DNA of 64,000 nt from assembly GCA_900299235.1 (NCBI GenBank), contig OMIZ01000160.1:79-64078 (forward strand). Reading direction: 5' to 3'. A program made the position numbers and the translations under genes. This stretch comes from Actinomycetota bacterium (GTDB lineage Bacteria; Actinomycetota; Thermoleophilia; Gaiellales; Gaiellaceae). The notes below the pieces were generated by a model, which saw only the letters and a program-made list of their open reading frames with translations, was not told the DNA's origin and did no database searches. This document shows positions 1 through 64,000 of this stretch, piece after piece (position 1 is the stretch's first letter; each line of letters begins with the position of its first letter).

Positions 1-1406
1 GCTTCCTCGCGTTCGTCGCCGCACTGTCGGGACTCGACTCCGGGTCGGTCGTCAAGCACGAGGCGGCGGTGCTGATGCCGCTCGCGTGCGCCGTCGTGTG
101 GGAGGCGGCGTATCGGCTTTTCGGTTCGCGGTCGATGGCGTGGGCGGTATTGCTCGGTCAGCTTGGCGCGTTGCTCTTTGCCGCTGGACACGGTGGATCG
201 TTCGTGCTGCTCGCGTTGCCCGCGACGACGTCTCGCGTGCTACTCGCCCCGATCGCGCTCGCGCTTGTGTTCGGATGGCTTGAAACTCGGCAGCGCGGCT
301 ACCTCGTGGGGGTCGCCGCGATCTTCGGTGAGTTAGCGCTGATCCACCCGACCTACGCGCTCTTTGTGCTGCTCCCGCTTGGCGGATATGCGCTCCTGCG
401 GCCACGTGAGTGGCGCGTGAACCTCGCGTTCTTTAGCGTTGCGCTCGTTCCGGTTGCTCTTGCACTCGCGTGGATCAAGCCCATCGTTGACGAGACGCTC
501 TCGCACAACCCCGGCCCGGCTGAGCGATTGGCCGAGCTCCTGCGTTACGGCAACCAACTTCAGGTGTGGAACGATCACCACTATCGGCTCGGCCCTGGGA
601 CGATCACGCGTGCAGGCGCGGTGGTCGTGTTCGGCATGGTGTTGATCCCGCTTGCGGGTGCTGCAGTTCGTCGGCGGTGGGGCGCCTTCGTCCTCGGTGC
701 GTCGCTTGCGATCCTCGCCGTCGTACTGATCCCGGAGCTCTTCCCGCGGTTTGCCGACGTTGTGTCGTTGTCGCAGGCCCGTCGCGTTGCTGGGTTCATC
801 CCGATCCCGTTCGCATTCGCGGGTGGACTTGCCGTGCTGTGTGGACTCACGCGGGCGACAGTGCCGGCCGCATTCTTCACGGGGATCGGTCTTCAGATCG
901 CCTATCCGGGCGACTTCAACTACGTCCTCGCCCATCCCGGCCCTGCGGTCGTCACGTGGTGGGCGGCAATCGGTGGAGCCGGTGCCGTCGCAGCGGGCTT
1001 CCTCGTTCGGCGCCATCGCCCATTTGTTGAGCGACGCTGGTCGGGCGGCCTGGCGGCAGCGCTCTTCGTCCTGCCGGTCGCAGTGGCAGGGTTCATCCAT
1101 TGGAGTCCGTTCCAGACGACCGACCCAAATGCGCTCTCGCCAGCACTGGTCTCAGCCCTTCGGCAGTTGCCGCCGCAGGCCGTCGTGATCGCCGATGTCG
1201 AGACGAGCTACCGCATCGCCGCGCTTCGCCCGGTGTACGTCGTTGCGGCACCACCCGTGCATGTCGCGAACACCCGGGCAAATAATCCGTACGGGCGATT
1301 TCGCGACGTCCAGCACTGGCTTGCGACAGGCGACCCCGCTGTACCGACGCGGTACGGTGCCACCTGGGCTGTGCGTGGCTCGCGCCTCTATCGTCTGACC
1401 TCATGA
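1..1406 (+). CDS. Polytopic membrane protein, 5'-partial (ORF open to left window edge, codon frame of pos. 3); GT-C-like glycan-locus membrane protein
   Basis: There is no stop between pos. 3 and 1406 in this frame, so the listed ORF 69..1406 is only the GTG-initiated part. Many hydrophobic spans are present (VLLGQLGALLFAAG, FFSVALVPVALALAWI, VVVFGMVLIPLAGAA, LAILAVVLIPELF), followed by a soluble tail of about 110 aa. The stop overlaps the next start (ATGA at 1403). Confidence 0.6.
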   Translation, partial: FLAFVAALSGLDSGSVVKHEAAVLMPLACAVVWEAAYRLFGSRSMAWAVLLGQLGALLFAAGHGGSFVLLALPATTSRVLLAPIALALVFGWLETRQRGYLVGVAAIFGELALIHPTYALFVLLPLGGYALLRPREWRVNLAFFSVALVPVALALAWIKPIVDETLSHNPGPAERLAELLRYGNQLQVWNDHHYRLGPGTITRAGAVVVFGMVLIPLAGAAVRRRWGAFVLGASLAILAVVLIPELFPRFADVVSLSQARRVAGFIPIPFAFAGGLAVLCGLTRATVPAAFFTGIGLQIAYPGDFNYVLAHPGPAVVTWWAAIGGAGAVAAGFLVRRHRPFVERRWSGGLAAALFVLPVAVAGFIHWSPFQTTDPNALSPALVSALRQLPPQAVVIADVETSYRIAALRPVYVVAAPPVHVANTRANNPYGRFRDVQHWLATGDPAVPTRYGATWAVRGSRLYRLTS

Positions 1407-2656
1407 AGGCACTGATCGTCTCCCTCTACTTCCCGCCAGCAGGCGGCGGGGGGACGGCGCGACCGCTGAAGATGGCGACGCACCTGCCGGAGCTTGGGAT
1501 CGAGACGCACGTGCTCGCTCCGAGCGGGTTCAACTGGGTGCACAGTGACGAAGAGGCACTCGCCGCACCGACACTCGCGTGGGTACACCGGGCCCGCTAC
1601 ATCGGGCCGCGTGGGCGAAAGCCCGCGGAGGAGCTCCGAGGGACAACGGGGCTTGTGCGGTATCGCAAGCAGGCAGAGCTCTTTGGTCGTCGATTGCTTG
1701 TGCCTGACGAGGCGGTTTCGTGGAACATGACCGCCCTTCCGGCAGCGATTCGGATCGTGAAGCGCGAGGGCATCGACGTTGTTCTCACCACGTCACCTCC
1801 AGGGTCGGTGCACTTGATCGGCGCAGGTGTCAAGCGCGCGACGGGTATCCCATGGGTTGCCGATCTCCGAGACCCGCTCACGGGACACACGCATCGGAAC
1901 GTCGAGAAATTGCTCGTTCGGGCGAAAGAGAAGGGGTCGGCGGGTGTCGCCGAGATCGTCGGGCGCTACGCCGACGCAGTCGTCTCGGTGTCGGCGGCGA
2001 TCACCGAAGAGACGATCGCGCGTGGGGTTCGCGGCGAGGTCGCCGAGATTCCGAACGGCTGTGACTTCGATGACTTTGCGGGGCTTGAGTATCGCCGTGG
2101 CGAGACGTTTCGCATCACGCACGCAGGCTCATTCTTCGGCAAACGCGACCCGAAGCCATTCCTTGAGGCGCTCGCGCGCGTCGAAGGGGTGAGCGCTCGC
2201 TTCGTTGGCGACTTCCGCGGCGCCGACCTTGAGTACGCGCAGAGACTCAACCTCGGTGATCGGTTTGAGGTGATCCCGTACGTGCCGCGTCGGGAGTCGC
2301 TGCGGCTGCAGCGAGACTCCGAGGCGTTGCTGCTGCTCATCGCCGAGTCGGGGGGCCGTGGGCGCGCTGTGCTTTCGGGGAAGGTGTTCGAGTACCTCGC
2401 GGCGGAGCGGCCGATTCTCGCGGTCGTGCCGCCCGACGGTGCTGCGGCGGAGCTGATCCGCGACGCTGGCGCAGGCGTGGTTGTCGCGACCGACGACGTT
2501 GACGGGATTGCGCGCGAACTCATGGCAATGCGCGACCGCTGGCGCGCGGGTGAGCTCGACGGGCCGCCGCTCTCGGATGAGTGGCGCTCCAAGCTCTCGC
2601 GTCGAACGCGGATGCAGGAGCTCGCCGACCTCCTCCATCGAGTGAGCGGCGCATGA
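1403..2656 (+). CDS. Glycosyltransferase, GT4/GT-B family
   Basis: N-terminus MKALIVSLYFPPAGGGGTARPLKMA is typical of GT4. The C-terminal half carries an EX7E-like region (SGKVFEYLAAERPILAV). ATGA coupling is seen at both ends (1403, 2653). Confidence 0.8.
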   Translation: MKALIVSLYFPPAGGGGTARPLKMATHLPELGIETHVLAPSGFNWVHSDEEALAAPTLAWVHRARYIGPRGRKPAEELRGTTGLVRYRKQAELFGRRLLVPDEAVSWNMTALPAAIRIVKREGIDVVLTTSPPGSVHLIGAGVKRATGIPWVADLRDPLTGHTHRNVEKLLVRAKEKGSAGVAEIVGRYADAVVSVSAAITEETIARGVRGEVAEIPNGCDFDDFAGLEYRRGETFRITHAGSFFGKRDPKPFLEALARVEGVSARFVGDFRGADLEYAQRLNLGDRFEVIPYVPRRESLRLQRDSEALLLLIAESGGRGRAVLSGKVFEYLAAERPILAVVPPDGAAAELIRDAGAGVVVATDDVDGIARELMAMRDRWRAGELDGPPLSDEWRSKLSRRTRMQELADLLHRVSGA

Positions 2657-3966
2657 AGCGACTGACGAGCCGACTGTTCTTCGCCACGCTCTTCTGCTGC
2701 ACGTTCGAGAAGGTGCACTGGAATGTTGCGGGCACGGTGTCGCTCGCCGACCTCCTTGCGATCTGCTTCCTGACCGCCTTCCTGCTCGGTTCGCGGGCGC
2801 GCGTTCCTCGTACGACTCAGGTGCTGATCGGCTTCCTGACGCTGTTTCTCGTACTCGACCTGATCGGTTTCTACGACCTCCAGACGGCAATGGATCTGCA
2901 GCAGTACACGAAGGGACTCGTGAAGTGGCTCATCCACTTCGGGTTCCTTGTTGGTGCGGTGACTTGGCTCTACCGTCGTGGGCGCGACTACTACTGGAAG
3001 GCGTTTGCCGTGTTCACCCTGGGCGTGATCGCAAATGCCGCCTTCGGGATCCTCGAGCTACTGGCCGCCCGCGCCGGCACGAACCTCGATGCGTACACGG
3101 TGTCGCCACTTACCGGTGGAGCGAGCCAGATCAACGTCTACGGAGCCGTCGAGGGGCAGTCGGTGTTCCGCCCGAACGCGCTCACGGGCGACCCGAACCA
3201 CCTCGGGATCATGATCATCGTCCCGCTGCTCGTGCTCGCCCCGCTCTACCTGCGCCTCGAGCGGAACCACCGACTACGCCGCCACCTCGGCCTCGCGATC
3301 GGCTTTCTGATCATCGTCGAGCTCCTTACCCTCTCGCGCAGCGGCATTCTCGGGCTTGCCGTGGGGACGCTCGTGCTCGCTGTTCCCTATCGCCACTACC
3401 TTCGGTCGAAGACCCTGCTCTATCCACTCGGCGGAGCCTTCGCGGTGCTCGCGGTGGCTGTCGCATCGCAGTACCACTACTTCGAGGTGGTGTTCAAGTC
3501 CCGCGTGCAGACCGGCGGTGGCTCCGAGAACGCGCACTTTGCTGTGTACAGCTTCATCCCGGCCGTGCTCCACTCCCATCCGCTTTTCGGGCTCGGGTTC
3601 AACACCTTCTCGGTCTACTACGGCTTCATCACCGGCAAGACAAACTGGGGTCCGCACTCCTACTACGTCGCGTTGATCGTCGAGACCGGACTTGTCGGAA
3701 CCGCGGCCTTCGGCATGTTCCTCGTGTGGATCTTCGCTCGGCTGCGAGGGGCGCGGCTGCTCGGGAAGGCGCTCGCGGCGGCTCGTGATCCCCTCGCCGC
3801 GCGGGTCTCGCCACTTGCCTGGGGCTACACGGCGGCGCTGCTCGGGACGATGGCGTCGAATGCCTTCTACCTCACGATGCAGTTCTATTACTTCTACGTC
3901 TTCCTGGCGCTCGCCCTCGCGATGGCGCCGATCTTCAGTTCCGCCGCGAGTCGCACGAAGTCTTGA
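2653..3966 (+). CDS. O-antigen ligase/polymerase-like (Wzy_C-type) polytopic membrane protein
   Basis: ATG at 2653 overlaps the upstream TGA (ATGA); the longer 2581 start lies inside the previous gene. The protein has about 10-12 TM spans. The Wzy_C-like core reads LTLSRSGILGLAVGTLVL followed by a large loop, and the tail reads HSYYVALIVETGLVG. Confidence 0.7.
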   Translation: MKRLTSRLFFATLFCCTFEKVHWNVAGTVSLADLLAICFLTAFLLGSRARVPRTTQVLIGFLTLFLVLDLIGFYDLQTAMDLQQYTKGLVKWLIHFGFLVGAVTWLYRRGRDYYWKAFAVFTLGVIANAAFGILELLAARAGTNLDAYTVSPLTGGASQINVYGAVEGQSVFRPNALTGDPNHLGIMIIVPLLVLAPLYLRLERNHRLRRHLGLAIGFLIIVELLTLSRSGILGLAVGTLVLAVPYRHYLRSKTLLYPLGGAFAVLAVAVASQYHYFEVVFKSRVQTGGGSENAHFAVYSFIPAVLHSHPLFGLGFNTFSVYYGFITGKTNWGPHSYYVALIVETGLVGTAAFGMFLVWIFARLRGARLLGKALAAARDPLAARVSPLAWGYTAALLGTMASNAFYLTMQFYYFYVFLALALAMAPIFSSAASRTKS

Positions 3967-3968
3967 CG

Positions 3969-4967
3969 ATGCGGATCTGTGTGCTCACCACGTCGTACCC
4001 GCGGGATGCGGACGACGTCGCTGGCGTGTTCGTTGCCGATACCGTGGCGGCGTTGCGCGCGGGAGGTCACGAGGTCGAGGTCGTGTCGCCGGCGACCTTT
4101 CGGCACTTCGGCATTGCGTACGGCGACGGCATCGTTCAGAACCTTCGCCGACGACCGCTACTGATCCTTGCCGTCCCACTGTTCGTGTTCAACTTCGCGC
4201 GAGCCGCCCGGCGAGCGGCGCGCGGTGCCGACGTCGTGCATGCCCACTGGCTGCCGTCGGTGATCCCAGCGCTCGCGACGGGTCGCCCGCTCGTCGTCCA
4301 GGTCTGGGGGACAGACCTCGCGCTCGCACGCCGTGCGCGGCCGATCGCACGCATGCTCCTTCGACGCGCCCGCATCGTGATTGCGGCGTCGACCTTTCTC
4401 GCCGAGGCGGCACGAGAGTTTGGTGCGCGAGAGGTCGCCGTCGTTCCGACCGGGGTGTCGATCCCGGAGGCAGTGGGTGACCCTGTCGATCCACCGCACG
4501 TCCTCTTCGTCGGGCGTCTCTCATCGGAGAAGGGGATCGAGGATTTCCTCGCTGCCACCGAAGGGCTGCCGCGTGTTGTGGTTGGCGACGGGCCGCTCCG
4601 CCACCTCGTGCCCGAGAGCGTGGGATTCGTCCCGCCGCGTGAACTCGGGCCCTACTTTGAGCGGGCGGCGGTCGTGTGTGTTCCTTCACGTCGCGAGGGG
4701 TACGGGATGGTCGCGCGCGAAGCCCTGGCCTACGGGCGACCTCTCGTGACCACAGGTGTTGACGGGCTCGCCGACCTTGTTGGGCATGGAACGGCCACCT
4801 TCATCCCTGGTGACGTCGTCGGACTCCGGTCGGTGATCGCCGACCTCCTCGCGAATCCAGACAGCCGCTCTGAACGTGGTTCCGCCGGCCGCACCTATGC
4901 GATCGAGCACCTCTCGCGGAGTGCGGAGGTCGAGCGGCTCGTCGCCGCGTATCGTCGCGCCCTCTAG
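3969..4967 (+). CDS. Glycosyltransferase, GT4 family
   Basis: MRICVLTTSYPRDADDVAGVFV is a GT4 N-terminus. The C-terminal motif is PSRREGYGMVAREALAYGRPLV. An alternative TTG start at 3963 would overlap the upstream TGA (TTGA). Confidence 0.8.
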   Translation: MRICVLTTSYPRDADDVAGVFVADTVAALRAGGHEVEVVSPATFRHFGIAYGDGIVQNLRRRPLLILAVPLFVFNFARAARRAARGADVVHAHWLPSVIPALATGRPLVVQVWGTDLALARRARPIARMLLRRARIVIAASTFLAEAAREFGAREVAVVPTGVSIPEAVGDPVDPPHVLFVGRLSSEKGIEDFLAATEGLPRVVVGDGPLRHLVPESVGFVPPRELGPYFERAAVVCVPSRREGYGMVAREALAYGRPLVTTGVDGLADLVGHGTATFIPGDVVGLRSVIADLLANPDSRSERGSAGRTYAIEHLSRSAEVERLVAAYRRAL

Positions 4968-5680
4968 CCGCGGCGCGCGACGGCCCATACCGAGAGCCCA
5001 AAGGGCAATCGAAGGGCGTCGAGGAGGCGAAAGACGGGAACGAAGCGGTCGTACAGCGCCAGCGGCCCGTCGGGAACCTGTGGCTTCCGGAGCACCTTGC
5101 CGGCAACGAACCACCCGAGCACACCCACGGGGTTGACGTATCTGATCTCGACGGGCTCGTAGCCCGCCGTAACAAGGGCGTGCGCGAGCGAGCGCTTCGT
5201 ATAGCGTCGGAAGTGCTGGTCGGTACGGTCTATCGACCCAAAAAGTGCTGGGTGAGCAGGAACGATCAGCGCGAGGTGCGCTCCGGGGGTGAGCGCGTGG
5301 TGCACACCCCTGAGTGCCTTCACATCATCCTCGATGTGCTCGATCACGTTGAAGCAGATCGCCGAGTCGGCGCAATCTGCCGGAAGCATGGAGGGGATCT
5401 CTTCGAGCACGACCTCGGTGACAGCGATCTCCGGGTGGCGCTCGCGGAGGAGCGCGGCGATCGGCGGGTCAGGCTCAACGGCGATTACCTCGTGGCCGAT
5501 TGATCGGGCGATCGTGGCGAAGGTGCCGATACCTGCTCCCGCGTCCAGAATGCGACGGCCAAGGTATCGCTCCGCTCGGGAGAACAGCCAGCGGTTGTAA
5601 TTTCCGGCGCCAGCCATCGCACCGATGCCATGGTCGACCTCTGGGAGAGTCGATCGGTCGATGCCAGGGTCGACGCTCAC
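4964..5680 (-). CDS. Class I SAM-dependent methyltransferase
   Basis: Motif I is ILDAGAGIGTFA; the post-I/II region reads AICFNVIEHIEDD..LTPGAHLALIVP. The start is uncertain: GTG 5680 is chosen, with alternatives ATG 5617 and TTG 5782 (the last would overlap the divergent gene at 5728). The stop shares CTAG with the convergent gene. Confidence 0.75.
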   Translation of the reverse strand: MSVDPGIDRSTLPEVDHGIGAMAGAGNYNRWLFSRAERYLGRRILDAGAGIGTFATIARSIGHEVIAVEPDPPIAALLRERHPEIAVTEVVLEEIPSMLPADCADSAICFNVIEHIEDDVKALRGVHHALTPGAHLALIVPAHPALFGSIDRTDQHFRRYTKRSLAHALVTAGYEPVEIRYVNPVGVLGWFVAGKVLRKPQVPDGPLALYDRFVPVFRLLDALRLPFGLSVWAVARRG

Positions 5681-5727
5681 GCGGTCGATGATAGAGAGCC
5701 AAACGACGGTAGGGATACGATCGCGTC

Positions 5728-7518
5728 GTGCACATTCTTGCTGCGCTCGCGGTGCTCGCGGCCCCGTACGGCGTCGGCGCAACGATCCTTGTTGCGGCCC
5801 ATCGCTCTCCGGGGACAGTGCTTGACCACGTTCGCGCCTACGCGATCGGATATGCCGTCTTGGAACTCAGCGCATTCGCGATTGGGTGGGCGGGATGGTT
5901 TTCGAGAAGCGCGCTCAGTGGAATCACGCTTGGAGCGACGATGCTCGCCTTCCCGACGGTCCTTCGCGTTGCGCGCTCGGCTGGGTCATGGGTTCGCACG
6001 CTCGGGCGACGCGAGCTTCCCCTCGTCGGTGTCGCCGCGGTCGTTGGCTACAACGGACTGCTCGCATCCGCGCCACCCACATCGGGCGACGCGATCAGCT
6101 ACCACCTGACCGCACCAAAGCTGTGGCTCCAGGCGGGAAAGCTCTTCCCGATCTGGTGGGACTGGACGACCTTTCAGCCGTTCGCGACTGAGATGCACTA
6201 CGCGTATGCCGAGGCGCTGTCGGGCGGGCGCGCCGCCATGATCGTGGGCGCAGGACTGTGCGGCTTCAGCGCAGTCTGCGTGTTCGGCATGGCGAGGGCG
6301 TTCGCTGGCCATACCGTCGGCGTGGTCGCCGTCGCAATCTGGGTGTTGCAAGGGATGTTCGCGTGGGAGGCGACAGGGGGTTTCGTCGACGCGCTTGTTG
6401 GCGGCTTCGTTGCGCTTGCGCTGTGGGAGCTCCTGCTCTTCGCTCGGTCGCGAATGGTTGGCGATGGGGCAACGGTTGGTCTAGCCGTCGGACTCGCGGG
6501 GAGCACCAAGTACCTAGGCCTCCTGTTCGTGCCTCCGGCACTCGTCGCGGTTTCGGTGCTCGCACGGCGCGCCGACAGAGTGCGCGTACTCGTGCTCGCG
6601 ACTCTCGGCACGGCCGTCGTCGCACCATGGCTCGTTCGGACATACCACCTAACCGGTAACCCGGTGTATCCCCTGATCTTCGGTGGGCGGTACTGGACAC
6701 ACGCGGCGGCGGCGACGCAGGCGGCGGCCGACGCGAACTACGGCGTCGCGGGTTGGTGGCGGTTTCTGTTTTTCCCCGTCGAGTTCCTCACAGAGCATGC
6801 ACGGTTCGAGAAGGGGTACAGCTTTGGCCCGGCCTTGCTTGCCGCGCCCGCTGCGCTTGTGCTGCCACGACGGTCGGTGAGACTCCTCGCGCTCGGAGTG
6901 CTCGCGTACCTCGCGCTGTGGTTCGGGGGCATGCACCAGATCACGCGCTACCTGCTTCCGGTGCTGCCGGTGATCACGCTGCTCGCAGCGATGGGTTGGC
7001 TCGTGGCTACTGACTATGGCCGGCGCCGACGGCTGGCGATGATAGCGGTGAGCGTCTGCCTCATCCCGTGGCTCGCGATCACGGTCGTGTTCAGCCGACA
7101 ACTTCTCCCTGGCGCACTCGGTGTCGAGTCGACCCCGGCTTTCGTGCAGCGACTCACTGGCTCGTACGATGCCCTCCACTGGCTCGACACGCAGCTGCCG
7201 CCAGGTGGCCGCGTTGGCGTTGGAACTCAGGGTCTGTACTGGCTCGAGCGGCCGTACGTTCGGCTCAGCATCCCGCTCTTCGGGCCCGGCGAGAAGCCGC
7301 ACGAGATGGCGAAGCGACTGCACGCCTACGACGTGCGCTACTTCGCGGTCGTCGACGGGGTTCTGCCTCCGAGCCTCGCCTTCACGCGACCCGATCTTCG
7401 CCAACTCGCCGTGCTCCCATTCACGGATGTAACGAGCCGTGCGCTTGGCCATACGGTGGCAAAGCAGATGGTCGTGTACGCGTGGTGCGCCGCCACGCCC
7501 ACGCCTTGCGCCAGCTAG
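5728..7518 (+). CDS. GT-C-like polytopic membrane glycosyltransferase (ArnT/PMT-like architecture) with C-terminal soluble domain
   Basis: About 12 TM spans. The first extracytoplasmic loop carries an acidic/aromatic motif (PTSGDAISYHLTAPKLW). Repeated hydrophobic blocks are followed by a non-membrane tail of about 130 aa. Confidence 0.6.
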   Translation: MHILAALAVLAAPYGVGATILVAAHRSPGTVLDHVRAYAIGYAVLELSAFAIGWAGWFSRSALSGITLGATMLAFPTVLRVARSAGSWVRTLGRRELPLVGVAAVVGYNGLLASAPPTSGDAISYHLTAPKLWLQAGKLFPIWWDWTTFQPFATEMHYAYAEALSGGRAAMIVGAGLCGFSAVCVFGMARAFAGHTVGVVAVAIWVLQGMFAWEATGGFVDALVGGFVALALWELLLFARSRMVGDGATVGLAVGLAGSTKYLGLLFVPPALVAVSVLARRADRVRVLVLATLGTAVVAPWLVRTYHLTGNPVYPLIFGGRYWTHAAAATQAAADANYGVAGWWRFLFFPVEFLTEHARFEKGYSFGPALLAAPAALVLPRRSVRLLALGVLAYLALWFGGMHQITRYLLPVLPVITLLAAMGWLVATDYGRRRRLAMIAVSVCLIPWLAITVVFSRQLLPGALGVESTPAFVQRLTGSYDALHWLDTQLPPGGRVGVGTQGLYWLERPYVRLSIPLFGPGEKPHEMAKRLHAYDVRYFAVVDGVLPPSLAFTRPDLRQLAVLPFTDVTSRALGHTVAKQMVVYAWCAATPTPCAS

Positions 7519-9419
7519 CGGGTCGGTGGCGCAACGGGATCGTCGCGAAGGAACGCGCGGCACCACCACTCGAACGAGAGCAGCGACCAGATCAAAAGCC
7601 TGCAGTTTGCCTGCCCGGAGGTGTGTTGGTCGAGCACGTGAGCCACAAAGCGCGGATCGAGGTATTCGTAGACCGCCGCGTTCGGGTCACGCAGAAGACG
7701 GTTTAGGTAGTCGACGCTCTCGCCGCGAAACCAACTCGCATCAGGAGCGCTGAAGCCCTGCTTGGGGCGGCCCGAGACGCTTGGCGGCAAGACGGCACCC
7801 ATCGCCTGGCGCAGGATCGCCTTGCCCTCGCTCGACTGGCTCTCGTACAGCAGCTTCTTACCGGCCGTGTTCTCGTCGGGGCGCGGTGCGCTTGGAGAGG
7901 TTGGGGTCTTGAAGTGGGGTGGAATCGAAAGGGCAAGGTCAACAAGCTCGTTGTCCAGAAACGGCACGCGTGTCTCAAGCGAGTGCGCCATGCTGACCTT
8001 GTCCTCGACGAGCAACAGTCCGTGCAAGAAGGTCTTCAGCTCGAAGTACAACGAGGCTTCGACGCGTGCTTCGGGTGTTGTAAATGGACGCTCCCAGCCG
8101 TCGAAAACGCTCCGGAAGGCATCGAAGGGCGTCTCATCACCAAGCTCTGCACGGACATGCGGTGCAAACAGTGCCGGCTTATCGTCATCGTGGACGAGGC
8201 GCTGCCATGAGCTGTAGTAGCCGGCGAGGAAGTCGTCATTCGACGTGGCACCTGCCTCGCGGTAGTACCGCCAGGGGTAGCCCCCGAAGAGCTCGTCGCC
8301 TCCAGAGCCCGACAGGACGACCTTCACGAACTTGCTGGCAAGCCGCGCGACGTAGTAGTTCGGGTAGCACTGGCCTACACGAAGGTCCTCGAGATGCCAG
8401 ATGAGGTCAGGCATCACGTGCTCCATGTCGCCTGCATGCAGGACGACCTCGTAATGGTCGGTCTTGAGCGCGTTCGCAGTCGCCTCCGCATCGACGCGTT
8501 CGTCGAACGTGATCTCAAGGCCTGACGCGGACGACATGTCGAACCCAGCCGTGAACGTTGAGAGCCGGGGGAGATGGCGCGATGCGATCGACGCAATCGA
8601 ACTCGAGTCCATTCCGCCGCTCAAGTAGCTCCCGACGGGCACATCGCTCACTAGCTGCCGCGTGACACCTTCGCGGAAGGTCTCCGCGACGCGCACCGAA
8701 AGTTCGGCTTGTTCGGCAGCGGAGCCGTCCGAGGTGAATGAAAAGTCCCACCATCGTTCAACGCGCGGCTGTCGGCCCGACCGCGGCTCGACGATCAGCC
8801 GGGAGCCGGCGGGAAGAAGCCGAATACCCTCGAAGAGCGTGCGGTCGGTGAAGATGTTCTGGAATGTGAAGTACTCGCTTAGCGCCCCGACCGAAACCTT
8901 CCGAGCGACGAGCCGGCTCGCAAGGATCGCTTTGATCTCGGACGCAAACAGCACCGTTGCGCCATCTGTCCACCAGTAGAGCGGCTTGACGCCGTACCGA
9001 TCCCTGGCAACGACGACGCGCTGACGGCGTTGATCCCACACGGCGAAGGCGAACATGCCGTTGAACCGCTCGACACAGCTGTCACCCCAGGCGTCGTAGG
9101 CGTGCAAGACGACTTCGGTATCGCTCCGCGAGCGGAAACGGTGGCCCTGCCCTTCCAGGTGCCCTCGAAGGGCGGCGAAGTTGTAGATCTCGCCATTGTG
9201 GATGACGGTCGTCTCACCGCTGTCGGTGCTCATCGGCTGGCCGCCGGCGTTTGTCAGATCGAGGATTGCTAATCGTCGGTGGCCGAAGGCGACAGGCCCG
9301 TCTGCGTATGTCCCCTCGCCGTCGGGGCCTCGATGTGCAATCGCGTCGGCCATCCGCTTGGCCAGGGCTTCGTCTGCCGGACGGCCATCGAGATGAACGA
9401 TCCCTGCGATCCCACACAT
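7515..9419 (-). CDS. Asparagine synthase (glutamine-hydrolysing) family amidotransferase, AsnB-like
   Basis: The start is placed at MCGIAG so that Cys2 is the Ntn nucleophile (ATG at 9419). The Gn-AT II domain includes HRGPDG and RFNGMFAFAVWD. The PP-loop is YLSGGMDSSSIA. Confidence 0.9.
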   Translation of the reverse strand: MCGIAGIVHLDGRPADEALAKRMADAIAHRGPDGEGTYADGPVAFGHRRLAILDLTNAGGQPMSTDSGETTVIHNGEIYNFAALRGHLEGQGHRFRSRSDTEVVLHAYDAWGDSCVERFNGMFAFAVWDQRRQRVVVARDRYGVKPLYWWTDGATVLFASEIKAILASRLVARKVSVGALSEYFTFQNIFTDRTLFEGIRLLPAGSRLIVEPRSGRQPRVERWWDFSFTSDGSAAEQAELSVRVAETFREGVTRQLVSDVPVGSYLSGGMDSSSIASIASRHLPRLSTFTAGFDMSSASGLEITFDERVDAEATANALKTDHYEVVLHAGDMEHVMPDLIWHLEDLRVGQCYPNYYVARLASKFVKVVLSGSGGDELFGGYPWRYYREAGATSNDDFLAGYYSSWQRLVHDDDKPALFAPHVRAELGDETPFDAFRSVFDGWERPFTTPEARVEASLYFELKTFLHGLLLVEDKVSMAHSLETRVPFLDNELVDLALSIPPHFKTPTSPSAPRPDENTAGKKLLYESQSSEGKAILRQAMGAVLPPSVSGRPKQGFSAPDASWFRGESVDYLNRLLRDPNAAVYEYLDPRFVAHVLDQHTSGQANCRLLIWSLLSFEWWCRAFLRDDPVAPPTR

Positions 9420-9561
9420 CGCTACCCCCATCCCCGTTCGCGCCGTGGGCCGTCCCCCGATCGCGGTCGGACGACCGCCCGAAGGAGGGGGTGGGGCCGG
9501 TTCACGTCTCCGAGTATCGCTTACGAGGCGTCGTCCGCCGCGAGATACGCTGCGGAGTACG
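9420..9561. promoter_or_regulatory. Divergent intergenic region (asnB-like / GT operons); must hold two promoters
   Basis: This is a 142-nt non-coding gap between divergently oriented starts. It contains a purine tract GAAGGAGGGGG (9481-9491). I could not assign a -10/-35 with confidence. Confidence 0.3.
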
Positions 9562-10716
9562 ATGCGGGTGCTACACGTTCCAACGGGTACTGGCGGTAAT
9601 CCGATGAGTCTCGCGCGCGCCGAGCGGGAGATCGGACTCGAAAGTTGGTCGATCGTCGATCAAGAGTCGTACTTCGGTTATCCGGCCGACGAGACCCTGT
9701 TGCCGCTCGGTGCGAGTCGTCTGAAATACGAGTTCTACCGACCCCAACTTCTGGTGCGTGCGCTTCGGGACTTCGACGTCATTCACTTCAATGCGGGACA
9801 GACCCTCATGCCTCAGCCGATGACGCGCGCAACGCCGCCCTACCTCGCCGGTGCTCGTGTGCTCTACCAAGGGTATGCGCGACTGTTTCAGCAACGCGAC
9901 TTGCCGATCCTGAAAGCCGCAGGAAAAGCGATCTTCGTAACGTTCCAAGGTGACGATGCCCGTCAGGGTACGACACTGATTGGCCGGCCAGTGGACATTC
10001 TCTCCGAAGTCGATAGCGACTACTACACGCCTCGCTCGGATGCCGCCAAGCGTCGACGCATCGAACGCTTTGACCGGTACGCCGACGGGATCTTTACCGT
10101 CAACCCCGACCTGTTTCGCGTCCTGCCTGGGCGGACGCAATTTCTGGCGTATACGAGTGTTGACCCGCGTGTGTGGCACCCAGCCGACCCTTCCTCTCCA
10201 CGCCAGAGGATCCGTGTCGTTCATGCCCCAAGTCACAAGGGGATCAAGGGCACACGGTTCGTTCTTGACGCGGTCGCACGGCTTCAGGCCGAGGGGTTGG
10301 CGTTCGACTTCGAACTCATCGAAGGGGTTTTGAACGCAGAGGCGCGTGAGCGGTATCTCGCCGCCGATCTGATCATCGATCAACTCCTGATCGGCTGGTA
10401 CGGCGCACTCGCCGTCGAAGGGATGCTCCTTGGGAAGCCCGTCATCGCCTACATCGAAGACGCTGACCTAAGCCGACTGCCGGAACAGATGCGTGCGACC
10501 ATCCCCTTGATACGCGCCAATCCCGATTCGATCACCGACGTGCTGCGCGAGTGGCTCACGAACGGCCGGCCGGCCCTCACCAAGCGCGGGATCGAAAGCC
10601 GGGCATTCGCCGAACGCTGGCACGACCCACGTGCAATCGCACGCGAAGTCGCTTGGCACTATGAAATGGCACTCGCGAAGGGTCACTCACGCCGAGGGCT
10701 GCGTAGAGAGCTGTGA
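9562..10716 (+). CDS. GT-B-fold glycosyltransferase (non-canonical GT4-like; HAPSxxxKGT family)
   Basis: ATG 9562 gives MRVLHVPTGTGGNP, with GGAG 5 nt upstream; the 9445 extension is Arg/Pro-rich. The C-terminal Rossmann region reads IRVVHAPSHKGIKGTRFVLDAV...GWYGALAVEGMLLGKPVI. It is a paralogue of 12545..13843. Confidence 0.65.
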   Translation: MRVLHVPTGTGGNPMSLARAEREIGLESWSIVDQESYFGYPADETLLPLGASRLKYEFYRPQLLVRALRDFDVIHFNAGQTLMPQPMTRATPPYLAGARVLYQGYARLFQQRDLPILKAAGKAIFVTFQGDDARQGTTLIGRPVDILSEVDSDYYTPRSDAAKRRRIERFDRYADGIFTVNPDLFRVLPGRTQFLAYTSVDPRVWHPADPSSPRQRIRVVHAPSHKGIKGTRFVLDAVARLQAEGLAFDFELIEGVLNAEARERYLAADLIIDQLLIGWYGALAVEGMLLGKPVIAYIEDADLSRLPEQMRATIPLIRANPDSITDVLREWLTNGRPALTKRGIESRAFAERWHDPRAIAREVAWHYEMALAKGHSRRGLRREL

Positions 10717-11570
10717 AGGTTCTCGTTAGCGGGGCGACGGGGTTCATCGCTTCTCACCTTGTTCCAAGACTTGTACGCGAGGGGCATTCAGTTGTTGCGC
10801 TTGGGCACGATCCAGCCCGGCTCCCGAGTGGACATGGCGTGCGGCAGCTCGTTGTCGATCTGTCTAGGTCGCTTCCCGCAGATGACTTTCCCGCAGTCGA
10901 CGCGATTGTCCACCTCGCCCAGGCCAACACGATCGGCCCGTCTCGCTCCCAAGACCTTATGGCTGTGAACGTTGCGTCAACGTGCGGTCTGCTTGACGTA
11001 GCCGTTCGTCACAAGGCCGAGCATTTTGTGCTCGCATCTTCGGGATCGGTGTATGGGGCGACGAGCGTGGAGATCGACGAGCGCACACCGGTTCATCCTC
11101 TGGACGAATACGGCGAGTCTAAAGTCTTGGCAGAGCAGCTCTTAGACGAGTTTCGAGATCGCCTTCATGTGACTGCACTCCGACTGTTCGTGCCGTACGG
11201 TCCCGGGCAGTCGGGGCGAATGATCCCAGCTCTGGCCGAGCGAATTCGTTCGGGGACGCCGATCGTGCTGAACGAGAACGGACGACCGCACGTAAATCCC
11301 GTGTATGTCAAGGATGTTGTCGACGCGATCTTGTCGACGCTCTCGCGACCGGACGTGCAGCTCGTCAATGTCGCAGGGCCGGACGTGGTCGACGTGCGAG
11401 AGCTTTCGGAACGGATCGCGGGCGAACTCAATTGTCATCCGCGCTTTGTGGCGGGAGACAACACGAACATCGGGGATATCGTGGCGTCGACTACACGGGT
11501 TCGGGATCTGATTCGGCGAGAGCTGACGCCGCTCGCTGACGGGCTGCATCGAACGTTCGGTACGCCCTAG
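10713..11570 (+). CDS. NAD-dependent sugar-nucleotide epimerase/dehydratase (extended SDR)
   Basis: The nucleotide-binding motif is VSGATGFIASHL and the catalytic YxxxK is YGESK. GTGA coupling to the upstream gene is seen at 10713. Confidence 0.85.
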   Translation: MKVLVSGATGFIASHLVPRLVREGHSVVALGHDPARLPSGHGVRQLVVDLSRSLPADDFPAVDAIVHLAQANTIGPSRSQDLMAVNVASTCGLLDVAVRHKAEHFVLASSGSVYGATSVEIDERTPVHPLDEYGESKVLAEQLLDEFRDRLHVTALRLFVPYGPGQSGRMIPALAERIRSGTPIVLNENGRPHVNPVYVKDVVDAILSTLSRPDVQLVNVAGPDVVDVRELSERIAGELNCHPRFVAGDNTNIGDIVASTTRVRDLIRRELTPLADGLHRTFGTP

Positions 11571-12535
11571 GTCGAAGGCTGAGCCGCTTCGCGGCGCTGC
11601 CAGTCAACGACCGACTGGAGTCCCTCGGCAAGCGGAACCGACGCGACGAAACCGATTGCGCGCTCGGCGTTTTCGGTGCTCCCGACACGATTCGTGACGA
11701 ACGTCTGCTCCTGCGGGAGATACTCGATCTCGAGATCGGAGCCGGTCAACTCAAGGAGGTGCGTGACCAGCGTGTCGATCGTTGTTTGAACCCCTGTACC
11801 GACGTTGAAACAGATGTCGGTCGCGTCACTTTCCAGCGCGAGAATGTTGGCGCGCGCAACGTCCCAGACATGCACAAAGTCGTAGGCCTGCGTCCCATCG
11901 CCGTACACAAGCGGTCGCTCGCCACGAGCAATCCGGTCGAGCACTTTGACGATCACGCTCACATACGTCCCCTTGTCATCCATCCGAGGGCCGTACACGT
12001 TCATGTAGCGAAGGCCAACCCAATCGAGCGTGTGCTGCTCGTAGAAGGCTCGGAAGAACTGTTCACCCGCGATCTTGGTCGCCCCGTACATCGTCCGGTT
12101 GTCGAAGGGATGCTCTTCGGTCATTGGAAGTGTTCGCGCGTTTCCGTAAACGGAAGCGGACGAGGAGTAGACGACCTTCTTCACGCCCGCTGCATGCGCC
12201 GCTTCGACGACGTTGTAGGTGCCGCCCACATTCACGTGAAGCGCCGACCGCGGCTCGTGGACGCACTCGTAGAGCCAGAGAGCCGCGAGGTGGAACACGT
12301 AGTCGGTGCCCGCCATTAGCGTTGCGAGTAGCTCGCGATCGAGAATTGACCCTTCGACGATGCGTACTCGACGATCGGCCGCTGCGTGTTCGAGGTTCGC
12401 GCGGGTGCCTCGTAAGAAGTTGTCGAGGACGATCACCTCTCGAACGTCGGTTTCGAGAAGCTGATCGACAATCGTTGAGCCGATAAAGCCGGCCCCGCCG
12501 ATGACGAGGATCCGCGCGTTCGTGGTCTTCGCCAT
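11567..12535 (-). CDS. NAD-dependent sugar-nucleotide epimerase/dehydratase (extended SDR)
   Basis: ILVIGGAGFIGS is the GxxGxxG motif. SSSASVYG and YGATK form the catalytic S...YxxxK set. Length is about 320 aa. Confidence 0.85.
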   Translation of the reverse strand: MAKTTNARILVIGGAGFIGSTIVDQLLETDVREVIVLDNFLRGTRANLEHAAADRRVRIVEGSILDRELLATLMAGTDYVFHLAALWLYECVHEPRSALHVNVGGTYNVVEAAHAAGVKKVVYSSSASVYGNARTLPMTEEHPFDNRTMYGATKIAGEQFFRAFYEQHTLDWVGLRYMNVYGPRMDDKGTYVSVIVKVLDRIARGERPLVYGDGTQAYDFVHVWDVARANILALESDATDICFNVGTGVQTTIDTLVTHLLELTGSDLEIEYLPQEQTFVTNRVGSTENAERAIGFVASVPLAEGLQSVVDWQRREAAQPST

Positions 12536-12544
12536 GCCCGGATT

Positions 12545-13843
12545 CTAGAGGGCGGTTGAGGCCGAAACGGCCGCGGACTTCTGGGTGCTAACCGCGATGT
12601 CAATAAGGCGCTGCTCGAGTTCCGGGTTGTCCTCGACACCGAGTGCGCCTATTCCGTAGTGCGCAATGAGGTCACGGATGACCTTGGCTGCAGCCTCACG
12701 GTGCAACCCGCAGCCGAGCGGGTAGGTGATCGTCCTCGGATCGAGCAGCCACTCTGGACTCGCGGTTCCGTTCAACAACGCGAGATACCGCTGCGCGACC
12801 TCCCGGGGATGCCACTCGTGCGTGACGAATTCGTATGCGCGCCTGCCGAGGGCGACACGTTCCTCGGGATGCTCAAGCAGTTCAACGATCGCATCCTCGA
12901 GCTGTTCGGGACGAACAAACAGTGATGGGACAGGCGTCAGTTTCGCGTCTGGATCATCTGCGGCGTAGCCGCTGACTACGGTGGGAACGCCAAGCGATGC
13001 CGCTTCGGCAGCGAAGCTTGCGAGCGGCTGGTCGGAATAGACTTGATCAACGACGAGATCTGATGACCAGAGCGCAGCGATGACGTCGCTGTTCGGGCGC
13101 CCTCGGATCTCGATGAAGTCGATCTTGTGGCCACGCGCGACGAGGCGGTCGATCGTCGCGCGAATCACCTCCGTCCCCTTGAGGTCGGGGTTCGACGGCG
13201 CGTGCAGGATCCTTACGGGGCCGGGTTCACCCATTCGCGGTACGGGCTCGTTGGCGATCTGTCGTGTTGGGCTCCCCATGACGAACGATGGAACAAACGG
13301 CCGCCGATGAAGCTGAGACGACGGAGCGTGCGAGACGATCGCCGTCGCAAATCGCTCGTGCCACCGGATCCGGCGAATCGTTCGCTTCGTCTGGCGGAGG
13401 ACGTGATTGGCTCGTGCATCTGGCCGGCTGAGAAAGCCGTCGATATAGGGTGGGCGCGAGTCCGAGCCGTGGAAGCTGCAGACGACAGGCTTACGGCAGA
13501 GGCGCAGGAGAGGCAGGTCGAATCGCGAGAACACGCGTGAGCCGTAACCAAGGAGCACCGCGTCGCACCGTAGGATCACCCACGCGAGCAGGATCGCGCG
13601 AATCGGGAACTGCGCCACACGCCAGGCATGCCGTGAGGCGCTCCCTCGGGTGGCCGCCGCTCCGCGCCTAGCGGCAGTATATCCGATGAGCCTGAACATC
13701 CAGCCTGGCCGATCGGGTGGTACGTAGCCGAACGGATGACGAACGTAGGCGACACGCACAACGTCGACGCCGAGCTCGGCGAAGCCTTCCGCCAGAGATG
13801 ACTGGTACCCCGCAATATCGACCGTTCCAATGAAGACCCTCAC
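12545..13843 (-). CDS. GT-B-like glycosyltransferase (HAPSxxxKGT family), paralogue of 9562..10716
   Basis: VRILHAPSNPDLKGTEVIRATIDRL...ASFAAEAASLGVPTV aligns by eye with the 9562 gene. The GTG start overlaps the upstream TGA (GTGA at 13843). Confidence 0.55.
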   Translation of the reverse strand: MRVFIGTVDIAGYQSSLAEGFAELGVDVVRVAYVRHPFGYVPPDRPGWMFRLIGYTAARRGAAATRGSASRHAWRVAQFPIRAILLAWVILRCDAVLLGYGSRVFSRFDLPLLRLCRKPVVCSFHGSDSRPPYIDGFLSRPDARANHVLRQTKRTIRRIRWHERFATAIVSHAPSSQLHRRPFVPSFVMGSPTRQIANEPVPRMGEPGPVRILHAPSNPDLKGTEVIRATIDRLVARGHKIDFIEIRGRPNSDVIAALWSSDLVVDQVYSDQPLASFAAEAASLGVPTVVSGYAADDPDAKLTPVPSLFVRPEQLEDAIVELLEHPEERVALGRRAYEFVTHEWHPREVAQRYLALLNGTASPEWLLDPRTITYPLGCGLHREAAAKVIRDLIAHYGIGALGVEDNPELEQRLIDIAVSTQKSAAVSASTAL

Positions 13844-15315
13844 GCGACCTCAATTTCGGTGCGTCTGCGGCCACCCCTTCGTTCGCCGAGCAGGAAGAGC
13901 GTGACTGCGTACACCGGCAGGCCGACCGCTGCAACAATCATCACCGCGAGCGGCCGCCAGCCGCCCGCGGGCTCGCATTGGGTTGCTGCGAACGCTCCGA
14001 GAGCAGCTGCGGTGGCTGAACGCGCGAGTGACGCGAGAGGAAAGCGCCACGTTGCGAACGGACGGGCCGCGGCGTAGGCCCACCCGAGGTACACCAGCAT
14101 CGAGAGTGGGGTTGCGAGGGCCGCACCCATCAGCCCTAGTGGCGGAATCAGAGCGAAGTTCAGACTGACGTTCACGGCGACAGCGGCCACCGCTCCGTAG
14201 AACAAGGGCCGAGTCTTCTTCTGGAGTACCAGGCCGGTTGCCGCGATGCTGCCGAGTGCGAAGATGAATGAGCCGATCGCGATCACCGGTGCGATGTTCG
14301 CATGTCGTGCGTAGTCGTATTCGCCGGTAAGGATCCACACAAGATCGTTCGCGCTAACCCAGATGAACGCAATGCACGGGGCAGCGATGATGAGTGCGAT
14401 GCGTGTGTAGGACGTCATTAGGCGCTCCGCTGCCACTCGTCCATGCTTTTCGTACGTCGTGACGAGGAGCGGTCCGGTGGCCGTGAAGAAGGCGAACACC
14501 GGAATCGCGACGCCACGGTCGCCGATCACGCTCGACACGCTGTACACGCCGACATGTCCGGTGTCCTTCAGGAGCGCGAGGATGTAACGGTCGACGAATG
14601 CGAGTAGCCAGGTCGCGACGGCGGCCGCACTAGCGGGTACGCCATATCGCAGCCACGGGCGAATTGGCACGTGCGCCCCGATTCCGCCTTTCGGCCACCC
14701 CACGAAGAGACCGATCGTGCCAAGCAGAAGAGACGCAGACGCGAGTCCACCGAGATACCCCTCCACCTTGTGGCCCCTGAACACAAGCCATACGCCCAAG
14801 GCGGCGCCACCGATGCGGGCGGTCGAATCGACAATGGCGTATGCGCGTGGGCGCAGGCTCGCCGCGAAGATCGAGATCGAGATGTTCTGGAGCGCGAGGC
14901 CGGCCGTTGCCGCGAGAATCAGCCACTCGTTGTCATGCACGGCTGAGCTCACGATGCCAATCGAGAGCACGGCGATCCCAAAGGCGACGAACGCGCCGAA
15001 CGCACCGATGAGTGCCCGCCGTAGGCCGCTACCAAACCCAGCAAGATCCCCTGTCACACGGTGGGCTGGCAGCTCGCGCAAGATCGCTGCGGCAAGCCAG
15101 CTTGCGACGACCGTCCAGCCGAGTGTGACGAGGGTCTGACAGATCGCGAGCACCCCGAGCTCGGTTGGGGCGAGTTTGCGCGCCAGGACCGGGATGACGA
15201 GGAAGCCAGCAACTGCCGGGACAAGCTGAGTTGGGAGGTAGGTGGCGAAGTCGCGAAGGGCACGCCCTCCGTCGTGTAGGCCAAGTGTTTTGGCGAGGCG
15301 AAGGCCGCGGGTCAC
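13840..15315 (-). CDS. wzx: Polysaccharide/oligosaccharide flippase, MOP superfamily (Wzx-like)
   Basis: 491 aa with about 12-14 TM spans. The N-terminus (FATYLPTQLVPAVAGFLVIPVLARKLAPTELG) is typical of the Polysacc_synt family. GTGA coupling is seen at both ends. Confidence 0.75.
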   Translation of the reverse strand: MTRGLRLAKTLGLHDGGRALRDFATYLPTQLVPAVAGFLVIPVLARKLAPTELGVLAICQTLVTLGWTVVASWLAAAILRELPAHRVTGDLAGFGSGLRRALIGAFGAFVAFGIAVLSIGIVSSAVHDNEWLILAATAGLALQNISISIFAASLRPRAYAIVDSTARIGGAALGVWLVFRGHKVEGYLGGLASASLLLGTIGLFVGWPKGGIGAHVPIRPWLRYGVPASAAAVATWLLAFVDRYILALLKDTGHVGVYSVSSVIGDRGVAIPVFAFFTATGPLLVTTYEKHGRVAAERLMTSYTRIALIIAAPCIAFIWVSANDLVWILTGEYDYARHANIAPVIAIGSFIFALGSIAATGLVLQKKTRPLFYGAVAAVAVNVSLNFALIPPLGLMGAALATPLSMLVYLGWAYAAARPFATWRFPLASLARSATAAALGAFAATQCEPAGGWRPLAVMIVAAVGLPVYAVTLFLLGERRGGRRRTEIEVA

Positions 15316-17054
15316 GAATCAGGCACAGGTCGGCGAACCACACGGTTGCCGAGTACGAGCACATCCATCTTCGTCTTCAGGAAGCAGTCAACCGCGTCAC
15401 GCGGTGACGTGACGATTGGCTCGTTCTCGTTGAACGACGTGTTGAGCAAGATCGGCACCCCGGTAAGACCCTCGAAGGCCTCAATCAGAGCGTAGTAACG
15501 AGGTTCGACATCACGCTCGACGGTCTGGAGCCGCCCCGTGTCGTCGACGTGATTCACAGCAGGGATCGTCGTTCGCTTCTCAAGCCGGGTCTTGTAGACC
15601 ATCACCATGAACGGCGACGTGTAATCCTGCTCAAACCAGTCGCCCGTGCGTTCGGCGAGTATGGATGGTGCGAAGGGCCGGAAGGGCTCCCGGTGCTTGA
15701 TGCGAGCGTTCAGGATGTCTTTCATGTCGGTTCGCCGCGGGTCGGCGACGATCGAACGGTGACCGAGTGCGCGTGGGCCAAACTCCATGCGCCCCTGGAA
15801 CCAACCGACCACGTCTCCCGCCGCGATCCGCTCAGCGACGACCGCGAAGAGTTCTGCGTCGGTGTACAGCTCGCTCGCGAGTCCGACCGCACCCAAAGCC
15901 TCCACGTACGTGTCGTCGGAGAACTCAGGTCCGGTGCAGGCATGTCGCATGACAAAGCTCCGCGGCCTTCCAAGCGTCTCGTGCCACACGCGAAACGCGG
16001 CGCCGACGGCAGTGCCTGAGTCGCCTGCTGCAGGTTGAACGTAGACCTCATCAAACGGCGTCTGCGCTCGGATCATGCCGTTCGCTACCGCATTGAGGGC
16101 GACACCTCCGGCGAGGCAAAGACGTGGCGACTGCGTGCTCTCGTAGGCCGTCGAAACGACGTGGAGGTAGGCCTCCTCGAGGATGTGTTGGAGTGCCGCC
16201 GCGACGTCATGGTGGTCGCTCGTCACCTCGGACTTCGGCACACGTGCCGGGCCAAGCAGGCGCTCGAGCTCTACCGAAAACACGCGGCCGATCGAAGGCG
16301 AGCCATCCTCCCAGGTCATCGCGACACCCTTGGAGTGGTGCGAGAAGTACCGGAGGTTCAGGCGGAAGAGCGGCCTGTCGAGAGCAACGAGCTGTCGCAG
16401 CTTGTGCGCGAAGCGCTCCGGATCACCGTACGGCGCGAGGCCCATCACTTTCCCTTCGTCGCCGTAGTGGGGGAAGCCAAGCCACTGGGTCACGGCCGTG
16501 TAGAGCAGACCGAGCGAGTGGGGAAAGAGCACGCGATCGAGGATCGAGAGTGCTCTACCGTCGCCGTGTGCGAGCATCGTCGAGGCGTAATCACCGAAGC
16601 CGTCAACGGTCAGTACGGCCGCCTCATCGAAGGGGGAAACGTAGAACGCGCTCGCTGCATGCGCGAGGTGATGCTCGACGTGGTGAACATCTGCGCGGAG
16701 AGCAGCGTTCGGAACGCCAAGCTCAATCGCAACGCGACTTTTGAGGTCGCGCACGTTCGCGGCGTTTTTCAGTCGCGACGCGACGTACCTCGGGGATGGC
16801 GGGTGACGGAGTGAGTAACGCAGCTTTGCCCCAGCGTTCGCGCGTACGTCGCGACCGATCGCGATGTGATCGACGTCTGCTGGAGTGAGCCCGGCGTCCT
16901 CCAAGCACCAGAGTGCGGCCGCAGCAGGGAACCCGGCACAGTGCTTGACGCGGTTGAAGCGTTCTTCCTCCGCCGCTGCGACGAGAGTGCCGTCAACAAC
17001 GAGTGCGGCAGCCGCGTCGCCATGGAAGGCGTTGAGTCCGAGGATGGTGGTCAA
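15312..17054 (-). CDS. Carbamoyltransferase, NodU/CmcH family
   Basis: The N-terminus ILGLNAFHGDAAAALVVDG matches the family. HHLAHAASAFYVSPF and a C-terminal carbamoyltransferase domain (PILLNTSFNENEPIV) are present. The only available start is TTG at 17054. Confidence 0.85.
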   Translation of the reverse strand: MTTILGLNAFHGDAAAALVVDGTLVAAAEEERFNRVKHCAGFPAAAALWCLEDAGLTPADVDHIAIGRDVRANAGAKLRYSLRHPPSPRYVASRLKNAANVRDLKSRVAIELGVPNAALRADVHHVEHHLAHAASAFYVSPFDEAAVLTVDGFGDYASTMLAHGDGRALSILDRVLFPHSLGLLYTAVTQWLGFPHYGDEGKVMGLAPYGDPERFAHKLRQLVALDRPLFRLNLRYFSHHSKGVAMTWEDGSPSIGRVFSVELERLLGPARVPKSEVTSDHHDVAAALQHILEEAYLHVVSTAYESTQSPRLCLAGGVALNAVANGMIRAQTPFDEVYVQPAAGDSGTAVGAAFRVWHETLGRPRSFVMRHACTGPEFSDDTYVEALGAVGLASELYTDAELFAVVAERIAAGDVVGWFQGRMEFGPRALGHRSIVADPRRTDMKDILNARIKHREPFRPFAPSILAERTGDWFEQDYTSPFMVMVYKTRLEKRTTIPAVNHVDDTGRLQTVERDVEPRYYALIEAFEGLTGVPILLNTSFNENEPIVTSPRDAVDCFLKTKMDVLVLGNRVVRRPVPDS

Positions 17055-17086
17055 CGCCCTAGCCCGCTTCGGTGCACAGAACGATC

Positions 17087-18958
17087 CTAGTCTGTCGCTC
17101 GTAGGAAGCTACGAGCCCATAGCTCGGTGTTGAGTGCACGCCAGAGCTCAAACCCTGCATCGATTGTTCCTGATCGGTGCGCATGGAGCCGGGCAAGCGC
17201 AACGTCGGCGTCGACGAAGCCGCGCTCACGGAACGACGTCGAGGTGAACACGTCCGCGGCGAGCTCGCCAAGCGCGCCGCGCATCCATACTGCTTCGGGT
17301 GTCGCGAAGCCGAGCTTGTCGGTTCGGGCGGCCACCGTTGGAGGCAGCACGTCGGCAAGCGCGCGACGCACGATCTTCTTGGTGGTCACACCGTCGAGGA
17401 GCTCACGTGCGTCGAGCGAGAACGCAAGCTCGACAAGCCGATAGTCGAGGAAGGGAACGCGCGCTTCGATCGAGTGCGCCATCGAGTTGCGATCCTCGGC
17501 ATGGAGCAGCTCTGGAAGTCCCCGCACGGTGAGGATGCGTGTCATCAACCTGCGCAGCTGGTCGGTGTACGGGGAGTTGACGTGCTCGCGCGCTGTCGGG
17601 AGCGCGGCGGTAAGCGCTGGCCCGACAAGCGCAGGCGACGCTGAGCGCCGACCTCTCAGATAGTTCTCAATGGTTGCTGGTGCGAACGCGCGGCCGAGAG
17701 CTTGCGCGGCGGCGGGAAGGCCACGCTGCGCGCCAACACCTCCTGCCTGCCGCAGGAGTGTCGCGAGTTTTCCGCGTCGGGCGAGGTCGCGGTACCAGGC
17801 AGGGAGGTGCGCCGGATACCCGGCAAACACCTCGTCGCCTCCCTGACCGTCGAGCACGACGGTGATGCCCGCCTCGTGTGCCGCGCGCATGACGAACCAG
17901 CCTGCGCAGATGCTCGTCGAGCGGAATGGTTCGTCATGGGCTTCGACGATCGCAGGCAGTGCACCCACGAGCTCGTGGTCGCTAAACGTCACCCAGGTCG
18001 GGTCGGCGATCGTGCGGTCAACGACCGCTTGGGCATACGGGCGCTCGTCATATCCGGGCACGTCGAAGTAGGCCGTGAACGTCGCCTGGCGGTCGCCTAC
18101 CGGCCGTGCGTCGGTGACCTCTGTCCGGAGCAGCCGATCGACCGTGCAGGCAACTGCCGAGGAGTCAATGCCACCCGAGAGCGCTGTCCCGACCTTCACG
18201 TCGGCGCGCAGGCGCAGCCGAACGGAGTCGAGGAAGAGCTCGCGAACCGCTTCGACGGGATCGCCGGCGGGTGGATCCCGCCGCTCAAGCTGCCAGTACC
18301 GCGAAAGACGGACGCCCGTCTGGTCGAGCACCAGGCAGTGGGCGGGCGGGAGCTTCGTAATCCCTGCGAAGAACGTTTCGTCCGTGTGGTCGAAGCGGTC
18401 GAGGCCGAGGTAGTCGCGCACCATCGACTCGTTCGCGCGCAACGGTCCGCCAGCGCGGTCGACGCGAAACGCCTTGAGCTCGCTCGCAAAGGAGAGACGT
18501 GAACCATCCCAGCGGTAGTAGAAGGGCTTGACGCCGAACCGGTCGCGCGAGGCAAAGAATCGCCGATGGGGCGCATCCCAAATCGCAAATGCCCACATGC
18601 CGTTGAATCGGCTCACGCAGGCGTTTCCCCACTCACGGTAGGCGGCGAGCACGACCTCGGTATCGCTCGCCGAGCGGAAGCGGTGCCCCTTCGCCTCGAG
18701 TTCGGCGCGCAATTCGCGGTAGTTGTAGATCTCACCGTTATGGATCAGCTGGAGCGTTCCGTCCTCCGACGCGAACGGCTGGTCGCCTGCGTGACTGAGG
18801 TCGATCACCGAGAGGCGACGATGGCCAAACGCAACTTCGTCGGCGAAGAAGAAGCCGTCACCATCGGGGCCCCGGTGGGCCAGGGCATTGGTCATCGCCT
18901 GCACCGTCGCGGTGTCGGCCGGAGCTCCAAATTGGACGACCCCGCAGATTCCGCACAT
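17087..18958 (-). CDS. Asparagine synthase (glutamine-hydrolysing) family amidotransferase, AsnB-like (second copy)
   Basis: MCGICGVV provides the Met-Cys nucleophile. HRGPDG and RFNGMWAFAIWD are present. The PP-loop is ALSGGIDSSAVA. Confidence 0.9.
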   Translation of the reverse strand: MCGICGVVQFGAPADTATVQAMTNALAHRGPDGDGFFFADEVAFGHRRLSVIDLSHAGDQPFASEDGTLQLIHNGEIYNYRELRAELEAKGHRFRSASDTEVVLAAYREWGNACVSRFNGMWAFAIWDAPHRRFFASRDRFGVKPFYYRWDGSRLSFASELKAFRVDRAGGPLRANESMVRDYLGLDRFDHTDETFFAGITKLPPAHCLVLDQTGVRLSRYWQLERRDPPAGDPVEAVRELFLDSVRLRLRADVKVGTALSGGIDSSAVACTVDRLLRTEVTDARPVGDRQATFTAYFDVPGYDERPYAQAVVDRTIADPTWVTFSDHELVGALPAIVEAHDEPFRSTSICAGWFVMRAAHEAGITVVLDGQGGDEVFAGYPAHLPAWYRDLARRGKLATLLRQAGGVGAQRGLPAAAQALGRAFAPATIENYLRGRRSASPALVGPALTAALPTAREHVNSPYTDQLRRLMTRILTVRGLPELLHAEDRNSMAHSIEARVPFLDYRLVELAFSLDARELLDGVTTKKIVRRALADVLPPTVAARTDKLGFATPEAVWMRGALGELAADVFTSTSFRERGFVDADVALARLHAHRSGTIDAGFELWRALNTELWARSFLRATD

Positions 18959-18960
18959 AG

Positions 18961-21387
18961 TTAGCCAGGCCTCACAGCGGCTGTAACGACTGCGGCGTAC
19001 ATCGCTTCGATCATTCGTGTGTTGCGCGCAGGATCGAAATGCACGAGGGCGTGCTCGCGACCAGCCTTCCCCATCGCGGCGCGCCGCGACGGGTCGGCGA
19101 CAAGGATGCGAAGCGCATCCGCAATTGCCGACGGTGTCGGGTTCTCCAGCAATAGACCAGTGACGTCGGGAACCATCACCCCGCCTCCATCGCGTGAGCC
19201 GCTTGCCACGACTGGCTTGCCGAACATCTCGGCTTCGAGAACCGGGCGGCCCAGACCGACTCCTTGGTTAGGGAAGGTCATCACGTCGATTGCCGAGTAG
19301 ATGAGCGCGGTGTCTGAGGTGTAGGGCAGGAAGGTGAAGTACGGAGACAGGCCACGTGCTTCCACCCGTGCGTGGAGAGCCGCCTCCTCGTCGGTCAGGA
19401 GGCCGCCGGCCTTCAGCAGGCGACCGGGCGGAGTCGCGAAGTACGACGTCGGTCTCACTCCACCGCCGATGATTACGAAGTGCGCGAGTGAGTGTTCGGC
19501 CGCGAGAATCGCTGCGGCATCGACGAGCTCAGGCCACCCTTTTTGGCGACGGACAAAGCCAGCGAAGCCGACCAGCACGCGGCCGTCGGGGAGGCCGAGT
19601 TCGGTGCGCGGAGGTGTCGGGCGCCGCTCCGAAATCACGACGCTGTTTGGGACGATCCGCACCGGGAGATCGATCGGGAACGTCGCTGCGACGTCGGTGT
19701 CGATTGCGACGGCCTCGTCGCCCCAACGCGTAATCAGCCGTGTGATCACCCGCGAACGTCGGTCGGTACCGCCGCCGGCGAGTGAGCTACGTAGATGCCA
19801 GATCACTCGTGCGCCCTGTCGCTTGGCGACGCAGGCGGCGGGGAGAAGTGGAGAGTCGTTCAAGTGCACGATGGGAAAGGCCTGTCGGCGTAGCACGCGG
19901 CGCAGGCCGATCACGTGCGCTGGCAGATTGAGAAGTTCGCGGCCGACGATGAGCCAACGGACACCGGCGTAAGGGCTATCCCAGGTGTGCGAGAAGATCG
20001 CGCTCCGCCCGGTATGAACGATCGCGCCCGCAGAGCGGAAGAGGTCAGCTGACGGGCCCTCGGGGACGAAGACGTTTGGCTCATATCGGTCTCGATCGAG
20101 GTTGCGGATGATGTGCGCGAGGCTCGTCGGCGCGCCACCGAGTTGGGAGCGATGGTGCACGTACAGAATCTTTGTTCGGGCTGCGTCCGAGGTGGCGCGT
20201 TCGTACATCGCCTCCATCCGGCGGGTTGAGATCTCGGGGCTGAAGTACGTTTCGGCGTGGTAGCGAGCGGCACGTCCCATTGCAGACGCGCGTTCCGGAT
20301 CGGCGACAAGTGACGAGATCGCATGCGCGAGGTCGCGCGGCTCGTTGCTTGTGAGGAGGCCTGTCACGCCGCTGACGAGGATCCCGCCTCCCGAACGTGA
20401 TCCCGTCGCGACGACCGGCACTCCTGCCGAGGCGGCTTCGATTACCGGACGACCGAGTTCCGGGCCGCGCGACGGTGCAACAACGACATCGCTTGCGCGG
20501 TACCGAAGGGACGTGTCGCGCGTGAACGGTACGAGCATGATCGCTTCGCCGATACCGGCGGCGTTGATCAGATCCCGCGTCTCGCGGTCGTAGTTTCGTG
20601 CGAGATCGAGGCGCCGCAGGAGCTTTCCGATCAATGTCTGGAAGAACGCATCACCGCGGACGGCACCGCCGACCATCATGAAGAGGGCATCGGGATGTTC
20701 TTTGAGCACGAGTTGGGCCGCGGTGATGAACTCGGCGAAGCCCTTCGAGGGGTACAGGAAGCCGAAGAACGACACGAGGGGACGATCAGGATCAAGTCCA
20801 AGCTCGCGGCGCGCCTCGGCGCGGGAGCCCGGTGTGAAGCGCTCGAGATCTGCGGAGTTCGGAATTACTTCCGAGGAGAGAGCAAAGCTCTCAGCGACAT
20901 CGGTGTTGATGGCGATCGAAGCGACCGAGATGCGCTTGATGAATGCTCGCAGCAGACGCGAGCGTCGTGACGGAATGCCGGGGAGAGCCGAACGCAAGTG
21001 CCAGATCACGGGGATGCGTCGGCGGTGTGCCAGGTAGCCCGCGACGACGAGAGGCGAGTCGTTCAGATGTACGACGTCGAACGCGTTGCGTGCAAGCAAG
21101 CGGTGAAACTGCACGGTGTGGGCGGGTAGACGGAGCAGCTCGCGCACGAAAAGCAGCCACCGCCGACCTCGGTAGACGCTCGCCCAGATGTGTGTGAAGC
21201 TCGCGACGACGCCTGTGTGCACGATCGCGCCTGACTTGCGAAAGAGGTCGGCTGCAGCGCCTGGCGGACAGAACACGTGTGCTTCGAAGCGTTCCTTGTC
21301 GAGGTTGTGCAGGATGTACGACAGGCTCGTAGGGGCGCCTCCGAGCTCGCTCCGGTGATGGACGTAGAGGATGCGTGTGCGTGTCAT
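18961..21387 (-). CDS. Bifunctional glycosyltransferase: tandem GT4-GT4 fusion (~808 aa)
   Basis: There are two complete GT4 modules with near-identical N-termini (TRILYVHHRSELGGAPTSLSYILHNLDKERFEAHVF and TKILYVHHRSQLGGAPTSLAHIIRNLDRDRYEPNVF). The domain boundary lies near 20180. The start is set at ATG 21387 (MTRTRILYV) because the 21588 extension overlaps the divergent gene. Confidence 0.8.
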   Translation of the reverse strand: MTRTRILYVHHRSELGGAPTSLSYILHNLDKERFEAHVFCPPGAAADLFRKSGAIVHTGVVASFTHIWASVYRGRRWLLFVRELLRLPAHTVQFHRLLARNAFDVVHLNDSPLVVAGYLAHRRRIPVIWHLRSALPGIPSRRSRLLRAFIKRISVASIAINTDVAESFALSSEVIPNSADLERFTPGSRAEARRELGLDPDRPLVSFFGFLYPSKGFAEFITAAQLVLKEHPDALFMMVGGAVRGDAFFQTLIGKLLRRLDLARNYDRETRDLINAAGIGEAIMLVPFTRDTSLRYRASDVVVAPSRGPELGRPVIEAASAGVPVVATGSRSGGGILVSGVTGLLTSNEPRDLAHAISSLVADPERASAMGRAARYHAETYFSPEISTRRMEAMYERATSDAARTKILYVHHRSQLGGAPTSLAHIIRNLDRDRYEPNVFVPEGPSADLFRSAGAIVHTGRSAIFSHTWDSPYAGVRWLIVGRELLNLPAHVIGLRRVLRRQAFPIVHLNDSPLLPAACVAKRQGARVIWHLRSSLAGGGTDRRSRVITRLITRWGDEAVAIDTDVAATFPIDLPVRIVPNSVVISERRPTPPRTELGLPDGRVLVGFAGFVRRQKGWPELVDAAAILAAEHSLAHFVIIGGGVRPTSYFATPPGRLLKAGGLLTDEEAALHARVEARGLSPYFTFLPYTSDTALIYSAIDVMTFPNQGVGLGRPVLEAEMFGKPVVASGSRDGGGVMVPDVTGLLLENPTPSAIADALRILVADPSRRAAMGKAGREHALVHFDPARNTRMIEAMYAAVVTAAVRPG

Positions 21388-21438
21388 ACGTGTGCCCTTT
21401 GAGGTGAACGGTGGAGCGAGCAGGCATCCTAATCCCGC
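21388..21438. promoter_or_regulatory. Divergent intergenic region (GT4-GT4 fusion / GT4)
   Basis: This is a 51-nt gap between divergent starts once the 21588 start is rejected. The promoters probably extend into coding DNA. Confidence 0.25.
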
Positions 21439-22578
21439 ATGGGCGACCGTATCGATCCGACACTCCTCCTCGTCAGCCGTCGAGCGTTTTATCCCGTGCA
21501 CGCTGCGGTGCTGCGGGAGCTCGCTTCCCGCTACATCGTGGATGTCGTAGTACTCGGGGCGGCGGAGGCAGACGTGCCTGACGTTCATCGCAGCCTTGGC
21601 TGGGCGTCGCCTACCCAGCTCCGAGAGCAGGGGATCGGAGTCGAACTCCTACCTGCTGCCGGGTCGACGTGGGCCGACGATGCCGAGGCTATTCGCACGT
21701 GTCTTGCGTCAGTAGATCCCGATCTCGTGTGGGTGCAAGAAGAACCCGTCGACCTGATCACGCTTGAAGTGCTTGCGACCTACCGTCGTACTCCGCGGCG
21801 TCCCCGCATCGGGTGTGCGGTGTGCGAGAACATTTTTTCGCGGGGGGACGTTCGAACGCGACTTCGGCGTCGGCACCTCTGGCCACGGCTAGATGTGCTG
21901 CTTGCCGTGGCGCAGGAATCCGCACAGGGCATACGAGCTGTCGGAATGCCCCGATCGATCCCGAGCGTCGACCTTGTGGCCGGTATCGATGCACCCGGCG
22001 ACCTTGAGCCCGCGAGGCGCCGTCGCGATGACGAACGATTCCGCGTCGGGTTTGTTGGACGTCTCGTGCCCGAGAAGGGGTGGTACGACGCCGTCGCAGC
22101 AGTCGCAGCTGTACCGGATGCGTTGCTCGCGATCGCTGGTGATGGGCCTGAGTCGAGTGCCCTCACAACGGCGCTCGCGTCATCAGCACTCAAGGGCCGT
22201 GCCGATTACGTGGGCCTTCTTGCGAAAGACGAACTCTGGGCCTTTTACCGGTCGCTCGACTGCCTCGTGGTTCCGTCCAAGACAACCGAGCGCTGGAAAG
22301 AGCAGTTCGGGGCGGTGATCGCCGATGCGTTCGCCTGCGGTGTGCCAGTCGTTGGCTACGACAGTGGCGCGATTCCCGAGGTGATCGGTGAGGCCGGCCT
22401 CATCATCCCCGAAGGGGATGTCGAGGGCTTGGTGCGGGGGCTCGTCACGTTGCGCGATGACGACATGCTACGAGCGAAGCTCGCCCATGCCGGCCGCGAA
22501 CGCTACGAGCGTGAGTTCTCGGTCGAGGCCTACGCGCGCAAGGTTGCCGCGGCGTTTGGTCTTGCGCCGCGTGTCTAG
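21439..22578 (+). CDS. Glycosyltransferase, GT4 family
   Basis: The C-terminal half reads FVGRLVPEKGW...LVVPSKTTERWKEQFGAVIADAFACGVPVVGYDSGAIPEVI, an EX7E-type region. Confidence 0.75.
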   Translation: MGDRIDPTLLLVSRRAFYPVHAAVLRELASRYIVDVVVLGAAEADVPDVHRSLGWASPTQLREQGIGVELLPAAGSTWADDAEAIRTCLASVDPDLVWVQEEPVDLITLEVLATYRRTPRRPRIGCAVCENIFSRGDVRTRLRRRHLWPRLDVLLAVAQESAQGIRAVGMPRSIPSVDLVAGIDAPGDLEPARRRRDDERFRVGFVGRLVPEKGWYDAVAAVAAVPDALLAIAGDGPESSALTTALASSALKGRADYVGLLAKDELWAFYRSLDCLVVPSKTTERWKEQFGAVIADAFACGVPVVGYDSGAIPEVIGEAGLIIPEGDVEGLVRGLVTLRDDDMLRAKLAHAGRERYEREFSVEAYARKVAAAFGLAPRV

Positions 22579-23828
22579 TAGCGCGAGTCGGTAGCGTCGC
22601 CCTCGTCGAGGGCGTATTGCAGCAGGCGGTCGAGCTTCGCAGGATCGAGGCGGGCGTCGCTGCCATGACCTAGATCGTCGGCGAACGTGTACCAGTGCTC
22701 GATTCCGAGGCTTGCTGAGGCGCGCGCGACCCCGTGGTCAAACAATCGTGGATTGAGCACCTCGATCACCTTCGACCCGGCCTCCATGAACAAGGCGTTG
22801 TGGTTACCCGCACCGTGGTAGCCGGCGAGGATCGCCGTCTCAGCGAAGAGGAGCACCTGCTCGCGTGGCGAGAGTTCCTCGGGTCGGATGGTCTCGAAGC
22901 CGTGCCGGACGAGGACGGGAATTAGCTCGTCCTCGTTGACAATTGACCGGCGGACACCTGCACGGCTGAGCCACACGCGTCGGGAAGGGATCGTCGCTTC
23001 TGGATGGCCGGCACCTCGTCGGATCGTCGCCCGTAGCTCTTCAAGGAGGTCATGTCGCGGCACGATCGATCGTGCCGCGGCGTGGAGGAGCGTGAGATGC
23101 TCGACGCGGTACCAGCCGGGGGAGACGGGGCGGAGGGCGTTCTCGACGACGCCTGCGAGGAGTGGGAATTCGCGGTGGAAAGGAAGCATGGGTTGGGGGA
23201 CGATCACGCGCGTATCTGGCGGGAGAGGGCCGGCGAGCGCAAGGCGCGGCAGGGCGTCCATCAGCCAGTGTGCGTAGTTGAGTTCGCCGTCCCAGGTGAG
23301 CAGTGAGATGTGGCGCCCGGCGAGGTAGGGGATCTCGGGCCCAGGTCGCGGAAAGGCGCATGGGCGGCCGGTAAAGAGTGACTGGGCCACGAACCGTCCA
23401 TCGGCGGAGAGAACCGCCCCTTCCGGTGCGTAGATGAGGGCGTCGGCGATCTCGCAGCTGAACGCTTCGTCCACGGGATACCGCGTGTACGCCGCCAGGC
23501 TTGAAAAGTAGATTTCCGCCGCGTCACGACTGCGAGCCTCGACGGCTGCACGGTGGTTGCTGACGAGCGATCGACCGGCGAGCACAAGGGCGAGCGTGTC
23601 CTCCTGGAGCGCACGAGATGGCGCTCGCGTCTCGTAGGTCGCCGGCCGGAGGGGGCGATAGGCGAGGCCTGCTGCGGCGCCGTCGGCGCGGACATCTTCG
23701 ATCGCCGACGGTGTGAAGATCTCGGCGGCACCACCTGCGCGTCGGTACGCACGCTGCGCAAGCCACGGCAGAAGGTGCCGACGGGCAAGTCGGCTCGAGA
23801 GCACGCGGTGCTTGAGTGTGCCGATCAT
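22575..23828 (-). CDS. GT61/DUF563-like glycosyltransferase
   Basis: The C-terminal block NEDELIPVLVRHGFETIRPEELSPREQVLLFAETAILAGYHGAGNHNALFMEAGSKVIEVLNP matches the DUF563 signature as I remember it. ATG 23828 overlaps the upstream TGA (ATGA). Confidence 0.65.
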   Translation of the reverse strand: MIGTLKHRVLSSRLARRHLLPWLAQRAYRRAGGAAEIFTPSAIEDVRADGAAAGLAYRPLRPATYETRAPSRALQEDTLALVLAGRSLVSNHRAAVEARSRDAAEIYFSSLAAYTRYPVDEAFSCEIADALIYAPEGAVLSADGRFVAQSLFTGRPCAFPRPGPEIPYLAGRHISLLTWDGELNYAHWLMDALPRLALAGPLPPDTRVIVPQPMLPFHREFPLLAGVVENALRPVSPGWYRVEHLTLLHAAARSIVPRHDLLEELRATIRRGAGHPEATIPSRRVWLSRAGVRRSIVNEDELIPVLVRHGFETIRPEELSPREQVLLFAETAILAGYHGAGNHNALFMEAGSKVIEVLNPRLFDHGVARASASLGIEHWYTFADDLGHGSDARLDPAKLDRLLQYALDEGDATDSRY

Positions 23829-24817
23829 CGAACTACAGCGTTCCTGATTGCGGCGACCGGAGCGAGTGGATCGAGGCGCGTTACGTTCGCGATCAGCGCT
23901 CGATCGGTGAGAATCGAGCGCGGTGCCGCTGCGGCGAGTCGCCGAGCCACGCGTCGGCACTCTCGGTGGATGCTGCGCTCACTTCGACGCCCTCTCAGCT
24001 GGTGGAGTGCTTTGAGGAGCAGTCGTGCTCCGGCCCGTTCCTCCAGGCTCAAATGCCGCGGGAATCCCTGCGTGAGTACCCGCGCAGCGCTCAGTTCTGC
24101 GTCGTCAGCCTCGATCCCAAGCGTGGCGAGGTTCCGTCGCGCGACGATGCTCGCGGCTCGCTCTTGGCGCTGAGCCCGCGTGCTGCTCACCTGCCCGGGG
24201 TGGATGCGATACGCGACAAGTGCCTTGGGAATGTTCGCGCCGTTACCGAGCGTGAGCAGGTCGCACCAGAGTCCGTAATCCTCGCTCGGCTCAAGCGATG
24301 GGTCATAGGCATGGCCGAGCGTGGCAATGTCGCGCCTTCGGAATGCGACGCTTGAGTGAGCGAAGGGATTCTGGAAGAGAGCACGGACGCGAATCTCGGC
24401 GTCGCTTCGTGGCTGTCGATCGATTCGAATGGGGGCTCCGGCATCGTCGATCACCTCGATGTCAGACCCGACAATCGCTAGTCGCTCATCGCTTCTGAGC
24501 CTGGCGACCTGGGCCGCTATCCGTCCTGGACGGGAGAGATCGTCGGCATCCTGACGAACGAGGATCTCTCCACGTGCGTGTTCGATCGCGATGTTCAGCG
24601 CTTTGGTGTAACCCCCGTTGTGCGGGAGGGTGATCACGGTAAGGCGGTGATCATCGAATTGGGCGAGGATGCGTTGCGTGGTATCGGTTGAGCCGTCGTC
24701 GACCACGAGCAGTTCAAGATCTACGAACGTCTGCCGGAGAATCGACGCGACAGCATCCGCGACGTAGGCCTCAGCGTTGTATGCGGGCATGAGCACGCTG
24801 ACCGTGGGTGCGGTCAC
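23825..24817 (-). CDS. Glycosyltransferase, GT2 family
   Basis: VSVLMPAYNAEAYVADAVASILRQTFVDLELLVVDDGSTD is the GT-A N-terminus and DADD is the DxD motif. GTG 24817 overlaps the upstream TGA (GTGA); the listed 24859 start would overlap by 46 nt. Confidence 0.8.
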   Translation of the reverse strand: MTAPTVSVLMPAYNAEAYVADAVASILRQTFVDLELLVVDDGSTDTTQRILAQFDDHRLTVITLPHNGGYTKALNIAIEHARGEILVRQDADDLSRPGRIAAQVARLRSDERLAIVGSDIEVIDDAGAPIRIDRQPRSDAEIRVRALFQNPFAHSSVAFRRRDIATLGHAYDPSLEPSEDYGLWCDLLTLGNGANIPKALVAYRIHPGQVSSTRAQRQERAASIVARRNLATLGIEADDAELSAARVLTQGFPRHLSLEERAGARLLLKALHQLRGRRSERSIHRECRRVARRLAAAAPRSILTDRALIANVTRLDPLAPVAAIRNAVVR

Positions 24818-25905
24818 CGGACAAGCTCCGAGAACACTGCGAGGTGTCGTTCGGTCCATGCTGCGAGATCAAATCGCTCGATCGCTCGCAGGCGCGCGGC
24901 GCGCGCGTACCTCTCGCGGTGGTCGGCGATTTCGAGAACAGCCCGAGCTAGGTCGGCAGGAGCTGGTGGTGTGTCAGCATCCCAGGTCGCGCTTGACGCC
25001 ACGCCGATGCCGGCGTCATCACCCACAAGTTCGGGTACCCCGCCACTCATTGAATGCACTACGGGAAGCCCACATGCCATCGCCTCGATAACGAGTGATG
25101 GGCACGGGTCGTTGACCTTCGTGTGCAGCAGGATGTGCGCGTCGCCGAGGATGCGCGGGGCGTCCACCTGGCTATACGGCCCGAGGAAGTGGACACGGTC
25201 ACGGATGCCGAGCTCAGCGAGTAGAGCCTCAGCTTGGTGCGCTGCCTCAGCTTCGGCCGCAAAGCGGAGTCGTCCCGTCACAAAGAGCTCCGCGTCCGGG
25301 CGATCGGCATGAACGAGTGCAAGCGTGCGAGCCGCCGTTTCGAAGCGGTAACGCTGGAACTGATCGCCACCAAGCAGGAGTCGGAGCCCGGGCTTTGCCG
25401 GGCGCGCCGGTGGTGAAAACCGTGTCGTGTCGACCGCGTTGTAGAGGATCTCGAAGCGCGCGTCGCGGGGGCCGAGAAACCGATCCGCCGACGCCTTGCA
25501 GAAGGCGCTTTGGAAGAAGACGTAGTCGCATTGGTGTAGCAACTCGGCGAGCGGCGCGTTGATCTCGTCGGTCGTGGTGCCAGCCCACGCGGGGTAGGCG
25601 ACACCGTTCTGATTTACCACCACGATCGCCCCGCGCGAGCGAGCACGGGTGACAGCTTCACGCCAGTCCGGCGCAAGGCTGCTCGATCCGAGATAGAGCA
25701 CGTTGAACCGAAACCCGTGGTGCGGGAGCGTTTCCGCGAGTCGCTGAAACTTGATGATCCCGCCGCCGGTCGGCACGTCCGGCGGCGGGATTGCTTCGGT
25801 TCCATAGGACACACGTACAGAGGGCGCCCGCACAGACGGAGTTAGTCGTGTCGCGAGGGCGGCGACGCGACCTTTCGCTGCTCGAGCGACGCCGCGCCCA
25901 GTCAA
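24814..25905 (-). CDS. Glycosyltransferase, GT4 family
   Basis: The C-terminal motif is DPCPSLVIEAMACGLPVVHSMSGGVPELV. The TTG start overlaps the upstream TGA (TTGA), so the N-terminus is uncertain. Confidence 0.75.
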   Translation of the reverse strand: MTGRGVARAAKGRVAALATRLTPSVRAPSVRVSYGTEAIPPPDVPTGGGIIKFQRLAETLPHHGFRFNVLYLGSSSLAPDWREAVTRARSRGAIVVVNQNGVAYPAWAGTTTDEINAPLAELLHQCDYVFFQSAFCKASADRFLGPRDARFEILYNAVDTTRFSPPARPAKPGLRLLLGGDQFQRYRFETAARTLALVHADRPDAELFVTGRLRFAAEAEAAHQAEALLAELGIRDRVHFLGPYSQVDAPRILGDAHILLHTKVNDPCPSLVIEAMACGLPVVHSMSGGVPELVGDDAGIGVASSATWDADTPPAPADLARAVLEIADHRERYARAARLRAIERFDLAAWTERHLAVFSELVR

Positions 25906-26981
25906 CGGGCTACCTGCTCGAAGATCGCAAGCGTTTGTTGGCGCATCTGTTCGGCTGAGAAGTGCGTTGCTACATGCGCGCGGCCGGCGCGACCGAGAGT
26001 GCGGCGCAATGCTGGATCGTTGCGCAGACGGATGAGCGCGTCTGCAAGGTCACGGGGTGAGTCGTGCTGCACGAGCAGGCCGTTCTTTCCGTCGTCGATG
26101 AGTGCGGGGAGGCCGCCAACCGCGCTTGCAACCACCGGACGCGAGGCTGCCATGGCTTCGAGCGCGACGAGAGGAAGGCCCTCATCGCGGGAGGGGAGCA
26201 CCGTTCCCTGAGCCTCCTTAATCAGGTCGGCGAGGTCGCTTCGGTGGCCGAGGAATTCGACCCGAGTCGCCAGGCCAAGGTCATCAACACGGCGCTCCAA
26301 CTCCTGCCGAAACACTCCACCTTCGAGGTCGTCGCCCACAAGGCGCACGCGAACATCATTGGGTGTTAGCGCGAGCGCTTCGATCAGGACGTCCTGTCCT
26401 TTCACGGCGGCGAGACGCGCCGGGCACACGAGCGTCAGGCCCTCCTGTTCGGGAGGGTCGGAGTCAGGGGCGAGTGCGACACCGTTGTGGATAACACGGA
26501 TCCGGTCTGCTCGAGCACCTGCGGCAATCAGATGGTCGCGAATCGGATCTGACACTGCGATGAAGGCCGCCGGAATTCGGATTGTCGCATGCTCGATTCC
26601 GCGCTGAAGATATGCGATGGGCGGTCGAGCGCTGTAGTGCTCGACGATGTGTGCGTGCTGGACGAGGGGGATGCGGGCGAACGACGCAGCGAGGCGCGCA
26701 AGCTGGTTGCCGACGTACAACGTGTGCGTATTGACGACGTCGCACTGTGCGCGTTTGAGCGTTCGAGCAAACGCCCGCGCCTGGTCGATGCGGTAGCTTC
26801 GGCGAAGCGGGAGGCGGGCCACTGCGATCCCGTCCTCCTCAAGCCGTGCAGCCATTGGCCCGCCCGTTGGTAGGTAGGCGAGTGGCGTACCGCCCGCGTC
26901 ACGCACACCACGCATCAGTTCATGTGCGACCACTTGGCCACCCGTGACGTTGCCGTCGATGAGAAGAAACGCGACGTTCAT
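25902..26981 (-). CDS. Glycosyltransferase, GT4 family
   Basis: MNVAFLLIDGNVTGGQVV is the N-terminus. The acceptor/donor region reads LPSRDEGLPLVALEAMAASRPVVASAVGGLPALIDDGKNGLLV. Confidence 0.85.
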   Translation of the reverse strand: MNVAFLLIDGNVTGGQVVAHELMRGVRDAGGTPLAYLPTGGPMAARLEEDGIAVARLPLRRSYRIDQARAFARTLKRAQCDVVNTHTLYVGNQLARLAASFARIPLVQHAHIVEHYSARPPIAYLQRGIEHATIRIPAAFIAVSDPIRDHLIAAGARADRIRVIHNGVALAPDSDPPEQEGLTLVCPARLAAVKGQDVLIEALALTPNDVRVRLVGDDLEGGVFRQELERRVDDLGLATRVEFLGHRSDLADLIKEAQGTVLPSRDEGLPLVALEAMAASRPVVASAVGGLPALIDDGKNGLLVQHDSPRDLADALIRLRNDPALRRTLGRAGRAHVATHFSAEQMRQQTLAIFEQVAR

Positions 26982-27083
26982 CGGCCCGCTGTCATTGGCC
27001 TGCGCGGTGCCGACCGCGGAAGGTCAGAGGACACAGGACTAGTATAAGAGGCCACCCGATGAGTCTTCCGGGTCGCGACGCTC
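26982..27083. promoter_or_regulatory. Divergent intergenic region (GT4 operon / SDR-GT4 operon)
   Basis: This is a 102-nt gap. A TANNNT-type hexamer TAGTAT lies at 27050-27055, 28 nt upstream of ATG 27084, in the most AT-rich patch (ACTAGTATAAGAG). Confidence 0.3.
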
Positions 27084-28148
27084 ATGAAATGGATCATCAC
27101 CGGTATTGCCGGTTTCATCGGATGTAACACCGCTCGTCTCCTCGCGGAGCGCGGAGATGTCGTCGTCGGCATCGACGACCTCTCGCGGCCGGGCGCCGAC
27201 CTCAATCTGCGGTGGCTGAACGAGCAGGGCGCGATCGCCGAGTTTCACACGACGGACGTGCGTGACACGGCCGAGCTTGCAGCAGTCTTCGCTGCGCACG
27301 GCGACGCTCAGGCCGTACTTCATCTCGCCGGTCAAGTCGCCGTCACGACATCGATCCGGGCACCGCGCGCTGATTTTGAGATCAACGCTCTCGGAACGTT
27401 CAATGTCTGTGAGGCTGTGCGCCTCCACACGCCCGACGCGCTACTGATCAATGCGTCGACAAACAAGGTGTACGGCGCTGATACAGGTGCGCTCGAAATA
27501 CGCGACGGGCGGTGGTTCGACCCAGCTGCGCCGGACGGGACGCGCGAGGATCGACCGCTCGATTTCCAGTCGCCCTATGCGTGCTCAAAGGGTGCTGCCG
27601 ATCAGTACGTGCTCGACTACCACCGCAGCTTCGGGGTGAAGACCGTGTCGCTCCGCCAGTCGTGCATCTTTGGCCCTCGGCAATACGGCATCGAAGATCA
27701 GGGCTGGGTTGCCTGGCTGAGCCTCGCCGCCCTCTCGGAACTCCCCTTCACGATCTACGGTGACGGTCGGCAGGTGCGCGACCTCCTGTTTGTCGACGAT
27801 CTCGTTGACCTCTACATCCGATGCGCCGAACACGCTGACGTCGTTGCGGGTACAGCGATCAATGCAGGGGGCGGGCCGAACAACGTCCTGTCCCTTCTTG
27901 AGCTAATCGCATATCTGGAGCAGCGGCTGGGAAGATCGCCGAGCTTCACGTTCGACGAGCCGCGCCTCGGAGATCAGAAGGTGTTTGTTGCGGATGTCGC
28001 GCGCGCAAATGCGCTGCTCGGTTGGCAGCCCACGGTCACGGTTCGCGAGGGACTCGATCGGCTGCTCGACTGGCTCGGTGAGCACCGCCACGAAGTGGCT
28101 GAGATCGTCGGCAGTCGTCGCCTCGATGCCCACGCCTCGACTGACTGA
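27084..28148 (+). CDS. NAD-dependent sugar-nucleotide epimerase/dehydratase (extended SDR; CDP-paratose-2-epimerase-like by motif)
   Basis: MKWIITGIAGFIGCN is the GxxGxxG motif and YACSK is the YxxxK. SCIFGPRQYGIEDQGWVAWL is also present. Confidence 0.85.
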   Translation: MKWIITGIAGFIGCNTARLLAERGDVVVGIDDLSRPGADLNLRWLNEQGAIAEFHTTDVRDTAELAAVFAAHGDAQAVLHLAGQVAVTTSIRAPRADFEINALGTFNVCEAVRLHTPDALLINASTNKVYGADTGALEIRDGRWFDPAAPDGTREDRPLDFQSPYACSKGAADQYVLDYHRSFGVKTVSLRQSCIFGPRQYGIEDQGWVAWLSLAALSELPFTIYGDGRQVRDLLFVDDLVDLYIRCAEHADVVAGTAINAGGGPNNVLSLLELIAYLEQRLGRSPSFTFDEPRLGDQKVFVADVARANALLGWQPTVTVREGLDRLLDWLGEHRHEVAEIVGSRRLDAHASTD

Positions 28149-29268
28149 GCGGCGTCGCGTCGGTCTCGACGCGAGCAGCCTGTCGATGCGAGGCAAGGGC
28201 GTCGCGCGCTACCTCGCCGAGATGCTGCCGTGTCTCGCGACCGTTGACACCTCGCTCGAACTCGTTGTGTTGGCGGATCTGGCAGCGTCGTTTCCTACCG
28301 GGGCTGAACGGCTCAAGCGGCAGGCAATCAATCCACGTCCAGCCTCCGTGTGGGAGCAGGTTGGGATGCCACGGGCGGCCCGATCAGGTGGTCTGGCGCT
28401 TCTCCATTCGACAAGCGACCGGCTACCGGTTGCAACGCGGACGCCGCTATCGCTCTACCTGTTTGAAGATCCGAAGTACCGCGAGGCGATCGCCGGTAAG
28501 CCGTCAGGGCTCCGCCACACGCTCGCCGGTGCACTGATCCGCGGGTTGTTTCCGGTGAGCCTCCGTCGCGCAGGGGTCGTGATGGTGAGTTCGAAAGCGA
28601 CACTCCGCGACGTCGTGTCCCGGGGCGTTCCGGAAGAGCGGATCCGTCTCGTGTATCCCGGCGTATCGCGCGTGTTTCGTCCGGCACGTGAAGCTGGCGA
28701 GATTGCCGCGATTCGGGCGCGATTTGAGCGCCCTCACGGGTACGTCCTGCACTTCTCGTCAGACGATCCGCGCGACAACTCGCGCGTCGCACTCGAGGCC
28801 TATGCCGAGGCACGTCGGCGCGTTCCCGGCCTGCCACCCCTCGTTGTTGCTGGCCCGGTGGTTGCGACAGCTGAAGAGCAGCGAAGGCGCGCGAGCGAGC
28901 TTGGGATCCTTGAGCACACCCACTGGATCGGCTACCTCTCTGGAGATGCGCTCGCCGAGATCTACCGTGGTGCAACGGCCTACATCGATCCATCGCTCTT
29001 CGAAGGCTTCGGCTTTCAGGTCGCTGAAGCGCTTGCTTCCGGCGCACCGGTGATCTGCTCGAACAGCACGTCGTTGCCAGAGGTCGTCGGCTCGGCAGGT
29101 GTGCTCCACGACCCGAGAGATGTCCGTGGCTTTGCGTCCTCGCTCGCAGAGATCGCGAGCGGTGACGGCGGGCGGTGGCGCGATGCAGGCCCGCGCCAGG
29201 CGGCGCAGTTTCGCTGGGAGACGACAGCACGAGAGACGGTCGCCGTGTGGGAGGAGTTGCTCGCATGA
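28126..29268 (+). CDS. Glycosyltransferase, GT4 family
   Basis: ATG 28126 is the first start compatible with the end of the upstream gene. VGLDASSLSMRGKGVARY is the N-terminus. The C-terminal motif is PSLFEGFGFQVAEALASGAPVICSNSTSLPEVVG. Confidence 0.8.
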   Translation: MPTPRLTERRRVGLDASSLSMRGKGVARYLAEMLPCLATVDTSLELVVLADLAASFPTGAERLKRQAINPRPASVWEQVGMPRAARSGGLALLHSTSDRLPVATRTPLSLYLFEDPKYREAIAGKPSGLRHTLAGALIRGLFPVSLRRAGVVMVSSKATLRDVVSRGVPEERIRLVYPGVSRVFRPAREAGEIAAIRARFERPHGYVLHFSSDDPRDNSRVALEAYAEARRRVPGLPPLVVAGPVVATAEEQRRRASELGILEHTHWIGYLSGDALAEIYRGATAYIDPSLFEGFGFQVAEALASGAPVICSNSTSLPEVVGSAGVLHDPRDVRGFASSLAEIASGDGGRWRDAGPRQAAQFRWETTARETVAVWEELLA

Positions 29269-30332
29269 GACGCGTTGCGCTCGCGTGTACCGGTCTTGGG
29301 TATGTCCCGCGCGGGTTTGAGCGGTACACACGCGAGTTGTTCGACGTCGTTCGTGACGACATCGACGCGACGTTGTACGCCGCTGTTTCGCAGGGGGCAG
29401 GCGAAGTCGCGATTCACGTCCCGCACCGGGATAGTCTGCTGGCGCGGCTTGGTGATGAGCGTGCCTATCGACTCGAGGTGGCAGCATTTGCCGCGCGGCT
29501 CGCGATGCGGGTGCGGCGCGACAGGATCGGTGTCGTGCACTACTCCGAGCCGTATCTCGGCAACGTCCTCGCGGCGATGCGACGCCGACTTCGCCTCGAT
29601 GTCACTCTCCTGCTGACTGACGGTCTCGGGTTGACGCCTGCGAGCGCGTCCCGGGCCGACCTCCTGCACGTCCTTACGCCGTCCGCGTTCGACGCGGCGC
29701 GGGCCGGAGGGCGTCCGGCGACGGCGACCTTTGAGATACCCTATGGACTCCACACGCAGCGCTTTCGGTCGACCGAGGAGAAGCATGAGTGCAGGCGAGA
29801 GCTCGGACTTCCGGTCGACACGAAGATCGTGCTCGATGTTGCAGCGATCAATGCTCGCCACAAGCGAGTCGATGCGCTCATCGATGAAGCGGTTCGCCTG
29901 CCATCCGACTGGACACTTGTGATCGTCGGGGCTCCGGAAGAGCCTGCGTTGCTCGATCACGCACGCAACGTGCTTGGGGCACGGTTCGTGCACCTGAGGC
30001 TCAGACGTGACGAGATGCCGCTCGTGTACGCCGCCGCCGACGTGTTCGCTCACGCTGCGCGTGAGGAGGGGTTTGGCCTTGGGATTGTCGAGGCGATGGC
30101 CGCAGGGCTCCCGGTGGTGGTGCACTGCACAGACCATTTCGCGTGGCTTGTCGGTGACCCGGGACAGCTCGTCGATGTCGATGTACCGGGCGCGCTCGCG
30201 TCCGGTGTCGCGAGTGCCCAGGCGGATGTGGGTCGGCGCAACATTGAGCGAGCGGAGAGCTTCGACTGGAGCGCTCTCGCGCCTCGCTATGTCGAGATGT
30301 TCCGTACGGCTCAGGCCGGCGTTCGGCCGTAG
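29265..30332 (+). CDS. Glycosyltransferase, GT4 family
   Basis: An ATGA overlap at 29265 gives MRRVALACTGLGYVPRGFERYT. The C-terminal motif is HAAREEGFGLGIVEAMAAGLPVVV. Confidence 0.75.
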   Translation: MRRVALACTGLGYVPRGFERYTRELFDVVRDDIDATLYAAVSQGAGEVAIHVPHRDSLLARLGDERAYRLEVAAFAARLAMRVRRDRIGVVHYSEPYLGNVLAAMRRRLRLDVTLLLTDGLGLTPASASRADLLHVLTPSAFDAARAGGRPATATFEIPYGLHTQRFRSTEEKHECRRELGLPVDTKIVLDVAAINARHKRVDALIDEAVRLPSDWTLVIVGAPEEPALLDHARNVLGARFVHLRLRRDEMPLVYAAADVFAHAAREEGFGLGIVEAMAAGLPVVVHCTDHFAWLVGDPGQLVDVDVPGALASGVASAQADVGRRNIERAESFDWSALAPRYVEMFRTAQAGVRP

Positions 30333-30958
30333 GCGAGAGTCGCGCACGCGCCTGTGTCGATGAGGGTCGGCGCGATCACGTCGCGCCACGCCCGGTCGAC
30401 CCCCTCCCAGGTGGGAAGGACGTCGTGCGCGGCGACGAGACCGCCCGGCCTGACGTGCCGGACAAAGCTGTGGAAGTCTGCGACGACATCGTCGAAGTCG
30501 TGTGAGCCGTCGATGAACAGCAGGTCGATTGGGCGCTCCCATGTCTGCGCGGTTTCGAGCGATCGGCCTGGAATCGCGGTCACGTACGCCGTCAACCCGC
30601 CGCGGGCGATATTCGCGTCGAACTCATCGCGAAAGCCGCGCGTGTCGAAGTCGTTGTCGTTGCCGTCAAACGTGTCAAGGGCGTAGACGTGGCGCTCAGT
30701 ACCGCGGCAGCCGTACGCGAGCGCGGAGGTTGAGCGACCTTTGAAGCTTCCGATCTCGACGATCGTCGCCGTGTGCGGGAGCGCCCGGGCGGCCTGGAAG
30801 AGCCAGAACTCCTGGATGGGCGAGATCAGTAGGCCCGGAACGGTGTTGAGCTTCGGCCAGATCCGCGCGAAAGCGATGCCGTCGCGACTCAACCGCTGGC
30901 TGCGTGGGAGTGCGAGCGTTCGAAGGGTGGTGAAGAGACCGTGTTGTTCCGTGGCCAT
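30311..30958 (-). CDS. Class I SAM-dependent (O-)methyltransferase, Methyltransf_24-like
   Basis: TIVEIGSFKGRSTSALAYGC is motif I. IDLLFIDGSHDFDDVVADF and VRPGGLVAAHDV follow. The 3' end overlaps the convergent GT4 gene by 22 nt. Confidence 0.75.
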   Translation of the reverse strand: MATEQHGLFTTLRTLALPRSQRLSRDGIAFARIWPKLNTVPGLLISPIQEFWLFQAARALPHTATIVEIGSFKGRSTSALAYGCRGTERHVYALDTFDGNDNDFDTRGFRDEFDANIARGGLTAYVTAIPGRSLETAQTWERPIDLLFIDGSHDFDDVVADFHSFVRHVRPGGLVAAHDVLPTWEGVDRAWRDVIAPTLIDTGACATLAYGRTPA

Positions 30959-30979
30959 TGTCTCAGGATACGGCTCGGC

Positions 30980-31897
30980 TCATTTGGGCGCCTTGAGGCC
31001 GTGGCGGCGAGCATTGACGACGCTTGCGGGAAGGTGGCTGAGAACGTGACGCTTCAGGAACCCTGGTTCGAACGCCACTGAGGGGTCGTCGCGTAGCGCC
31101 TGCCAGCCCGTGCGTGCAGCCTCGCGGTTTTCGCCGAGCGACCACAGCGACCGCGCCCGGTAGTGACGCAGGCGGGCGCGGTAGCGGCGATCACCGTGTC
31201 CGCTCGCTTCGGCGGCGAGCTGCTCGGTGAACGATGCAGAGGCCCGAAACATCGGCTCCGACTGCGTGTTGCCCCCGTGGTGGCGAATCAACGCGACTGG
31301 TTCGGGAACGAACGCGAGCGTGCCATGACGCCGGATACGCAGGAGCCACTCGATGTCTTCAGCGACGAGCAGCTCTTCTCGGAAACCTCCCACGGAGGCG
31401 ACCGCTTCACGCGAGATCAGGACGGTGGATGGGTAGATGCGCATTCGCACCGCCAGCACCTCGGGGGTAGCGGCGCGCGCCGCGGTCTCGGCGATCTCCC
31501 GCTGAATGGTCGCGGTGTCATCGAGGATCGGCTCGCCGTCTTCGTCGATGAACGTGACCTGTCCCCACGCGCCAATGTCGTCTTCTTGCATCGCCGCGAC
31601 CTGGCGTTCAAATCGTCGCGGTAGTGACAGGTCGTCGGAGTCGAGAAACGCGATGAGCGGTGCGGTCGCCGCTTCGATACCCCGGTTGCGAGCTGCTGAG
31701 CGACCGGCCCACTCCTGCCAAATTCCGACTATTGGAAGGTCGGTGAGGTAGTCAAGCGTGTCGTCTGTTCCACCATCGTCGACAACGATTACCTCGACAG
31801 ACAGGCTCTGGTCGGTCAAGCAGCTTTCGACGGCGAGCCGGCAGAGATCGCGTCGGTTTCGTGTGGGGATAACAACACTGACGTCTGGAGCGCTCAT
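30980..31897 (-). CDS. Glycosyltransferase, GT2 family
   Basis: VSVVIPTRNRRDLCRLAVESCL..EVIVVDDGGTDDT is the GT-A N-terminus and FLDSDD is the DxD motif. There is an ATGA overlap at 31897. Confidence 0.8.
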   Translation of the reverse strand: MSAPDVSVVIPTRNRRDLCRLAVESCLTDQSLSVEVIVVDDGGTDDTLDYLTDLPIVGIWQEWAGRSAARNRGIEAATAPLIAFLDSDDLSLPRRFERQVAAMQEDDIGAWGQVTFIDEDGEPILDDTATIQREIAETAARAATPEVLAVRMRIYPSTVLISREAVASVGGFREELLVAEDIEWLLRIRRHGTLAFVPEPVALIRHHGGNTQSEPMFRASASFTEQLAAEASGHGDRRYRARLRHYRARSLWSLGENREAARTGWQALRDDPSVAFEPGFLKRHVLSHLPASVVNARRHGLKAPK

Positions 31898-32706
31898 CGG
31901 CCGAAGGCGGTCTTGACGCGTCCGGCGACGAGTTTCGCCTGATGCGCGTGGTGGGCGAGGCGCAATCTGGAGCTGCGACGCGGAACGATCATTCCGTCGG
32001 AGCGGAGACGGTGGGTTGCGTCAAGCATCGAGTAGAGGTGTCGGCGTCCACCTGCAAGTTCGATGTTTGCCTGAGCCTCGGGGCCGCCATACGCCCACGC
32101 CACCCCACCTGCGAGGTGGCTGTGCTCGTGGCGCTGGTGGATCGCGAGAAACGCGTCGGAGGCATCGACGACCGCCGCGCCGACGTGACGGGCTTCCCAC
32201 ACAAGCCAGTTGTCGAACCCGGCACGTCCAAGAACAAACGGTGGGAGATCGACAAACAGGTCACGGCTGAAGACGAACCAGTCGAGGTAGTCGTGTCCGC
32301 GAATCGACCCGGCCGCAATCGCTGCGGGCGTGTGCACATCGGTCGGGTCGATATCCACGCAGCGCCCGACGAGCAGGAACTTCGCGTGGGCCCCCGCGAG
32401 GTTCGCGGCAACTGAGGCAAGCTCCTGTGGCAAGACGATGTCACAGTTTGCAAAGCACAGCACGGAGTGATCAGAGCTCTGTCGCGCGGCAGCGAACGCC
32501 GAGTCTAGGCGCGGAGTGCCGTAGTCGTTGCGTTCGACGTGGGCGGCGTGGGTGGCACCGACGCGTGCGGCCGCCTCGGCGACCCCTTCCTCATCACCGA
32601 TCAAAACGACGTGCGCGCCGAGTGCAACCCAGCTGTCGATCGCCTGGTTCTGGATCAGGTCGAATGGAGGCTGGAACGCCTTTGGTACCGCGAAGATCGT
32701 CAGCAT
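31894..32706 (-). CDS. Hypothetical protein, possible orphan GT-A-like transferase
   Basis: MLTIFAVPKAFQPPFDLIQNQAIDSWVALG...FANCDIVLP resembles a recurring uncharacterised family in LPS/EPS loci. It is coupled on both sides (31897, 32700-32706). Confidence 0.5.
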   Translation of the reverse strand: MLTIFAVPKAFQPPFDLIQNQAIDSWVALGAHVVLIGDEEGVAEAAARVGATHAAHVERNDYGTPRLDSAFAAARQSSDHSVLCFANCDIVLPQELASVAANLAGAHAKFLLVGRCVDIDPTDVHTPAAIAAGSIRGHDYLDWFVFSRDLFVDLPPFVLGRAGFDNWLVWEARHVGAAVVDASDAFLAIHQRHEHSHLAGGVAWAYGGPEAQANIELAGGRRHLYSMLDATHRLRSDGMIVPRRSSRLRLAHHAHQAKLVAGRVKTAFGR

Positions 32707-33905
32707 CGTGTCTCTTCAAACCATCTGAGGTATGCCGCTGTCGTCATCTGCATGTCGAACTCTGCACGCGCCGAGTTCGCGGCGGCCTCGCCAACGCTGG
32801 TTCGTCGAACCGGATCGGAGAGGAGAGAAGTAAGCGCGCTTGCAAGTGCGCGTGGGTCGGCGGGCGGAACGAGCACGCCAGTGGCGTCTGGGCCGGAGGT
32901 CTTGACCTGCTCGGGGATGCCGCCCACGGCCGTGGCGACGACGGGCAGTCCGCACGCAAGTGCCTCAAGCACGGTGGTCGGGAACGTGTCGGCGCGCGCA
33001 GCGTGAACGTAGATGTCAGCCGCGTGGTAGACGCGAGCGACGGCATCTGGATCGCTAACGAACGGGAGGAGACGGATGTTTGGATTGTCTGATGCGATCT
33101 CTGGATCGTCGCCGAGGCCGACGAGCAACGGGACCGACGGATCAGGCCAGACGTCGACAAGTTGCTGGAACGCTGCCTTGAGCGTCGGCCAATCCTTCCA
33201 GGGGTTATCAACGATCCCGGCAGCCGCGAATAGGAGAATCGGGCGTTCCTGCGGCAAGTCAAGCGCCCCTCGAGCAGCGCGTCGATCTGCCGGGCAGAAG
33301 GTCGCGAGGTCGACGCCATTGCGGATGACGCGAGACGACGCAGCGGTAAGCATCGATTCCTCCATGCGGGAGAGAAGCCACTGTGATGGCGCAGCAACGT
33401 GCAGGTGTGACTGCCGATAGATCTCGCGCTTCGTATTCCAGTTTCGCGCCGTGGCATCGCGTGAGATCGCGGGGTAGATCCCGAGGTCGGGGCACGACCC
33501 GCAGCCGCTGCGCCAGCGCTCGCAGGTAAACGAATGGGCGCAGTGTCCAGTGAGCAGCCAGTTGTCGTGCATCGTCACGTGCAGCTGCACCTCGTGCGAG
33601 AGTCGAATCAGCTCGCGAAGATCGAAGTACCAGCCGTGCAGGTTGTGGGCGTGGACGACATCAGGTCGCGTTGGTGGAAGGTCGAGCAGCGTGCGTGTCG
33701 CGGGAAACCGGAACTCCTCACGACCGCGGCTGCGATCCCACATGGAACGAACGCGCTGGCGCTCTGGCGAGAGCGTGAGCACCGCAGGATCGTTGCGTGA
33801 CGGGTAACCAACGGCAAGCCACGACCCGTGACCTGCCTGCGCATAGCCGTCACGCAGCCCGAGAGCGACACCTTCGGCGCCGCCTCGGCGGTCAGACGTC
33901 GACAC
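32700..33905 (-). CDS. Glycosyltransferase, GT4 family (N-terminus ambiguous)
   Basis: STSDRRGGAEGVALGL and VHAARADTFPTTVLEALACGLPVVATAVGGIPEQV are present. The first canonical start (GTG 33905) lies downstream of the conserved beta-1 strand (VNILQVS), which is encoded in frame at 33920-33903. See the finding on this junction. Confidence 0.75.
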   Translation of the reverse strand: MSTSDRRGGAEGVALGLRDGYAQAGHGSWLAVGYPSRNDPAVLTLSPERQRVRSMWDRSRGREEFRFPATRTLLDLPPTRPDVVHAHNLHGWYFDLRELIRLSHEVQLHVTMHDNWLLTGHCAHSFTCERWRSGCGSCPDLGIYPAISRDATARNWNTKREIYRQSHLHVAAPSQWLLSRMEESMLTAASSRVIRNGVDLATFCPADRRAARGALDLPQERPILLFAAAGIVDNPWKDWPTLKAAFQQLVDVWPDPSVPLLVGLGDDPEIASDNPNIRLLPFVSDPDAVARVYHAADIYVHAARADTFPTTVLEALACGLPVVATAVGGIPEQVKTSGPDATGVLVPPADPRALASALTSLLSDPVRRTSVGEAAANSARAEFDMQMTTAAYLRWFEETRC

Positions 33906-33916
33906 CTGCAGGATGT

Positions 33917-34900
33917 TTACGAGACAGGTCCCTGTTCGATCGCCCGGGTGAACACCTCAAGGTAGCGGTCGGCAACCGGCCCGATGTCGTAGGGGTGTTC
34001 AGGTGCGTTCCTCAGCCGAGTCTGATACCCCTTCTGGAGCTTCGCGACGGCGTCGGCAAGGGAACCTTCAAATGACACGCCATACGGGGCGGCAAGCTCC
34101 TTGTTTGCTCCCGAGTCGAGGTAGATCACCTGAAGGCCGGAGTTGATCGCCTCTAGGAGCGCGTTTGAACAGGTCTCCTTTTCGGAAAATGCGAGGAAGC
34201 CGTGGCATGTTCGAAGGAAACGCCCGAGGTCTCGCGCTCGCTGTGGCGTCTGCACGGCGATCGAATCGAACGTGAGACCCTCGGGAACCCGGCCGACGTA
34301 CGAGATGGTAATGCCGGGCAGGTGCCGCAGTTCCTTGTCGAACTGCCGGAAGTACGCGAAACCCTTCCGCTCGTCCTTCGACCATGAGGTGATCGCAAGG
34401 CGAAACGGCCCCTTTCCATCCCAATATGCGCGGCGACGGGGGCGCATGAACGGGAGTCGCCGGTCATCCAGGCCAAACACCGTTGAATCGGTGCCGTTAT
34501 GGATGATTACCGAGTCGCCCGCGAATCCGGACGTCCGGAATACCTCTGCGCTGTAGACGCTCTGGAAGATCACGGTGCGAACGTACGGATCGAACGCGAG
34601 TTGCTGGCGATCCCCCTCAACGACGCCATCGATGACGGCGCGCATCTCAGGCGACCCACGAAAGGCATACCCGACGCGGCGATGAACCACCGGAACGCCG
34701 CGTCCGTTGAACTCTTGTGCGGTCTCAACCGTGAGGTTGTCGGTGAGCCCGTTCAGAAACGCGACATCGACCGAATCGGTTGGGTTGTGGGTCACGCGTA
34801 TCCCGCGTGAGCGCAACTCGCGATAGAGCGCACGCAGAAACGAGTTTGCTCCGCCGTAGGGTGCGTTGGTGACCGTGGCATTTGCGAAGACGCGGAGCAT
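33917..34900 (-). CDS. GT-B-fold glycosyltransferase (paralogue of 39970..41013)
   Basis: ATG 34900 gives MLRVFANATVTNAPYGGANSFLRALYRELRSRGIRV. The C-terminal region reads ETCSNALLEAINSGLQVIYLDSGANKELA. Both blocks align by eye with the 39970 gene. Confidence 0.6.
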   Translation of the reverse strand: MLRVFANATVTNAPYGGANSFLRALYRELRSRGIRVTHNPTDSVDVAFLNGLTDNLTVETAQEFNGRGVPVVHRRVGYAFRGSPEMRAVIDGVVEGDRQQLAFDPYVRTVIFQSVYSAEVFRTSGFAGDSVIIHNGTDSTVFGLDDRRLPFMRPRRRAYWDGKGPFRLAITSWSKDERKGFAYFRQFDKELRHLPGITISYVGRVPEGLTFDSIAVQTPQRARDLGRFLRTCHGFLAFSEKETCSNALLEAINSGLQVIYLDSGANKELAAPYGVSFEGSLADAVAKLQKGYQTRLRNAPEHPYDIGPVADRYLEVFTRAIEQGPVS

Positions 34901-34964
34901 GGGCGTTCCAACCGATGATGGTAGATTGAAGCGATCTTCGGCGCTTTTCCAGCGCATATTGCGA
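34901..34964. promoter_or_regulatory. Divergent intergenic region upstream of the GT2-nonulosonic-acid operon
   Basis: This is a 64-nt gap between the ATG at 34900 (minus strand) and the ATG at 34965 (plus strand). Confidence 0.25.
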
Positions 34965-35663
34965 ATGCGCGACGCTCATGACAATCTGTCAGGCTCGACT
35001 GAAGTGACGACCTTTCCTGACATTGCGGTCATCGTCCCGGCGCACAACGAAGAACTCTACGTCGAACGTGCGCTGCGGAGCCTTGTGTATCAGACGCTTG
35101 ACGATGAGTTGTACGAGATCATTCTGGTTGACGACGGCTCCGAGGACGCGACTGCCCGGATCGCGGAGAAGTTCGCGCCCCACGTACGCATGCTGACGAA
35201 CGAGTCGCGACTCGGGCTGCCAGCCTCGATCAACCGCGGCATCCGCGAGGCGAACGCCCGATACGTCGTGCGCGTCGACGCCGACGACTACGTCCACCCA
35301 GACTTTCTACGCATTCTGCATCTCTTCCTCGACCTCAACCCCCACATGAGTGCGATTGCGTGCGATTACATAACGGTCAACGCCGATGAAGAGCACGTTT
35401 CGCGTGAGGCGGTCGACGCCGCACCGATCGGCTGCGGAATCATGTTCCGCAAGGAGCGGCTTGTCGAGATCGGTTTGTACGACGAGAGCTTCCTGATGGC
35501 TGAAGATCTTGACCTCCGGCTTCGCTTTGAACGGAAGTGGCAGATCCATCGGGTTGAGCTGCCGCTCTACCGCTACCGCTTTCACGGGGAGAACATGACG
35601 TCGGCTCGCGAGGATTACGACGGATACATCGAGCGCGCGATGCGGAAGAACACTGACGGATGA
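34965..35663 (+). CDS. Glycosyltransferase, GT2 family
   Basis: IAVIVPAHNEELYVERALRSLVYQTL..EIILVDDGSEDAT is the GT-A N-terminus and VDADD is the DxD motif. The start is ATG 34965 (alternative GTG 35004). The stop overlaps the next start (ATGA at 35660). Confidence 0.8.
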   Translation: MRDAHDNLSGSTEVTTFPDIAVIVPAHNEELYVERALRSLVYQTLDDELYEIILVDDGSEDATARIAEKFAPHVRMLTNESRLGLPASINRGIREANARYVVRVDADDYVHPDFLRILHLFLDLNPHMSAIACDYITVNADEEHVSREAVDAAPIGCGIMFRKERLVEIGLYDESFLMAEDLDLRLRFERKWQIHRVELPLYRYRFHGENMTSAREDYDGYIERAMRKNTDG

Positions 35664-36736
35664 CGCCTGCCGCTCCGATCGACTTGGCGACGTATGCGGG
35701 CTGGGACGCCCCGATCTTTCTCATCGCAGAGGCAGGGGTCAATCACGGCGGCGATCTCGATGCCGCGCGCGAGATGGTTCGGGCGGCTGCAGGCGCTGGC
35801 GTCGATGCAATCAAGTTCCAGACCTACAGCGCATCGCGCATCGCGACCAAGTCGTCAGCGGCGTATTGGGACCGAACGCAGGAGCCAACGGCGACCCAGT
35901 TCGAGCTTTTCTTGAAGTACGACGGGCTCAAAGAGAGCGACTATCGCGCGCTCGCCGCCGAATGCGAGGCCGCCGGTGTGTTGTTCCTCACAACACCGTT
36001 CGATACTGACTGCGTCTCTTGGCTTGATCCGCTCGTTGGAACATGGAAGATCGCCTCGGCCGACATCACGAACCCGGTGCTGCTCAGGCGTGTTGCACGC
36101 ACAGGGAAGAGCGTCGCTCTCTCGACCGGAGCCTCAACGCTCGACGAGATCGCGGCTGCAGTCGCGCTGCTGCAGACGGAAGGTGCGCAGTCGGTCGCAT
36201 TGCTGCAGTGCACGCTCTCGTACCCGACTGCCGCAGCTGACGCTGCGGTCGGTGGGCTGGTCGGACTACGGTCGGCGTTCCCCGGCATCGCATTGGGCTA
36301 CTCCGACCACACGCAGCCAGGGGACAGCTACGCCGTGATCGCTGCTGCGTACACGCTGGGCGCCCGGGTGATCGAGAAGCACTTCACGCTCGACGCGTCA
36401 CTGCCGGGCAACGACCACTACCACGCGTTCGAACCGGACGGTTTCGTTCGACTGCGAGCCGAGCTCGACGGCCTACGCGCGATTCTCGGCTCAGCGAGCA
36501 AGGCAGTGCTCGTGAACGAGCAGGCCGCTCGCACACATGCTCGACGCAGCTTGGTATCCCGTGGTGATCTCGCTGCGGGCACCGTAATCACCGAGGATGT
36601 CCTTGACGTGAAGCGGCCAGGCACGGGAATCAGCCCGGTTGAGCTGGGTCGTGTCCTCGGCCATCGTCTTGCAGTTGACGTACCCGATGACACGACGCTG
36701 CAGTGGGAGATGCTCGTCGGAGCCGATGAGCGCTGA
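35660..36736 (+). CDS. NeuB-family nonulosonic-acid synthase (N-acetylneuraminate/pseudaminate/legionaminate/Kdn-phosphate synthase family) with C-terminal SAF domain
   Basis: IFLIAEAGVNHGGDLDAAREMVRAAAGAGVDAIKFQTY, FLTTPFD, KIASADITN, ALSTGAS, LLQCTLSYPT, GYSDHT, IEKHFTLD and KRPGTGISP align block-for-block with remembered N. meningitidis NeuB. Confidence 0.85.
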   Translation: MTPAAPIDLATYAGWDAPIFLIAEAGVNHGGDLDAAREMVRAAAGAGVDAIKFQTYSASRIATKSSAAYWDRTQEPTATQFELFLKYDGLKESDYRALAAECEAAGVLFLTTPFDTDCVSWLDPLVGTWKIASADITNPVLLRRVARTGKSVALSTGASTLDEIAAAVALLQTEGAQSVALLQCTLSYPTAAADAAVGGLVGLRSAFPGIALGYSDHTQPGDSYAVIAAAYTLGARVIEKHFTLDASLPGNDHYHAFEPDGFVRLRAELDGLRAILGSASKAVLVNEQAARTHARRSLVSRGDLAAGTVITEDVLDVKRPGTGISPVELGRVLGHRLAVDVPDDTTLQWEMLVGADER

Positions 36737-37460
36737 CGCCCATTCGGGCGGCGCGATCATCCTGCAGGCGCGGGCAGGGTCGACGAGGCTTCCGGCCAAG
36801 GTGCTGCGTCCATTTGGGGACGTCACGCTCCTTGAACACATCGTCGCGCGGCTCCGTGCGACCGAGCTGCCGGTGTGGGTCGCGACCTCGACGCTGCATG
36901 GCGACGATCCGGTCGCCGAGTTGGCCGGGCAGGCTGGTGCCGACGTCTTCCGTGGTGACGAGGCAGATGTCCTCGGTCGCTTTGCCGCGTGCGTCGAGGC
37001 AATGCCTCATCGACCCGATCACATCGTGCGGATCTGTGCTGATCGGCCATTCGTCTCTCCCGACGTGATCCTCGATCACGTTGCCGCGTGGGTCGAGGCG
37101 GGTCGCCCCGCGATCGTCTCGAGTTCGATCGAGCCGAGCTTCCCGATTGGTCTTGAGGTCGAGGTCGTCGCCACGGATGCACTGATCACCGCGGCGGCGG
37201 AGGCACGCGACCCGTACGAGCGCGAGCACGTGACCCCGTACCTCTACCGCCACCCCGATGTCTTCGCGCAGGTATCGCTCACGTGCCCGTACGGCAACTA
37301 CGCCCACGTTCGTGCTGTCGTCGATACCTTTGCCGATTACGACGCCCTCGTGCGCGTCAACGAACGACTTGAGCGTGTTCGAGCGGATCATGGGTTCGAG
37401 GAGTTGCTGACGCTCGCAACAGTCGATCTCGGAACGTTCCCGTCAGAGGCCGCGGTATGA
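36726..37460 (+). CDS. Cytidylyltransferase, SpsF/acylneuraminate cytidylyltransferase (CTP_transf_3) family
   Basis: GGAIILQARAGSTRLPAKVLRPFGDVTLLEHIV matches the SpsF/NeuA-type N-terminal nucleotide-binding motif. ATG 36726 overlaps the neuB-like stop by 11 nt. Confidence 0.7.
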   Translation: MSADAHSGGAIILQARAGSTRLPAKVLRPFGDVTLLEHIVARLRATELPVWVATSTLHGDDPVAELAGQAGADVFRGDEADVLGRFAACVEAMPHRPDHIVRICADRPFVSPDVILDHVAAWVEAGRPAIVSSSIEPSFPIGLEVEVVATDALITAAAEARDPYEREHVTPYLYRHPDVFAQVSLTCPYGNYAHVRAVVDTFADYDALVRVNERLERVRADHGFEELLTLATVDLGTFPSEAAV

Positions 37461-38629
37461 GTGAGCCGTGCGTCTACGTCGTGCATGCGATCGATACGGA
37501 GGGGCCTCTTGGCGGCGATGCCCGACGCAATCCGGACGGCTCGGCGGAGTTCTTCGACAACTGGGACGACATCCTCGTCTCTCTCGCTGAGCTGACGTTG
37601 CCTGCGTGGCGCGCGACGCACTGCGACAGCTTCGGCGATCTATACCGATTCAACTGGTTCATCATGGATTTCACCGGCTTCAGGACGAACCCGAAATGTC
37701 GTGTAGCCGAGTATCACGACACGTGGGACAGGATCCACTCGCTGCCGGTTGAGCTCGACGGACGGTATTGGCATTACCACGTGCCCCCTGCAAACGGTGC
37801 TGGCGACCAATGGTCGGAGTCGTGGCTCACGAGCAACGAGTGCAACGCGGTGCTCACTCGGAGGCTGCTTGAGCGTGGTGCGTTCCCACCCGCGTTTCGC
37901 GCCGGTGGAACGATCGAGGATGACGCTGCGTCACGATGGCTTGAGGAGACGATCCCGATCGACTACTCCAACCGTGTCTCGCACCGTTCAGTCCCCACGG
38001 ACGACCTCTATCGCTTCAACTGGTTCGGTGCGCCTGACGCGTGGGGTGCCTACCACCCGTCACGGATCAACTTCCTCAAACCGGGTGGGATGCGCCGAGT
38101 GGTCTATCGCTGCATCGACTACCGATCGCGCTACAACGACATGACGGAGGAGATCGCGACGGGGTGTTTCCTCGCCGTGAAGGCCGACGGGCGTCCGCGC
38201 GTTCTCTCGTTTTTCAGTCATGACACCCGTGACATGCGGCCCGAAACCTACGACGCTGTTGCCCTCTTGCGGACGGTCTCCGAAGCGACGGGCGTCCCCT
38301 GGCGTTCTGCGACGGCGGTGGGCGCACACCAGGCGGTGTCGGGAACGATCGCGAAACCGCTTACGGTCTCGCTAGAGCAGCATCCTGCCGGCGTGCGTAT
38401 CGAGACGCACGGCGACGTGTTCCAGCGCGTTCCTTTCGTCGGGGCAGAACTCCGCGACGGGAGGTTCGTTCGGCTGTTCCCGCGGCCGATCGCCTCGGGA
38501 CGATGGGAGCTTGCGGCCTTTGGTGACGAGATCGTCGCACTTGGTGTCGCGGTGTCGAACGTCGCCGGAGAGGTTGCGCTCCAGCGCGTCCGCTTCGTCG
38601 ATGGACTGATGACGCTGGTGGAGGCATGA
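37457..38629 (+). CDS. Uncharacterised 390-aa protein (possibly glycoside-hydrolase/deacetylase beta/alpha-barrel-like; very tentative)
   Basis: ATGA coupling is seen at both ends. The N-terminus is VYVVHAIDTEGPLGG. The octapeptide DLYRFNWF occurs twice (37637-37660 and 38003-38026). There are no TM segments. Confidence 0.6.
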   Translation: MSEPCVYVVHAIDTEGPLGGDARRNPDGSAEFFDNWDDILVSLAELTLPAWRATHCDSFGDLYRFNWFIMDFTGFRTNPKCRVAEYHDTWDRIHSLPVELDGRYWHYHVPPANGAGDQWSESWLTSNECNAVLTRRLLERGAFPPAFRAGGTIEDDAASRWLEETIPIDYSNRVSHRSVPTDDLYRFNWFGAPDAWGAYHPSRINFLKPGGMRRVVYRCIDYRSRYNDMTEEIATGCFLAVKADGRPRVLSFFSHDTRDMRPETYDAVALLRTVSEATGVPWRSATAVGAHQAVSGTIAKPLTVSLEQHPAGVRIETHGDVFQRVPFVGAELRDGRFVRLFPRPIASGRWELAAFGDEIVALGVAVSNVAGEVALQRVRFVDGLMTLVEA

Positions 38630-39102
38630 GCGGTAGCGAGTACGAAGCCCGGTTTTTCGAGCGGCGCGTCCACGATGAGGAGAAGGGGATCTCCTTCTCG
38701 CTGCCGGAGGGTGAGGCTTGGGCTGACCTCGTTGTCTTGCGGGGCTCGTTGCAGCACCTCAATCGCCCGATCGAGACGCTGACCGCGGCGGCATCGTGGC
38801 TTCGTACTGGTGGCTGGCTCGTGGCTCTCGCCACGCCCAATGCGGGAGGGCCGGTGTATCGGCTCTTCCAGGACCTGCCCACCCTCGACCCGCCACGCAA
38901 TTGGGTTGTCTTCTCGGACCGGGTGCTCGCGCAGATCCTGACCAATCTTGGCTTCGCCGACGTGTCGTTTCACTATCCGTATCGCGAATCGCCGTATGCT
39001 CATCCTGTGCGCGACCACCTGCGGTTTGTATTGCGATTACTTGGGATCAAGCGTCCCTTTGCGTTCTGGCGAAACATGATGGAGTGCTATGCGCGGCGTT
39101 GA
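38626..39102 (+). CDS. Methyltransferase-like protein lacking SAM-binding motif I (truncated or degenerate class I MTase)
   Basis: ADLVVLRGSLQHLNRPIETLTAAASWLRTGGWLVALATPNAGGPVYRLF resembles MTase motifs II-IV. Only 32 residues precede it, and none form GxGxG. Confidence 0.5.
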   Translation: MSGSEYEARFFERRVHDEEKGISFSLPEGEAWADLVVLRGSLQHLNRPIETLTAAASWLRTGGWLVALATPNAGGPVYRLFQDLPTLDPPRNWVVFSDRVLAQILTNLGFADVSFHYPYRESPYAHPVRDHLRFVLRLLGIKRPFAFWRNMMECYARR

Positions 39103-39973
39103 TCGTCTGCTCTTCGAAAGCGCTCGCCTGCGTCGGCGGGTTGTGTTGTTCCGTGACGGCGTGCGTCGCCGTCGTCAGGAGAGCGCTCCGTGGAGGCAGG
39201 CACAGTTCGCGATCGCCGACTACGAGGTGCGAGCGGTGGACGAGCTTCGCGAACGGCGTCGCTCGGACACCGTCTACGTCTTCGGCTCGGGGGCGTCGCT
39301 CAACGCCATCACCCCACGTGAGTGGTTGGCGATCGAGGAGCACGATACGTTCGGTTTCAACTGGTTTGTGCGGCAGGACTTTGTTCGCTGCGACTTTCAT
39401 CTCATTCGTGGAGTTTCCGACAGCACGCTCCTAAGCTCGGGCTTCGACGAAGATCTCACTTTGTACTTTTCAACGCTCGCCGCGAATCCCCGGTTCTCGG
39501 ATACGACGTTGCTCGTGCAGCACGAACAACGCGCGGTTGCGGCGAACGTCGCATTTGCGCGTGGTCTGATGCCAAAGCGACGCATCGTGCCGTTCACGAC
39601 GTTTATTGGCGATCAGCCGAGTCGGCGCTTCGAAGCTGGGTTGACGCACGCGTCATCGACGCTCCACGACACGATTAACGCCGCGTGGCTACTTGGGTGG
39701 AAGCAGATTGTTCTGGTCGGTGTCGACCTCTACGACCGGCGGTACTTCTGGCTTGGAGACGACGATGTGCGTGGCCTGGATCGCGAGCGCGGGGCCGTGA
39801 GTTCTGACGCCCACAGCCAGGTCAACATGGGGTTCATCGGCCGGATCGGTGACTGGTCAGCGATCCTCGCCGCGGAGGGGTGCACGTTGGAAGTGCTCAA
39901 TTCGCGCTCGCTGCTCGCCGAGGTACTCCCGCTCCATCCCCTGCAAGCCCCGCCAGAATCGGGCCATTCATGA
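39089..39973 (+). CDS. Cst-II/GT42-like (sialyltransferase-like) candidate nonulosonic-acid transferase
   Basis: VYVFGSGASLNAI..HDTFGFNWF compares with Cst-II IIAGNGPSLKEI..FDVFRCNQF. LGWKQIVLVGVDLYD compares with LGYKEIYLSGIDFYQ. SDAHS..LEVLNSRSLLAEVLPL compares with GHS..LYCLCPNSLLANFIELAP. The Cst-II sequence is recalled from memory. Confidence 0.55.
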   Translation: MRGVDRLLFESARLRRRVVLFRDGVRRRRQESAPWRQAQFAIADYEVRAVDELRERRRSDTVYVFGSGASLNAITPREWLAIEEHDTFGFNWFVRQDFVRCDFHLIRGVSDSTLLSSGFDEDLTLYFSTLAANPRFSDTTLLVQHEQRAVAANVAFARGLMPKRRIVPFTTFIGDQPSRRFEAGLTHASSTLHDTINAAWLLGWKQIVLVGVDLYDRRYFWLGDDDVRGLDRERGAVSSDAHSQVNMGFIGRIGDWSAILAAEGCTLEVLNSRSLLAEVLPLHPLQAPPESGHS

Positions 39974-41013
39974 GTTCACTTCGCGTGCTCAGGCGCCGAG
40001 TCGCGCTCGCTCTCATGTTTCGGGTATCACGGATCCGACGGTCACGGAGTGTGAGGTTGCTACGTCACACGATGCTTCGACTCCGCAGTTCCTTTCAGGA
40101 CTTTGACGTCGCCGTTTTTCACGACTTCGTTCCACCCCCGTCGGGTGGGGGCCACCAGTTCCTTCGCACGCTGATCGGCGAGTTCGAACGCCGCGGACTC
40201 AAGGTTGAGATCAACACGATCTCAAGGTCGACCGTGGCCTGCCTCTTCAACTCGTTCAACTACGACGCTGAGCGACTCCAGGCGCTCCGAAGGCCGACCT
40301 GCCGTCTCGTCCACCGTGTCGATGGGCCTGTGGGGATCTACCGGGGGCACGACGATGGTACGGATGCGGCAATTGAAGCAGCTAACGCGGCGTTTGCCGA
40401 CGCCACGGTGTTCCAATCGGAATACAGCGCCGCCGCCCACCGCGATCTTGGCCTGACCTTCCAGTACCCGACGATCATTCACAACGCATCGGACCCTCAG
40501 CTGTTCTTCCCGGCCGAAGGCATCGGGACGCGCATGTCGCCCGCAGGGAGACTCCGCTTGATCGCGAGCGCGTGGTCAGACAATCCCAACAAGGGTCTTG
40601 AGACGTTCCGTTGGCTCGATGCCAATCTCGATTGGGAGCGTTTCGAGATGACGTTTGTTGGACGTGTACAGGAGGTGTTCGTGAACATCGAGATGGCGCC
40701 ACCCGTCGATCAGCATGAGCTCGCTGCCCTGCTGCGATCTCATCACGTGTACGTATGTGCGAGCAGGCACGAGCCATGTTCGAATGCGTTGATCGAGGCG
40801 CTGTCGTGTGGACTCCCTGCGCTCTATCTCGAAAGCGGAAGCAACGGCGAACTTGTTGGTCGGGGGGGCCTTGGCTTTGCGACACCAGAGGACATCCCGG
40901 GCGCCTTGGAGCAGCTCTCCCAGCAGTACGATCGCTTTCGAGGCGCGGTGGCCCCGCCGACGATCGGCGATGTGGCCGACCGGTACCTCGAGGTGCTTGG
41001 GATTACGCCTTGA
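39970..41013 (+). CDS. GT-B-fold glycosyltransferase (paralogue of 33917..34900)
   Basis: There is an ATGA overlap at 39970. PPSGGGHQFLRTLIGEFERRGLKV and EPCSNALIEALSCGLPALYLESGSNGELV are present. Confidence 0.65.
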   Translation: MSSLRVLRRRVALALMFRVSRIRRSRSVRLLRHTMLRLRSSFQDFDVAVFHDFVPPPSGGGHQFLRTLIGEFERRGLKVEINTISRSTVACLFNSFNYDAERLQALRRPTCRLVHRVDGPVGIYRGHDDGTDAAIEAANAAFADATVFQSEYSAAAHRDLGLTFQYPTIIHNASDPQLFFPAEGIGTRMSPAGRLRLIASAWSDNPNKGLETFRWLDANLDWERFEMTFVGRVQEVFVNIEMAPPVDQHELAALLRSHHVYVCASRHEPCSNALIEALSCGLPALYLESGSNGELVGRGGLGFATPEDIPGALEQLSQQYDRFRGAVAPPTIGDVADRYLEVLGITP

Positions 41014-42140
41014 GTGCGCCGGGTGGGGATATTGCGACCGTCCGTGCAATCGATCGAGCGCGATCGATTGCACGACGTGTTGAGGCAGCTGGGTTCAGGG
41101 TACGAGCAACGCGCTTTCGCCCTTACACGCGTCTGTTGCCGGTGGGTGACTGGGCATCGTGGGTCATCGACGAGGAGATGGCAAGCGTTCGTCGTGTTGC
41201 CCGCGGACTCGGGATTCGGGTGGAGGAGCGAAGGCGGCTGAACCTGCTCGATGCACAGAGCGTCTTCTTTGGAAGCCAGTTTGATCTCTTAGGGAGAGCG
41301 ACCGACCTTCGCTCCCATCGCGTCGCGACGGCGTACTTTCATGGGAAGCCGGGAACCGGCTATCCCGACTTCGACACGATCTACGAACGACTCAGGCAGA
41401 CGCACGAGCGTCTGTCACGCATTCAAGTCTCGCACCGCGAGATGCGCGAGATCGTCCTCGAATCGGGCATCGCGCCCGATAAGGTTCATCTCATCCCCAT
41501 TGGGATTGAACTCGCGCTCTTCGCTTTGCGAACGCAGGCATCGTGCGCCGAGGCTCGGCGCACGCTCGGCCTGCCGCTCTCTGTCCCTGTAATTGGCTCG
41601 TTCCAGAAGGACGGCGTCGGCTGGGGTGAGGGTCTTGAGCCGAAGGCCATTAAAGGCCCAGATGTGTTTGTGGACGTTGCGGCTCGCCTCGTACAGTCCT
41701 TTCCTGACCTGCATGTCTTGCTGTCCGGGCCGGCTCGCGGCTACGTGAAGACTCGCCTCTCCGAACGTGGGATTCCCTACGTTCACGTTCATCCTAAGTC
41801 GTATCGGGGTATGGGGCAGCTCTACCAGGCGCTAGACGCTTACTTGATCAGCTCGAGGCAGGAAGGCGGGCCTAAGGCTGTGCTTGAGTCGCTCGCTGTC
41901 GGCGTGCCTCTTGTGTCGACGCGGGTGGGCCAGGCGAACGACCTTATCGAGCACGGGGTCAACGGGTATCTCGTCGATATCGACGACGTGGACGGCCTCG
42001 CCCACTATGCGACGCTCGCGCTTGACACGCCGAACTCGTTTGAGGCGTCGGGTCGAGCGACGGCCGAAGCGCACTCCTATGCAAGGCAGGCCCCTCTTTG
42101 GGAACGGTTCTTCGACGGCTTCGTCGAGTGGAATTTCTAG
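41010..42140 (+). CDS. Glycosyltransferase, GT4 family
   Basis: The TTG at 41010 overlaps the upstream TGA (TTGA). The C-terminal motif is SSRQEGGPKAVLESLAVGVPLVSTRVGQANDLIEHGVNGYLV. Confidence 0.75.
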   Translation: MSAPGGDIATVRAIDRARSIARRVEAAGFRVRATRFRPYTRLLPVGDWASWVIDEEMASVRRVARGLGIRVEERRRLNLLDAQSVFFGSQFDLLGRATDLRSHRVATAYFHGKPGTGYPDFDTIYERLRQTHERLSRIQVSHREMREIVLESGIAPDKVHLIPIGIELALFALRTQASCAEARRTLGLPLSVPVIGSFQKDGVGWGEGLEPKAIKGPDVFVDVAARLVQSFPDLHVLLSGPARGYVKTRLSERGIPYVHVHPKSYRGMGQLYQALDAYLISSRQEGGPKAVLESLAVGVPLVSTRVGQANDLIEHGVNGYLVDIDDVDGLAHYATLALDTPNSFEASGRATAEAHSYARQAPLWERFFDGFVEWNF

Positions 42141-42160
42141 CCTTTGGCAGGTTGGCGTAG

Positions 42161-43249
42161 CTAAGACGTTTGTCGCGCGACCTTCTCAATCTCGGCCAGC
42201 AACGGTGTGATCAACGCGTTGTAAGTGCACCGGGCGGAGGCGACCTCGAAGGCCGCCTCAGCCAGCCGCTCACAACGGTCGAGATCGGCGAGTTGCGTGA
42301 GCACGTCGTCAAGATTTTCGAAGTCGCGCTGCAACGAGATGTAGTGCTCGCCGGGTTGAAAAAGCCCGCCATACGCACCCTCGAGCAACACCAGCGGCGT
42401 CTTCGTTGCGGCCGCCTCGATAACGCGGCCACTGATCGTCCTTCCGGATACCGGGCTCGGATACTCCAGGAAGAAGCGCTCCGCAACATCGTCAAACGTC
42501 GCGTTGGGATGCTCGTCGAGGTACGCGTTCACGCCAAGGCGTGTGTGGTCGTCGAGTTCGAAGAAGTCTGTTCCTGCTTCACACCCGAGCTGCACCTTGC
42601 AGCTTTGAAGAAAGGTGGCCCAGCCGGTCTCATCGAATCGGTCATTCGGATCAATCGACACGTCGACGCGCAAGCCAGCCATGCGCGTGCGAGTAAACGT
42701 CTCCGCAAGCACCGCTCGGTCGCGATAGCCGACATACCACGGCGTATCGAACGCGCGGTACCCGATGTCGATCGGGCGGTCAGCCAGGGGTGGGCCGGGT
42801 GCGAACACAGACGGGTCAAAGCCGGTGTTGGGAATCGCGACGACGTTGCAGCCGAGTCGCTCTCGGTAGAGGTCAAGCACCGGCTCAGCAAGGATCTGTG
42901 AGACCAGGACGTTGATCCCAAACTCTTCACCAAACGCCATCTTCTCGGGCATCAACTTGTACTCGTTTCCGATGAACCAGGCCTTCGGCTTCGTTGTTCG
43001 CTTGATCAACGCAGCGAGGTCACCCCGCAGGAGGTTCCCCTGCGAAAAGACCGAGTGCAACATCACGATCGCATCGCACTGGCGCAGGATCCAGCGGTTC
43101 CTCAACCGTCGGTCTGGGTCGAGTGTGTTCACGAACGTGCACGTCAATCGCGGATCGGCCGCGAGTCCGCGGGGCCAACCGTGGAGATACGAGAGCGTCG
43201 CGAAGCTCTTATCGACTGCGAGCAGTACCGCGACGCGAAGTTGGCTCAT
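42161..43249 (-). CDS. Glycosyltransferase-like protein (CgeB/Glyco_trans_1_2-like C-terminus)
   Basis: The C-terminal block SGRVIEAAATKTPLVLLEGAYGGLFQPGEHYISL is typical of CgeB-type GT-B proteins. The N-terminal half is unassigned. Confidence 0.55.
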   Translation of the reverse strand: MSQLRVAVLLAVDKSFATLSYLHGWPRGLAADPRLTCTFVNTLDPDRRLRNRWILRQCDAIVMLHSVFSQGNLLRGDLAALIKRTTKPKAWFIGNEYKLMPEKMAFGEEFGINVLVSQILAEPVLDLYRERLGCNVVAIPNTGFDPSVFAPGPPLADRPIDIGYRAFDTPWYVGYRDRAVLAETFTRTRMAGLRVDVSIDPNDRFDETGWATFLQSCKVQLGCEAGTDFFELDDHTRLGVNAYLDEHPNATFDDVAERFFLEYPSPVSGRTISGRVIEAAATKTPLVLLEGAYGGLFQPGEHYISLQRDFENLDDVLTQLADLDRCERLAEAAFEVASARCTYNALITPLLAEIEKVARQTS

Positions 43250-43268
43250 CGGTCGGAGTCGGCGCTGC

Positions 43269-44177
43269 TCACTGCAGCCCGTGCGTCACGCGTTCAATCA
43301 TCAGCGAGCACACGCGATCGATGCCCTCGTCGAGCGAGACCGTCGGCACCACACCCAGCAGGTCACGTTGCCGATCAAGGGACGGGCGCTTGACGAGAGT
43401 CATACGTGAAGGCAGGTCGCTAAACGTCAGCAGATCAGGGTCGGCTTCGAGTCGAATGCAGATTCGCTCCGCAAGCTCTTCGATCGGAACGATGTCAGGG
43501 TGGCCGATGTTGATCACTGCGTACTCGGCTACCTCGGACGCCGCTTCGATTGCGCGAATGGCGTCGGAGACGTGCAGCCAACCTCTCGCGCTTCCTCGAT
43601 GCACGTCGATCGGTCTCCCAACCGCGAGGTTGCTCGCAAAGCGGATCATCGCGGAGCGGTGATCGCCGAGATCCTCGTTCTCGTCGTACATCATGAACGG
43701 GCGCAATGTCACGGCACGTAGTCCGTGAGTGCGAACCTCGTACTCGACGAGCTGTTCGCCGAGGAGCTTCGTCAGTCCGTAGCGGTTGTTTGGCTTCGGA
43801 ACCGTCGTCGCCTCGTCCATCACTTCCACATCAGGGCCGTAGACCTCAGATGTTGAGAAGAACACGGTCATTGCGTTGACGCGCTTACAGAGCTGAAGGA
43901 CGTTGTTGATGCCGCCGAGGTTTGTCGACACGGCAAGCCCACTCGCCTGCTCACATGTCACGCGGCTGACCATCGCTGACAACACGAAGACGACATCCGG
44001 GCCCCAGTCGAACGCCGGCAGGAGATCGACGGGATGGTTGATGTCCGCCATCACGTAGTCATGGCGAAACGCGGGGCGGATATCCGATTCGAGAACGTCC
44101 CAGCCGAGGCTGCGAAGATGGAGCACGAGCGGGGCCCCGATGTTGCCCTCTGAGCCGATGACGAGTGCCTTGCCCAC
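43269..44177 (-). CDS. NAD-dependent sugar-nucleotide epimerase/dehydratase (extended SDR)
   Basis: ALVIGSEGNIGAPL is the GxxGxxG motif. FSTSEVYG and YGLTK provide the catalytic S...YxxxK set. Confidence 0.8.
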   Translation of the reverse strand: MGKALVIGSEGNIGAPLVLHLRSLGWDVLESDIRPAFRHDYVMADINHPVDLLPAFDWGPDVVFVLSAMVSRVTCEQASGLAVSTNLGGINNVLQLCKRVNAMTVFFSTSEVYGPDVEVMDEATTVPKPNNRYGLTKLLGEQLVEYEVRTHGLRAVTLRPFMMYDENEDLGDHRSAMIRFASNLAVGRPIDVHRGSARGWLHVSDAIRAIEAASEVAEYAVINIGHPDIVPIEELAERICIRLEADPDLLTFSDLPSRMTLVKRPSLDRQRDLLGVVPTVSLDEGIDRVCSLMIERVTHGLQ

Positions 44178-44201
44178 GGCGCAACGATACGTTACTTCGC
44201 C

Positions 44202-44906
44202 TTAGGATCGTTGTTCCGTCGCTTGTCGCTCCGCATATGCGCGAATAGCGTCTGTTAGGCGGTCAGCGAAGAGTCGATGTCCGTGACGTTGGAAGTGCAC
44301 GGTCCCAGGCTGCCAGATGCCGTCAAGGTCGTCAGCCGCTCCGAGCAACGCGACGCTAGGGTGCGCACGAAGGGCGCGGTTGTACAACTCGACGTCCGTG
44401 TTGATGAAGCGGAGATAGGTGTGCTCGTATGCCGAACCAAACGGTGGGATTTCGACAAAAAGCACCTTGCTTCCAGCGTTCTGGACGAGTAGCGAAAACG
44501 TTCGGAGCTGGGACTCAAAGCGCGGCAGCGGGACGACACGCGTGGTCAATCCCGCACGTGCTCGCCAAGTGACGACAGGGTTTCGCCGATCGTGGAGCCA
44601 TTTCGTAACTCGCCGCCCGCCCCGTAGCCGGTAGAAGAACGCCTTTTCGCGTTCACTGAGAATGCGTCGAGTGCATTCAACAATGCCGATCTGGGCGATT
44701 ACGAGGTCGGGTGAACAGGCGATGATGTCGTCAATCCGGCGTGCAAAGTCATCGATAGACCATCCCGAACGAGAGAACGGGATCACTTCATGCTCATCTG
44801 CGAGGTTCGCTCGGACGAGCTCCGGGTACTCCTCGCCTTCGACAAGCCAGCCAGCGCCTGAGCCGGCGGCTGTTCCCTGCGAGTTGGCGAGAAGAACGAT
44901 TCGCAC
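44202..44906 (-). CDS. SGNH/GDSL-like hydrolase (possible glycan esterase/acyl-modifying enzyme), degenerate block I
   Basis: GTG 44906 lies 5 nt after the wzt stop; the listed 45176 start lies inside wzt. Block I is IVLLANSQG (ANS in place of GDS). A DxxH-like block (PGTVHFQRHGH) lies near the C-terminus. Confidence 0.5.
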   Translation of the reverse strand: MRIVLLANSQGTAAGSGAGWLVEGEEYPELVRANLADEHEVIPFSRSGWSIDDFARRIDDIIACSPDLVIAQIGIVECTRRILSEREKAFFYRLRGGRRVTKWLHDRRNPVVTWRARAGLTTRVVPLPRFESQLRTFSLLVQNAGSKVLFVEIPPFGSAYEHTYLRFINTDVELYNRALRAHPSVALLGAADDLDGIWQPGTVHFQRHGHRLFADRLTDAIRAYAERQATEQRS

Positions 44907-44911
44907 GTCGG

Positions 44912-46189
44912 TCAGCTCGACGAGAGATCCCAGGCGAGCAGCGGTCGTACCGGTGCAGTCCACGTCCCAACGTAGTCGCCGCGTGAGGTGGTGCCATCGC
45001 CTGCATCGAGAACCTGGAACGTGATCGCTTCGAGCGCGCGCGCCACGACGTCGGCGCGTCCACCCGACACAAACGTGTTGAGCGACGCCGTAACGAGGAC
45101 AGTGCCTTCGTTCATGAGATTGCCGGGAATCCACGCGGTGCTCGTGTAGGTTCCCGGTGCCCGCGGTTGACGCCAATCCGGATCGGTATCGAACGCGCTG
45201 AAGATCGGACCGCCAAGGTCGCTCTCAAGCTGAATCCACGGGACGAACTTGAGGGGTTCAAGAACGTCGTACGTCATCTCGATCCCGATCGGGCGACGAA
45301 TGTCAAATGCATCCTGGGTGACGTGGTCAGCGTCGACTGCCCGTATCGCGCGTAGTCGGGCGAAAGCGCTTCCTGGCGCTGTTGCTTCGTCCCAGGTCAC
45401 GGAGCTACCGATCCCATGCCCCGACTGGAGATAGGTGGCAACGACGTCGTTTACCGGGCCGTCCGCCGCAATAGCGCCTCCGTGAAGCAAGATTGCGCGC
45501 TTACAGAACCGGCTGATTGTCGGCATCGAGTGCGACACGAGAAGCACCGTCCGTCCCTCTTTGCCAATCGATTCCATCTTGCCTAGGCAGCGTCTCTGGA
45601 ACTCGGCGTCGCCGACTGCGAGTACCTCGTCGACGATCAATACTTCGGGCTCAAGGTGGGCGGCAACTGCGAACGCGAGCCGGACGTACATGCCGCTTGA
45701 GTACCGCTTCACCGGTGTGTCGAGGAACCGTTCGACTCCCGAGAACTCGACGATGTCGCCGAACTTGGCTCGCACCTCCGCGCGATGCATACCGAGGATC
45801 GCGCCGTTCAGGAAGATGTTCTCGCGGCCTGTCAGTTCGGGATGGAACCCAGCCCCGACCTCGAGCAGACTGCCGAGGCGCCCCTCGATCACCGCCCGGC
45901 CCGATGTGGGCTCCGTGATGCGGGAGAGGAGCTTGAGCAGGGTGCTTTTTCCCGCACCGTTCCGGCCAATGATTCCGACAACCTGTCCTTTCGGGACGTC
46001 GAAGCTCACGTCGCGAACGGCCCAGAGGGTCTCCGCCTTTGTTGGCTCTCGCATGCTCGCTGAGAGGTAGGCGAAGGGGTTCGTCACCGACCGCACAAGC
46101 GTCTGTCCGAGGCCGGACGAGCGGGCTGCGGGCGCACCGATGCGGTAGCGCTTTGACAGTGCTTGGACGCTGACGGCGAGGTCGCTCAT
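44912..46189 (-). CDS. wzt: Polysaccharide-export ABC transporter ATP-binding protein (Wzt/TagH type) with ~170-aa C-terminal extension
   Basis: Walker A is GRNGAGKST, the signature is YSSGMYVRLAFAVA, and Walker B is VLIVDEVLAVGD. The non-NBD tail is predicted beta-rich (SSVTWDE...FQVLDAG). Confidence 0.9.
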   Translation of the reverse strand: MSDLAVSVQALSKRYRIGAPAARSSGLGQTLVRSVTNPFAYLSASMREPTKAETLWAVRDVSFDVPKGQVVGIIGRNGAGKSTLLKLLSRITEPTSGRAVIEGRLGSLLEVGAGFHPELTGRENIFLNGAILGMHRAEVRAKFGDIVEFSGVERFLDTPVKRYSSGMYVRLAFAVAAHLEPEVLIVDEVLAVGDAEFQRRCLGKMESIGKEGRTVLLVSHSMPTISRFCKRAILLHGGAIAADGPVNDVVATYLQSGHGIGSSVTWDEATAPGSAFARLRAIRAVDADHVTQDAFDIRRPIGIEMTYDVLEPLKFVPWIQLESDLGGPIFSAFDTDPDWRQPRAPGTYTSTAWIPGNLMNEGTVLVTASLNTFVSGGRADVVARALEAITFQVLDAGDGTTSRGDYVGTWTAPVRPLLAWDLSSS

Positions 46190-47029
46190 CTACTGGGAAT
46201 CCACCACTGTGCGCTCGGTACGACGGAAGACGTAGGCGCCCGAGACGACGAGCAGCAGCACGGCACCGAGCGGGATCAGCATGATCGGTCGTGGCCCGAC
46301 ACCTTCGCCGAGCAGGCCGTAGCGGAAGCCCGCGACAACCCAGTACATGGGGTTGAGTTGGTAGACAAGCTGCCAACTCTGCGGAATCAGGCTTGCTGAA
46401 TAGGCGACAGGAGTCGCGTAGAGCCAGATCTGGAGTCCGTAGGTCGTCGCGTACTGGAGGTCGCGGAACTTCACCGCGGCCGTAGCCGTCCACAGGCCGA
46501 TTGCGAGTGCGGTGAGCATCGCGTAGATGACGTAGAGCGGGACTGCAGCAACCCACCATGTCGGCGCCCAGCCGTACGCCGCCATCATCACGCCGAGTAC
46601 GGCGAACGCGAATACAAGGTCGACGAGTCCGCCGAGAGCTGCCGCGATTGGAATGACGAGGCGGGGGAAGTACACCTTCGAGATCAGGCCGAGTTGTGAG
46701 ACGAGGCTTCCTGACGTTGCTCCAACCGCCGTGGAGAAGTACGTCCAGGCGATCAAGGCAGAGAACGTGAAGAGCGGATAGGGAATACCGTTTGAGGGCA
46801 GCCGTGCAATGTGGCCAAACAGCACGGTGAAGATGATCATCGTGAGGAGCGGCCGCAGGATGATCCACAGCGGGCCGAGCGCCATCTGGCGGTAGCGGCT
46901 CTTGATCTCGCGGCTCGTGAGGAACCAGAGCAGCTCGCGCGACCGCCAGAGGTCAGCGAGGCCGAGGCTTCGCCAGCCCCGCGTCGCTTCGATGACGAGT
47001 GGTTCGACCTGACCCGGGACGGCGCTCAC
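46190..47029 (-). CDS. wzm: ABC-2 type polysaccharide-export permease (Wzm/TagG type)
   Basis: LWRSRELLWFLTSREIKSRYRQMALGPLWIILRPLL is the ABC-2 hallmark, and there are 6 TM spans. The stop abuts the wzt ATG (TAGATG). The start is GTG 47029 or ATG 47116; the latter overlaps the upstream GT4 gene by 50 nt. Confidence 0.8.
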   Translation of the reverse strand: MSAVPGQVEPLVIEATRGWRSLGLADLWRSRELLWFLTSREIKSRYRQMALGPLWIILRPLLTMIIFTVLFGHIARLPSNGIPYPLFTFSALIAWTYFSTAVGATSGSLVSQLGLISKVYFPRLVIPIAAALGGLVDLVFAFAVLGVMMAAYGWAPTWWVAAVPLYVIYAMLTALAIGLWTATAAVKFRDLQYATTYGLQIWLYATPVAYSASLIPQSWQLVYQLNPMYWVVAGFRYGLLGEGVGPRPIMLIPLGAVLLLVVSGAYVFRRTERTVVDSQ

Positions 47030-47066
47030 GCGCGCCTTTCGCTCGCCTGCGTCATTCCAGGTGAGT

Positions 47067-48206
47067 CTAACTGTGGGATTTCGACGCCTCGTCGGGCGAG
47101 ACAAGCGTTGAGGCAAGCGCTGTCACAGCTGCCGCCCAGGCGGTGGCGGTGTGACCTGCGGCCTGGGCTGCACTCGCGCGTCCGGCTGCCTCGCGAAGCT
47201 CAGCATCCGCAAGGTACGGCTGGAGCGCCGCCCAAAGCACCTCCGGATCGCCTGGCTCAAACCGCGTGCCGCTCACGCCGTCATCGATGAGTTCCCAGGA
47301 CGCCCCCGCGGCAGCCGATGCGACGAGCGGCAGGCCGGCTGCGGCTGCCTCGTTCAAGACCATCCCCCATTGCTCGGATCGGGAGGGCAGTGCGAACACA
47401 TCTGCTGCCGCAAACCAGGGGACGAGCTGATCGCGGTCGAGCCAGCCGGTAAATCTGACGTTCGCCGGGGCGGTCTGTCGTAGCGCAGCTGACTGCGACC
47501 CATCGCCAACCACGACGAGGTCGGCGTCTGCGTTACGCATGGCATCGATGAGTACGTCGACACCCTTCTCAGGGTCGAGTCGGCCGACGTAGAGGACGGT
47601 CGTTCGGGTGAGCCCACGCTCTGACCGCACCGCAGCACGGTCTGCACGGATCGCACCGACCGCATCGCGAAACACGGAAAGGTCGACCGCGTTTGGTGCA
47701 ACGGTGATCTGGGCGGACGCGACACCGAGCGTCGACAGGTACTCCCGGGAAGCGCGGCCTGGCACGACGAACGCTGCGCAGCTTGAGATCATCGAGCGTT
47801 TTGCTCGTTCGAGCGGGCCGCTACCCGACCGCTGATCGCGTGCTGTGCTTTCGACCCAGACGACGAGCGGCACGTTGTGACGTCGTGCGTACCGGCGTGC
47901 CAGCCAGAACGCCGGCTGATTCCAGCCGCCGACGATGACGACATCTGGCCGGAAGGTCTGGAGTTGGCGCTTCACACCTCTGTTGAGGACGAGCCAGCGT
48001 CCACCGCGAACGATGCTCGCACCCCGCAAGATTCGATGCGGGAAGCGCATCTCACTCGCATGCAATGTGTAGGGGCGCTTGGGATCGGCTGCGGCAAGAA
48101 ACAGCACGTTCAGCTCGACGTCAGGCGCGGCCGCGAGCTCGTTGAAGAGTGGGAGACGGTAGGGCGCCGGGATCTCAGTAAGGAGTGCGATGCGGATGGG
48201 CCTCAC
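47067..48206 (-). CDS. Glycosyltransferase, GT4 family
   Basis: IRIALLTEIPAPYRLPLF is the N-terminus. The C-terminal motif is LPSRSEQWGMVLNEAAAAGLPLVASAAAGASWELIDDGVSG. There is a GTGA overlap at 48206. Confidence 0.85.
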   Translation of the reverse strand: MRPIRIALLTEIPAPYRLPLFNELAAAPDVELNVLFLAAADPKRPYTLHASEMRFPHRILRGASIVRGGRWLVLNRGVKRQLQTFRPDVVIVGGWNQPAFWLARRYARRHNVPLVVWVESTARDQRSGSGPLERAKRSMISSCAAFVVPGRASREYLSTLGVASAQITVAPNAVDLSVFRDAVGAIRADRAAVRSERGLTRTTVLYVGRLDPEKGVDVLIDAMRNADADLVVVGDGSQSAALRQTAPANVRFTGWLDRDQLVPWFAAADVFALPSRSEQWGMVLNEAAAAGLPLVASAAAGASWELIDDGVSGTRFEPGDPEVLWAALQPYLADAELREAAGRASAAQAAGHTATAWAAAVTALASTLVSPDEASKSHS

Positions 48207-49009
48207 CGTTCAAACCTCGCGCGAAGCGCTGTCCGCAGGTGGCGCAGGCTGCGTAGGAGGAGACGCGGCCGCCACCCATGCGGGGTCGGCAATGCCAAGG
48301 CGTACCTCAGGTCGATACGGAAGAGCTCCCACTCGCCGTGCGCGGTCCGCGCTCCCTGGGTCTTCCCGGTCGGGTTGATCTTGTAGATGTAGCTCGGCTC
48401 GTCGACGTAGCCCACGCGGTAACCGCGGCAGACGATTCGGTGCCACATCTCGACATCTTCGAGCAGGTGGAAGCGACGATCGAACGGGCCGAGCGCGGTG
48501 AGCGCTGGCCGTCGGATACACAGCGCGCAGAAGATGATCTTGGCGCGGATGTCGAGTCGGTCGCGCCGTGCAGCCAGCGGCCACCAACTGCTCGCGAGGA
48601 CTGTACGGGTCGGTTCGACGAGCGCCGCATCGGTGAGCACTGCATCGAGTTCCGGCTCGGCGGCGAAGGCTGCTGCGACCGACGCGAGACGGCGGGGCTC
48701 GTACACGTCATCGGCATCGAGAAAGCACACGACGTCTCCGGTCGCCGCTGCGATCCCTCGGTTACGAGCCGCTGCTGTGCCGGCATTCGCCTGTCGGATC
48801 AACGACACGGGTGCACCGAAGGTTGCGACGACGTCGGCCGTCGCGTCGGGCGAGCCGTCATCGACCACGATGATCTCGTGCACCCGATAGGTCTGAGCGA
48901 GGAGGCTCTCGATCGTCGCCCGAATACTCGATTCGGCGCGGAACGCGGGCACGATCACCGAAAATGTGAGCGCACGAGATTCTGACTCGGGGAGCGGTAG
49001 GGTGGGCAC
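48203..49009 (-). CDS. Glycosyltransferase, GT2 family
   Basis: FSVIVPAFRAESSIRATIESLLAQTY..EIIVVDDGSPDAT is the GT-A N-terminus and FLDADD is the DxD motif. Confidence 0.8.
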   Translation of the reverse strand: MPTLPLPESESRALTFSVIVPAFRAESSIRATIESLLAQTYRVHEIIVVDDGSPDATADVVATFGAPVSLIRQANAGTAAARNRGIAAATGDVVCFLDADDVYEPRRLASVAAAFAAEPELDAVLTDAALVEPTRTVLASSWWPLAARRDRLDIRAKIIFCALCIRRPALTALGPFDRRFHLLEDVEMWHRIVCRGYRVGYVDEPSYIYKINPTGKTQGARTAHGEWELFRIDLRYALALPTPHGWRPRLLLRSLRHLRTALRARFER

Positions 49010-49015
49010 GCCAGC

Positions 49016-50539
49016 GTGAGCCTAACGGCTTCAGGAGTATGCTTCTCGCCCGTGCGCGGCTGGCTTCAACGGTGGCCTGTGGGTGCGATCACCGTCGCGG
49101 GTCTTGCACTCACGATCCTCATCATCTCCTCGGCATCGAGTTCCGTGACGTGGCTGCACGACCATGCGGGTTCCGCACGCTGGGGCTCGCTGCTGCTGAT
49201 GGCGATCCTCTCGGCGCTCTATGCCCTTGCGAGGCCAACGCCGCTTCGCATTCCTCTGCTCCCGGCGGCGACAGCCTCGTTTCTCGGCGTGCTCACGATC
49301 GTGTCGGCCCTGTGGTCAGTGCAGCCGAAGCTCACCGTCGAGCGCGCCGTGTCGTTCGGTGCAGTTCTCGCCGTGGGTGGGCTGCTCGCGGCCGGCTCTG
49401 CCGGTCGTGCTCGCGAACGTGAGCGCCTGATCATCGGCATCGCTGCCGGGACAGCCCTCGTAGCACTTGCGGGTCTCGTGCTGCTTGTTGTTGCTCGAAA
49501 TGACGCGGTCGTCTGGTGGCAACCGGGATCTGCGCCGACGCGCTACCGCGGCTTCGGCGAGAACGCGAACACCGTCGCGCTCCTCGCGTCCCTTTCGACC
49601 CCTGCTGCTGCCTGGGTTGGGCTAGAGGCCTCAACGGCACGGCTCCGCCGGATCGGCGCGCTGCTCTTTCTGCTGGTTTTTGGATCGGTCGTCGCGTCCG
49701 AATCGCGCGGTGCGATCGTCGCGTCTGGGGTGGCGCTCGTGTTCCTTACCGCGCTTCTTCCGCGCCCCGTAATCGACCGACTGAAGCTCATCGTCGTCGT
49801 GGGAGTGCTGCTCGCGGTCGCCGTTGGTGTCAGTTCACTGCGGTTTGTTGGCAACACACAGATCCAAGCCTTCACTCCGAGTGCATCCTCGACGCAGCCA
49901 ACTTCGCCGAGCAGCACAACGCACGGCCCATCGGCACCGACGGCCACAACGCCCTCCGCTACCCCGCAGTCGGCAAAGGACACCTCCGAGTTTCCACTCC
50001 TGTTGACACGGCCAACAAACGGGGCGACCCCCATTGCGATCTACCCGGTCTCCCGCTCGGGAGAGCTCGGACACCCCTTCTTCACGGGAACGTTCGGTGC
50101 CGTCGGGGCCTTCACGTCGAGCGGACGTATTGCCGCGTGGCGCGGGGCGCTCAAGACCGCCGAGGAGCGTCCCCTCTTCGGCTTTGGCTTTGGAACCGAG
50201 GACAGAGTCTTCGTCGACCGGTACTACATCTTCCAGGGAGCCCGTCCAGAAAACGCCTACATCGGGTGGCTGATGCAGCTTGGGATCGCAGGGCTCGCGG
50301 CGTTCGTGATCTTCGGCCTATCGCTGCTCTGGATCGTCGTGCGGGTCGTACCGACGCTTGCGGGGCAGGCGCGATCCGCGCCGGTTGCGCTCGCCGCGAT
50401 CACGCTTGGTGGCTTCCTCGCGGCGCTGTTTCAGAGCTACATCTACGCCGCAGGCAATCTCGCCGTCCTGACGTTCTGGGTCGGTGCGCTCGCGCTCGCT
50501 ACGACCACCGTCCGCGATGGGCAGGAACACCATGGCTAA
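49016..50539 (+). CDS. O-antigen ligase/polymerase-like (Wzy_C-type) polytopic membrane protein, second copy
   Basis: SESRGAIVASGVALVFL is the Wzy_C core. There are about 10 TM spans and a Ser/Thr/Pro-rich loop at ~49871-49990. The start is uncertain: GTG 49016 is only 6 nt from the divergent start, with in-frame GTG alternatives at 49052 and 49079. Confidence 0.7.
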   Translation: MSLTASGVCFSPVRGWLQRWPVGAITVAGLALTILIISSASSSVTWLHDHAGSARWGSLLLMAILSALYALARPTPLRIPLLPAATASFLGVLTIVSALWSVQPKLTVERAVSFGAVLAVGGLLAAGSAGRARERERLIIGIAAGTALVALAGLVLLVVARNDAVVWWQPGSAPTRYRGFGENANTVALLASLSTPAAAWVGLEASTARLRRIGALLFLLVFGSVVASESRGAIVASGVALVFLTALLPRPVIDRLKLIVVVGVLLAVAVGVSSLRFVGNTQIQAFTPSASSTQPTSPSSTTHGPSAPTATTPSATPQSAKDTSEFPLLLTRPTNGATPIAIYPVSRSGELGHPFFTGTFGAVGAFTSSGRIAAWRGALKTAEERPLFGFGFGTEDRVFVDRYYIFQGARPENAYIGWLMQLGIAGLAAFVIFGLSLLWIVVRVVPTLAGQARSAPVALAAITLGGFLAALFQSYIYAAGNLAVLTFWVGALALATTTVRDGQEHHG

Positions 50540-51755
50540 GGGACGTAAGCCCAAGATTCTCGTGCTGAACCAGTACTACTGGCCAGGTGTCGAGGCGACC
50601 GCCCACCTCCTTGCCGAGCTATGCGCAGGACTCGCCGATGAGTTCGACATCACGGTCGTGAGCGGTCGTATGGGAGGGTCTGATGGCCGCGACAACCGGA
50701 TGACGCATCGTGGTGTCGAGATCGTCCGCGTCCCGTCAACGACCTACGAGCGGCGCAAGCTCAGCCTCCGCGCGCTCAACTACCTCACGTACCTCGCCTC
50801 ATCGGCCGGAGTCGCGCTCGCGCAGGAGAAGCCGGATGTAGTTCTCTGTATGACCGATCCGCCAATCATCGCCGACGTCGCCTACGTTGCTGCCCGCCGG
50901 TTTGGTGTACCGCTCGTTGTAATTTCACAGGACGTGTTTCCCGAGGCTGCCGTCGAACTGGGTCGGCTCACGAATCCAGTAATCGTGGGCATTCTGCGGA
51001 AGGCGATTCGCTACTACCTTCGGCGGGCCGACCGCGTCGTCGCGATCGGCGAAACGATGCGTATGAAGCTTGAGGCGAAGGGCGCGGACCCCGCGCGTCT
51101 CCGGGTGATTTCGAACTGGGTAGATACGACCGCAATTCGACCGGAACGACAAGACAACGAGTGGTCACGCGAGAACGACCTTGCAGGGAAGTTCGTCGTG
51201 ATGCACTCAGGCAATGTCGGCTACGCGCAGAACCTCGATGCGGTCATCCGCGCAGCGACGTTCCTGCGCGACCTCGACGACACACGCATCGTGATCGTGG
51301 GAGCCGGTGCTCGACATGCTGAACTCGTCGAGCTCACGGGGCGGCTCGAAGCGGACCTTGTCACCTTCCTTCCGTACCAGCCACGCGAGATGCTGAGTCA
51401 CTCGCTCTCGGCCGCAACGGTGCACGTAGTCGGGCTCGCCAAGGGGCTCGCCGGCTACGTCGTTCCAAGTCGGCTGTACGGGATCATGGCCGCAGGTCGG
51501 CCCGTAATCGTTGCGGCGCAGGCGTCGAGCGAGACAGCCCAAGTGGTCGAGCGCGAGGGATGCGGCGTTGTTGTTCCGCCTGGGCGCCCCGACGCGCTCG
51601 CCGCGGTCATTCGCGAGATGCGTGCGGGCGCATACGACCTTGAGGAGATGGGTCGCCGTGGTCGTGCGTTCGTCGAGCGTGAGGCTGACCGCACGGTTGC
51701 GATCGAGCGGTACCGGATGGTCCTACGCGATGTGATTGCTGAGGCGCGCACGTGA
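50532..51755 (+). CDS. Glycosyltransferase, GT4 family (WbuB/WcaI-like N-terminus)
   Basis: ATG 50532 gives MAKGRKPKILVLNQYYWPGVEATAHLLAELCAGL. The C-terminal region reads YVVPSRLYGIMAAGRPVIVAA. Confidence 0.85.
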   Translation: MAKGRKPKILVLNQYYWPGVEATAHLLAELCAGLADEFDITVVSGRMGGSDGRDNRMTHRGVEIVRVPSTTYERRKLSLRALNYLTYLASSAGVALAQEKPDVVLCMTDPPIIADVAYVAARRFGVPLVVISQDVFPEAAVELGRLTNPVIVGILRKAIRYYLRRADRVVAIGETMRMKLEAKGADPARLRVISNWVDTTAIRPERQDNEWSRENDLAGKFVVMHSGNVGYAQNLDAVIRAATFLRDLDDTRIVIVGAGARHAELVELTGRLEADLVTFLPYQPREMLSHSLSAATVHVVGLAKGLAGYVVPSRLYGIMAAGRPVIVAAQASSETAQVVEREGCGVVVPPGRPDALAAVIREMRAGAYDLEEMGRRGRAFVEREADRTVAIERYRMVLRDVIAEART

Positions 51756-52171
51756 TGCCGCCCCGCGTGCTCGTTGTCGCAGGTGCCCTGTGCGTTCTCC
51801 TGGCCGGGAGCGTAGTAATCGGTCGACACGAGGGGCGGACGGCCAACGCGAAGCAGATTGCCGAGATCCGGCTCATCAAGAGTCTCACGGGCTCTCCGCT
51901 CGACAATGCACGTCTTTCCGCCTATCGATTCGATCCCGGCTTCGCCTGCTTGATCTATCGCGAAGGCGCGAATAGGTTCGCGCTGAGGCTCTGCTTCGAT
52001 GGGAAGGGCCGTCTGGTCGAGACCGCCGACCAGCGGACGAGCACGATCATCTACGGGAGCGTGAGCTACCGCCCGCAACTCGCGCCGTTCCAGGTCACCC
52101 CTGAGCAGGTCATCGCGATTCTCCTGCGGCACGGCGTTACTCGCGGCGAGATTCAGGCCTCCGGGTACTGA
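51752..52171 (+). CDS. Small hypothetical protein with N-terminal membrane anchor/signal
   Basis: MMPPRVLVVAGALCVLLAGSVVIG is a hydrophobic N-terminus. It is coupled to the upstream stop (GTGATG at 51752-51757). I recognise no family. Confidence 0.45.
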   Translation: MMPPRVLVVAGALCVLLAGSVVIGRHEGRTANAKQIAEIRLIKSLTGSPLDNARLSAYRFDPGFACLIYREGANRFALRLCFDGKGRLVETADQRTSTIIYGSVSYRPQLAPFQVTPEQVIAILLRHGVTRGEIQASGY

Positions 52172-52192
52172 TCCTGATAGCGTCGGCGCGCC

Positions 52193-52879
52193 GTGCGCGT
52201 CTCGTTCCTCATCCCCGTCTACAACGAGGCTGCCACCGTCGAGCATGTGCTCGCGCGGCTGTTGGAGCTCGATGTGCCCAAGCAGATTGTGATCGTCGAC
52301 GACGGTTCCACTGACGGGACGAGCGAAATCGTCGATGCCTGGGCCGAGGGGCGCGACGACGTCGTCGTGGTGCACAAGAAGAACGGTGGCAAAGGGACTG
52401 CAGTGATCGCCGGGCTTCCGCACCTCGATGGTGAGGTCACCGTTATTCAGGACGGCGACCTTGAGTACGACGTCGACGATATTCCGGCACTGCTCGACCC
52501 CCTCCGCCGTGGCGTGGCCGACATGGTCTACGGCTCGCGTTTCTCCGGAGGCAAACCGCAGCGCGTACATCGCTTCTGGCATTCGCTCGGTAACAAGGTG
52601 ATGACGCTCACGGCGAACGTGCTCTACGACACGTCGCTCTCCGACGTCGGGACGGGCTACAAGGCGATCCGTACCGACCTGCTACGCGATATCCGCCTCA
52701 CCGAGCCGAATTTTGCGATCGACTGCGAGATCACGGCGCGCGTGTCACTCCGCCGTCCTTCGGTGTACGAGGTGCCGATCGCGTACTACGGCCGCACCTA
52801 TGCCGAGGGCAAGAAGATCCACTGGCGCCACGGCTTCGAGGGTCTCTGGACCCTCATCCGGATTCGCATTTTCGGTTAG
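52193..52879 (+). CDS. GT2 polyprenyl-phosphate sugar synthase-like (DPM1/Ppm1/GtrB/ArnC-type catalytic domain)
   Basis: VSFLIPVYNEAATVEHVLARLLELD..IVIVDDGSTDGT is the GT-A N-terminus. QDGDLEYD and SDVGTGYKAIR follow. It is a paralogue of 62757..63428. Confidence 0.85.
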   Translation: MRVSFLIPVYNEAATVEHVLARLLELDVPKQIVIVDDGSTDGTSEIVDAWAEGRDDVVVVHKKNGGKGTAVIAGLPHLDGEVTVIQDGDLEYDVDDIPALLDPLRRGVADMVYGSRFSGGKPQRVHRFWHSLGNKVMTLTANVLYDTSLSDVGTGYKAIRTDLLRDIRLTEPNFAIDCEITARVSLRRPSVYEVPIAYYGRTYAEGKKIHWRHGFEGLWTLIRIRIFG

Positions 52880-52932
52880 CCGTCCGCGGAATCGGCCTAG
52901 GGCGAGCGTGCGCGACGTTTACACTCGCCGCG

Positions 52933-54078
52933 GTGCTTGCGATCGCGATCTTGTTCTGGCTCTGCATCGGGCTGATCCTCTGGACGCACGTCGCCTATGG
53001 CGTCGTCGTTGCCGGGATTGCGCGTCTCTATCGGCGGGCGCCTGCCGCCAGCGAGATTCTGCCGCGAGTGTTGATCGTCGTCGCCGCCTACAACGAGGCT
53101 GCGGTGATCGAGCGGCGCCTCGAGAACCTCCTCGCACTCGACTATCCAGCCGACAAGCTGAAGATTGTCGTCTCGTCTGACGCGTCGACCGATGCGACAA
53201 ACGACCTCGTCGCGGCGATCGCCACACGTGAGCCCCGAGTGCAGCTCCTCGTCAACGAACGTGGTGGAAAGATCCAGGCGCAAGACAAGGCCGTTCGAGC
53301 GTTCGGTGACGATGCAGACGTCCTCGCCTTCTCCGATGCGAACTGCACGTGGGCGCCAGATGCGCTGAGGGTGCTTGTGCGCCCGCTCGCCGATCCTTCC
53401 GTCGGATACGTCTGTGGCCGACTCGCCATCCTCGACGCAGACGGGGTCAACAAGGAAGGTGCGTACTGGCGTTACGAGATGTGGCTGCGCGCAAACGAGT
53501 CAGCGATCGGCTCAGTGACAGGCGGCAACGGCTCGATTTACGCGGTTCGGCGGAGCGCCTACATAGAAGTTCACCCGTCGATGGGACACGATCTGTCGTT
53601 TCCCTACCGCATGGTGCAAAACGGCCTGCGTGCGGTCTACGAGCCTGCTGCCGTCGCGTCTGAAAAGCCGTCCAAGGACACCGAGGAGGAGTACCGCCGA
53701 AAGGTGCGGATGTTTGAGCACTGCTGGCTGATCGTCTTGCGCGGCAAGATGCTGCGCCGCCTGCCGCCGCTCTACTGGCTGGCGATCGTCTCGCACAGAC
53801 ACCTCCGGTATCTCACGGGGCTTCTCCATCTGATCGCGCTCGGGGCGAACATTGCGTTGCTTGTCGGCGAGAGCGGCAGCGTTCTCTACTGGCTCACGCT
53901 TCTTGGCCAGATCGGCTTTCTCGGGCTAGCACTGCTTGGCAAGGCCCGTGTGCGCGTCCCGTTCGCGGCGCTCGCCTGGTACTACACACTCGTTTCCTGG
54001 GCGACCACGAAGGCGCTCCTCAACTACCTGCGTCGCGGCGTACCCGCGACGTGGGAGGCCGCGGCAGGAACGCGTTGA
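52933..54078 (+). CDS. Membrane-embedded GT2 (synthase-like; N-terminal and C-terminal TM spans flanking the GT-A domain)
   Basis: An N-terminal TM span (AIAILFWLCIGLILW) precedes VLIVVAAYNEAAVIERRLENLLALDY, SSDASTDAT, FSDANC, GGNGSIYAVRR and EEEYRRKVRM. About 4 C-terminal TM spans follow. Confidence 0.8.
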   Translation: MLAIAILFWLCIGLILWTHVAYGVVVAGIARLYRRAPAASEILPRVLIVVAAYNEAAVIERRLENLLALDYPADKLKIVVSSDASTDATNDLVAAIATREPRVQLLVNERGGKIQAQDKAVRAFGDDADVLAFSDANCTWAPDALRVLVRPLADPSVGYVCGRLAILDADGVNKEGAYWRYEMWLRANESAIGSVTGGNGSIYAVRRSAYIEVHPSMGHDLSFPYRMVQNGLRAVYEPAAVASEKPSKDTEEEYRRKVRMFEHCWLIVLRGKMLRRLPPLYWLAIVSHRHLRYLTGLLHLIALGANIALLVGESGSVLYWLTLLGQIGFLGLALLGKARVRVPFAALAWYYTLVSWATTKALLNYLRRGVPATWEAAAGTR

Positions 54079-54659
54079 ACCGCCTCTTCGATGTTAGCGT
54101 CGCCTCGCTCGGGCTGATCGTCGCCTCGCCGTTCCTCGCGCTCGCCGCGCTCGCGGTGAAGCTTGAGGACCGAGGGCCGGTGCTCTATCGCCAGACGCGG
54201 GTTGGGAAGGATGGTGTCGACTTCGAGCTCTTGAAGCTGCGCACGATGATCGTCGATGCCGAGAAGAAGGGTGCGGGTTTCGCGGTCGACAAGGGAGACA
54301 GCCGCATTACGAAGAGCGGCGCGTTGCTGCGGCGACTGTCGATCGATGAGCTGCCGCAGCTGTGGAACGTGGTGCGTGGTGAGATGTCGCTGATCGGTCC
54401 ACGGCCGACGCTGCGGTACCAGGTTGAGCAGTACACGCCTCACCAACGTCGTCGCCTTGAGGTGCACCCGGGCCTCACCGGCTGGGCGCAGATCCATGGT
54501 CGGGCGGCTCTTCCCTGGGCAGAGCGGATTGAGCTTGACGTTTGGTACGTCGATCACCGCTCCTGGCGCATCGACCTGTTGATCCTCTTTCGGACGCCGC
54601 TTGCGCTGTTCGGGGGCACCTATCGGGGATCGACAGGCGGCTGGACACAGGGTGGGTAG
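54051..54659 (+). CDS. Small monotopic phosphoglycosyl transferase (bacterial sugar transferase, PglC/WbaP-C-terminal type), initiating enzyme
   Basis: LNRLFDVSVASLGLIVASPFLALAALAVKLEDRGPVLYRQTRVG, KLRTM, DELPQLWNVVRGEMSLIGPRP and GWAQI are present. An alternative TTG start at 54075 overlaps the upstream TGA (TTGA). Confidence 0.85.
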   Translation: MGGRGRNALNRLFDVSVASLGLIVASPFLALAALAVKLEDRGPVLYRQTRVGKDGVDFELLKLRTMIVDAEKKGAGFAVDKGDSRITKSGALLRRLSIDELPQLWNVVRGEMSLIGPRPTLRYQVEQYTPHQRRRLEVHPGLTGWAQIHGRAALPWAERIELDVWYVDHRSWRIDLLILFRTPLALFGGTYRGSTGGWTQGG

Positions 54660-55911
54660 CGCAGTCGTTCGGCTCGCGGCCCGCGATCGGTCGCTCACGG
54701 CCGTTGTCTGTTTTAGCGTCCTGCTTGGCCTTTGGAACGTGTCGCAGTACTTCCCAAGCGCGGGGTACGACGGGGTCGAGCACATGCAGTACGCAGACGG
54801 ACTGATCTTCGGCGGTCAGCTGCCGCATTACACGGGCGAGTACTACACGCCGCCCGGCTACTACACCGTCGCGGGCGTCGCCGACTGGGTCGCACGTCAC
54901 CTCGGCGTAGGTGAGTGGCACCGCGCGGGCATGGCACTCAATGTCGTCTTTCTCGCGGCGACGGTGATCGCCGTCCATCGCCTCGCGCGCGAGCTGTGGC
55001 CCGTACGGCCGCAGCGGGCGCTCCTCGCGGCAGGCTTCGTGGCGCTCTTTCCGCTGGCCGTCAAGGACGAGGCGATGTTCCATCCCGAGACGCTGTCGTT
55101 GTGTCTGACGACAATTGCGCTCCTGCTGTGCGTGCGGACGTTCGTCAATCCACGCCGAGCGTGGGCGCTTGGCTTGACGCTCGGACTCGCGCAGCTCGTG
55201 CGTGCGCCCGCGCTCTGGGCGGTTGCCGCCTGCGTGCTCGCCCTCGCGGTCGGGCGTCGGTTTCGTGAGGCGGCGATCGTCGTTGTCGTTGCTGGCGTGA
55301 TCGCAGCACCGTGGTACATCCACCAGTACGGCACCTATGGCGGCTCGCCCGTCTTCAATCGGCCGACGGTGCAGAAGCCGCTCTTGGAGCGACGCCCTGC
55401 GGCGTTCTACGTCGACCCAGGGGTTCCGGCGGTCGTGACTGCCCCGTACAAGCGGCACTTCTTGAACCGCCTGTTGCCCACCACCTACGCGGAGGCGTGG
55501 GGTGATTACTTCGGCGTGTGGGCCTGGAATGGCGGTGGGAACGGCGGTCACGGAACGCCGGGCGCAACAGCGCGCACCGAGATGGTGATTCAGTCGCTCG
55601 TCGGGATCGTGCCGACGCTTCTCGCCCTAGCTGGCTGGGTGTTCTTGCTCGGGGAAACGCGTCGACGTCCCGAACGGCTACCGATCGTGCTCGTGCCGCT
55701 CTTTGGTGTTGCGTCGTACGTGCTCTTCACCGTGTCGTATCCGACCCCGGACGGTGACGTGCTCAAGGCGACCTACATGCTCACCGCGGCGGGAGCGTGG
55801 GCTCTCGGTTTCGCAACGGCGTTCGATCGGCTCCATAGTCGCTGGCGGCGAGGCGCCCTCACCGTGCTCGCGGTCTCGGCGGTCGCCGAGCTCCCGTTCC
55901 TTCTCTACTAG
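54652..55911 (+). CDS. GT-C-fold membrane glycosyltransferase, ArnT/PMT_2 (GT39/GT83)-like
   Basis: GTG 54652 overlaps the upstream TAG. DGVEHMQYADGL..YYTPPGYYTVAG..VVFLAATVIAVHRLAREL..FHPETLSLCLTTIALLL follows the ArnT/PMT_2 pattern. There are about 11 TM spans. Confidence 0.65.
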   Translation: MGSAVVRLAARDRSLTAVVCFSVLLGLWNVSQYFPSAGYDGVEHMQYADGLIFGGQLPHYTGEYYTPPGYYTVAGVADWVARHLGVGEWHRAGMALNVVFLAATVIAVHRLARELWPVRPQRALLAAGFVALFPLAVKDEAMFHPETLSLCLTTIALLLCVRTFVNPRRAWALGLTLGLAQLVRAPALWAVAACVLALAVGRRFREAAIVVVVAGVIAAPWYIHQYGTYGGSPVFNRPTVQKPLLERRPAAFYVDPGVPAVVTAPYKRHFLNRLLPTTYAEAWGDYFGVWAWNGGGNGGHGTPGATARTEMVIQSLVGIVPTLLALAGWVFLLGETRRRPERLPIVLVPLFGVASYVLFTVSYPTPDGDVLKATYMLTAAGAWALGFATAFDRLHSRWRRGALTVLAVSAVAELPFLLY

Positions 55912-55919
55912 GGACGGGG

Positions 55920-56990
55920 CTAGGAGGCCGACTGGCCGAGCGCGTCGTCGAGCATGTCGCGCAAGAAGCCGTCAAGCCCTTCGCCGGGCTGCCAGCCAAG
56001 TTCAGCTGTGATCCGGGAAGGATCGGCGGCGATTGCGACCGGGTCGGCTGGGCGAATGAACGACGGGTCAACGACCACCGCGGTCATGCCTGTGTCGGCG
56101 AACTGGGCCGACCAGGCGACGGGATCGTCGCCCTCGAGCTCCCAGGTCAGCGTGTGGCCAGCCAGCGCAAATGCGCGGTCGACGAGTTCCCACACGTGGT
56201 GCAGACGCCCCGTGCCAAGGACGTAGTCGCGGTAGTTCGAAGCGATGTCGTCGTCGCCGCGAACCTGGGTTTGGCGAAGGATCGTGATCATCCCGTCGGC
56301 GTACTCGGGCGCGAAGCCCCAGTCGCGCTGCACCTTCAGGTTGCCGAGCGCCAGCGGCCCAATCGCCCTGCCTGTGTGGAGTGCGACGAGATGGTCGATC
56401 ACCTTCCGCGTGAGAAAGCGTGAGCCGCGCCGTCGCGACTCGTGGTTGAAAAGGATGCCGCACGCGATTCGCACGTCATAGGACTCGCGATAGCTACGGC
56501 ACAGCAGATGCGCGGCGGCTTTAGCCGCGGCATAGGGACTCTGCGGGTTGAGAGCAGAGCGCTCGTCGTGAACGACGCTGGCACCCGGCGCCGACCCGAA
56601 CATCTCGCCCGACGACGCCTGGTAGAAGCGTGTCTCGGGGCTATCGAGGCGTACGGCATCAAGGAGCGACACAACGATGTGGGCATTTGACTCCCACGTC
56701 GCGCGTGGATCCGCGAACGATGCGCCGACACTGCTCTCGCCAGCGAGGTTGTAGAACTCCTCGGGTCGTACGTCACCCACAAGAGCGCAAAGCGGGCCCG
56801 GATCGCGAAGGTCACGCCGAACCGGTCGAAGCCCAGGATGCCGCTCAAAGAGCGCCTCGGCGGCCTGGATGTCGCGTACGGGGGCGTGAACCGTCCACCC
56901 ATCGGCCAGGAGGCGGCGGATGAGGAAATAGCCATCCTGCCCGGTCGCTCCGGTCACGATGGCGGTGCGGGGCTCAACGGGTCGCCGCAT
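55920..56990 (-). CDS. gmd: GDP-mannose 4,6-dehydratase
   Basis: AIVTGATGQDGYFL, RFYQASSGEMFG, SPYAAAK, CGILFNHESRRRGSRFLTRK and QRDWGFA match remembered E. coli Gmd blocks. ATG 56990 is preferred over GTG 57008. Confidence 0.85.
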   Translation of the reverse strand: MRRPVEPRTAIVTGATGQDGYFLIRRLLADGWTVHAPVRDIQAAEALFERHPGLRPVRRDLRDPGPLCALVGDVRPEEFYNLAGESSVGASFADPRATWESNAHIVVSLLDAVRLDSPETRFYQASSGEMFGSAPGASVVHDERSALNPQSPYAAAKAAAHLLCRSYRESYDVRIACGILFNHESRRRGSRFLTRKVIDHLVALHTGRAIGPLALGNLKVQRDWGFAPEYADGMITILRQTQVRGDDDIASNYRDYVLGTGRLHHVWELVDRAFALAGHTLTWELEGDDPVAWSAQFADTGMTAVVVDPSFIRPADPVAIAADPSRITAELGWQPGEGLDGFLRDMLDDALGQSAS

Positions 56991-57054
56991 CCGCACAAGT
57001 GTAAGCACCCCCTTGGCGAGGCGACGGCAGGGGTATCAACTACGCTGATGGCGC
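56991..57054. promoter_or_regulatory. Divergent intergenic region (gmd / ATP-grasp operon)
   Basis: This is a 64-nt gap if gmd starts at ATG 56990. Confidence 0.25.
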
Positions 57055-58053
57055 GTGACGGTCGTGCTCTTCACTTGCGCCGGTCAGCGCGTCGACATCG
57101 TCACGGCGTTTCGACGTGCCGGTGCCACGACCGTTGCCACGGATCTCAGCGAACTCGCCCCGGCGTTGTACGCCGCAGATCACCGTGAGCTGATCCCAGC
57201 GGTTGGCGATCCGGGGTACATCGGCGCGCTTGCGGCGCTTGTGCGGCAGTACGGTGCAACGCTCGTCGTGCCGCTCACCGATCTCGACCACGAGATCCTT
57301 GCCACGCATCGCGACGAGATTCCCGCGCTCGTGCTGCTTGCGGGAATCGACGCGATCCGGCGCTGCGCCGACAAGTGGCTCGCGCATAGGTTCTTTGAGG
57401 AGGTTGGCCTCCCGACGCCACCGACGTGGCTTCCCGATGCGCTGCCCGACGATCTTCCTTTTCCCGTTCTCGTCAAGGCACGGCGTGGCTTCGGGTCTCG
57501 GGGCATCTACCGGGCGAACAACCATCAGGAGCTCGACTACTTCCTCGCTCGCGTCGACACCCCCTCAATGGTGCAGCGCGCCTGTGCTGGCGAAGAGTTC
57601 TCGATCGACGTGTTTTGTGACCTCGAGAGTCGCTGCCTCAATGCCGTTCCGCGCACGATGATTGAGTCGAAGGGTGGCGAGACGATCAAGGGAAAGACGA
57701 TCAAGGATCGCGACCTGATCGAGCACGGTGCGCGTGTTGCCGAAGCGCTCGGGATCGTTGGGCCGGCAAACGTGCAGTGCTTCCGAGAACCTGACGGGTC
57801 ACTGCCGGTTACCGACGTCAACCCGCGGTTCGGCGGCGGCTTCCCGTTGCCCACCGCTGCAGGCTCTCGGTACCCGGAACTCGCGCTGGAACTCGCTGCT
57901 GGTGGTCGACCCGAGCCGCACCTCGGCGACTTTGAAGATGGAGTGATCTTGACCCGATACTTTGGCGAAGTGATCCTCCGCGAGGTAAACGGCCGGCTCG
58001 AAGCGCTGCCTCAACCACCTCTCAACACGGAGAACACGCGCAGCGACTCATGA
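57055..58053 (+). CDS. ATP-grasp domain ligase (CarB-like short ATP-grasp found in glycan loci)
   Basis: PFPVLVKARRGFGSRGIYRANN, EEFSIDVFCD and VTDVNPRFGGGFPL are the ATP-grasp core motifs. The start is GTG. Confidence 0.8.
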   Translation: MTVVLFTCAGQRVDIVTAFRRAGATTVATDLSELAPALYAADHRELIPAVGDPGYIGALAALVRQYGATLVVPLTDLDHEILATHRDEIPALVLLAGIDAIRRCADKWLAHRFFEEVGLPTPPTWLPDALPDDLPFPVLVKARRGFGSRGIYRANNHQELDYFLARVDTPSMVQRACAGEEFSIDVFCDLESRCLNAVPRTMIESKGGETIKGKTIKDRDLIEHGARVAEALGIVGPANVQCFREPDGSLPVTDVNPRFGGGFPLPTAAGSRYPELALELAAGGRPEPHLGDFEDGVILTRYFGEVILREVNGRLEALPQPPLNTENTRSDS

Positions 58054-59294
58054 GACGGCGGCTGGTCTACGGTGGGGCAGGCACTCTCATCGTGGCGCTG
58101 ATTGCGGCGGGTGCGTACGTGCTGCACGTCCGTCAGGCTGGACGCGACATCCGAGGCTCCTCGACTGAGCAGTTTGTGACGACGATCGCTCCGCCTGTCA
58201 TCACGGGTCCCGGCGTCGTCTGGCCTGCTTACGGTTTCGACGCGTCGCGTCGACGTGTCGCTGTCGGGATCACGCTGCGACCACCGTTCCGCCAGGCGTG
58301 GCTCTTCCACGCGCAGACGCTCGTCGAGTTCCCGCCGGTCGTCGCGTACGGGCGTCTGTACTTCGCAACGAACTCCGGGATGGTCTTCGCGATCAACGCG
58401 ACGACGGGGCTTCGTGCCTGGGCGCACCAGACCGATCGGTGCCAAGCTGCCTCACCAGCGGTCGCGGACGCGACGGTCTACGTCGCGTTCCTCAATCCGC
58501 GACCCTGCAACGCCTCGGGCGGCAAGGGTCACATCGTCGCCTACTGGGCTGGGTCGGGCGACGTGCGTTGGAGCCGCCCGATCGGCCCCTCAGAGACCTC
58601 GCCCGTCGTCGTCGGCGACTCTGTCTATGTCGGCGACTGGGATGGATACGTGTACGCGTTTTCGGCCCGAACTGGACGTCTCTGGTGGAAGTTCAAGTCC
58701 GACGGGAAGGTGAAGGGTGGCGTCGCGGTCGTCGGAGGACGGGTCTACTTCGGGACCTACGGCTCGAGTGTCTACGCCGTTAGCGCGACGACAGGCAAGG
58801 AGATCTGGCGATCGAGCGCTCAGCAGCGTCTTGGCTCGGCTGGGCACTTTTACGCGACGCCGGCGGTTGCGTACGGTCGTGTCTATGTTGGCGCGACTGA
58901 CGGCAAGGTCTACTCGTTTGGTGCCGACACCGGTGATCTGATCTGGTCGCACTACACGGGCGGCTACGTCTACTCCTCCTCGGCGGTCTGGCACGACCTC
59001 GTCTTGACCGGGTCGTACTCCGGGCGATTCTCCGCCTACGACGCAGCGACGGGTGACACACGTTGGACGTTCGATGCCGACGGTCGGATCTCAGGCTCGC
59101 CGACGGTCGTCGCCGGAATCGTTTACTTCGCGACGCTCAAGGGCACGACGTATGGCCTCGACGCACTCACAGGCAAGCAGGTGTGGACGTTCCCCGATGG
59201 CAAGTATTCACCCGTTGTTGCGGACACACACCGTGTCTACCTCACCGGATACGGCCGCATCTATGGGCTTGAGCCGAGCCACCCGGTAGGCTGA
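58050..59294 (+). CDS. PQQ-like/BamB-like beta-propeller repeat protein with N-terminal membrane anchor
   Basis: The N-terminal TM span is LVYGGAGTLIVALIAAGAYVL. About 8 repeats of the type G.VYV.t.dG.vYA.da.TG...W are present (e.g. DGYVYAFSARTGRLWWKF, DGKVYSFGADTGDLIWSH). There is ATGA coupling to the ATP-grasp gene. Confidence 0.8.
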   Translation: MRRRLVYGGAGTLIVALIAAGAYVLHVRQAGRDIRGSSTEQFVTTIAPPVITGPGVVWPAYGFDASRRRVAVGITLRPPFRQAWLFHAQTLVEFPPVVAYGRLYFATNSGMVFAINATTGLRAWAHQTDRCQAASPAVADATVYVAFLNPRPCNASGGKGHIVAYWAGSGDVRWSRPIGPSETSPVVVGDSVYVGDWDGYVYAFSARTGRLWWKFKSDGKVKGGVAVVGGRVYFGTYGSSVYAVSATTGKEIWRSSAQQRLGSAGHFYATPAVAYGRVYVGATDGKVYSFGADTGDLIWSHYTGGYVYSSSAVWHDLVLTGSYSGRFSAYDAATGDTRWTFDADGRISGSPTVVAGIVYFATLKGTTYGLDALTGKQVWTFPDGKYSPVVADTHRVYLTGYGRIYGLEPSHPVG

Positions 59295-59300
59295 CGCCCC

Positions 59301-60212
59301 ATGCGCTACGCAGTCACCGGTGCGGCCGGGTTCATCGGCTCGCACCTGTCGGAGACGCTGCTTGCTGCTGGGCATGAGGTCGTCGGCTTCGACTCGTTCA
59401 CCGACTACTACGACCCAGCACTGAAAGAGGAGAACGCTCGCGACCTCGAGGTGCGCCGGGTCGATCTCGCGACAGATCCTCTCGACTTCTCGGGCTTTGC
59501 TGGCGTCTTCCACCTGGCAGGACAGCCGGGAGTCCGCAGCTTCGGCGAGGTCTTTCCCGTGTACCTCACGCGGAACGTGCTCGCGTCGCAGCGGGTCTTC
59601 GAAGCCGCGGCGCGAGATCGTGTTCGCGTGGTGTTTGCGTCATCGAGCTCGATCTACGGCGCCGCAGAGCGCTATCCGACGCCCGAGGAAACGCCGCCCC
59701 AGCCTCTTTCGCCGTATGGCATCACGAAGCTCGCATGCGAGCACCTCGCCGACGCGTATCACCGATCGTTCAACCTCGACGCGGTCGTGTTGCGCTACTT
59801 CAACGCGTTCGGTCCGCGCCAGCGGCCTGACATGGCGTTCACGCGCATCCTCTTAGCGCTTGCCTCGGGCGGCTCGTTCGAGCTGTTCGGCGACGGGAAG
59901 CAGTCGCGGGGTTGGACGTACGTTGCCGACGTCGTCGCCGCGACGATCCTCGCAATGGAGCGGGGCTCAGGGACGTACAACATCGGTGGTGCGCTTGAGG
60001 CCTCGATGAACGAGACGATTGCGCTTGCCGAAGAGATCTCCGGTCGGACACTCGATCTCCATCGTCGTGACGAAGTTCCCGGCGATCAGCGGCGCACGAA
60101 AGCCGATACGACAAGGGCTCGAACCGAGCTCGGATGGACGCCACAGACGACTCTCGAGGAGGGTCTCCGGGCGCAGTGGGAGTGGGCATCGACTAGAGTC
60201 GGCGGCAGATGA
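59301..60212 (+). CDS. NAD-dependent sugar-nucleotide epimerase/dehydratase (extended SDR; UDP-glucuronate-4-epimerase-like)
   Basis: MRYAVTGAAGFIGSHL is the GxxGxxG motif. ASSSSIYG and YGITK provide the catalytic S...YxxxK set. Confidence 0.85.
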   Translation: MRYAVTGAAGFIGSHLSETLLAAGHEVVGFDSFTDYYDPALKEENARDLEVRRVDLATDPLDFSGFAGVFHLAGQPGVRSFGEVFPVYLTRNVLASQRVFEAAARDRVRVVFASSSSIYGAAERYPTPEETPPQPLSPYGITKLACEHLADAYHRSFNLDAVVLRYFNAFGPRQRPDMAFTRILLALASGGSFELFGDGKQSRGWTYVADVVAATILAMERGSGTYNIGGALEASMNETIALAEEISGRTLDLHRRDEVPGDQRRTKADTTRARTELGWTPQTTLEEGLRAQWEWASTRVGGR

Positions 60213-61078
60213 GCATCCTTTCCCCATCGAGCGAGGCCGAGCGCGACGTTGATCTGAGCCGTTGGAAGCGCGCGATCACGCTGCGCTGGTGGCTCCCTGC
60301 AGGCGGTGCGATCGCGGGCATCGTGCTCGGCGCTGTGCTTGCGGTCTCGGGTGGCAGCCTCTTCCAGGCATCGGTTCTGATCATTCCCGGCCAGCCGTTT
60401 ACGCCAAACGGCGGAACGCCGGTGCTGACCTACCAGGCGAGCCCTCGGGCGATCCAGGAGCTCGTAACGTCGGAAGAGGCGCTCAAAGCCGCTGCCGACG
60501 CGGGTGGTATGCCGGCAAACACCTACGCTGGCCACATCAGTGTTACCACGGTGACGACGGGCATCACCACCGCTGCGAGCCGCGGAGCGAACCTGATCAA
60601 GATTCTCGTTCAGGGCAAGAAGCAGAAGGCGACACAGGAGGCCGCGAACGCACTCGCTGCGTACGTGGTTCAGCACACCACCTCGTCGTACATCCAGAAG
60701 GTGATCGACACCTACAAGGCCGATCTCACGAGCTACGCGGCGCAGCTTGCTGCGCTGAAGACGCGACTTGAAGCCCTGAACAGTGCGATCAAGACGGAGA
60801 AGCTTGCCCCGCTCGATCAGCTCGTGCTCGTGAGCCAGATCGACAATGCCGAGCAGCGCCAGGGAACGCTGATCGAGACACAGTCCCTTACCCAGGAGCA
60901 GCTCGCGCTGGCAGAGAACGTCTCGATCACGCAGATCCTCAACAAGGCCGTTGCGGTGAAGACGACGGCGCGCTCAAGCCGCAACTCGATGCTGATCGGC
61001 CTCTTGCTTGGGCTGATCCTCGGCGCAATCGCCGCGGTTGTCGCCGACTCCCGCGGCGCACGTCCTCGCACGGCGTAG
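60209..61078 (+). CDS. wzz: Polysaccharide co-polymerase / chain-length-determinant-like protein (Wzz/PCP-1 topology, no kinase domain)
   Basis: The N-terminal TM span is WWLPAGGAIAGIVLGAVLAV. The central region is long, Ala/Gln/Leu-rich and coiled-coil-like. The C-terminal TM span is MLIGLLLGLILGAIAAVV. There is an ATGA overlap at 60209. Confidence 0.65.
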   Translation: MSILSPSSEAERDVDLSRWKRAITLRWWLPAGGAIAGIVLGAVLAVSGGSLFQASVLIIPGQPFTPNGGTPVLTYQASPRAIQELVTSEEALKAAADAGGMPANTYAGHISVTTVTTGITTAASRGANLIKILVQGKKQKATQEAANALAAYVVQHTTSSYIQKVIDTYKADLTSYAAQLAALKTRLEALNSAIKTEKLAPLDQLVLVSQIDNAEQRQGTLIETQSLTQEQLALAENVSITQILNKAVAVKTTARSSRNSMLIGLLLGLILGAIAAVVADSRGARPRTA

Positions 61079-61129
61079 AGACGACCTCGCCGTGGCGCGT
61101 CGCGGACGGCAGCATGTGAGGGTCACAGC

Positions 61130-61474
61130 GTGAGACGCCTCATCTGCTTTGTCGGCGCCGTTGTAGCAGTCGTGATCGCGTTTCCAAAGACGTGGAACGA
61201 CCTCACCGCGGCGCGAACGCATCTCGACCATGCCTCCGCACAGATCGCGCCAGCGGTTCACGAGCAGCTTGACCTTGAGCTGATCTCGTCCTGGGCAGCC
61301 CGCGTGGGCCCTCACGACCGCTGGTGGATCGTCGTGCCGAACGACCGACCGGAGGGCCTGACAACCCGCGCCGAGGTCTATCGAGCCTACGCGACCTACG
61401 CGTTCCTGCCCGCGACGCCTGCATCGTCGCTTGCCGATGCGACCGTTGTCTTGCGACCGAAGGCCCTGCCGTGA
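61130..61474 (+). CDS. Small hypothetical membrane-anchored protein
   Basis: The GTG start gives the N-terminal hydrophobic helix LICFVGAVVAVVIAF. The stop overlaps the next start (GTGA at 61471). I recognise no family. Confidence 0.4.
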   Translation: MRRLICFVGAVVAVVIAFPKTWNDLTAARTHLDHASAQIAPAVHEQLDLELISSWAARVGPHDRWWIVVPNDRPEGLTTRAEVYRAYATYAFLPATPASSLADATVVLRPKALP

Positions 61475-62760
61475 TCCTGCAGCTACTGCTCGCGAACCTG
61501 CTCGAGCTCGGCATCGGCATCGGTGTCGCGTCGCTGCTTCGGCTGCCCCTTGGCGCGAGCTATCTCGCTGGTCTCGGAGCGACCGGAATTCTGTCGGCAC
61601 ACCTCGCTCTCATCCACATTACGTTCGGCTGGTGGGCGCTTCTAGCGACCTGTGCGCTATCGCTTGGACTTGGTCGACGCTTCGGGGACATTCCCGCAGT
61701 CCAGATTCGACGGCCTCGGCTCGGGTTGATCGGTTGGGCATCGCTCCTCGCGCTCGGTGCTCTCCTGGTACACGCGTGGCCGGTGTTTCGGGCAAAGCCG
61801 CTCGACAACTACGACGCGTGGGCAATGTGGGGAATGAAGGCAAAGGCGCTCACCCTCTTCGGCTGGGTCGACCCGCACCTCTTCGCAGCGTCGGGGGCGC
61901 AGCCACTTCATCTCGACTACCCGCTCCTCGTGCCGTCGCTTGAAGCCGTTACCGCACGGGCGATGGGCCACTTCGACTCGGAGGCGATCCACCTGCAGTT
62001 CCTCTTGATCGGCGTCGCCGGGATCGCCGCGTTCTACGCGTACTTCCGCGACTCAGTGTCGCGGCGACTTACCTGGGTGTGGCTCGTCGTGCTCGCCGCG
62101 GCACCGGCGTTTGTCGGTCAGCTGCTGACCGCATACGCAGACATCCCGCTTGCGCTCTTTGTCGGCGCAGCCGTTCTCGCGGCAGCGTCCTGGATCGCGC
62201 GCGGGGCCGTCGGGTTCCCGCTTGCGCCGGCGTTCTTCCTCGCGTGTGCTTCGCTCACAAAGAACGAAGGGGTCGTGTACGCCGCCGCGCTCTTGATTGC
62301 GCTGTTGATTGCGACGCGGCGTCTGCGTGCCGTGATCGTCACCGGGCTGCTCGTCGAGGCGACGCTTCTTCCGTGGCAGGTATGGCTTGCAGTGCGGCAC
62401 GTCCACTCCGACACGATTCTCACTGTCCACTCGCTGGAAGTACGTCACCCAGGAATCGCGCCGCTTGCGCTCCACGCACTCCTGCGCCCGGCTCTCTCCC
62501 TCGACACGTGGCCGCTGATCCTGCCGCTCTTTGGGGTAGCGGTACTCCTCGCCCGCGCGACGCACGTTGCCGTGTTCGCTTCGGCCTTCGTTGTCGCGGC
62601 CTTCCTGGGGCTGGATTGGATCTACGTCGTGAGTCCGCTTGAGTGGTCGAACTACCTCTCCTACTCAGGAGATCGGGTGATCGACGGTGCTCTTGTGGGG
62701 GCCGCGGTGCTGACACCCCTCCTTGCAACGCGCCGGGCGAGTAGGATCGGCACGCCGTGA
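61471..62760 (+). CDS. Polytopic membrane protein, GT-C-like candidate polyprenyl-phosphate-sugar-dependent glycosyltransferase
   Basis: GTG 61471 overlaps the upstream TGA; the listed 61324 start is Arg/Pro-rich and overlaps the previous ORF. There are about 11 TM spans. The first loop carries KPLDNYDAWAMWGMKAK. It is GTGA-coupled to the DPM1-like GT2 at 62757. Confidence 0.6.
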   Translation: MILQLLLANLLELGIGIGVASLLRLPLGASYLAGLGATGILSAHLALIHITFGWWALLATCALSLGLGRRFGDIPAVQIRRPRLGLIGWASLLALGALLVHAWPVFRAKPLDNYDAWAMWGMKAKALTLFGWVDPHLFAASGAQPLHLDYPLLVPSLEAVTARAMGHFDSEAIHLQFLLIGVAGIAAFYAYFRDSVSRRLTWVWLVVLAAAPAFVGQLLTAYADIPLALFVGAAVLAAASWIARGAVGFPLAPAFFLACASLTKNEGVVYAAALLIALLIATRRLRAVIVTGLLVEATLLPWQVWLAVRHVHSDTILTVHSLEVRHPGIAPLALHALLRPALSLDTWPLILPLFGVAVLLARATHVAVFASAFVVAAFLGLDWIYVVSPLEWSNYLSYSGDRVIDGALVGAAVLTPLLATRRASRIGTP

Positions 62761-63428
62761 AAGTCACGTTTCTCGTCCCCGCGTACAACGAAGCCGCCAC
62801 GATCGGTGAGGTCCTGACGCGAATCGCGGAGCTTGACCTCGATACCGAGGTGATCGTTGTCGACGACGGCTCGAAGGACAACACCGCCGAGATCGCTCGT
62901 TCGCACGGGGCAACGGTTATCGAGAAGGTGAATGGGGGAAAGGGATCGGCGCTTCGCGCAGGTATCCCTGCGATCACCGGTGATATCGCGGTCATCCAAG
63001 ACGCGGATATGGAGTACGACCCATTCGAGGTGCCAGCGCTCGTTCAGCCGATCATCGACGGTGTCGCTGACGTCGTTCTCGGTTCCCGGCTCTCGGGTGG
63101 GCGTCCGCAGCGCGTGTACCTCTTCTGGCATCTCGTCGGCAACAAGTTTCTGTCGCTCCTCACGAACATCCTCTTCAACACGACGATCTCCGATATGGAG
63201 ACGGGCTACAAGGCCTTCCGGAGTGAGATCTTGCAGTCGCTTGATCTCAGAGAGAACAAGTTCGGAATCGAGCCTGAGATCACGGGGAAGATCTGCCGCA
63301 AGAAGCTGCGGATCTACGAGCTGCCGATCTCGTACTACGGGCGCACGTACGACGAGGGGAAGAACATCACCTGGCGCGACGGGTTCCGTGCGATCTGGGT
63401 GCTCTTCCGCGTTCGGATTTTCGGGTAG
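62757..63428 (+). CDS. GT2 polyprenyl-phosphate sugar synthase-like (DPM1/GtrB/ArnC-type), paralogue of 52193..52879
   Basis: VTFLVPAYNEAATIGEVLTRIAELD..VIVVDDGSKDNT is the GT-A N-terminus. QDADMEYD and SDMETGYKAFR follow. It is colinear by eye with the 52193 gene. Confidence 0.85.
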   Translation: MKVTFLVPAYNEAATIGEVLTRIAELDLDTEVIVVDDGSKDNTAEIARSHGATVIEKVNGGKGSALRAGIPAITGDIAVIQDADMEYDPFEVPALVQPIIDGVADVVLGSRLSGGRPQRVYLFWHLVGNKFLSLLTNILFNTTISDMETGYKAFRSEILQSLDLRENKFGIEPEITGKICRKKLRIYELPISYYGRTYDEGKNITWRDGFRAIWVLFRVRIFG

Positions 63429-63431
63429 CCG

Positions 63432-64000
63432 ATGCTCGACGGCAAGACGATCGCCGTCGTTGTTCCGGCGCACGACGAAGAGCTTCTGATCGGCGCGACA
63501 CTCGCCGGGATCCCAGCGTTTGTTGACCGCATCATCGTGGTCGATGACGCCTCAAACGACGCGACCGCCGAGAAGGCGTCAGCCTCCGGCGATCTGCGTG
63601 TCGAGGTTGTTCGTCACGCAGAGAACGGTGGTGTTGGTGCTGCGATCGTGACCGGCTATAAGCGGGCGCTCGCCGAGCGGATCGACGTTGCCGTCGTGAT
63701 GGCAGGCGACAACCAGATGGACCCCGCTGAGCTTGAATCGATCGCGGGACCGGTCGCTCGTGGTGAGGTCGACTACGCGAAGGCGAACCGCCTCTTCTAT
63801 GGCAACGCGCGGGAGGTCATCCCTCGACATCGCTTTGTCGGCAACGCGGTGCTCTCGCTGCTCACAAAGATCGCATCGGGGTACTGGCATGTGGCCGACT
63901 CGCAGGCGGGTTATACGGCGATTTCGCTTGGGATGCTTGAGCTGCTCGATCTCGACCGCGTTTATACGCGCTACGGCTTCCCAAATGATCTGCTTGTGCA
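63432..64000 (+). CDS. Glycosyltransferase, GT2 family, 3'-partial (runs off right window edge)
   Basis: ATG 63432 gives MLDGKTIAVVVPAHDEELLIGATLAGIPAFVDRIIVVDDASNDAT. MAGDNQMDP follows. The frame has no stop up to pos. 64000, so this ORF is absent from the supplied ORF track. Confidence 0.8.
   Translation, partial: MLDGKTIAVVVPAHDEELLIGATLAGIPAFVDRIIVVDDASNDATAEKASASGDLRVEVVRHAENGGVGAAIVTGYKRALAERIDVAVVMAGDNQMDPAELESIAGPVARGEVDYAKANRLFYGNAREVIPRHRFVGNAVLSLLTKIASGYWHVADSQAGYTAISLGMLELLDLDRVYTRYGFPNDLLV

What the first reader, a model, noticed from the sequence alone, without database searches (positions are those of the whole stretch)
35660..39973. Coupled nonulosonic-acid (sialic-acid-like, possibly Kdn-type) synthesis, activation and transfer module in a high-GC glycan locus
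Five consecutive plus-strand genes are joined by start/stop overlaps: ATGA at 35660, 37457, 38626 and 39970, an 11-nt overlap at 36726 and a 14-nt overlap at 39089.

- A NeuB-family synthase with a SAF domain.
- An SpsF/NeuA-type cytidylyltransferase.
- An unassigned 390-aa protein.
- A methyltransferase-like protein without motif I.
- A Cst-II/GT42-like transferase.

Together these form a make-activate-attach set for a 9-carbon keto sugar. Nowhere in the 64 kb did I see a NeuC-type hydrolysing 2-epimerase, a PseB/PseC or LegB/LegC dehydratase-aminotransferase pair, or an N-acetyltransferase. That leaves three options. The sugar may be non-aminated (Kdn-like, as in the teichulosonic acids known from some Actinomycetota). 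The precursors may come from elsewhere in the genome. The unassigned genes may instead supply a new route. I treat this as the best candidate in the window for an undescribed pathway variant.
Basis: partly seen in the sequence, partly recalled or inferred. Interest (0 to 1): 0.75.

Follow-up and report, generated by a model that had tools for sequence, protein, structure and literature searches.

The report
Sialic-acid-like sugar cassette, two unknown enzymes
An uncultured actinobacterium carries a conserved gene cassette that makes, activates and attaches a nine-carbon sialic-acid-like sugar to an exported cell-surface polysaccharide; the cassette lacks the usual precursor genes and includes two protein families nobody has described.

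Summary
Window 34965-39973 (+) carries six translationally coupled genes:
- a small GT2 glycosyltransferase;
- a NeuB+SAF synthase with every catalytic residue kept;
- an SpsF-type CMP-sugar synthetase;
- a 390-aa protein (U390);
- a methyltransferase remnant;
- a 294-aa protein (U294).

U294 has no Pfam or PDB sequence match.

U390 is a family with no Pfam match. Its model has a NodB/CE4-like deacetylase barrel plus a β-sandwich, though the structural match is marginal.

The methyltransferase lost SAM motif I through a clean in-frame 60-codon deletion, seen against its 218-aa orthologue.

The cassette recurs in at least 12 loci from uncultured Actinomycetota, with looser versions in Dehalococcoidia and Saccharibacteria. 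In one locus it is directly fused to a Wzm/Wzt exporter operon.

No NeuC, Pse/Leg aminotransferase, acetyltransferase or HAD phosphatase lies in the 64 kb, and almost none in the related loci.

The nonulosonic-acid call is supported. The Kdn idea has no positive evidence: the synthase clade sits nearest NeuB/LegI-type enzymes, and U390 looks like a de-N-acylase. Verdict: a new variant of a known kind, moderately interesting.

The parts
34965..35663 (+). Small soluble GT2 glycosyltransferase (232 aa), ATGA-coupled to neuB; a constant first gene of the cassette.
   Evidence: PF00535 106.6 bits. Matches PDB 6p61 'Glycosyltransferase' (228 aa) at 231 bits, E 1e-67, over its full length. Lies next to NeuB in L006, L008, L011-L014, L016, L023, L024 and L025.
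35660..36736 (+). NeuB-family nonulosonic acid synthase with a C-terminal SAF domain (358 aa).
   Evidence: PF03102 225.8 bits and PF08666 38.6 bits. TIGR03569 302 bits (cutoff 399.65) and TIGR03586 215 bits (cutoff 340). PDB matches: SpsE 160 bits, NmNeuB 150, PseI 125. Catalytic residues E25, K53, Q55, K129, S132, S154, Y186, S213, H215, E234, H236, D247 and R314 are kept; clade-specific changes are E134D, N184L, F288H, F290R and A291R. Forms a clade distinct from the reference enzymes.
36726..37460 (+). SpsF-type CMP-sugar synthetase (244 aa), overlapping neuB by 11 nt.
   Evidence: PF02348 92.8 bits. Only weak KdsB and PseF equivalog hits. Best PDB match is 6oew 'Cytidylyltransferase', 92 bits.
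37457..38629 (+). U390: cytoplasmic protein of an undescribed family, with a NodB/CE4-like (β/α) barrel (about residues 1-300) and a C-terminal β-sandwich (about 300-390). Proposed tailoring hydrolase (de-N-acylase).
   Evidence: No Pfam, NCBIfam or PDB sequence hit, even with a family profile. AF2 model pLDDT 89.4. Foldseek: HP0310 deacetylase E 1.4e-3 prob 0.99, PA1517, PuuE. 531 representative clusters in 1.84 billion proteins. Homologues fused to MT, GNAT and formyltransferase domains. Always next to CTP and NeuB.
38626..39102 (+). Remnant of a class I SAM methyltransferase (158 aa): an in-frame 180-bp deletion removed motif I, so it is probably inactive.
   Evidence: Methyltransf_23 matched only over profile positions 78-163 of 164. 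Protein and DNA alignments to the 218-aa orthologue of L006 show one clean 60-codon gap covering VLDIGCGLGEF.
39089..39973 (+). U294: Maf/GT42-fold transferase (294 aa) with a basic N-terminal helix. Proposed CMP-nonulosonate transferase.
   Evidence: No Pfam or PDB sequence hit above threshold. AF2 model pLDDT 94.2. Foldseek: Maf 5mu5 2e-5, Cst-II 2x63 6e-5, Cst-I 2p2v 8e-5, all prob 1.0. 33 of 36 family members weakly hit PF01973. Invariant GSGxS, GVDLYDRxYFW and H242.
40072..41013 (+). GT4-type glycosyltransferase (313 aa as called; alternative ATG at 39970). Strain-specific, not part of the conserved cassette.
   Evidence: PF13692 and PF00534. ATGA at 39970. Absent at this position in L006 and L023.
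41142..42140 (+). GT4-type glycosyltransferase (332 aa); last gene of the + strand run.
   Evidence: PF00534 and PF13692.
42161..43249 (-). U362: unassigned protein with a weak CgeB-like GT-B C-terminus. Travels with the SDR in close relatives.
   Evidence: PF13524 E 4.3e-5. 72% identical orthologue in L006; 362/363-aa unassigned genes occupy the same slot beside the SDR in L023 and L025, homology not tested there.
43269..44177 (-). SDR epimerase/reductase (302 aa).
   Evidence: PF01370 107 bits. 92.6% identical to the L006 orthologue.
44912..46189 (-). Wzt-type ABC ATPase (425 aa) with a C-terminal extension homologous to a Wzt_C carbohydrate-binding domain.
   Evidence: PF00005. 54% identity over the full length to the L023 Wzt, which carries PF14524 Wzt_C. 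The PDB 8dku/7k2t alignment runs to residue 359.
46190..47029 (-). Wzm-type ABC-2 permease (279 aa).
   Evidence: PF01061.

Best explanation
Window 34965-39973 is a horizontally mobile, six-gene cassette for a nonulosonic acid (NulO).

Proposed steps:
1. NeuB condenses phosphoenolpyruvate with a six-carbon aldose to give a nine-carbon 2-keto-3-deoxy acid.
2. The SpsF-type cytidylyltransferase converts it to the CMP-sugar.
3. U390, a cytoplasmic metal-hydrolase-like protein with a NodB/CE4-type barrel, and the adjacent methyltransferase tailor the sugar or its acceptor. The most likely chemistry is removal of an N-acyl group, with the freed amine then methylated. In other lineages it would be formylated or acylated instead.
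4. U294, a minimal Maf/GT42-fold enzyme, transfers the CMP-sugar onto a glycan to which the coupled GT2 contributes the neighbouring residue.
5. The product is exported by the nearby Wzm/Wzt ABC transporter, whose ATPase carries a carbohydrate-binding C-terminal domain. The NulO is therefore plausibly a non-reducing-end cap that marks finished chains for export.

In this strain the methyltransferase is crippled by an in-frame deletion, so the methyl decoration is probably missing.

Shown: the family or fold of each protein, an intact NeuB active site, the deletion, conservation of the cassette, linkage to Wzm/Wzt, and absence of canonical precursor genes.

Inferred: the identity of the sugar, the chemistry of U390, the acceptor, and the capping role.
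For: - Family and fold assignments.
- NeuB catalytic residues are all conserved.
- The order GT2-NeuB-CTP-U390-(MT)-U294 is conserved in L006, L008, L011-L015, L023 and L025. Looser versions occur in L009, L016, L017 and L024.
- The U390, U294 and GT2 hit lists share the same contigs.
- Fusions link U390 to amine- or hydroxyl-modifying enzymes: U390::MT and MT::U390 (P0262, P0302), U390 with GNAT (P0098, P0101) and with Formyl_trans_N (P0306). CTP::MT occurs in L017.
- U390 is retained whatever the apparent sugar supply: HAD in L017, LegB/PtmE-like genes in L015, nothing nearby elsewhere. This argues that it acts after condensation.
- U390 has no signal peptide (sequence).
- In L023 the cassette runs straight into wzm-wzt(Wzt_C). 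The window's Wzt is 54% identical to that protein, including the C-terminal domain.
- The methyltransferase deletion is documented.
Against: - The CE4-like assignment of U390 rests on marginal Foldseek scores (best E 1.4e-3, TM 0.36-0.49, rmsd 7-10 Å). There is no sequence-level support, and CE4-fold enzymes are not all deacetylases (PuuE is an allantoinase).
- If the sugar carries an N-acetyl group, its ManNAc-type precursor must come from genes not seen in 64 kb or in any related locus.
- The methyltransferase is absent from about a third of cassettes (L008, L013, L024), so it is not obligatorily paired with U390.
- No acceptor or linkage can be read from sequence.
- The window also holds Wzy and flippase genes of other glycan pathways, so assigning the cassette to the ABC-exported polymer rests on adjacency.
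- Independent confirmation of the methyltransferase deletion is weak, because the matching contigs may come from one sample.
Confidence: 0.55

Rival explanations
1. Kdn-type (non-aminated) pathway. NeuB condenses PEP with mannose or mannose-6-phosphate taken from central or GDP-mannose metabolism, so no amino-sugar genes are needed. The product is a Kdn-containing, teichulosonic-acid-like wall polymer.
For: No aminotransferase, NeuC or N-acetyltransferase lies in the 64 kb or in about 12 related loci. GDP-mannose-dehydratase-like genes in the window show that GDP-mannose is available. Small cupin 'MannoseP_isomer' genes occur in L009 and L024. A KdsC-like HAD phosphatase sits next to NeuB in Saccharibacteria locus L017. 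Kdn teichulosonic acids and a NeuA/NeuB cluster are known in Streptomyces (PMC3479208, PMC13011467).
Against: No HAD phosphatase is in the window or in any actinobacterial cassette. The L017 NeuB belongs to a different lineage from the window's clade. The window's clade is nearest NeuB/LegI enzymes that use N-acetylated substrates (41% identity). A deacylase-fold enzyme fused elsewhere to GNAT or formyltransferase domains has no obvious substrate on Kdn. L015, whose NeuB is the next closest relative after L006 (64% identity), carries LegB-like (49%) and PtmE-like (43%) genes that point to a HexNAc-derived 6-deoxy precursor. Comparison with the Streptomyces SCO4881 enzyme was not possible.
Confidence: 0.2
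2. U390 supplies the precursor. It would be a non-homologous replacement for NeuC, LegG or PseG: a hydrolase that releases the free aldose from an abundant nucleotide sugar (for example UDP-GlcNAc or GDP-mannose), making the cassette self-sufficient.
For: Every bacterial Neu, Leg or Pse route needs an NDP-sugar hydrolase just before the synthase. None is present, and U390 is the only unassigned conserved enzyme. GNAT-U390 fusions mirror the common PseH-PseG pairing (the pairing itself is recalled from knowledge of the Pse pathway). The (β/α)7 barrel is shared with GH38 and GH57 glycosidases (rank 22).
Against: U390 is kept in L017, where a HAD phosphatase implies a sugar-phosphate route that needs no NDP-sugar hydrolase. 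Its position and fusions tie it to the methyltransferase and the CMP-synthetase rather than to the upstream side. No 2-epimerase function is evident.
Confidence: 0.15
3. The cassette glycosylates a protein (flagellin, pilin or S-layer) rather than a polysaccharide, as Maf-family enzymes do.
For: The best structural match of U294 is the flagellin NulO-transferase Maf. The family weakly matches the Maf/DUF115 Pfam model.
Against: U294 is 294 aa and covers only the catalytic core; Maf is 632 aa. All contexts are polysaccharide loci with GT2/GT4, Wzy and Wzm/Wzt genes and no flagellar genes.
Confidence: 0.07

Closest known systems
Bacterial CMP-legionaminic and CMP-N-acetylneuraminic acid pathways (NeuB/LegI + NeuA/LegF + NeuC/LegG; example loci L019 and L022)
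   Same: A NeuB-family synthase with a SAF domain and a full catalytic set; a CTP_transf_3 activating enzyme; nearest typed synthases at 41% identity.
   Different: No NeuC/LegG hydrolysing epimerase, no LegB/LegC/LegH. The synthase falls below the NeuB_NnaB equivalog cutoff (302 vs 399.65 bits). The cassette adds U390, a GT2 and U294.
Bacillus subtilis sps legionaminic acid operon (SpsA GT2, SpsE, SpsF, with SpsC/D/G/M) (PMC7439481)
   Same: The trio GT2 + SpsE-like synthase + SpsF-type cytidylyltransferase in one operon. SpsE is the best PDB sequence match of the synthase (160 bits).
   Different: Only 33% identity to SpsE. No SpsC aminotransferase, SpsD acetyltransferase, SpsG hydrolase or SpsM dehydratase. 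The GT2 is not SpsA-like (SpsA is not among the PDB hits).
Streptomyces coelicolor Kdn-teichulosonic acid cluster SCO4873-SCO4882 (PMC3479208; Ostash 2014, cited in PMC13011467)
   Same: An actinobacterial wall-glycopolymer locus with NeuA/NeuB homologues and glycosyltransferases.
   Different: The Streptomyces cluster has a NanE-like epimerase and a NeuE-like protein. It has no reported U390, U294 or small GT2 counterparts. Its sequences could not be compared here.
GT42 sialyltransferases (Cst-I, Cst-II) and Maf/DUF115 flagellin NulO-transferases
   Same: The fold of U294 (Foldseek prob 1.0, TM about 0.45-0.5). A Gly-rich N-terminal motif, a G-x-D-L/F-Y motif, and an invariant His about 30 residues downstream. 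The correspondence of that His to Cst-II His188 is an inference from memory of that structure.
   Different: No significant sequence match to PF06002; only sub-threshold matches to PF01973. No PDB sequence hit, even with a profile. U294 is much shorter than Maf.
CE4/NodB-fold deacetylases (HP0310 PgdA, PA1517, PuuE) and Nod-factor terminal-residue editing (NodC/NodB/NodS)
   Same: Barrel fold with conserved His, Asp and Glu residues at β-strand ends (H10/D13/E15, H106/H108, H255/D256). Genetic pairing of a GT2, a deacylase-fold protein and a SAM methyltransferase.
   Different: No sequence similarity to any CE4 model. An extra C-terminal β-sandwich. Embedded in a NulO cassette. The Nod analogy is a resemblance only.
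O-antigen-type Wzm/Wzt exporters with a Wzt C-terminal carbohydrate-binding domain that recognises a chain-terminating cap (E. coli O9a, Aquifex aeolicus; β-Kdo cap in Klebsiella O12)
   Same: A Wzt with a C-terminal extension. The homologue in L023 matches PF14524 and lies directly downstream of the cassette.
   Different: No NulO cap has been shown for such systems, as far as I recall. The capping role here is an inference.

Membership tests
NeuB family nonulosonic acid synthase (PF03102 + SAF PF08666) | Pfam gathering thresholds passed for both domains | tested here: met
   225.8 bits against a cutoff of 22.1; 38.6 bits against 21.
NeuB family nonulosonic acid synthase | Catalytic and metal-binding residues of N. 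meningitidis NeuB (E25, K53, Q55, K129, S132, E134, S154, Y186, S213, H215, E234, H236, D247, R314) | tested here: met
   All identical except the conservative E134D. That change occurs in 29% of environmental NeuBs (PMC8208679).
N-acetylneuraminate synthase equivalog (TIGR03569 NeuB_NnaB) | Score at or above the curated cutoff of 399.65 bits | tested here: not met
   302 bits.
Pseudaminic acid synthase equivalog (TIGR03586 PseI) | Score at or above the curated cutoff of 340.25 bits | tested here: not met
   214.9 bits; 36% identity to a plasmid PseI.
Kdn pathway (Kdn-9-P synthase + HAD phosphatase, Bacteroides or animal type) | A KdsC-like HAD phosphatase accompanies the synthase | tested here: not met
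   No HAD in the 64 kb by Pfam or by tblastn with the L017 HAD. It is present only in Saccharibacteria locus L017.
Kdn pathway | The synthase prefers mannose or Man-6-P, or groups with characterised Kdn synthases | not testable with these tools
   No characterised Kdn synthase sequence was reachable. The Streptomyces homologue that was fetched lies in an unrelated cluster.
Legionaminic or pseudaminic acid pathway | Dehydratase + DegT aminotransferase + N-acetyltransferase + NDP-sugar hydrolase present | tested here: not met
   No hit to LegC, PseC, LegG, NeuC, PseG-like or acetyltransferase queries in the window or in 10 related loci. LegB-like and PtmE-like genes occur only in L015.
CMP-sugar synthetase, CTP_transf_3 (PF02348) | Pfam gathering threshold passed | tested here: met
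   92.8 bits against a cutoff of 22.6. Equivalogs PseF (17 vs 205.7 bits) and KdsB were not met.
GT42 sialyltransferase (CST-I, PF06002) | Sequence match to the family model | tested here: not met
   No hit for the window protein or for any of 36 family members, even at E <= 1.
GT42/Maf (DUF115) structural superfamily | Shared fold with Cst-I, Cst-II and Maf | tested here: met
   Foldseek prob 1.0, E 2e-5 to 8e-5, TM 0.44-0.52, on a model with pLDDT 94.
MptE-like/DUF115 (PF01973) | Pfam gathering threshold (34.6 bits) | tested here: not met
   The window protein scores 14 bits, E 0.045. 33 of 36 relatives give weak hits (best 1.8e-5).
CE4 polysaccharide deacetylase (PF01522) | Sequence match to the family model | tested here: not met
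   No hit for U390 or for 41 relatives at E <= 1. No PDB hit with a family profile.
CE4/NodB-like fold | Structural similarity to solved deacetylase-fold proteins | tested here: inconclusive
   The best hits are all of this fold (3qbu, 1z7a, 3cl6, 3s6o), but with E 1e-3 to 4e-2 and TM 0.36-0.49.
Class I SAM-dependent methyltransferase | SAM-binding motif I (GxGxG) | tested here: not met
   Motif I lies inside the 60-codon in-frame deletion, seen against the L006 orthologue. Only the C-terminal half of PF13489 matches.
Wzm/Wzt exporter with a cap-binding Wzt_C domain | A Wzt_C (PF14524) domain in the ATPase | tested here: inconclusive
   Not listed for the window protein. Its 54%-identical, co-linear homologue in L023 carries it, and the PDB alignment to the CBD-bearing Wzt extends past the NBD.

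The most novel reading that the evidence does not exclude
U390 founds a new enzyme class that defines a previously unrecognised branch of nonulosonic acid biology in uncultured Actinomycetota, Chloroflexota and Patescibacteria. Two forms are possible. It may be a CMP-NulO (or terminal HexNAc) de-N-acylase that, with swappable methyl-, formyl- or acyl-transferases, forms an 'N-acyl editing' cassette yielding free-amine or N-methyl neuraminic or legionaminic-like sugars. Or it may be a non-homologous substitute for NeuC, LegG or PseG that makes the cassette independent of all known precursor routes. In either case the product would serve as a terminal cap read by the Wzt carbohydrate-binding domain.
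Probability: 0.3. Interest if true: 0.75.

Novelty: new variant of a known kind. Interest (0 to 1): 0.55.

Why it matters
Nonulosonic acids are best known as host-mimicry and motility sugars of pathogens. Mass-spectrometry surveys suggest they are widespread in environmental microbes (PMC8157484), yet the genes behind them are mostly assigned by analogy to Neu, Leg and Pse.

This cassette is a compact, widely transferred alternative found only in uncultured lineages so far: Thermoleophilia, Gaiellaceae and other Actinomycetota, Dehalococcoidia and Saccharibacteria. It pairs a divergent synthase clade with two protein families that have no Pfam model and no solved structure.

Working out U390 would reveal either a new tailoring chemistry or a new entry route into NulO synthesis. 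U294 would add a minimal sialyltransferase-fold enzyme useful for glycoengineering. The link to a Wzt with a carbohydrate-binding domain offers a testable case of a NulO acting as an export signal on a Gram-positive-type polysaccharide.

Tried and rejected
- Sequence searches of U390 and U294 against PDB, singly and as profiles, gave nothing useful.
- Pfam on 41 U390 relatives at E <= 1 gave no consistent family.
- PLSDB plasmids hold no homologue of U390, U294 or the small GT2. No annotated context from a cultured organism was obtained.
- A Streptomyces NeuB homologue (L020) was fetched in the hope that it was the Kdn-teichulosonic enzyme. Its neighbours are aminotransferases, an FMN dehydrogenase, a glyoxalase and an RraA-like aldolase, so it belongs to an unrelated cluster. 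It was dropped as a Kdn reference.
- The ORF L015:6322-7470(-), between the LegB-like gene and NeuB, translates to Arg/Gly/Ala-rich junk. The real gene is a GT2 on the other strand.
- PDB codes 6p61, 6oew and 6ncs are not discussed in any held paper. My recollection that they are Leptospira structural-genomics targets could not be verified and is not used as evidence.
- The full-length methyltransferase orthologue gives only generic class I hits, so N- versus O-methylation is unresolved.
- The E134D change was considered as a marker of phosphosugar use. It was rejected because it is common in environmental NeuBs.
- Exact-protein look-ups for two other window genes failed because of start-codon choice.
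- No paper in the library links NulO synthesis with Thermoleophilia or Gaiella, or with a polysaccharide-deacetylase-like enzyme.

Full report
**1. Observation**

- ATGA at 35660 and the 11-nt overlap at 36726-36736 were read from the sequence.
- The other overlaps (4, 4 and 14 nt) follow from the ORF ends.
- An ATGA also exists at 39970. Independent gene calls on identical metagenome contigs start that downstream glycosyltransferase at 40072, and that gene is not conserved with the others.
- The window is identical to ENA and Logan metagenome contigs, which carry the same gene boundaries.

**2. What each gene is**

*Synthase.* It passes Pfam NeuB (225.8 bits) and SAF (38.6 bits). It falls below both NCBIfam equivalog cutoffs: NeuB_NnaB 302 vs 399.65 bits, PseI 215 vs 340 bits. 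Its best solved relatives are B. subtilis SpsE (160 bits), N. meningitidis NeuB (150) and C. jejuni PseI (125). Mapped on the meningococcal enzyme, every catalytic or metal residue is kept. The clade-specific substitutions E134D, N184L, F288H/G/Y, F290R and A291R are shared by all cassette-linked synthases except that of L017. E134D is common in environmental NeuBs (PMC8208679).

*Activating enzyme.* It is a CTP_transf_3 protein (92.8 bits) without an equivalog assignment. Its best PDB match is 6oew.

*GT2.* It is 232 aa. It matches PDB 6p61, a 228-aa glycosyltransferase, over its full length at E 1e-67.

*Methyltransferase.* The 158-aa protein matches only the C-terminal half of Methyltransf_23. 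Alignment with the 218-aa orthologue of the nearest relative (L006, 82% identity) shows one clean in-frame gap of 60 codons (180 bp). The gap removes the VLDIGCGLGEF SAM-binding motif.

*U294.* It has no Pfam, NCBIfam or PDB sequence match. A family alignment of 36 sequences gave an AlphaFold model with pLDDT 94.2. Its top structural matches, all at probability 1.0, are:
- the flagellin NulO-transferase Maf (5mu5, E 2e-5);
- Cst-II (2x63, 6e-5);
- Cst-I (2p2v, 8e-5);
- MptE.

Thirty-three of 36 family members give sub-threshold hits to PF01973 (MptE-like/DUF115) and none to PF06002. Invariant GSGxS, GVDLYDRxYFW and His242 resemble the nucleotide-binding, DFY and catalytic-His elements of GT42; that reading is an inference. 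U294 is thus a minimal Maf/GT42-fold transferase.

*U390.* It has no family at all, even when 41 relatives are scanned at E <= 1 or a profile is run against PDB. Its model (pLDDT 89.4) shows a (β/α) barrel followed by a β-sandwich (about residues 300-390). All the leading full-length Foldseek hits are NodB/CE4-fold proteins: HP0310 PgdA (E 1.4e-3, prob 0.99), PA1517, PuuE and a Burkholderia deacetylase. TM is only 0.36-0.49. Invariant His, Asp and Glu residues sit at β-strand ends: H10/D13/E15, H106/H108 and H255/D256. The protein has no signal peptide.

**3. Conservation and context**

The U390 and U294 searches returned only unnamed metagenomic proteins, many on the same contigs. The GT2 search did likewise, apart from two hits carrying generic NCBI MAG names.

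A scan of GTDB representatives found U390 only in MAGs: 'Actinomycetota bacterium' (81% identity), Thermoleophilia, Gaiellaceae, Dehalococcoidia and Saccharibacteria. A profile search of 1.84 billion representatives gave 531 clusters.

The order GT2-NeuB-CTP-U390-(MT)-U294 is kept in L006, L008, L011-L015, L023 and L025. Looser arrangements keep U390, GT2, CTP and NeuB in L009, L016, L017 and L024.

Fusions occur in several forms:
- U390::MT and MT::U390 (P0262, P0302);
- U390 with GNAT (P0098, P0101);
- U390 with a weak formyltransferase domain (P0306);
- CTP::MT in L017.

More distant family members are parts of secreted multidomain proteins.

In L023 the cassette runs directly into wzm-wzt, and that Wzt carries a Pfam Wzt_C domain. 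The window's Wzt (44912-46189, −) is 54% identical to it over the full length. It aligns to the CBD-bearing Aquifex-type Wzt beyond the nucleotide-binding domain.

The rest of the 64 kb is one large glycan region:
- many GT2 and GT4 genes;
- two Wzy genes and a flippase;
- two AsnB-like amidotransferases and a carbamoyltransferase;
- several SDRs, including a GDP-mannose-dehydratase-like gene.

**4. Precursor question**

Pfam scans of essentially all long ORFs found none of the following: Epimerase_2, DegT, LbH or GNAT acetyltransferase, AGE or HAD.

I fetched reference loci of the Neu type (L019), Pse type (L021) and Leg type (L022) and searched their enzymes against the window and ten related loci.
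- LegC, PseC, NeuC, LegG, the PseG-like protein, the acetyltransferases, AGE and HAD gave no hit.
- Only L015 holds LegB-like (49% identity) and PtmE-like (43%) genes.
- Only L017 holds a HAD.

In a neighbour-joining tree the actinobacterial cassette synthases are monophyletic (200 of 200 bootstraps). With the L009 and L016 synthases the support is 127 of 200. Identities of the window's synthase to the references are:

| Reference | Identity |
|---|---|
| NeuB/LegI enzymes next to NeuC/LegG | 41% |
| PseI | 36% |
| SpsE | 33% |
| NmNeuB | 32% |

The L017 synthase is a separate lineage.

The Kdn idea therefore has only negative support (absence of amino-sugar genes). Three observations lean the other way: the lack of a phosphatase, the synthase's nearest neighbours, and a deacylase-fold partner. 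I could not compare with characterised Kdn synthases or with S. coelicolor SCO4881. The one Streptomyces homologue reached lies in an unrelated cluster.

**5. Mechanism proposed**

Shown: the enzymes for synthesis and CMP-activation, a sialyltransferase-fold enzyme, a coupled GT2, and linkage to a Wzm/Wzt exporter.

Inferred: U390 acts after condensation as a tailoring hydrolase, because it is retained whatever the apparent sugar supply and is fused or adjacent to the methyltransferase and CMP-synthetase. The partners found fused to it (methyl-, acetyl- and formyl-transferases) suggest that it exposes an amine, either on the NulO or on a HexNAc laid down by the GT2. This resembles the NodC/NodB/NodS logic of Nod-factor editing, by analogy only. 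The NulO may be a non-reducing-end cap recognised by the Wzt C-terminal domain. In this strain the methyl step is probably lost.

Rivals are a Kdn route, U390 as a NeuC/PseG substitute, and protein glycosylation.

**6. Comparison with known systems, and novelty**

The cassette works like the Neu, Leg and sps pathways (PMC7439481) at its core. It fails the equivalog tests for NeuB and PseI and lacks all their precursor enzymes. It shares only NeuA/NeuB with the Streptomyces teichulosonic acid cluster (PMC3479208, PMC13011467).

U294 shares a fold with GT42 and Maf but is not a sequence member of either. U390 is at best a remote CE4-fold relative. No paper in the library links NulO synthesis to these lineages or to such an enzyme.

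I rate this a new variant of a known kind. The NulO call is solid. The sugar's identity and U390's chemistry are open and can be tested directly.

Noticed in passing
window 38626-39102 versus L006 11170-11826: The methyltransferase deletion is exactly 180 bp, in frame, and keeps both translational overlaps. The strain therefore retains a 158-aa product lacking the SAM site. The matching contigs may come from one sample, so independent confirmation is lacking.
   Followed up: partly
window 39970-42140 versus L006 12692-14928 and L023 14147-16392: The content downstream of U294 differs between close relatives. The window has two + strand GT4 genes. L006 and L023 have a 386-aa unknown and a hexapeptide acetyltransferase that the window lacks. 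Exporter and SDR genes are 91-93% identical between the window and L006, while the cassette genes are 76-90% identical.
   Followed up: partly
window 7515-21588 (- strand): A second glycan gene block holds two AsnB-like glutamine amidotransferases (7515-9431, 17087-18958), a carbamoyltransferase (15312-17054), a Wzx-type flippase (13840-15315) and an 875-aa double-GT4 protein (18961-21588). It suggests amidated or carbamoylated sugars in a Wzx/Wzy-dependent polymer.
   Followed up: no
window 22575-23960 (-): A 461-aa protein matches Glyco_transf_61 (PF04577, 89 bits), a family best known from eukaryotes.
   Followed up: no
window 57049-59294 (+): A PylC-like ATP-grasp ligase is followed by a PQQ-type β-propeller protein, next to a GDP-mannose-4,6-dehydratase-like gene (55920-57035, -). 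It may be an amino-acid-ligating sugar modification.
   Followed up: no
L017 10001-14989 (Saccharibacteria MAG CAYJWL010000006): U390 is followed by a cytidylyltransferase::methyltransferase fusion (413 aa), a NeuB of a different lineage, a KdsC-like HAD phosphatase and a further methyltransferase. A NulO-9-phosphate route thus appears in an organism with a reduced genome.
   Followed up: partly
L015 3120-8653 (Actinobacteria MAG CANNRA010000012): The cassette is split by PtmE-like (CBS + nucleotidyltransferase), LegB-like dehydratase and second SDR genes, but no aminotransferase. This hints at a 9-deoxy, mono-amino NulO.
   Followed up: partly
P0373 and P0389 (distant U390 relatives): Remote members of the U390 family are embedded in large secreted proteins of 1220-1236 aa, with F5/8-type-C and DUF11 domains or a β-helix. 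The fold is therefore also used extracellularly on carbohydrates.
   Followed up: no
window 34965-35663: The small GT2 matches PDB 6p61 at E 1e-67, far closer than glycan-specific glycosyltransferases usually are across phyla. The origin and genomic context of 6p61 could not be checked.
   Followed up: partly
L008 13000-14007 and 17972-19702; L009 1-774; L025 4418-6139; window 15312-17054: NodZ-like fucosyltransferase (in L008) and NodU-like carbamoyltransferase genes recur near the cassette in several loci. This adds to the resemblance to Nod-factor decoration genes.
   Followed up: no
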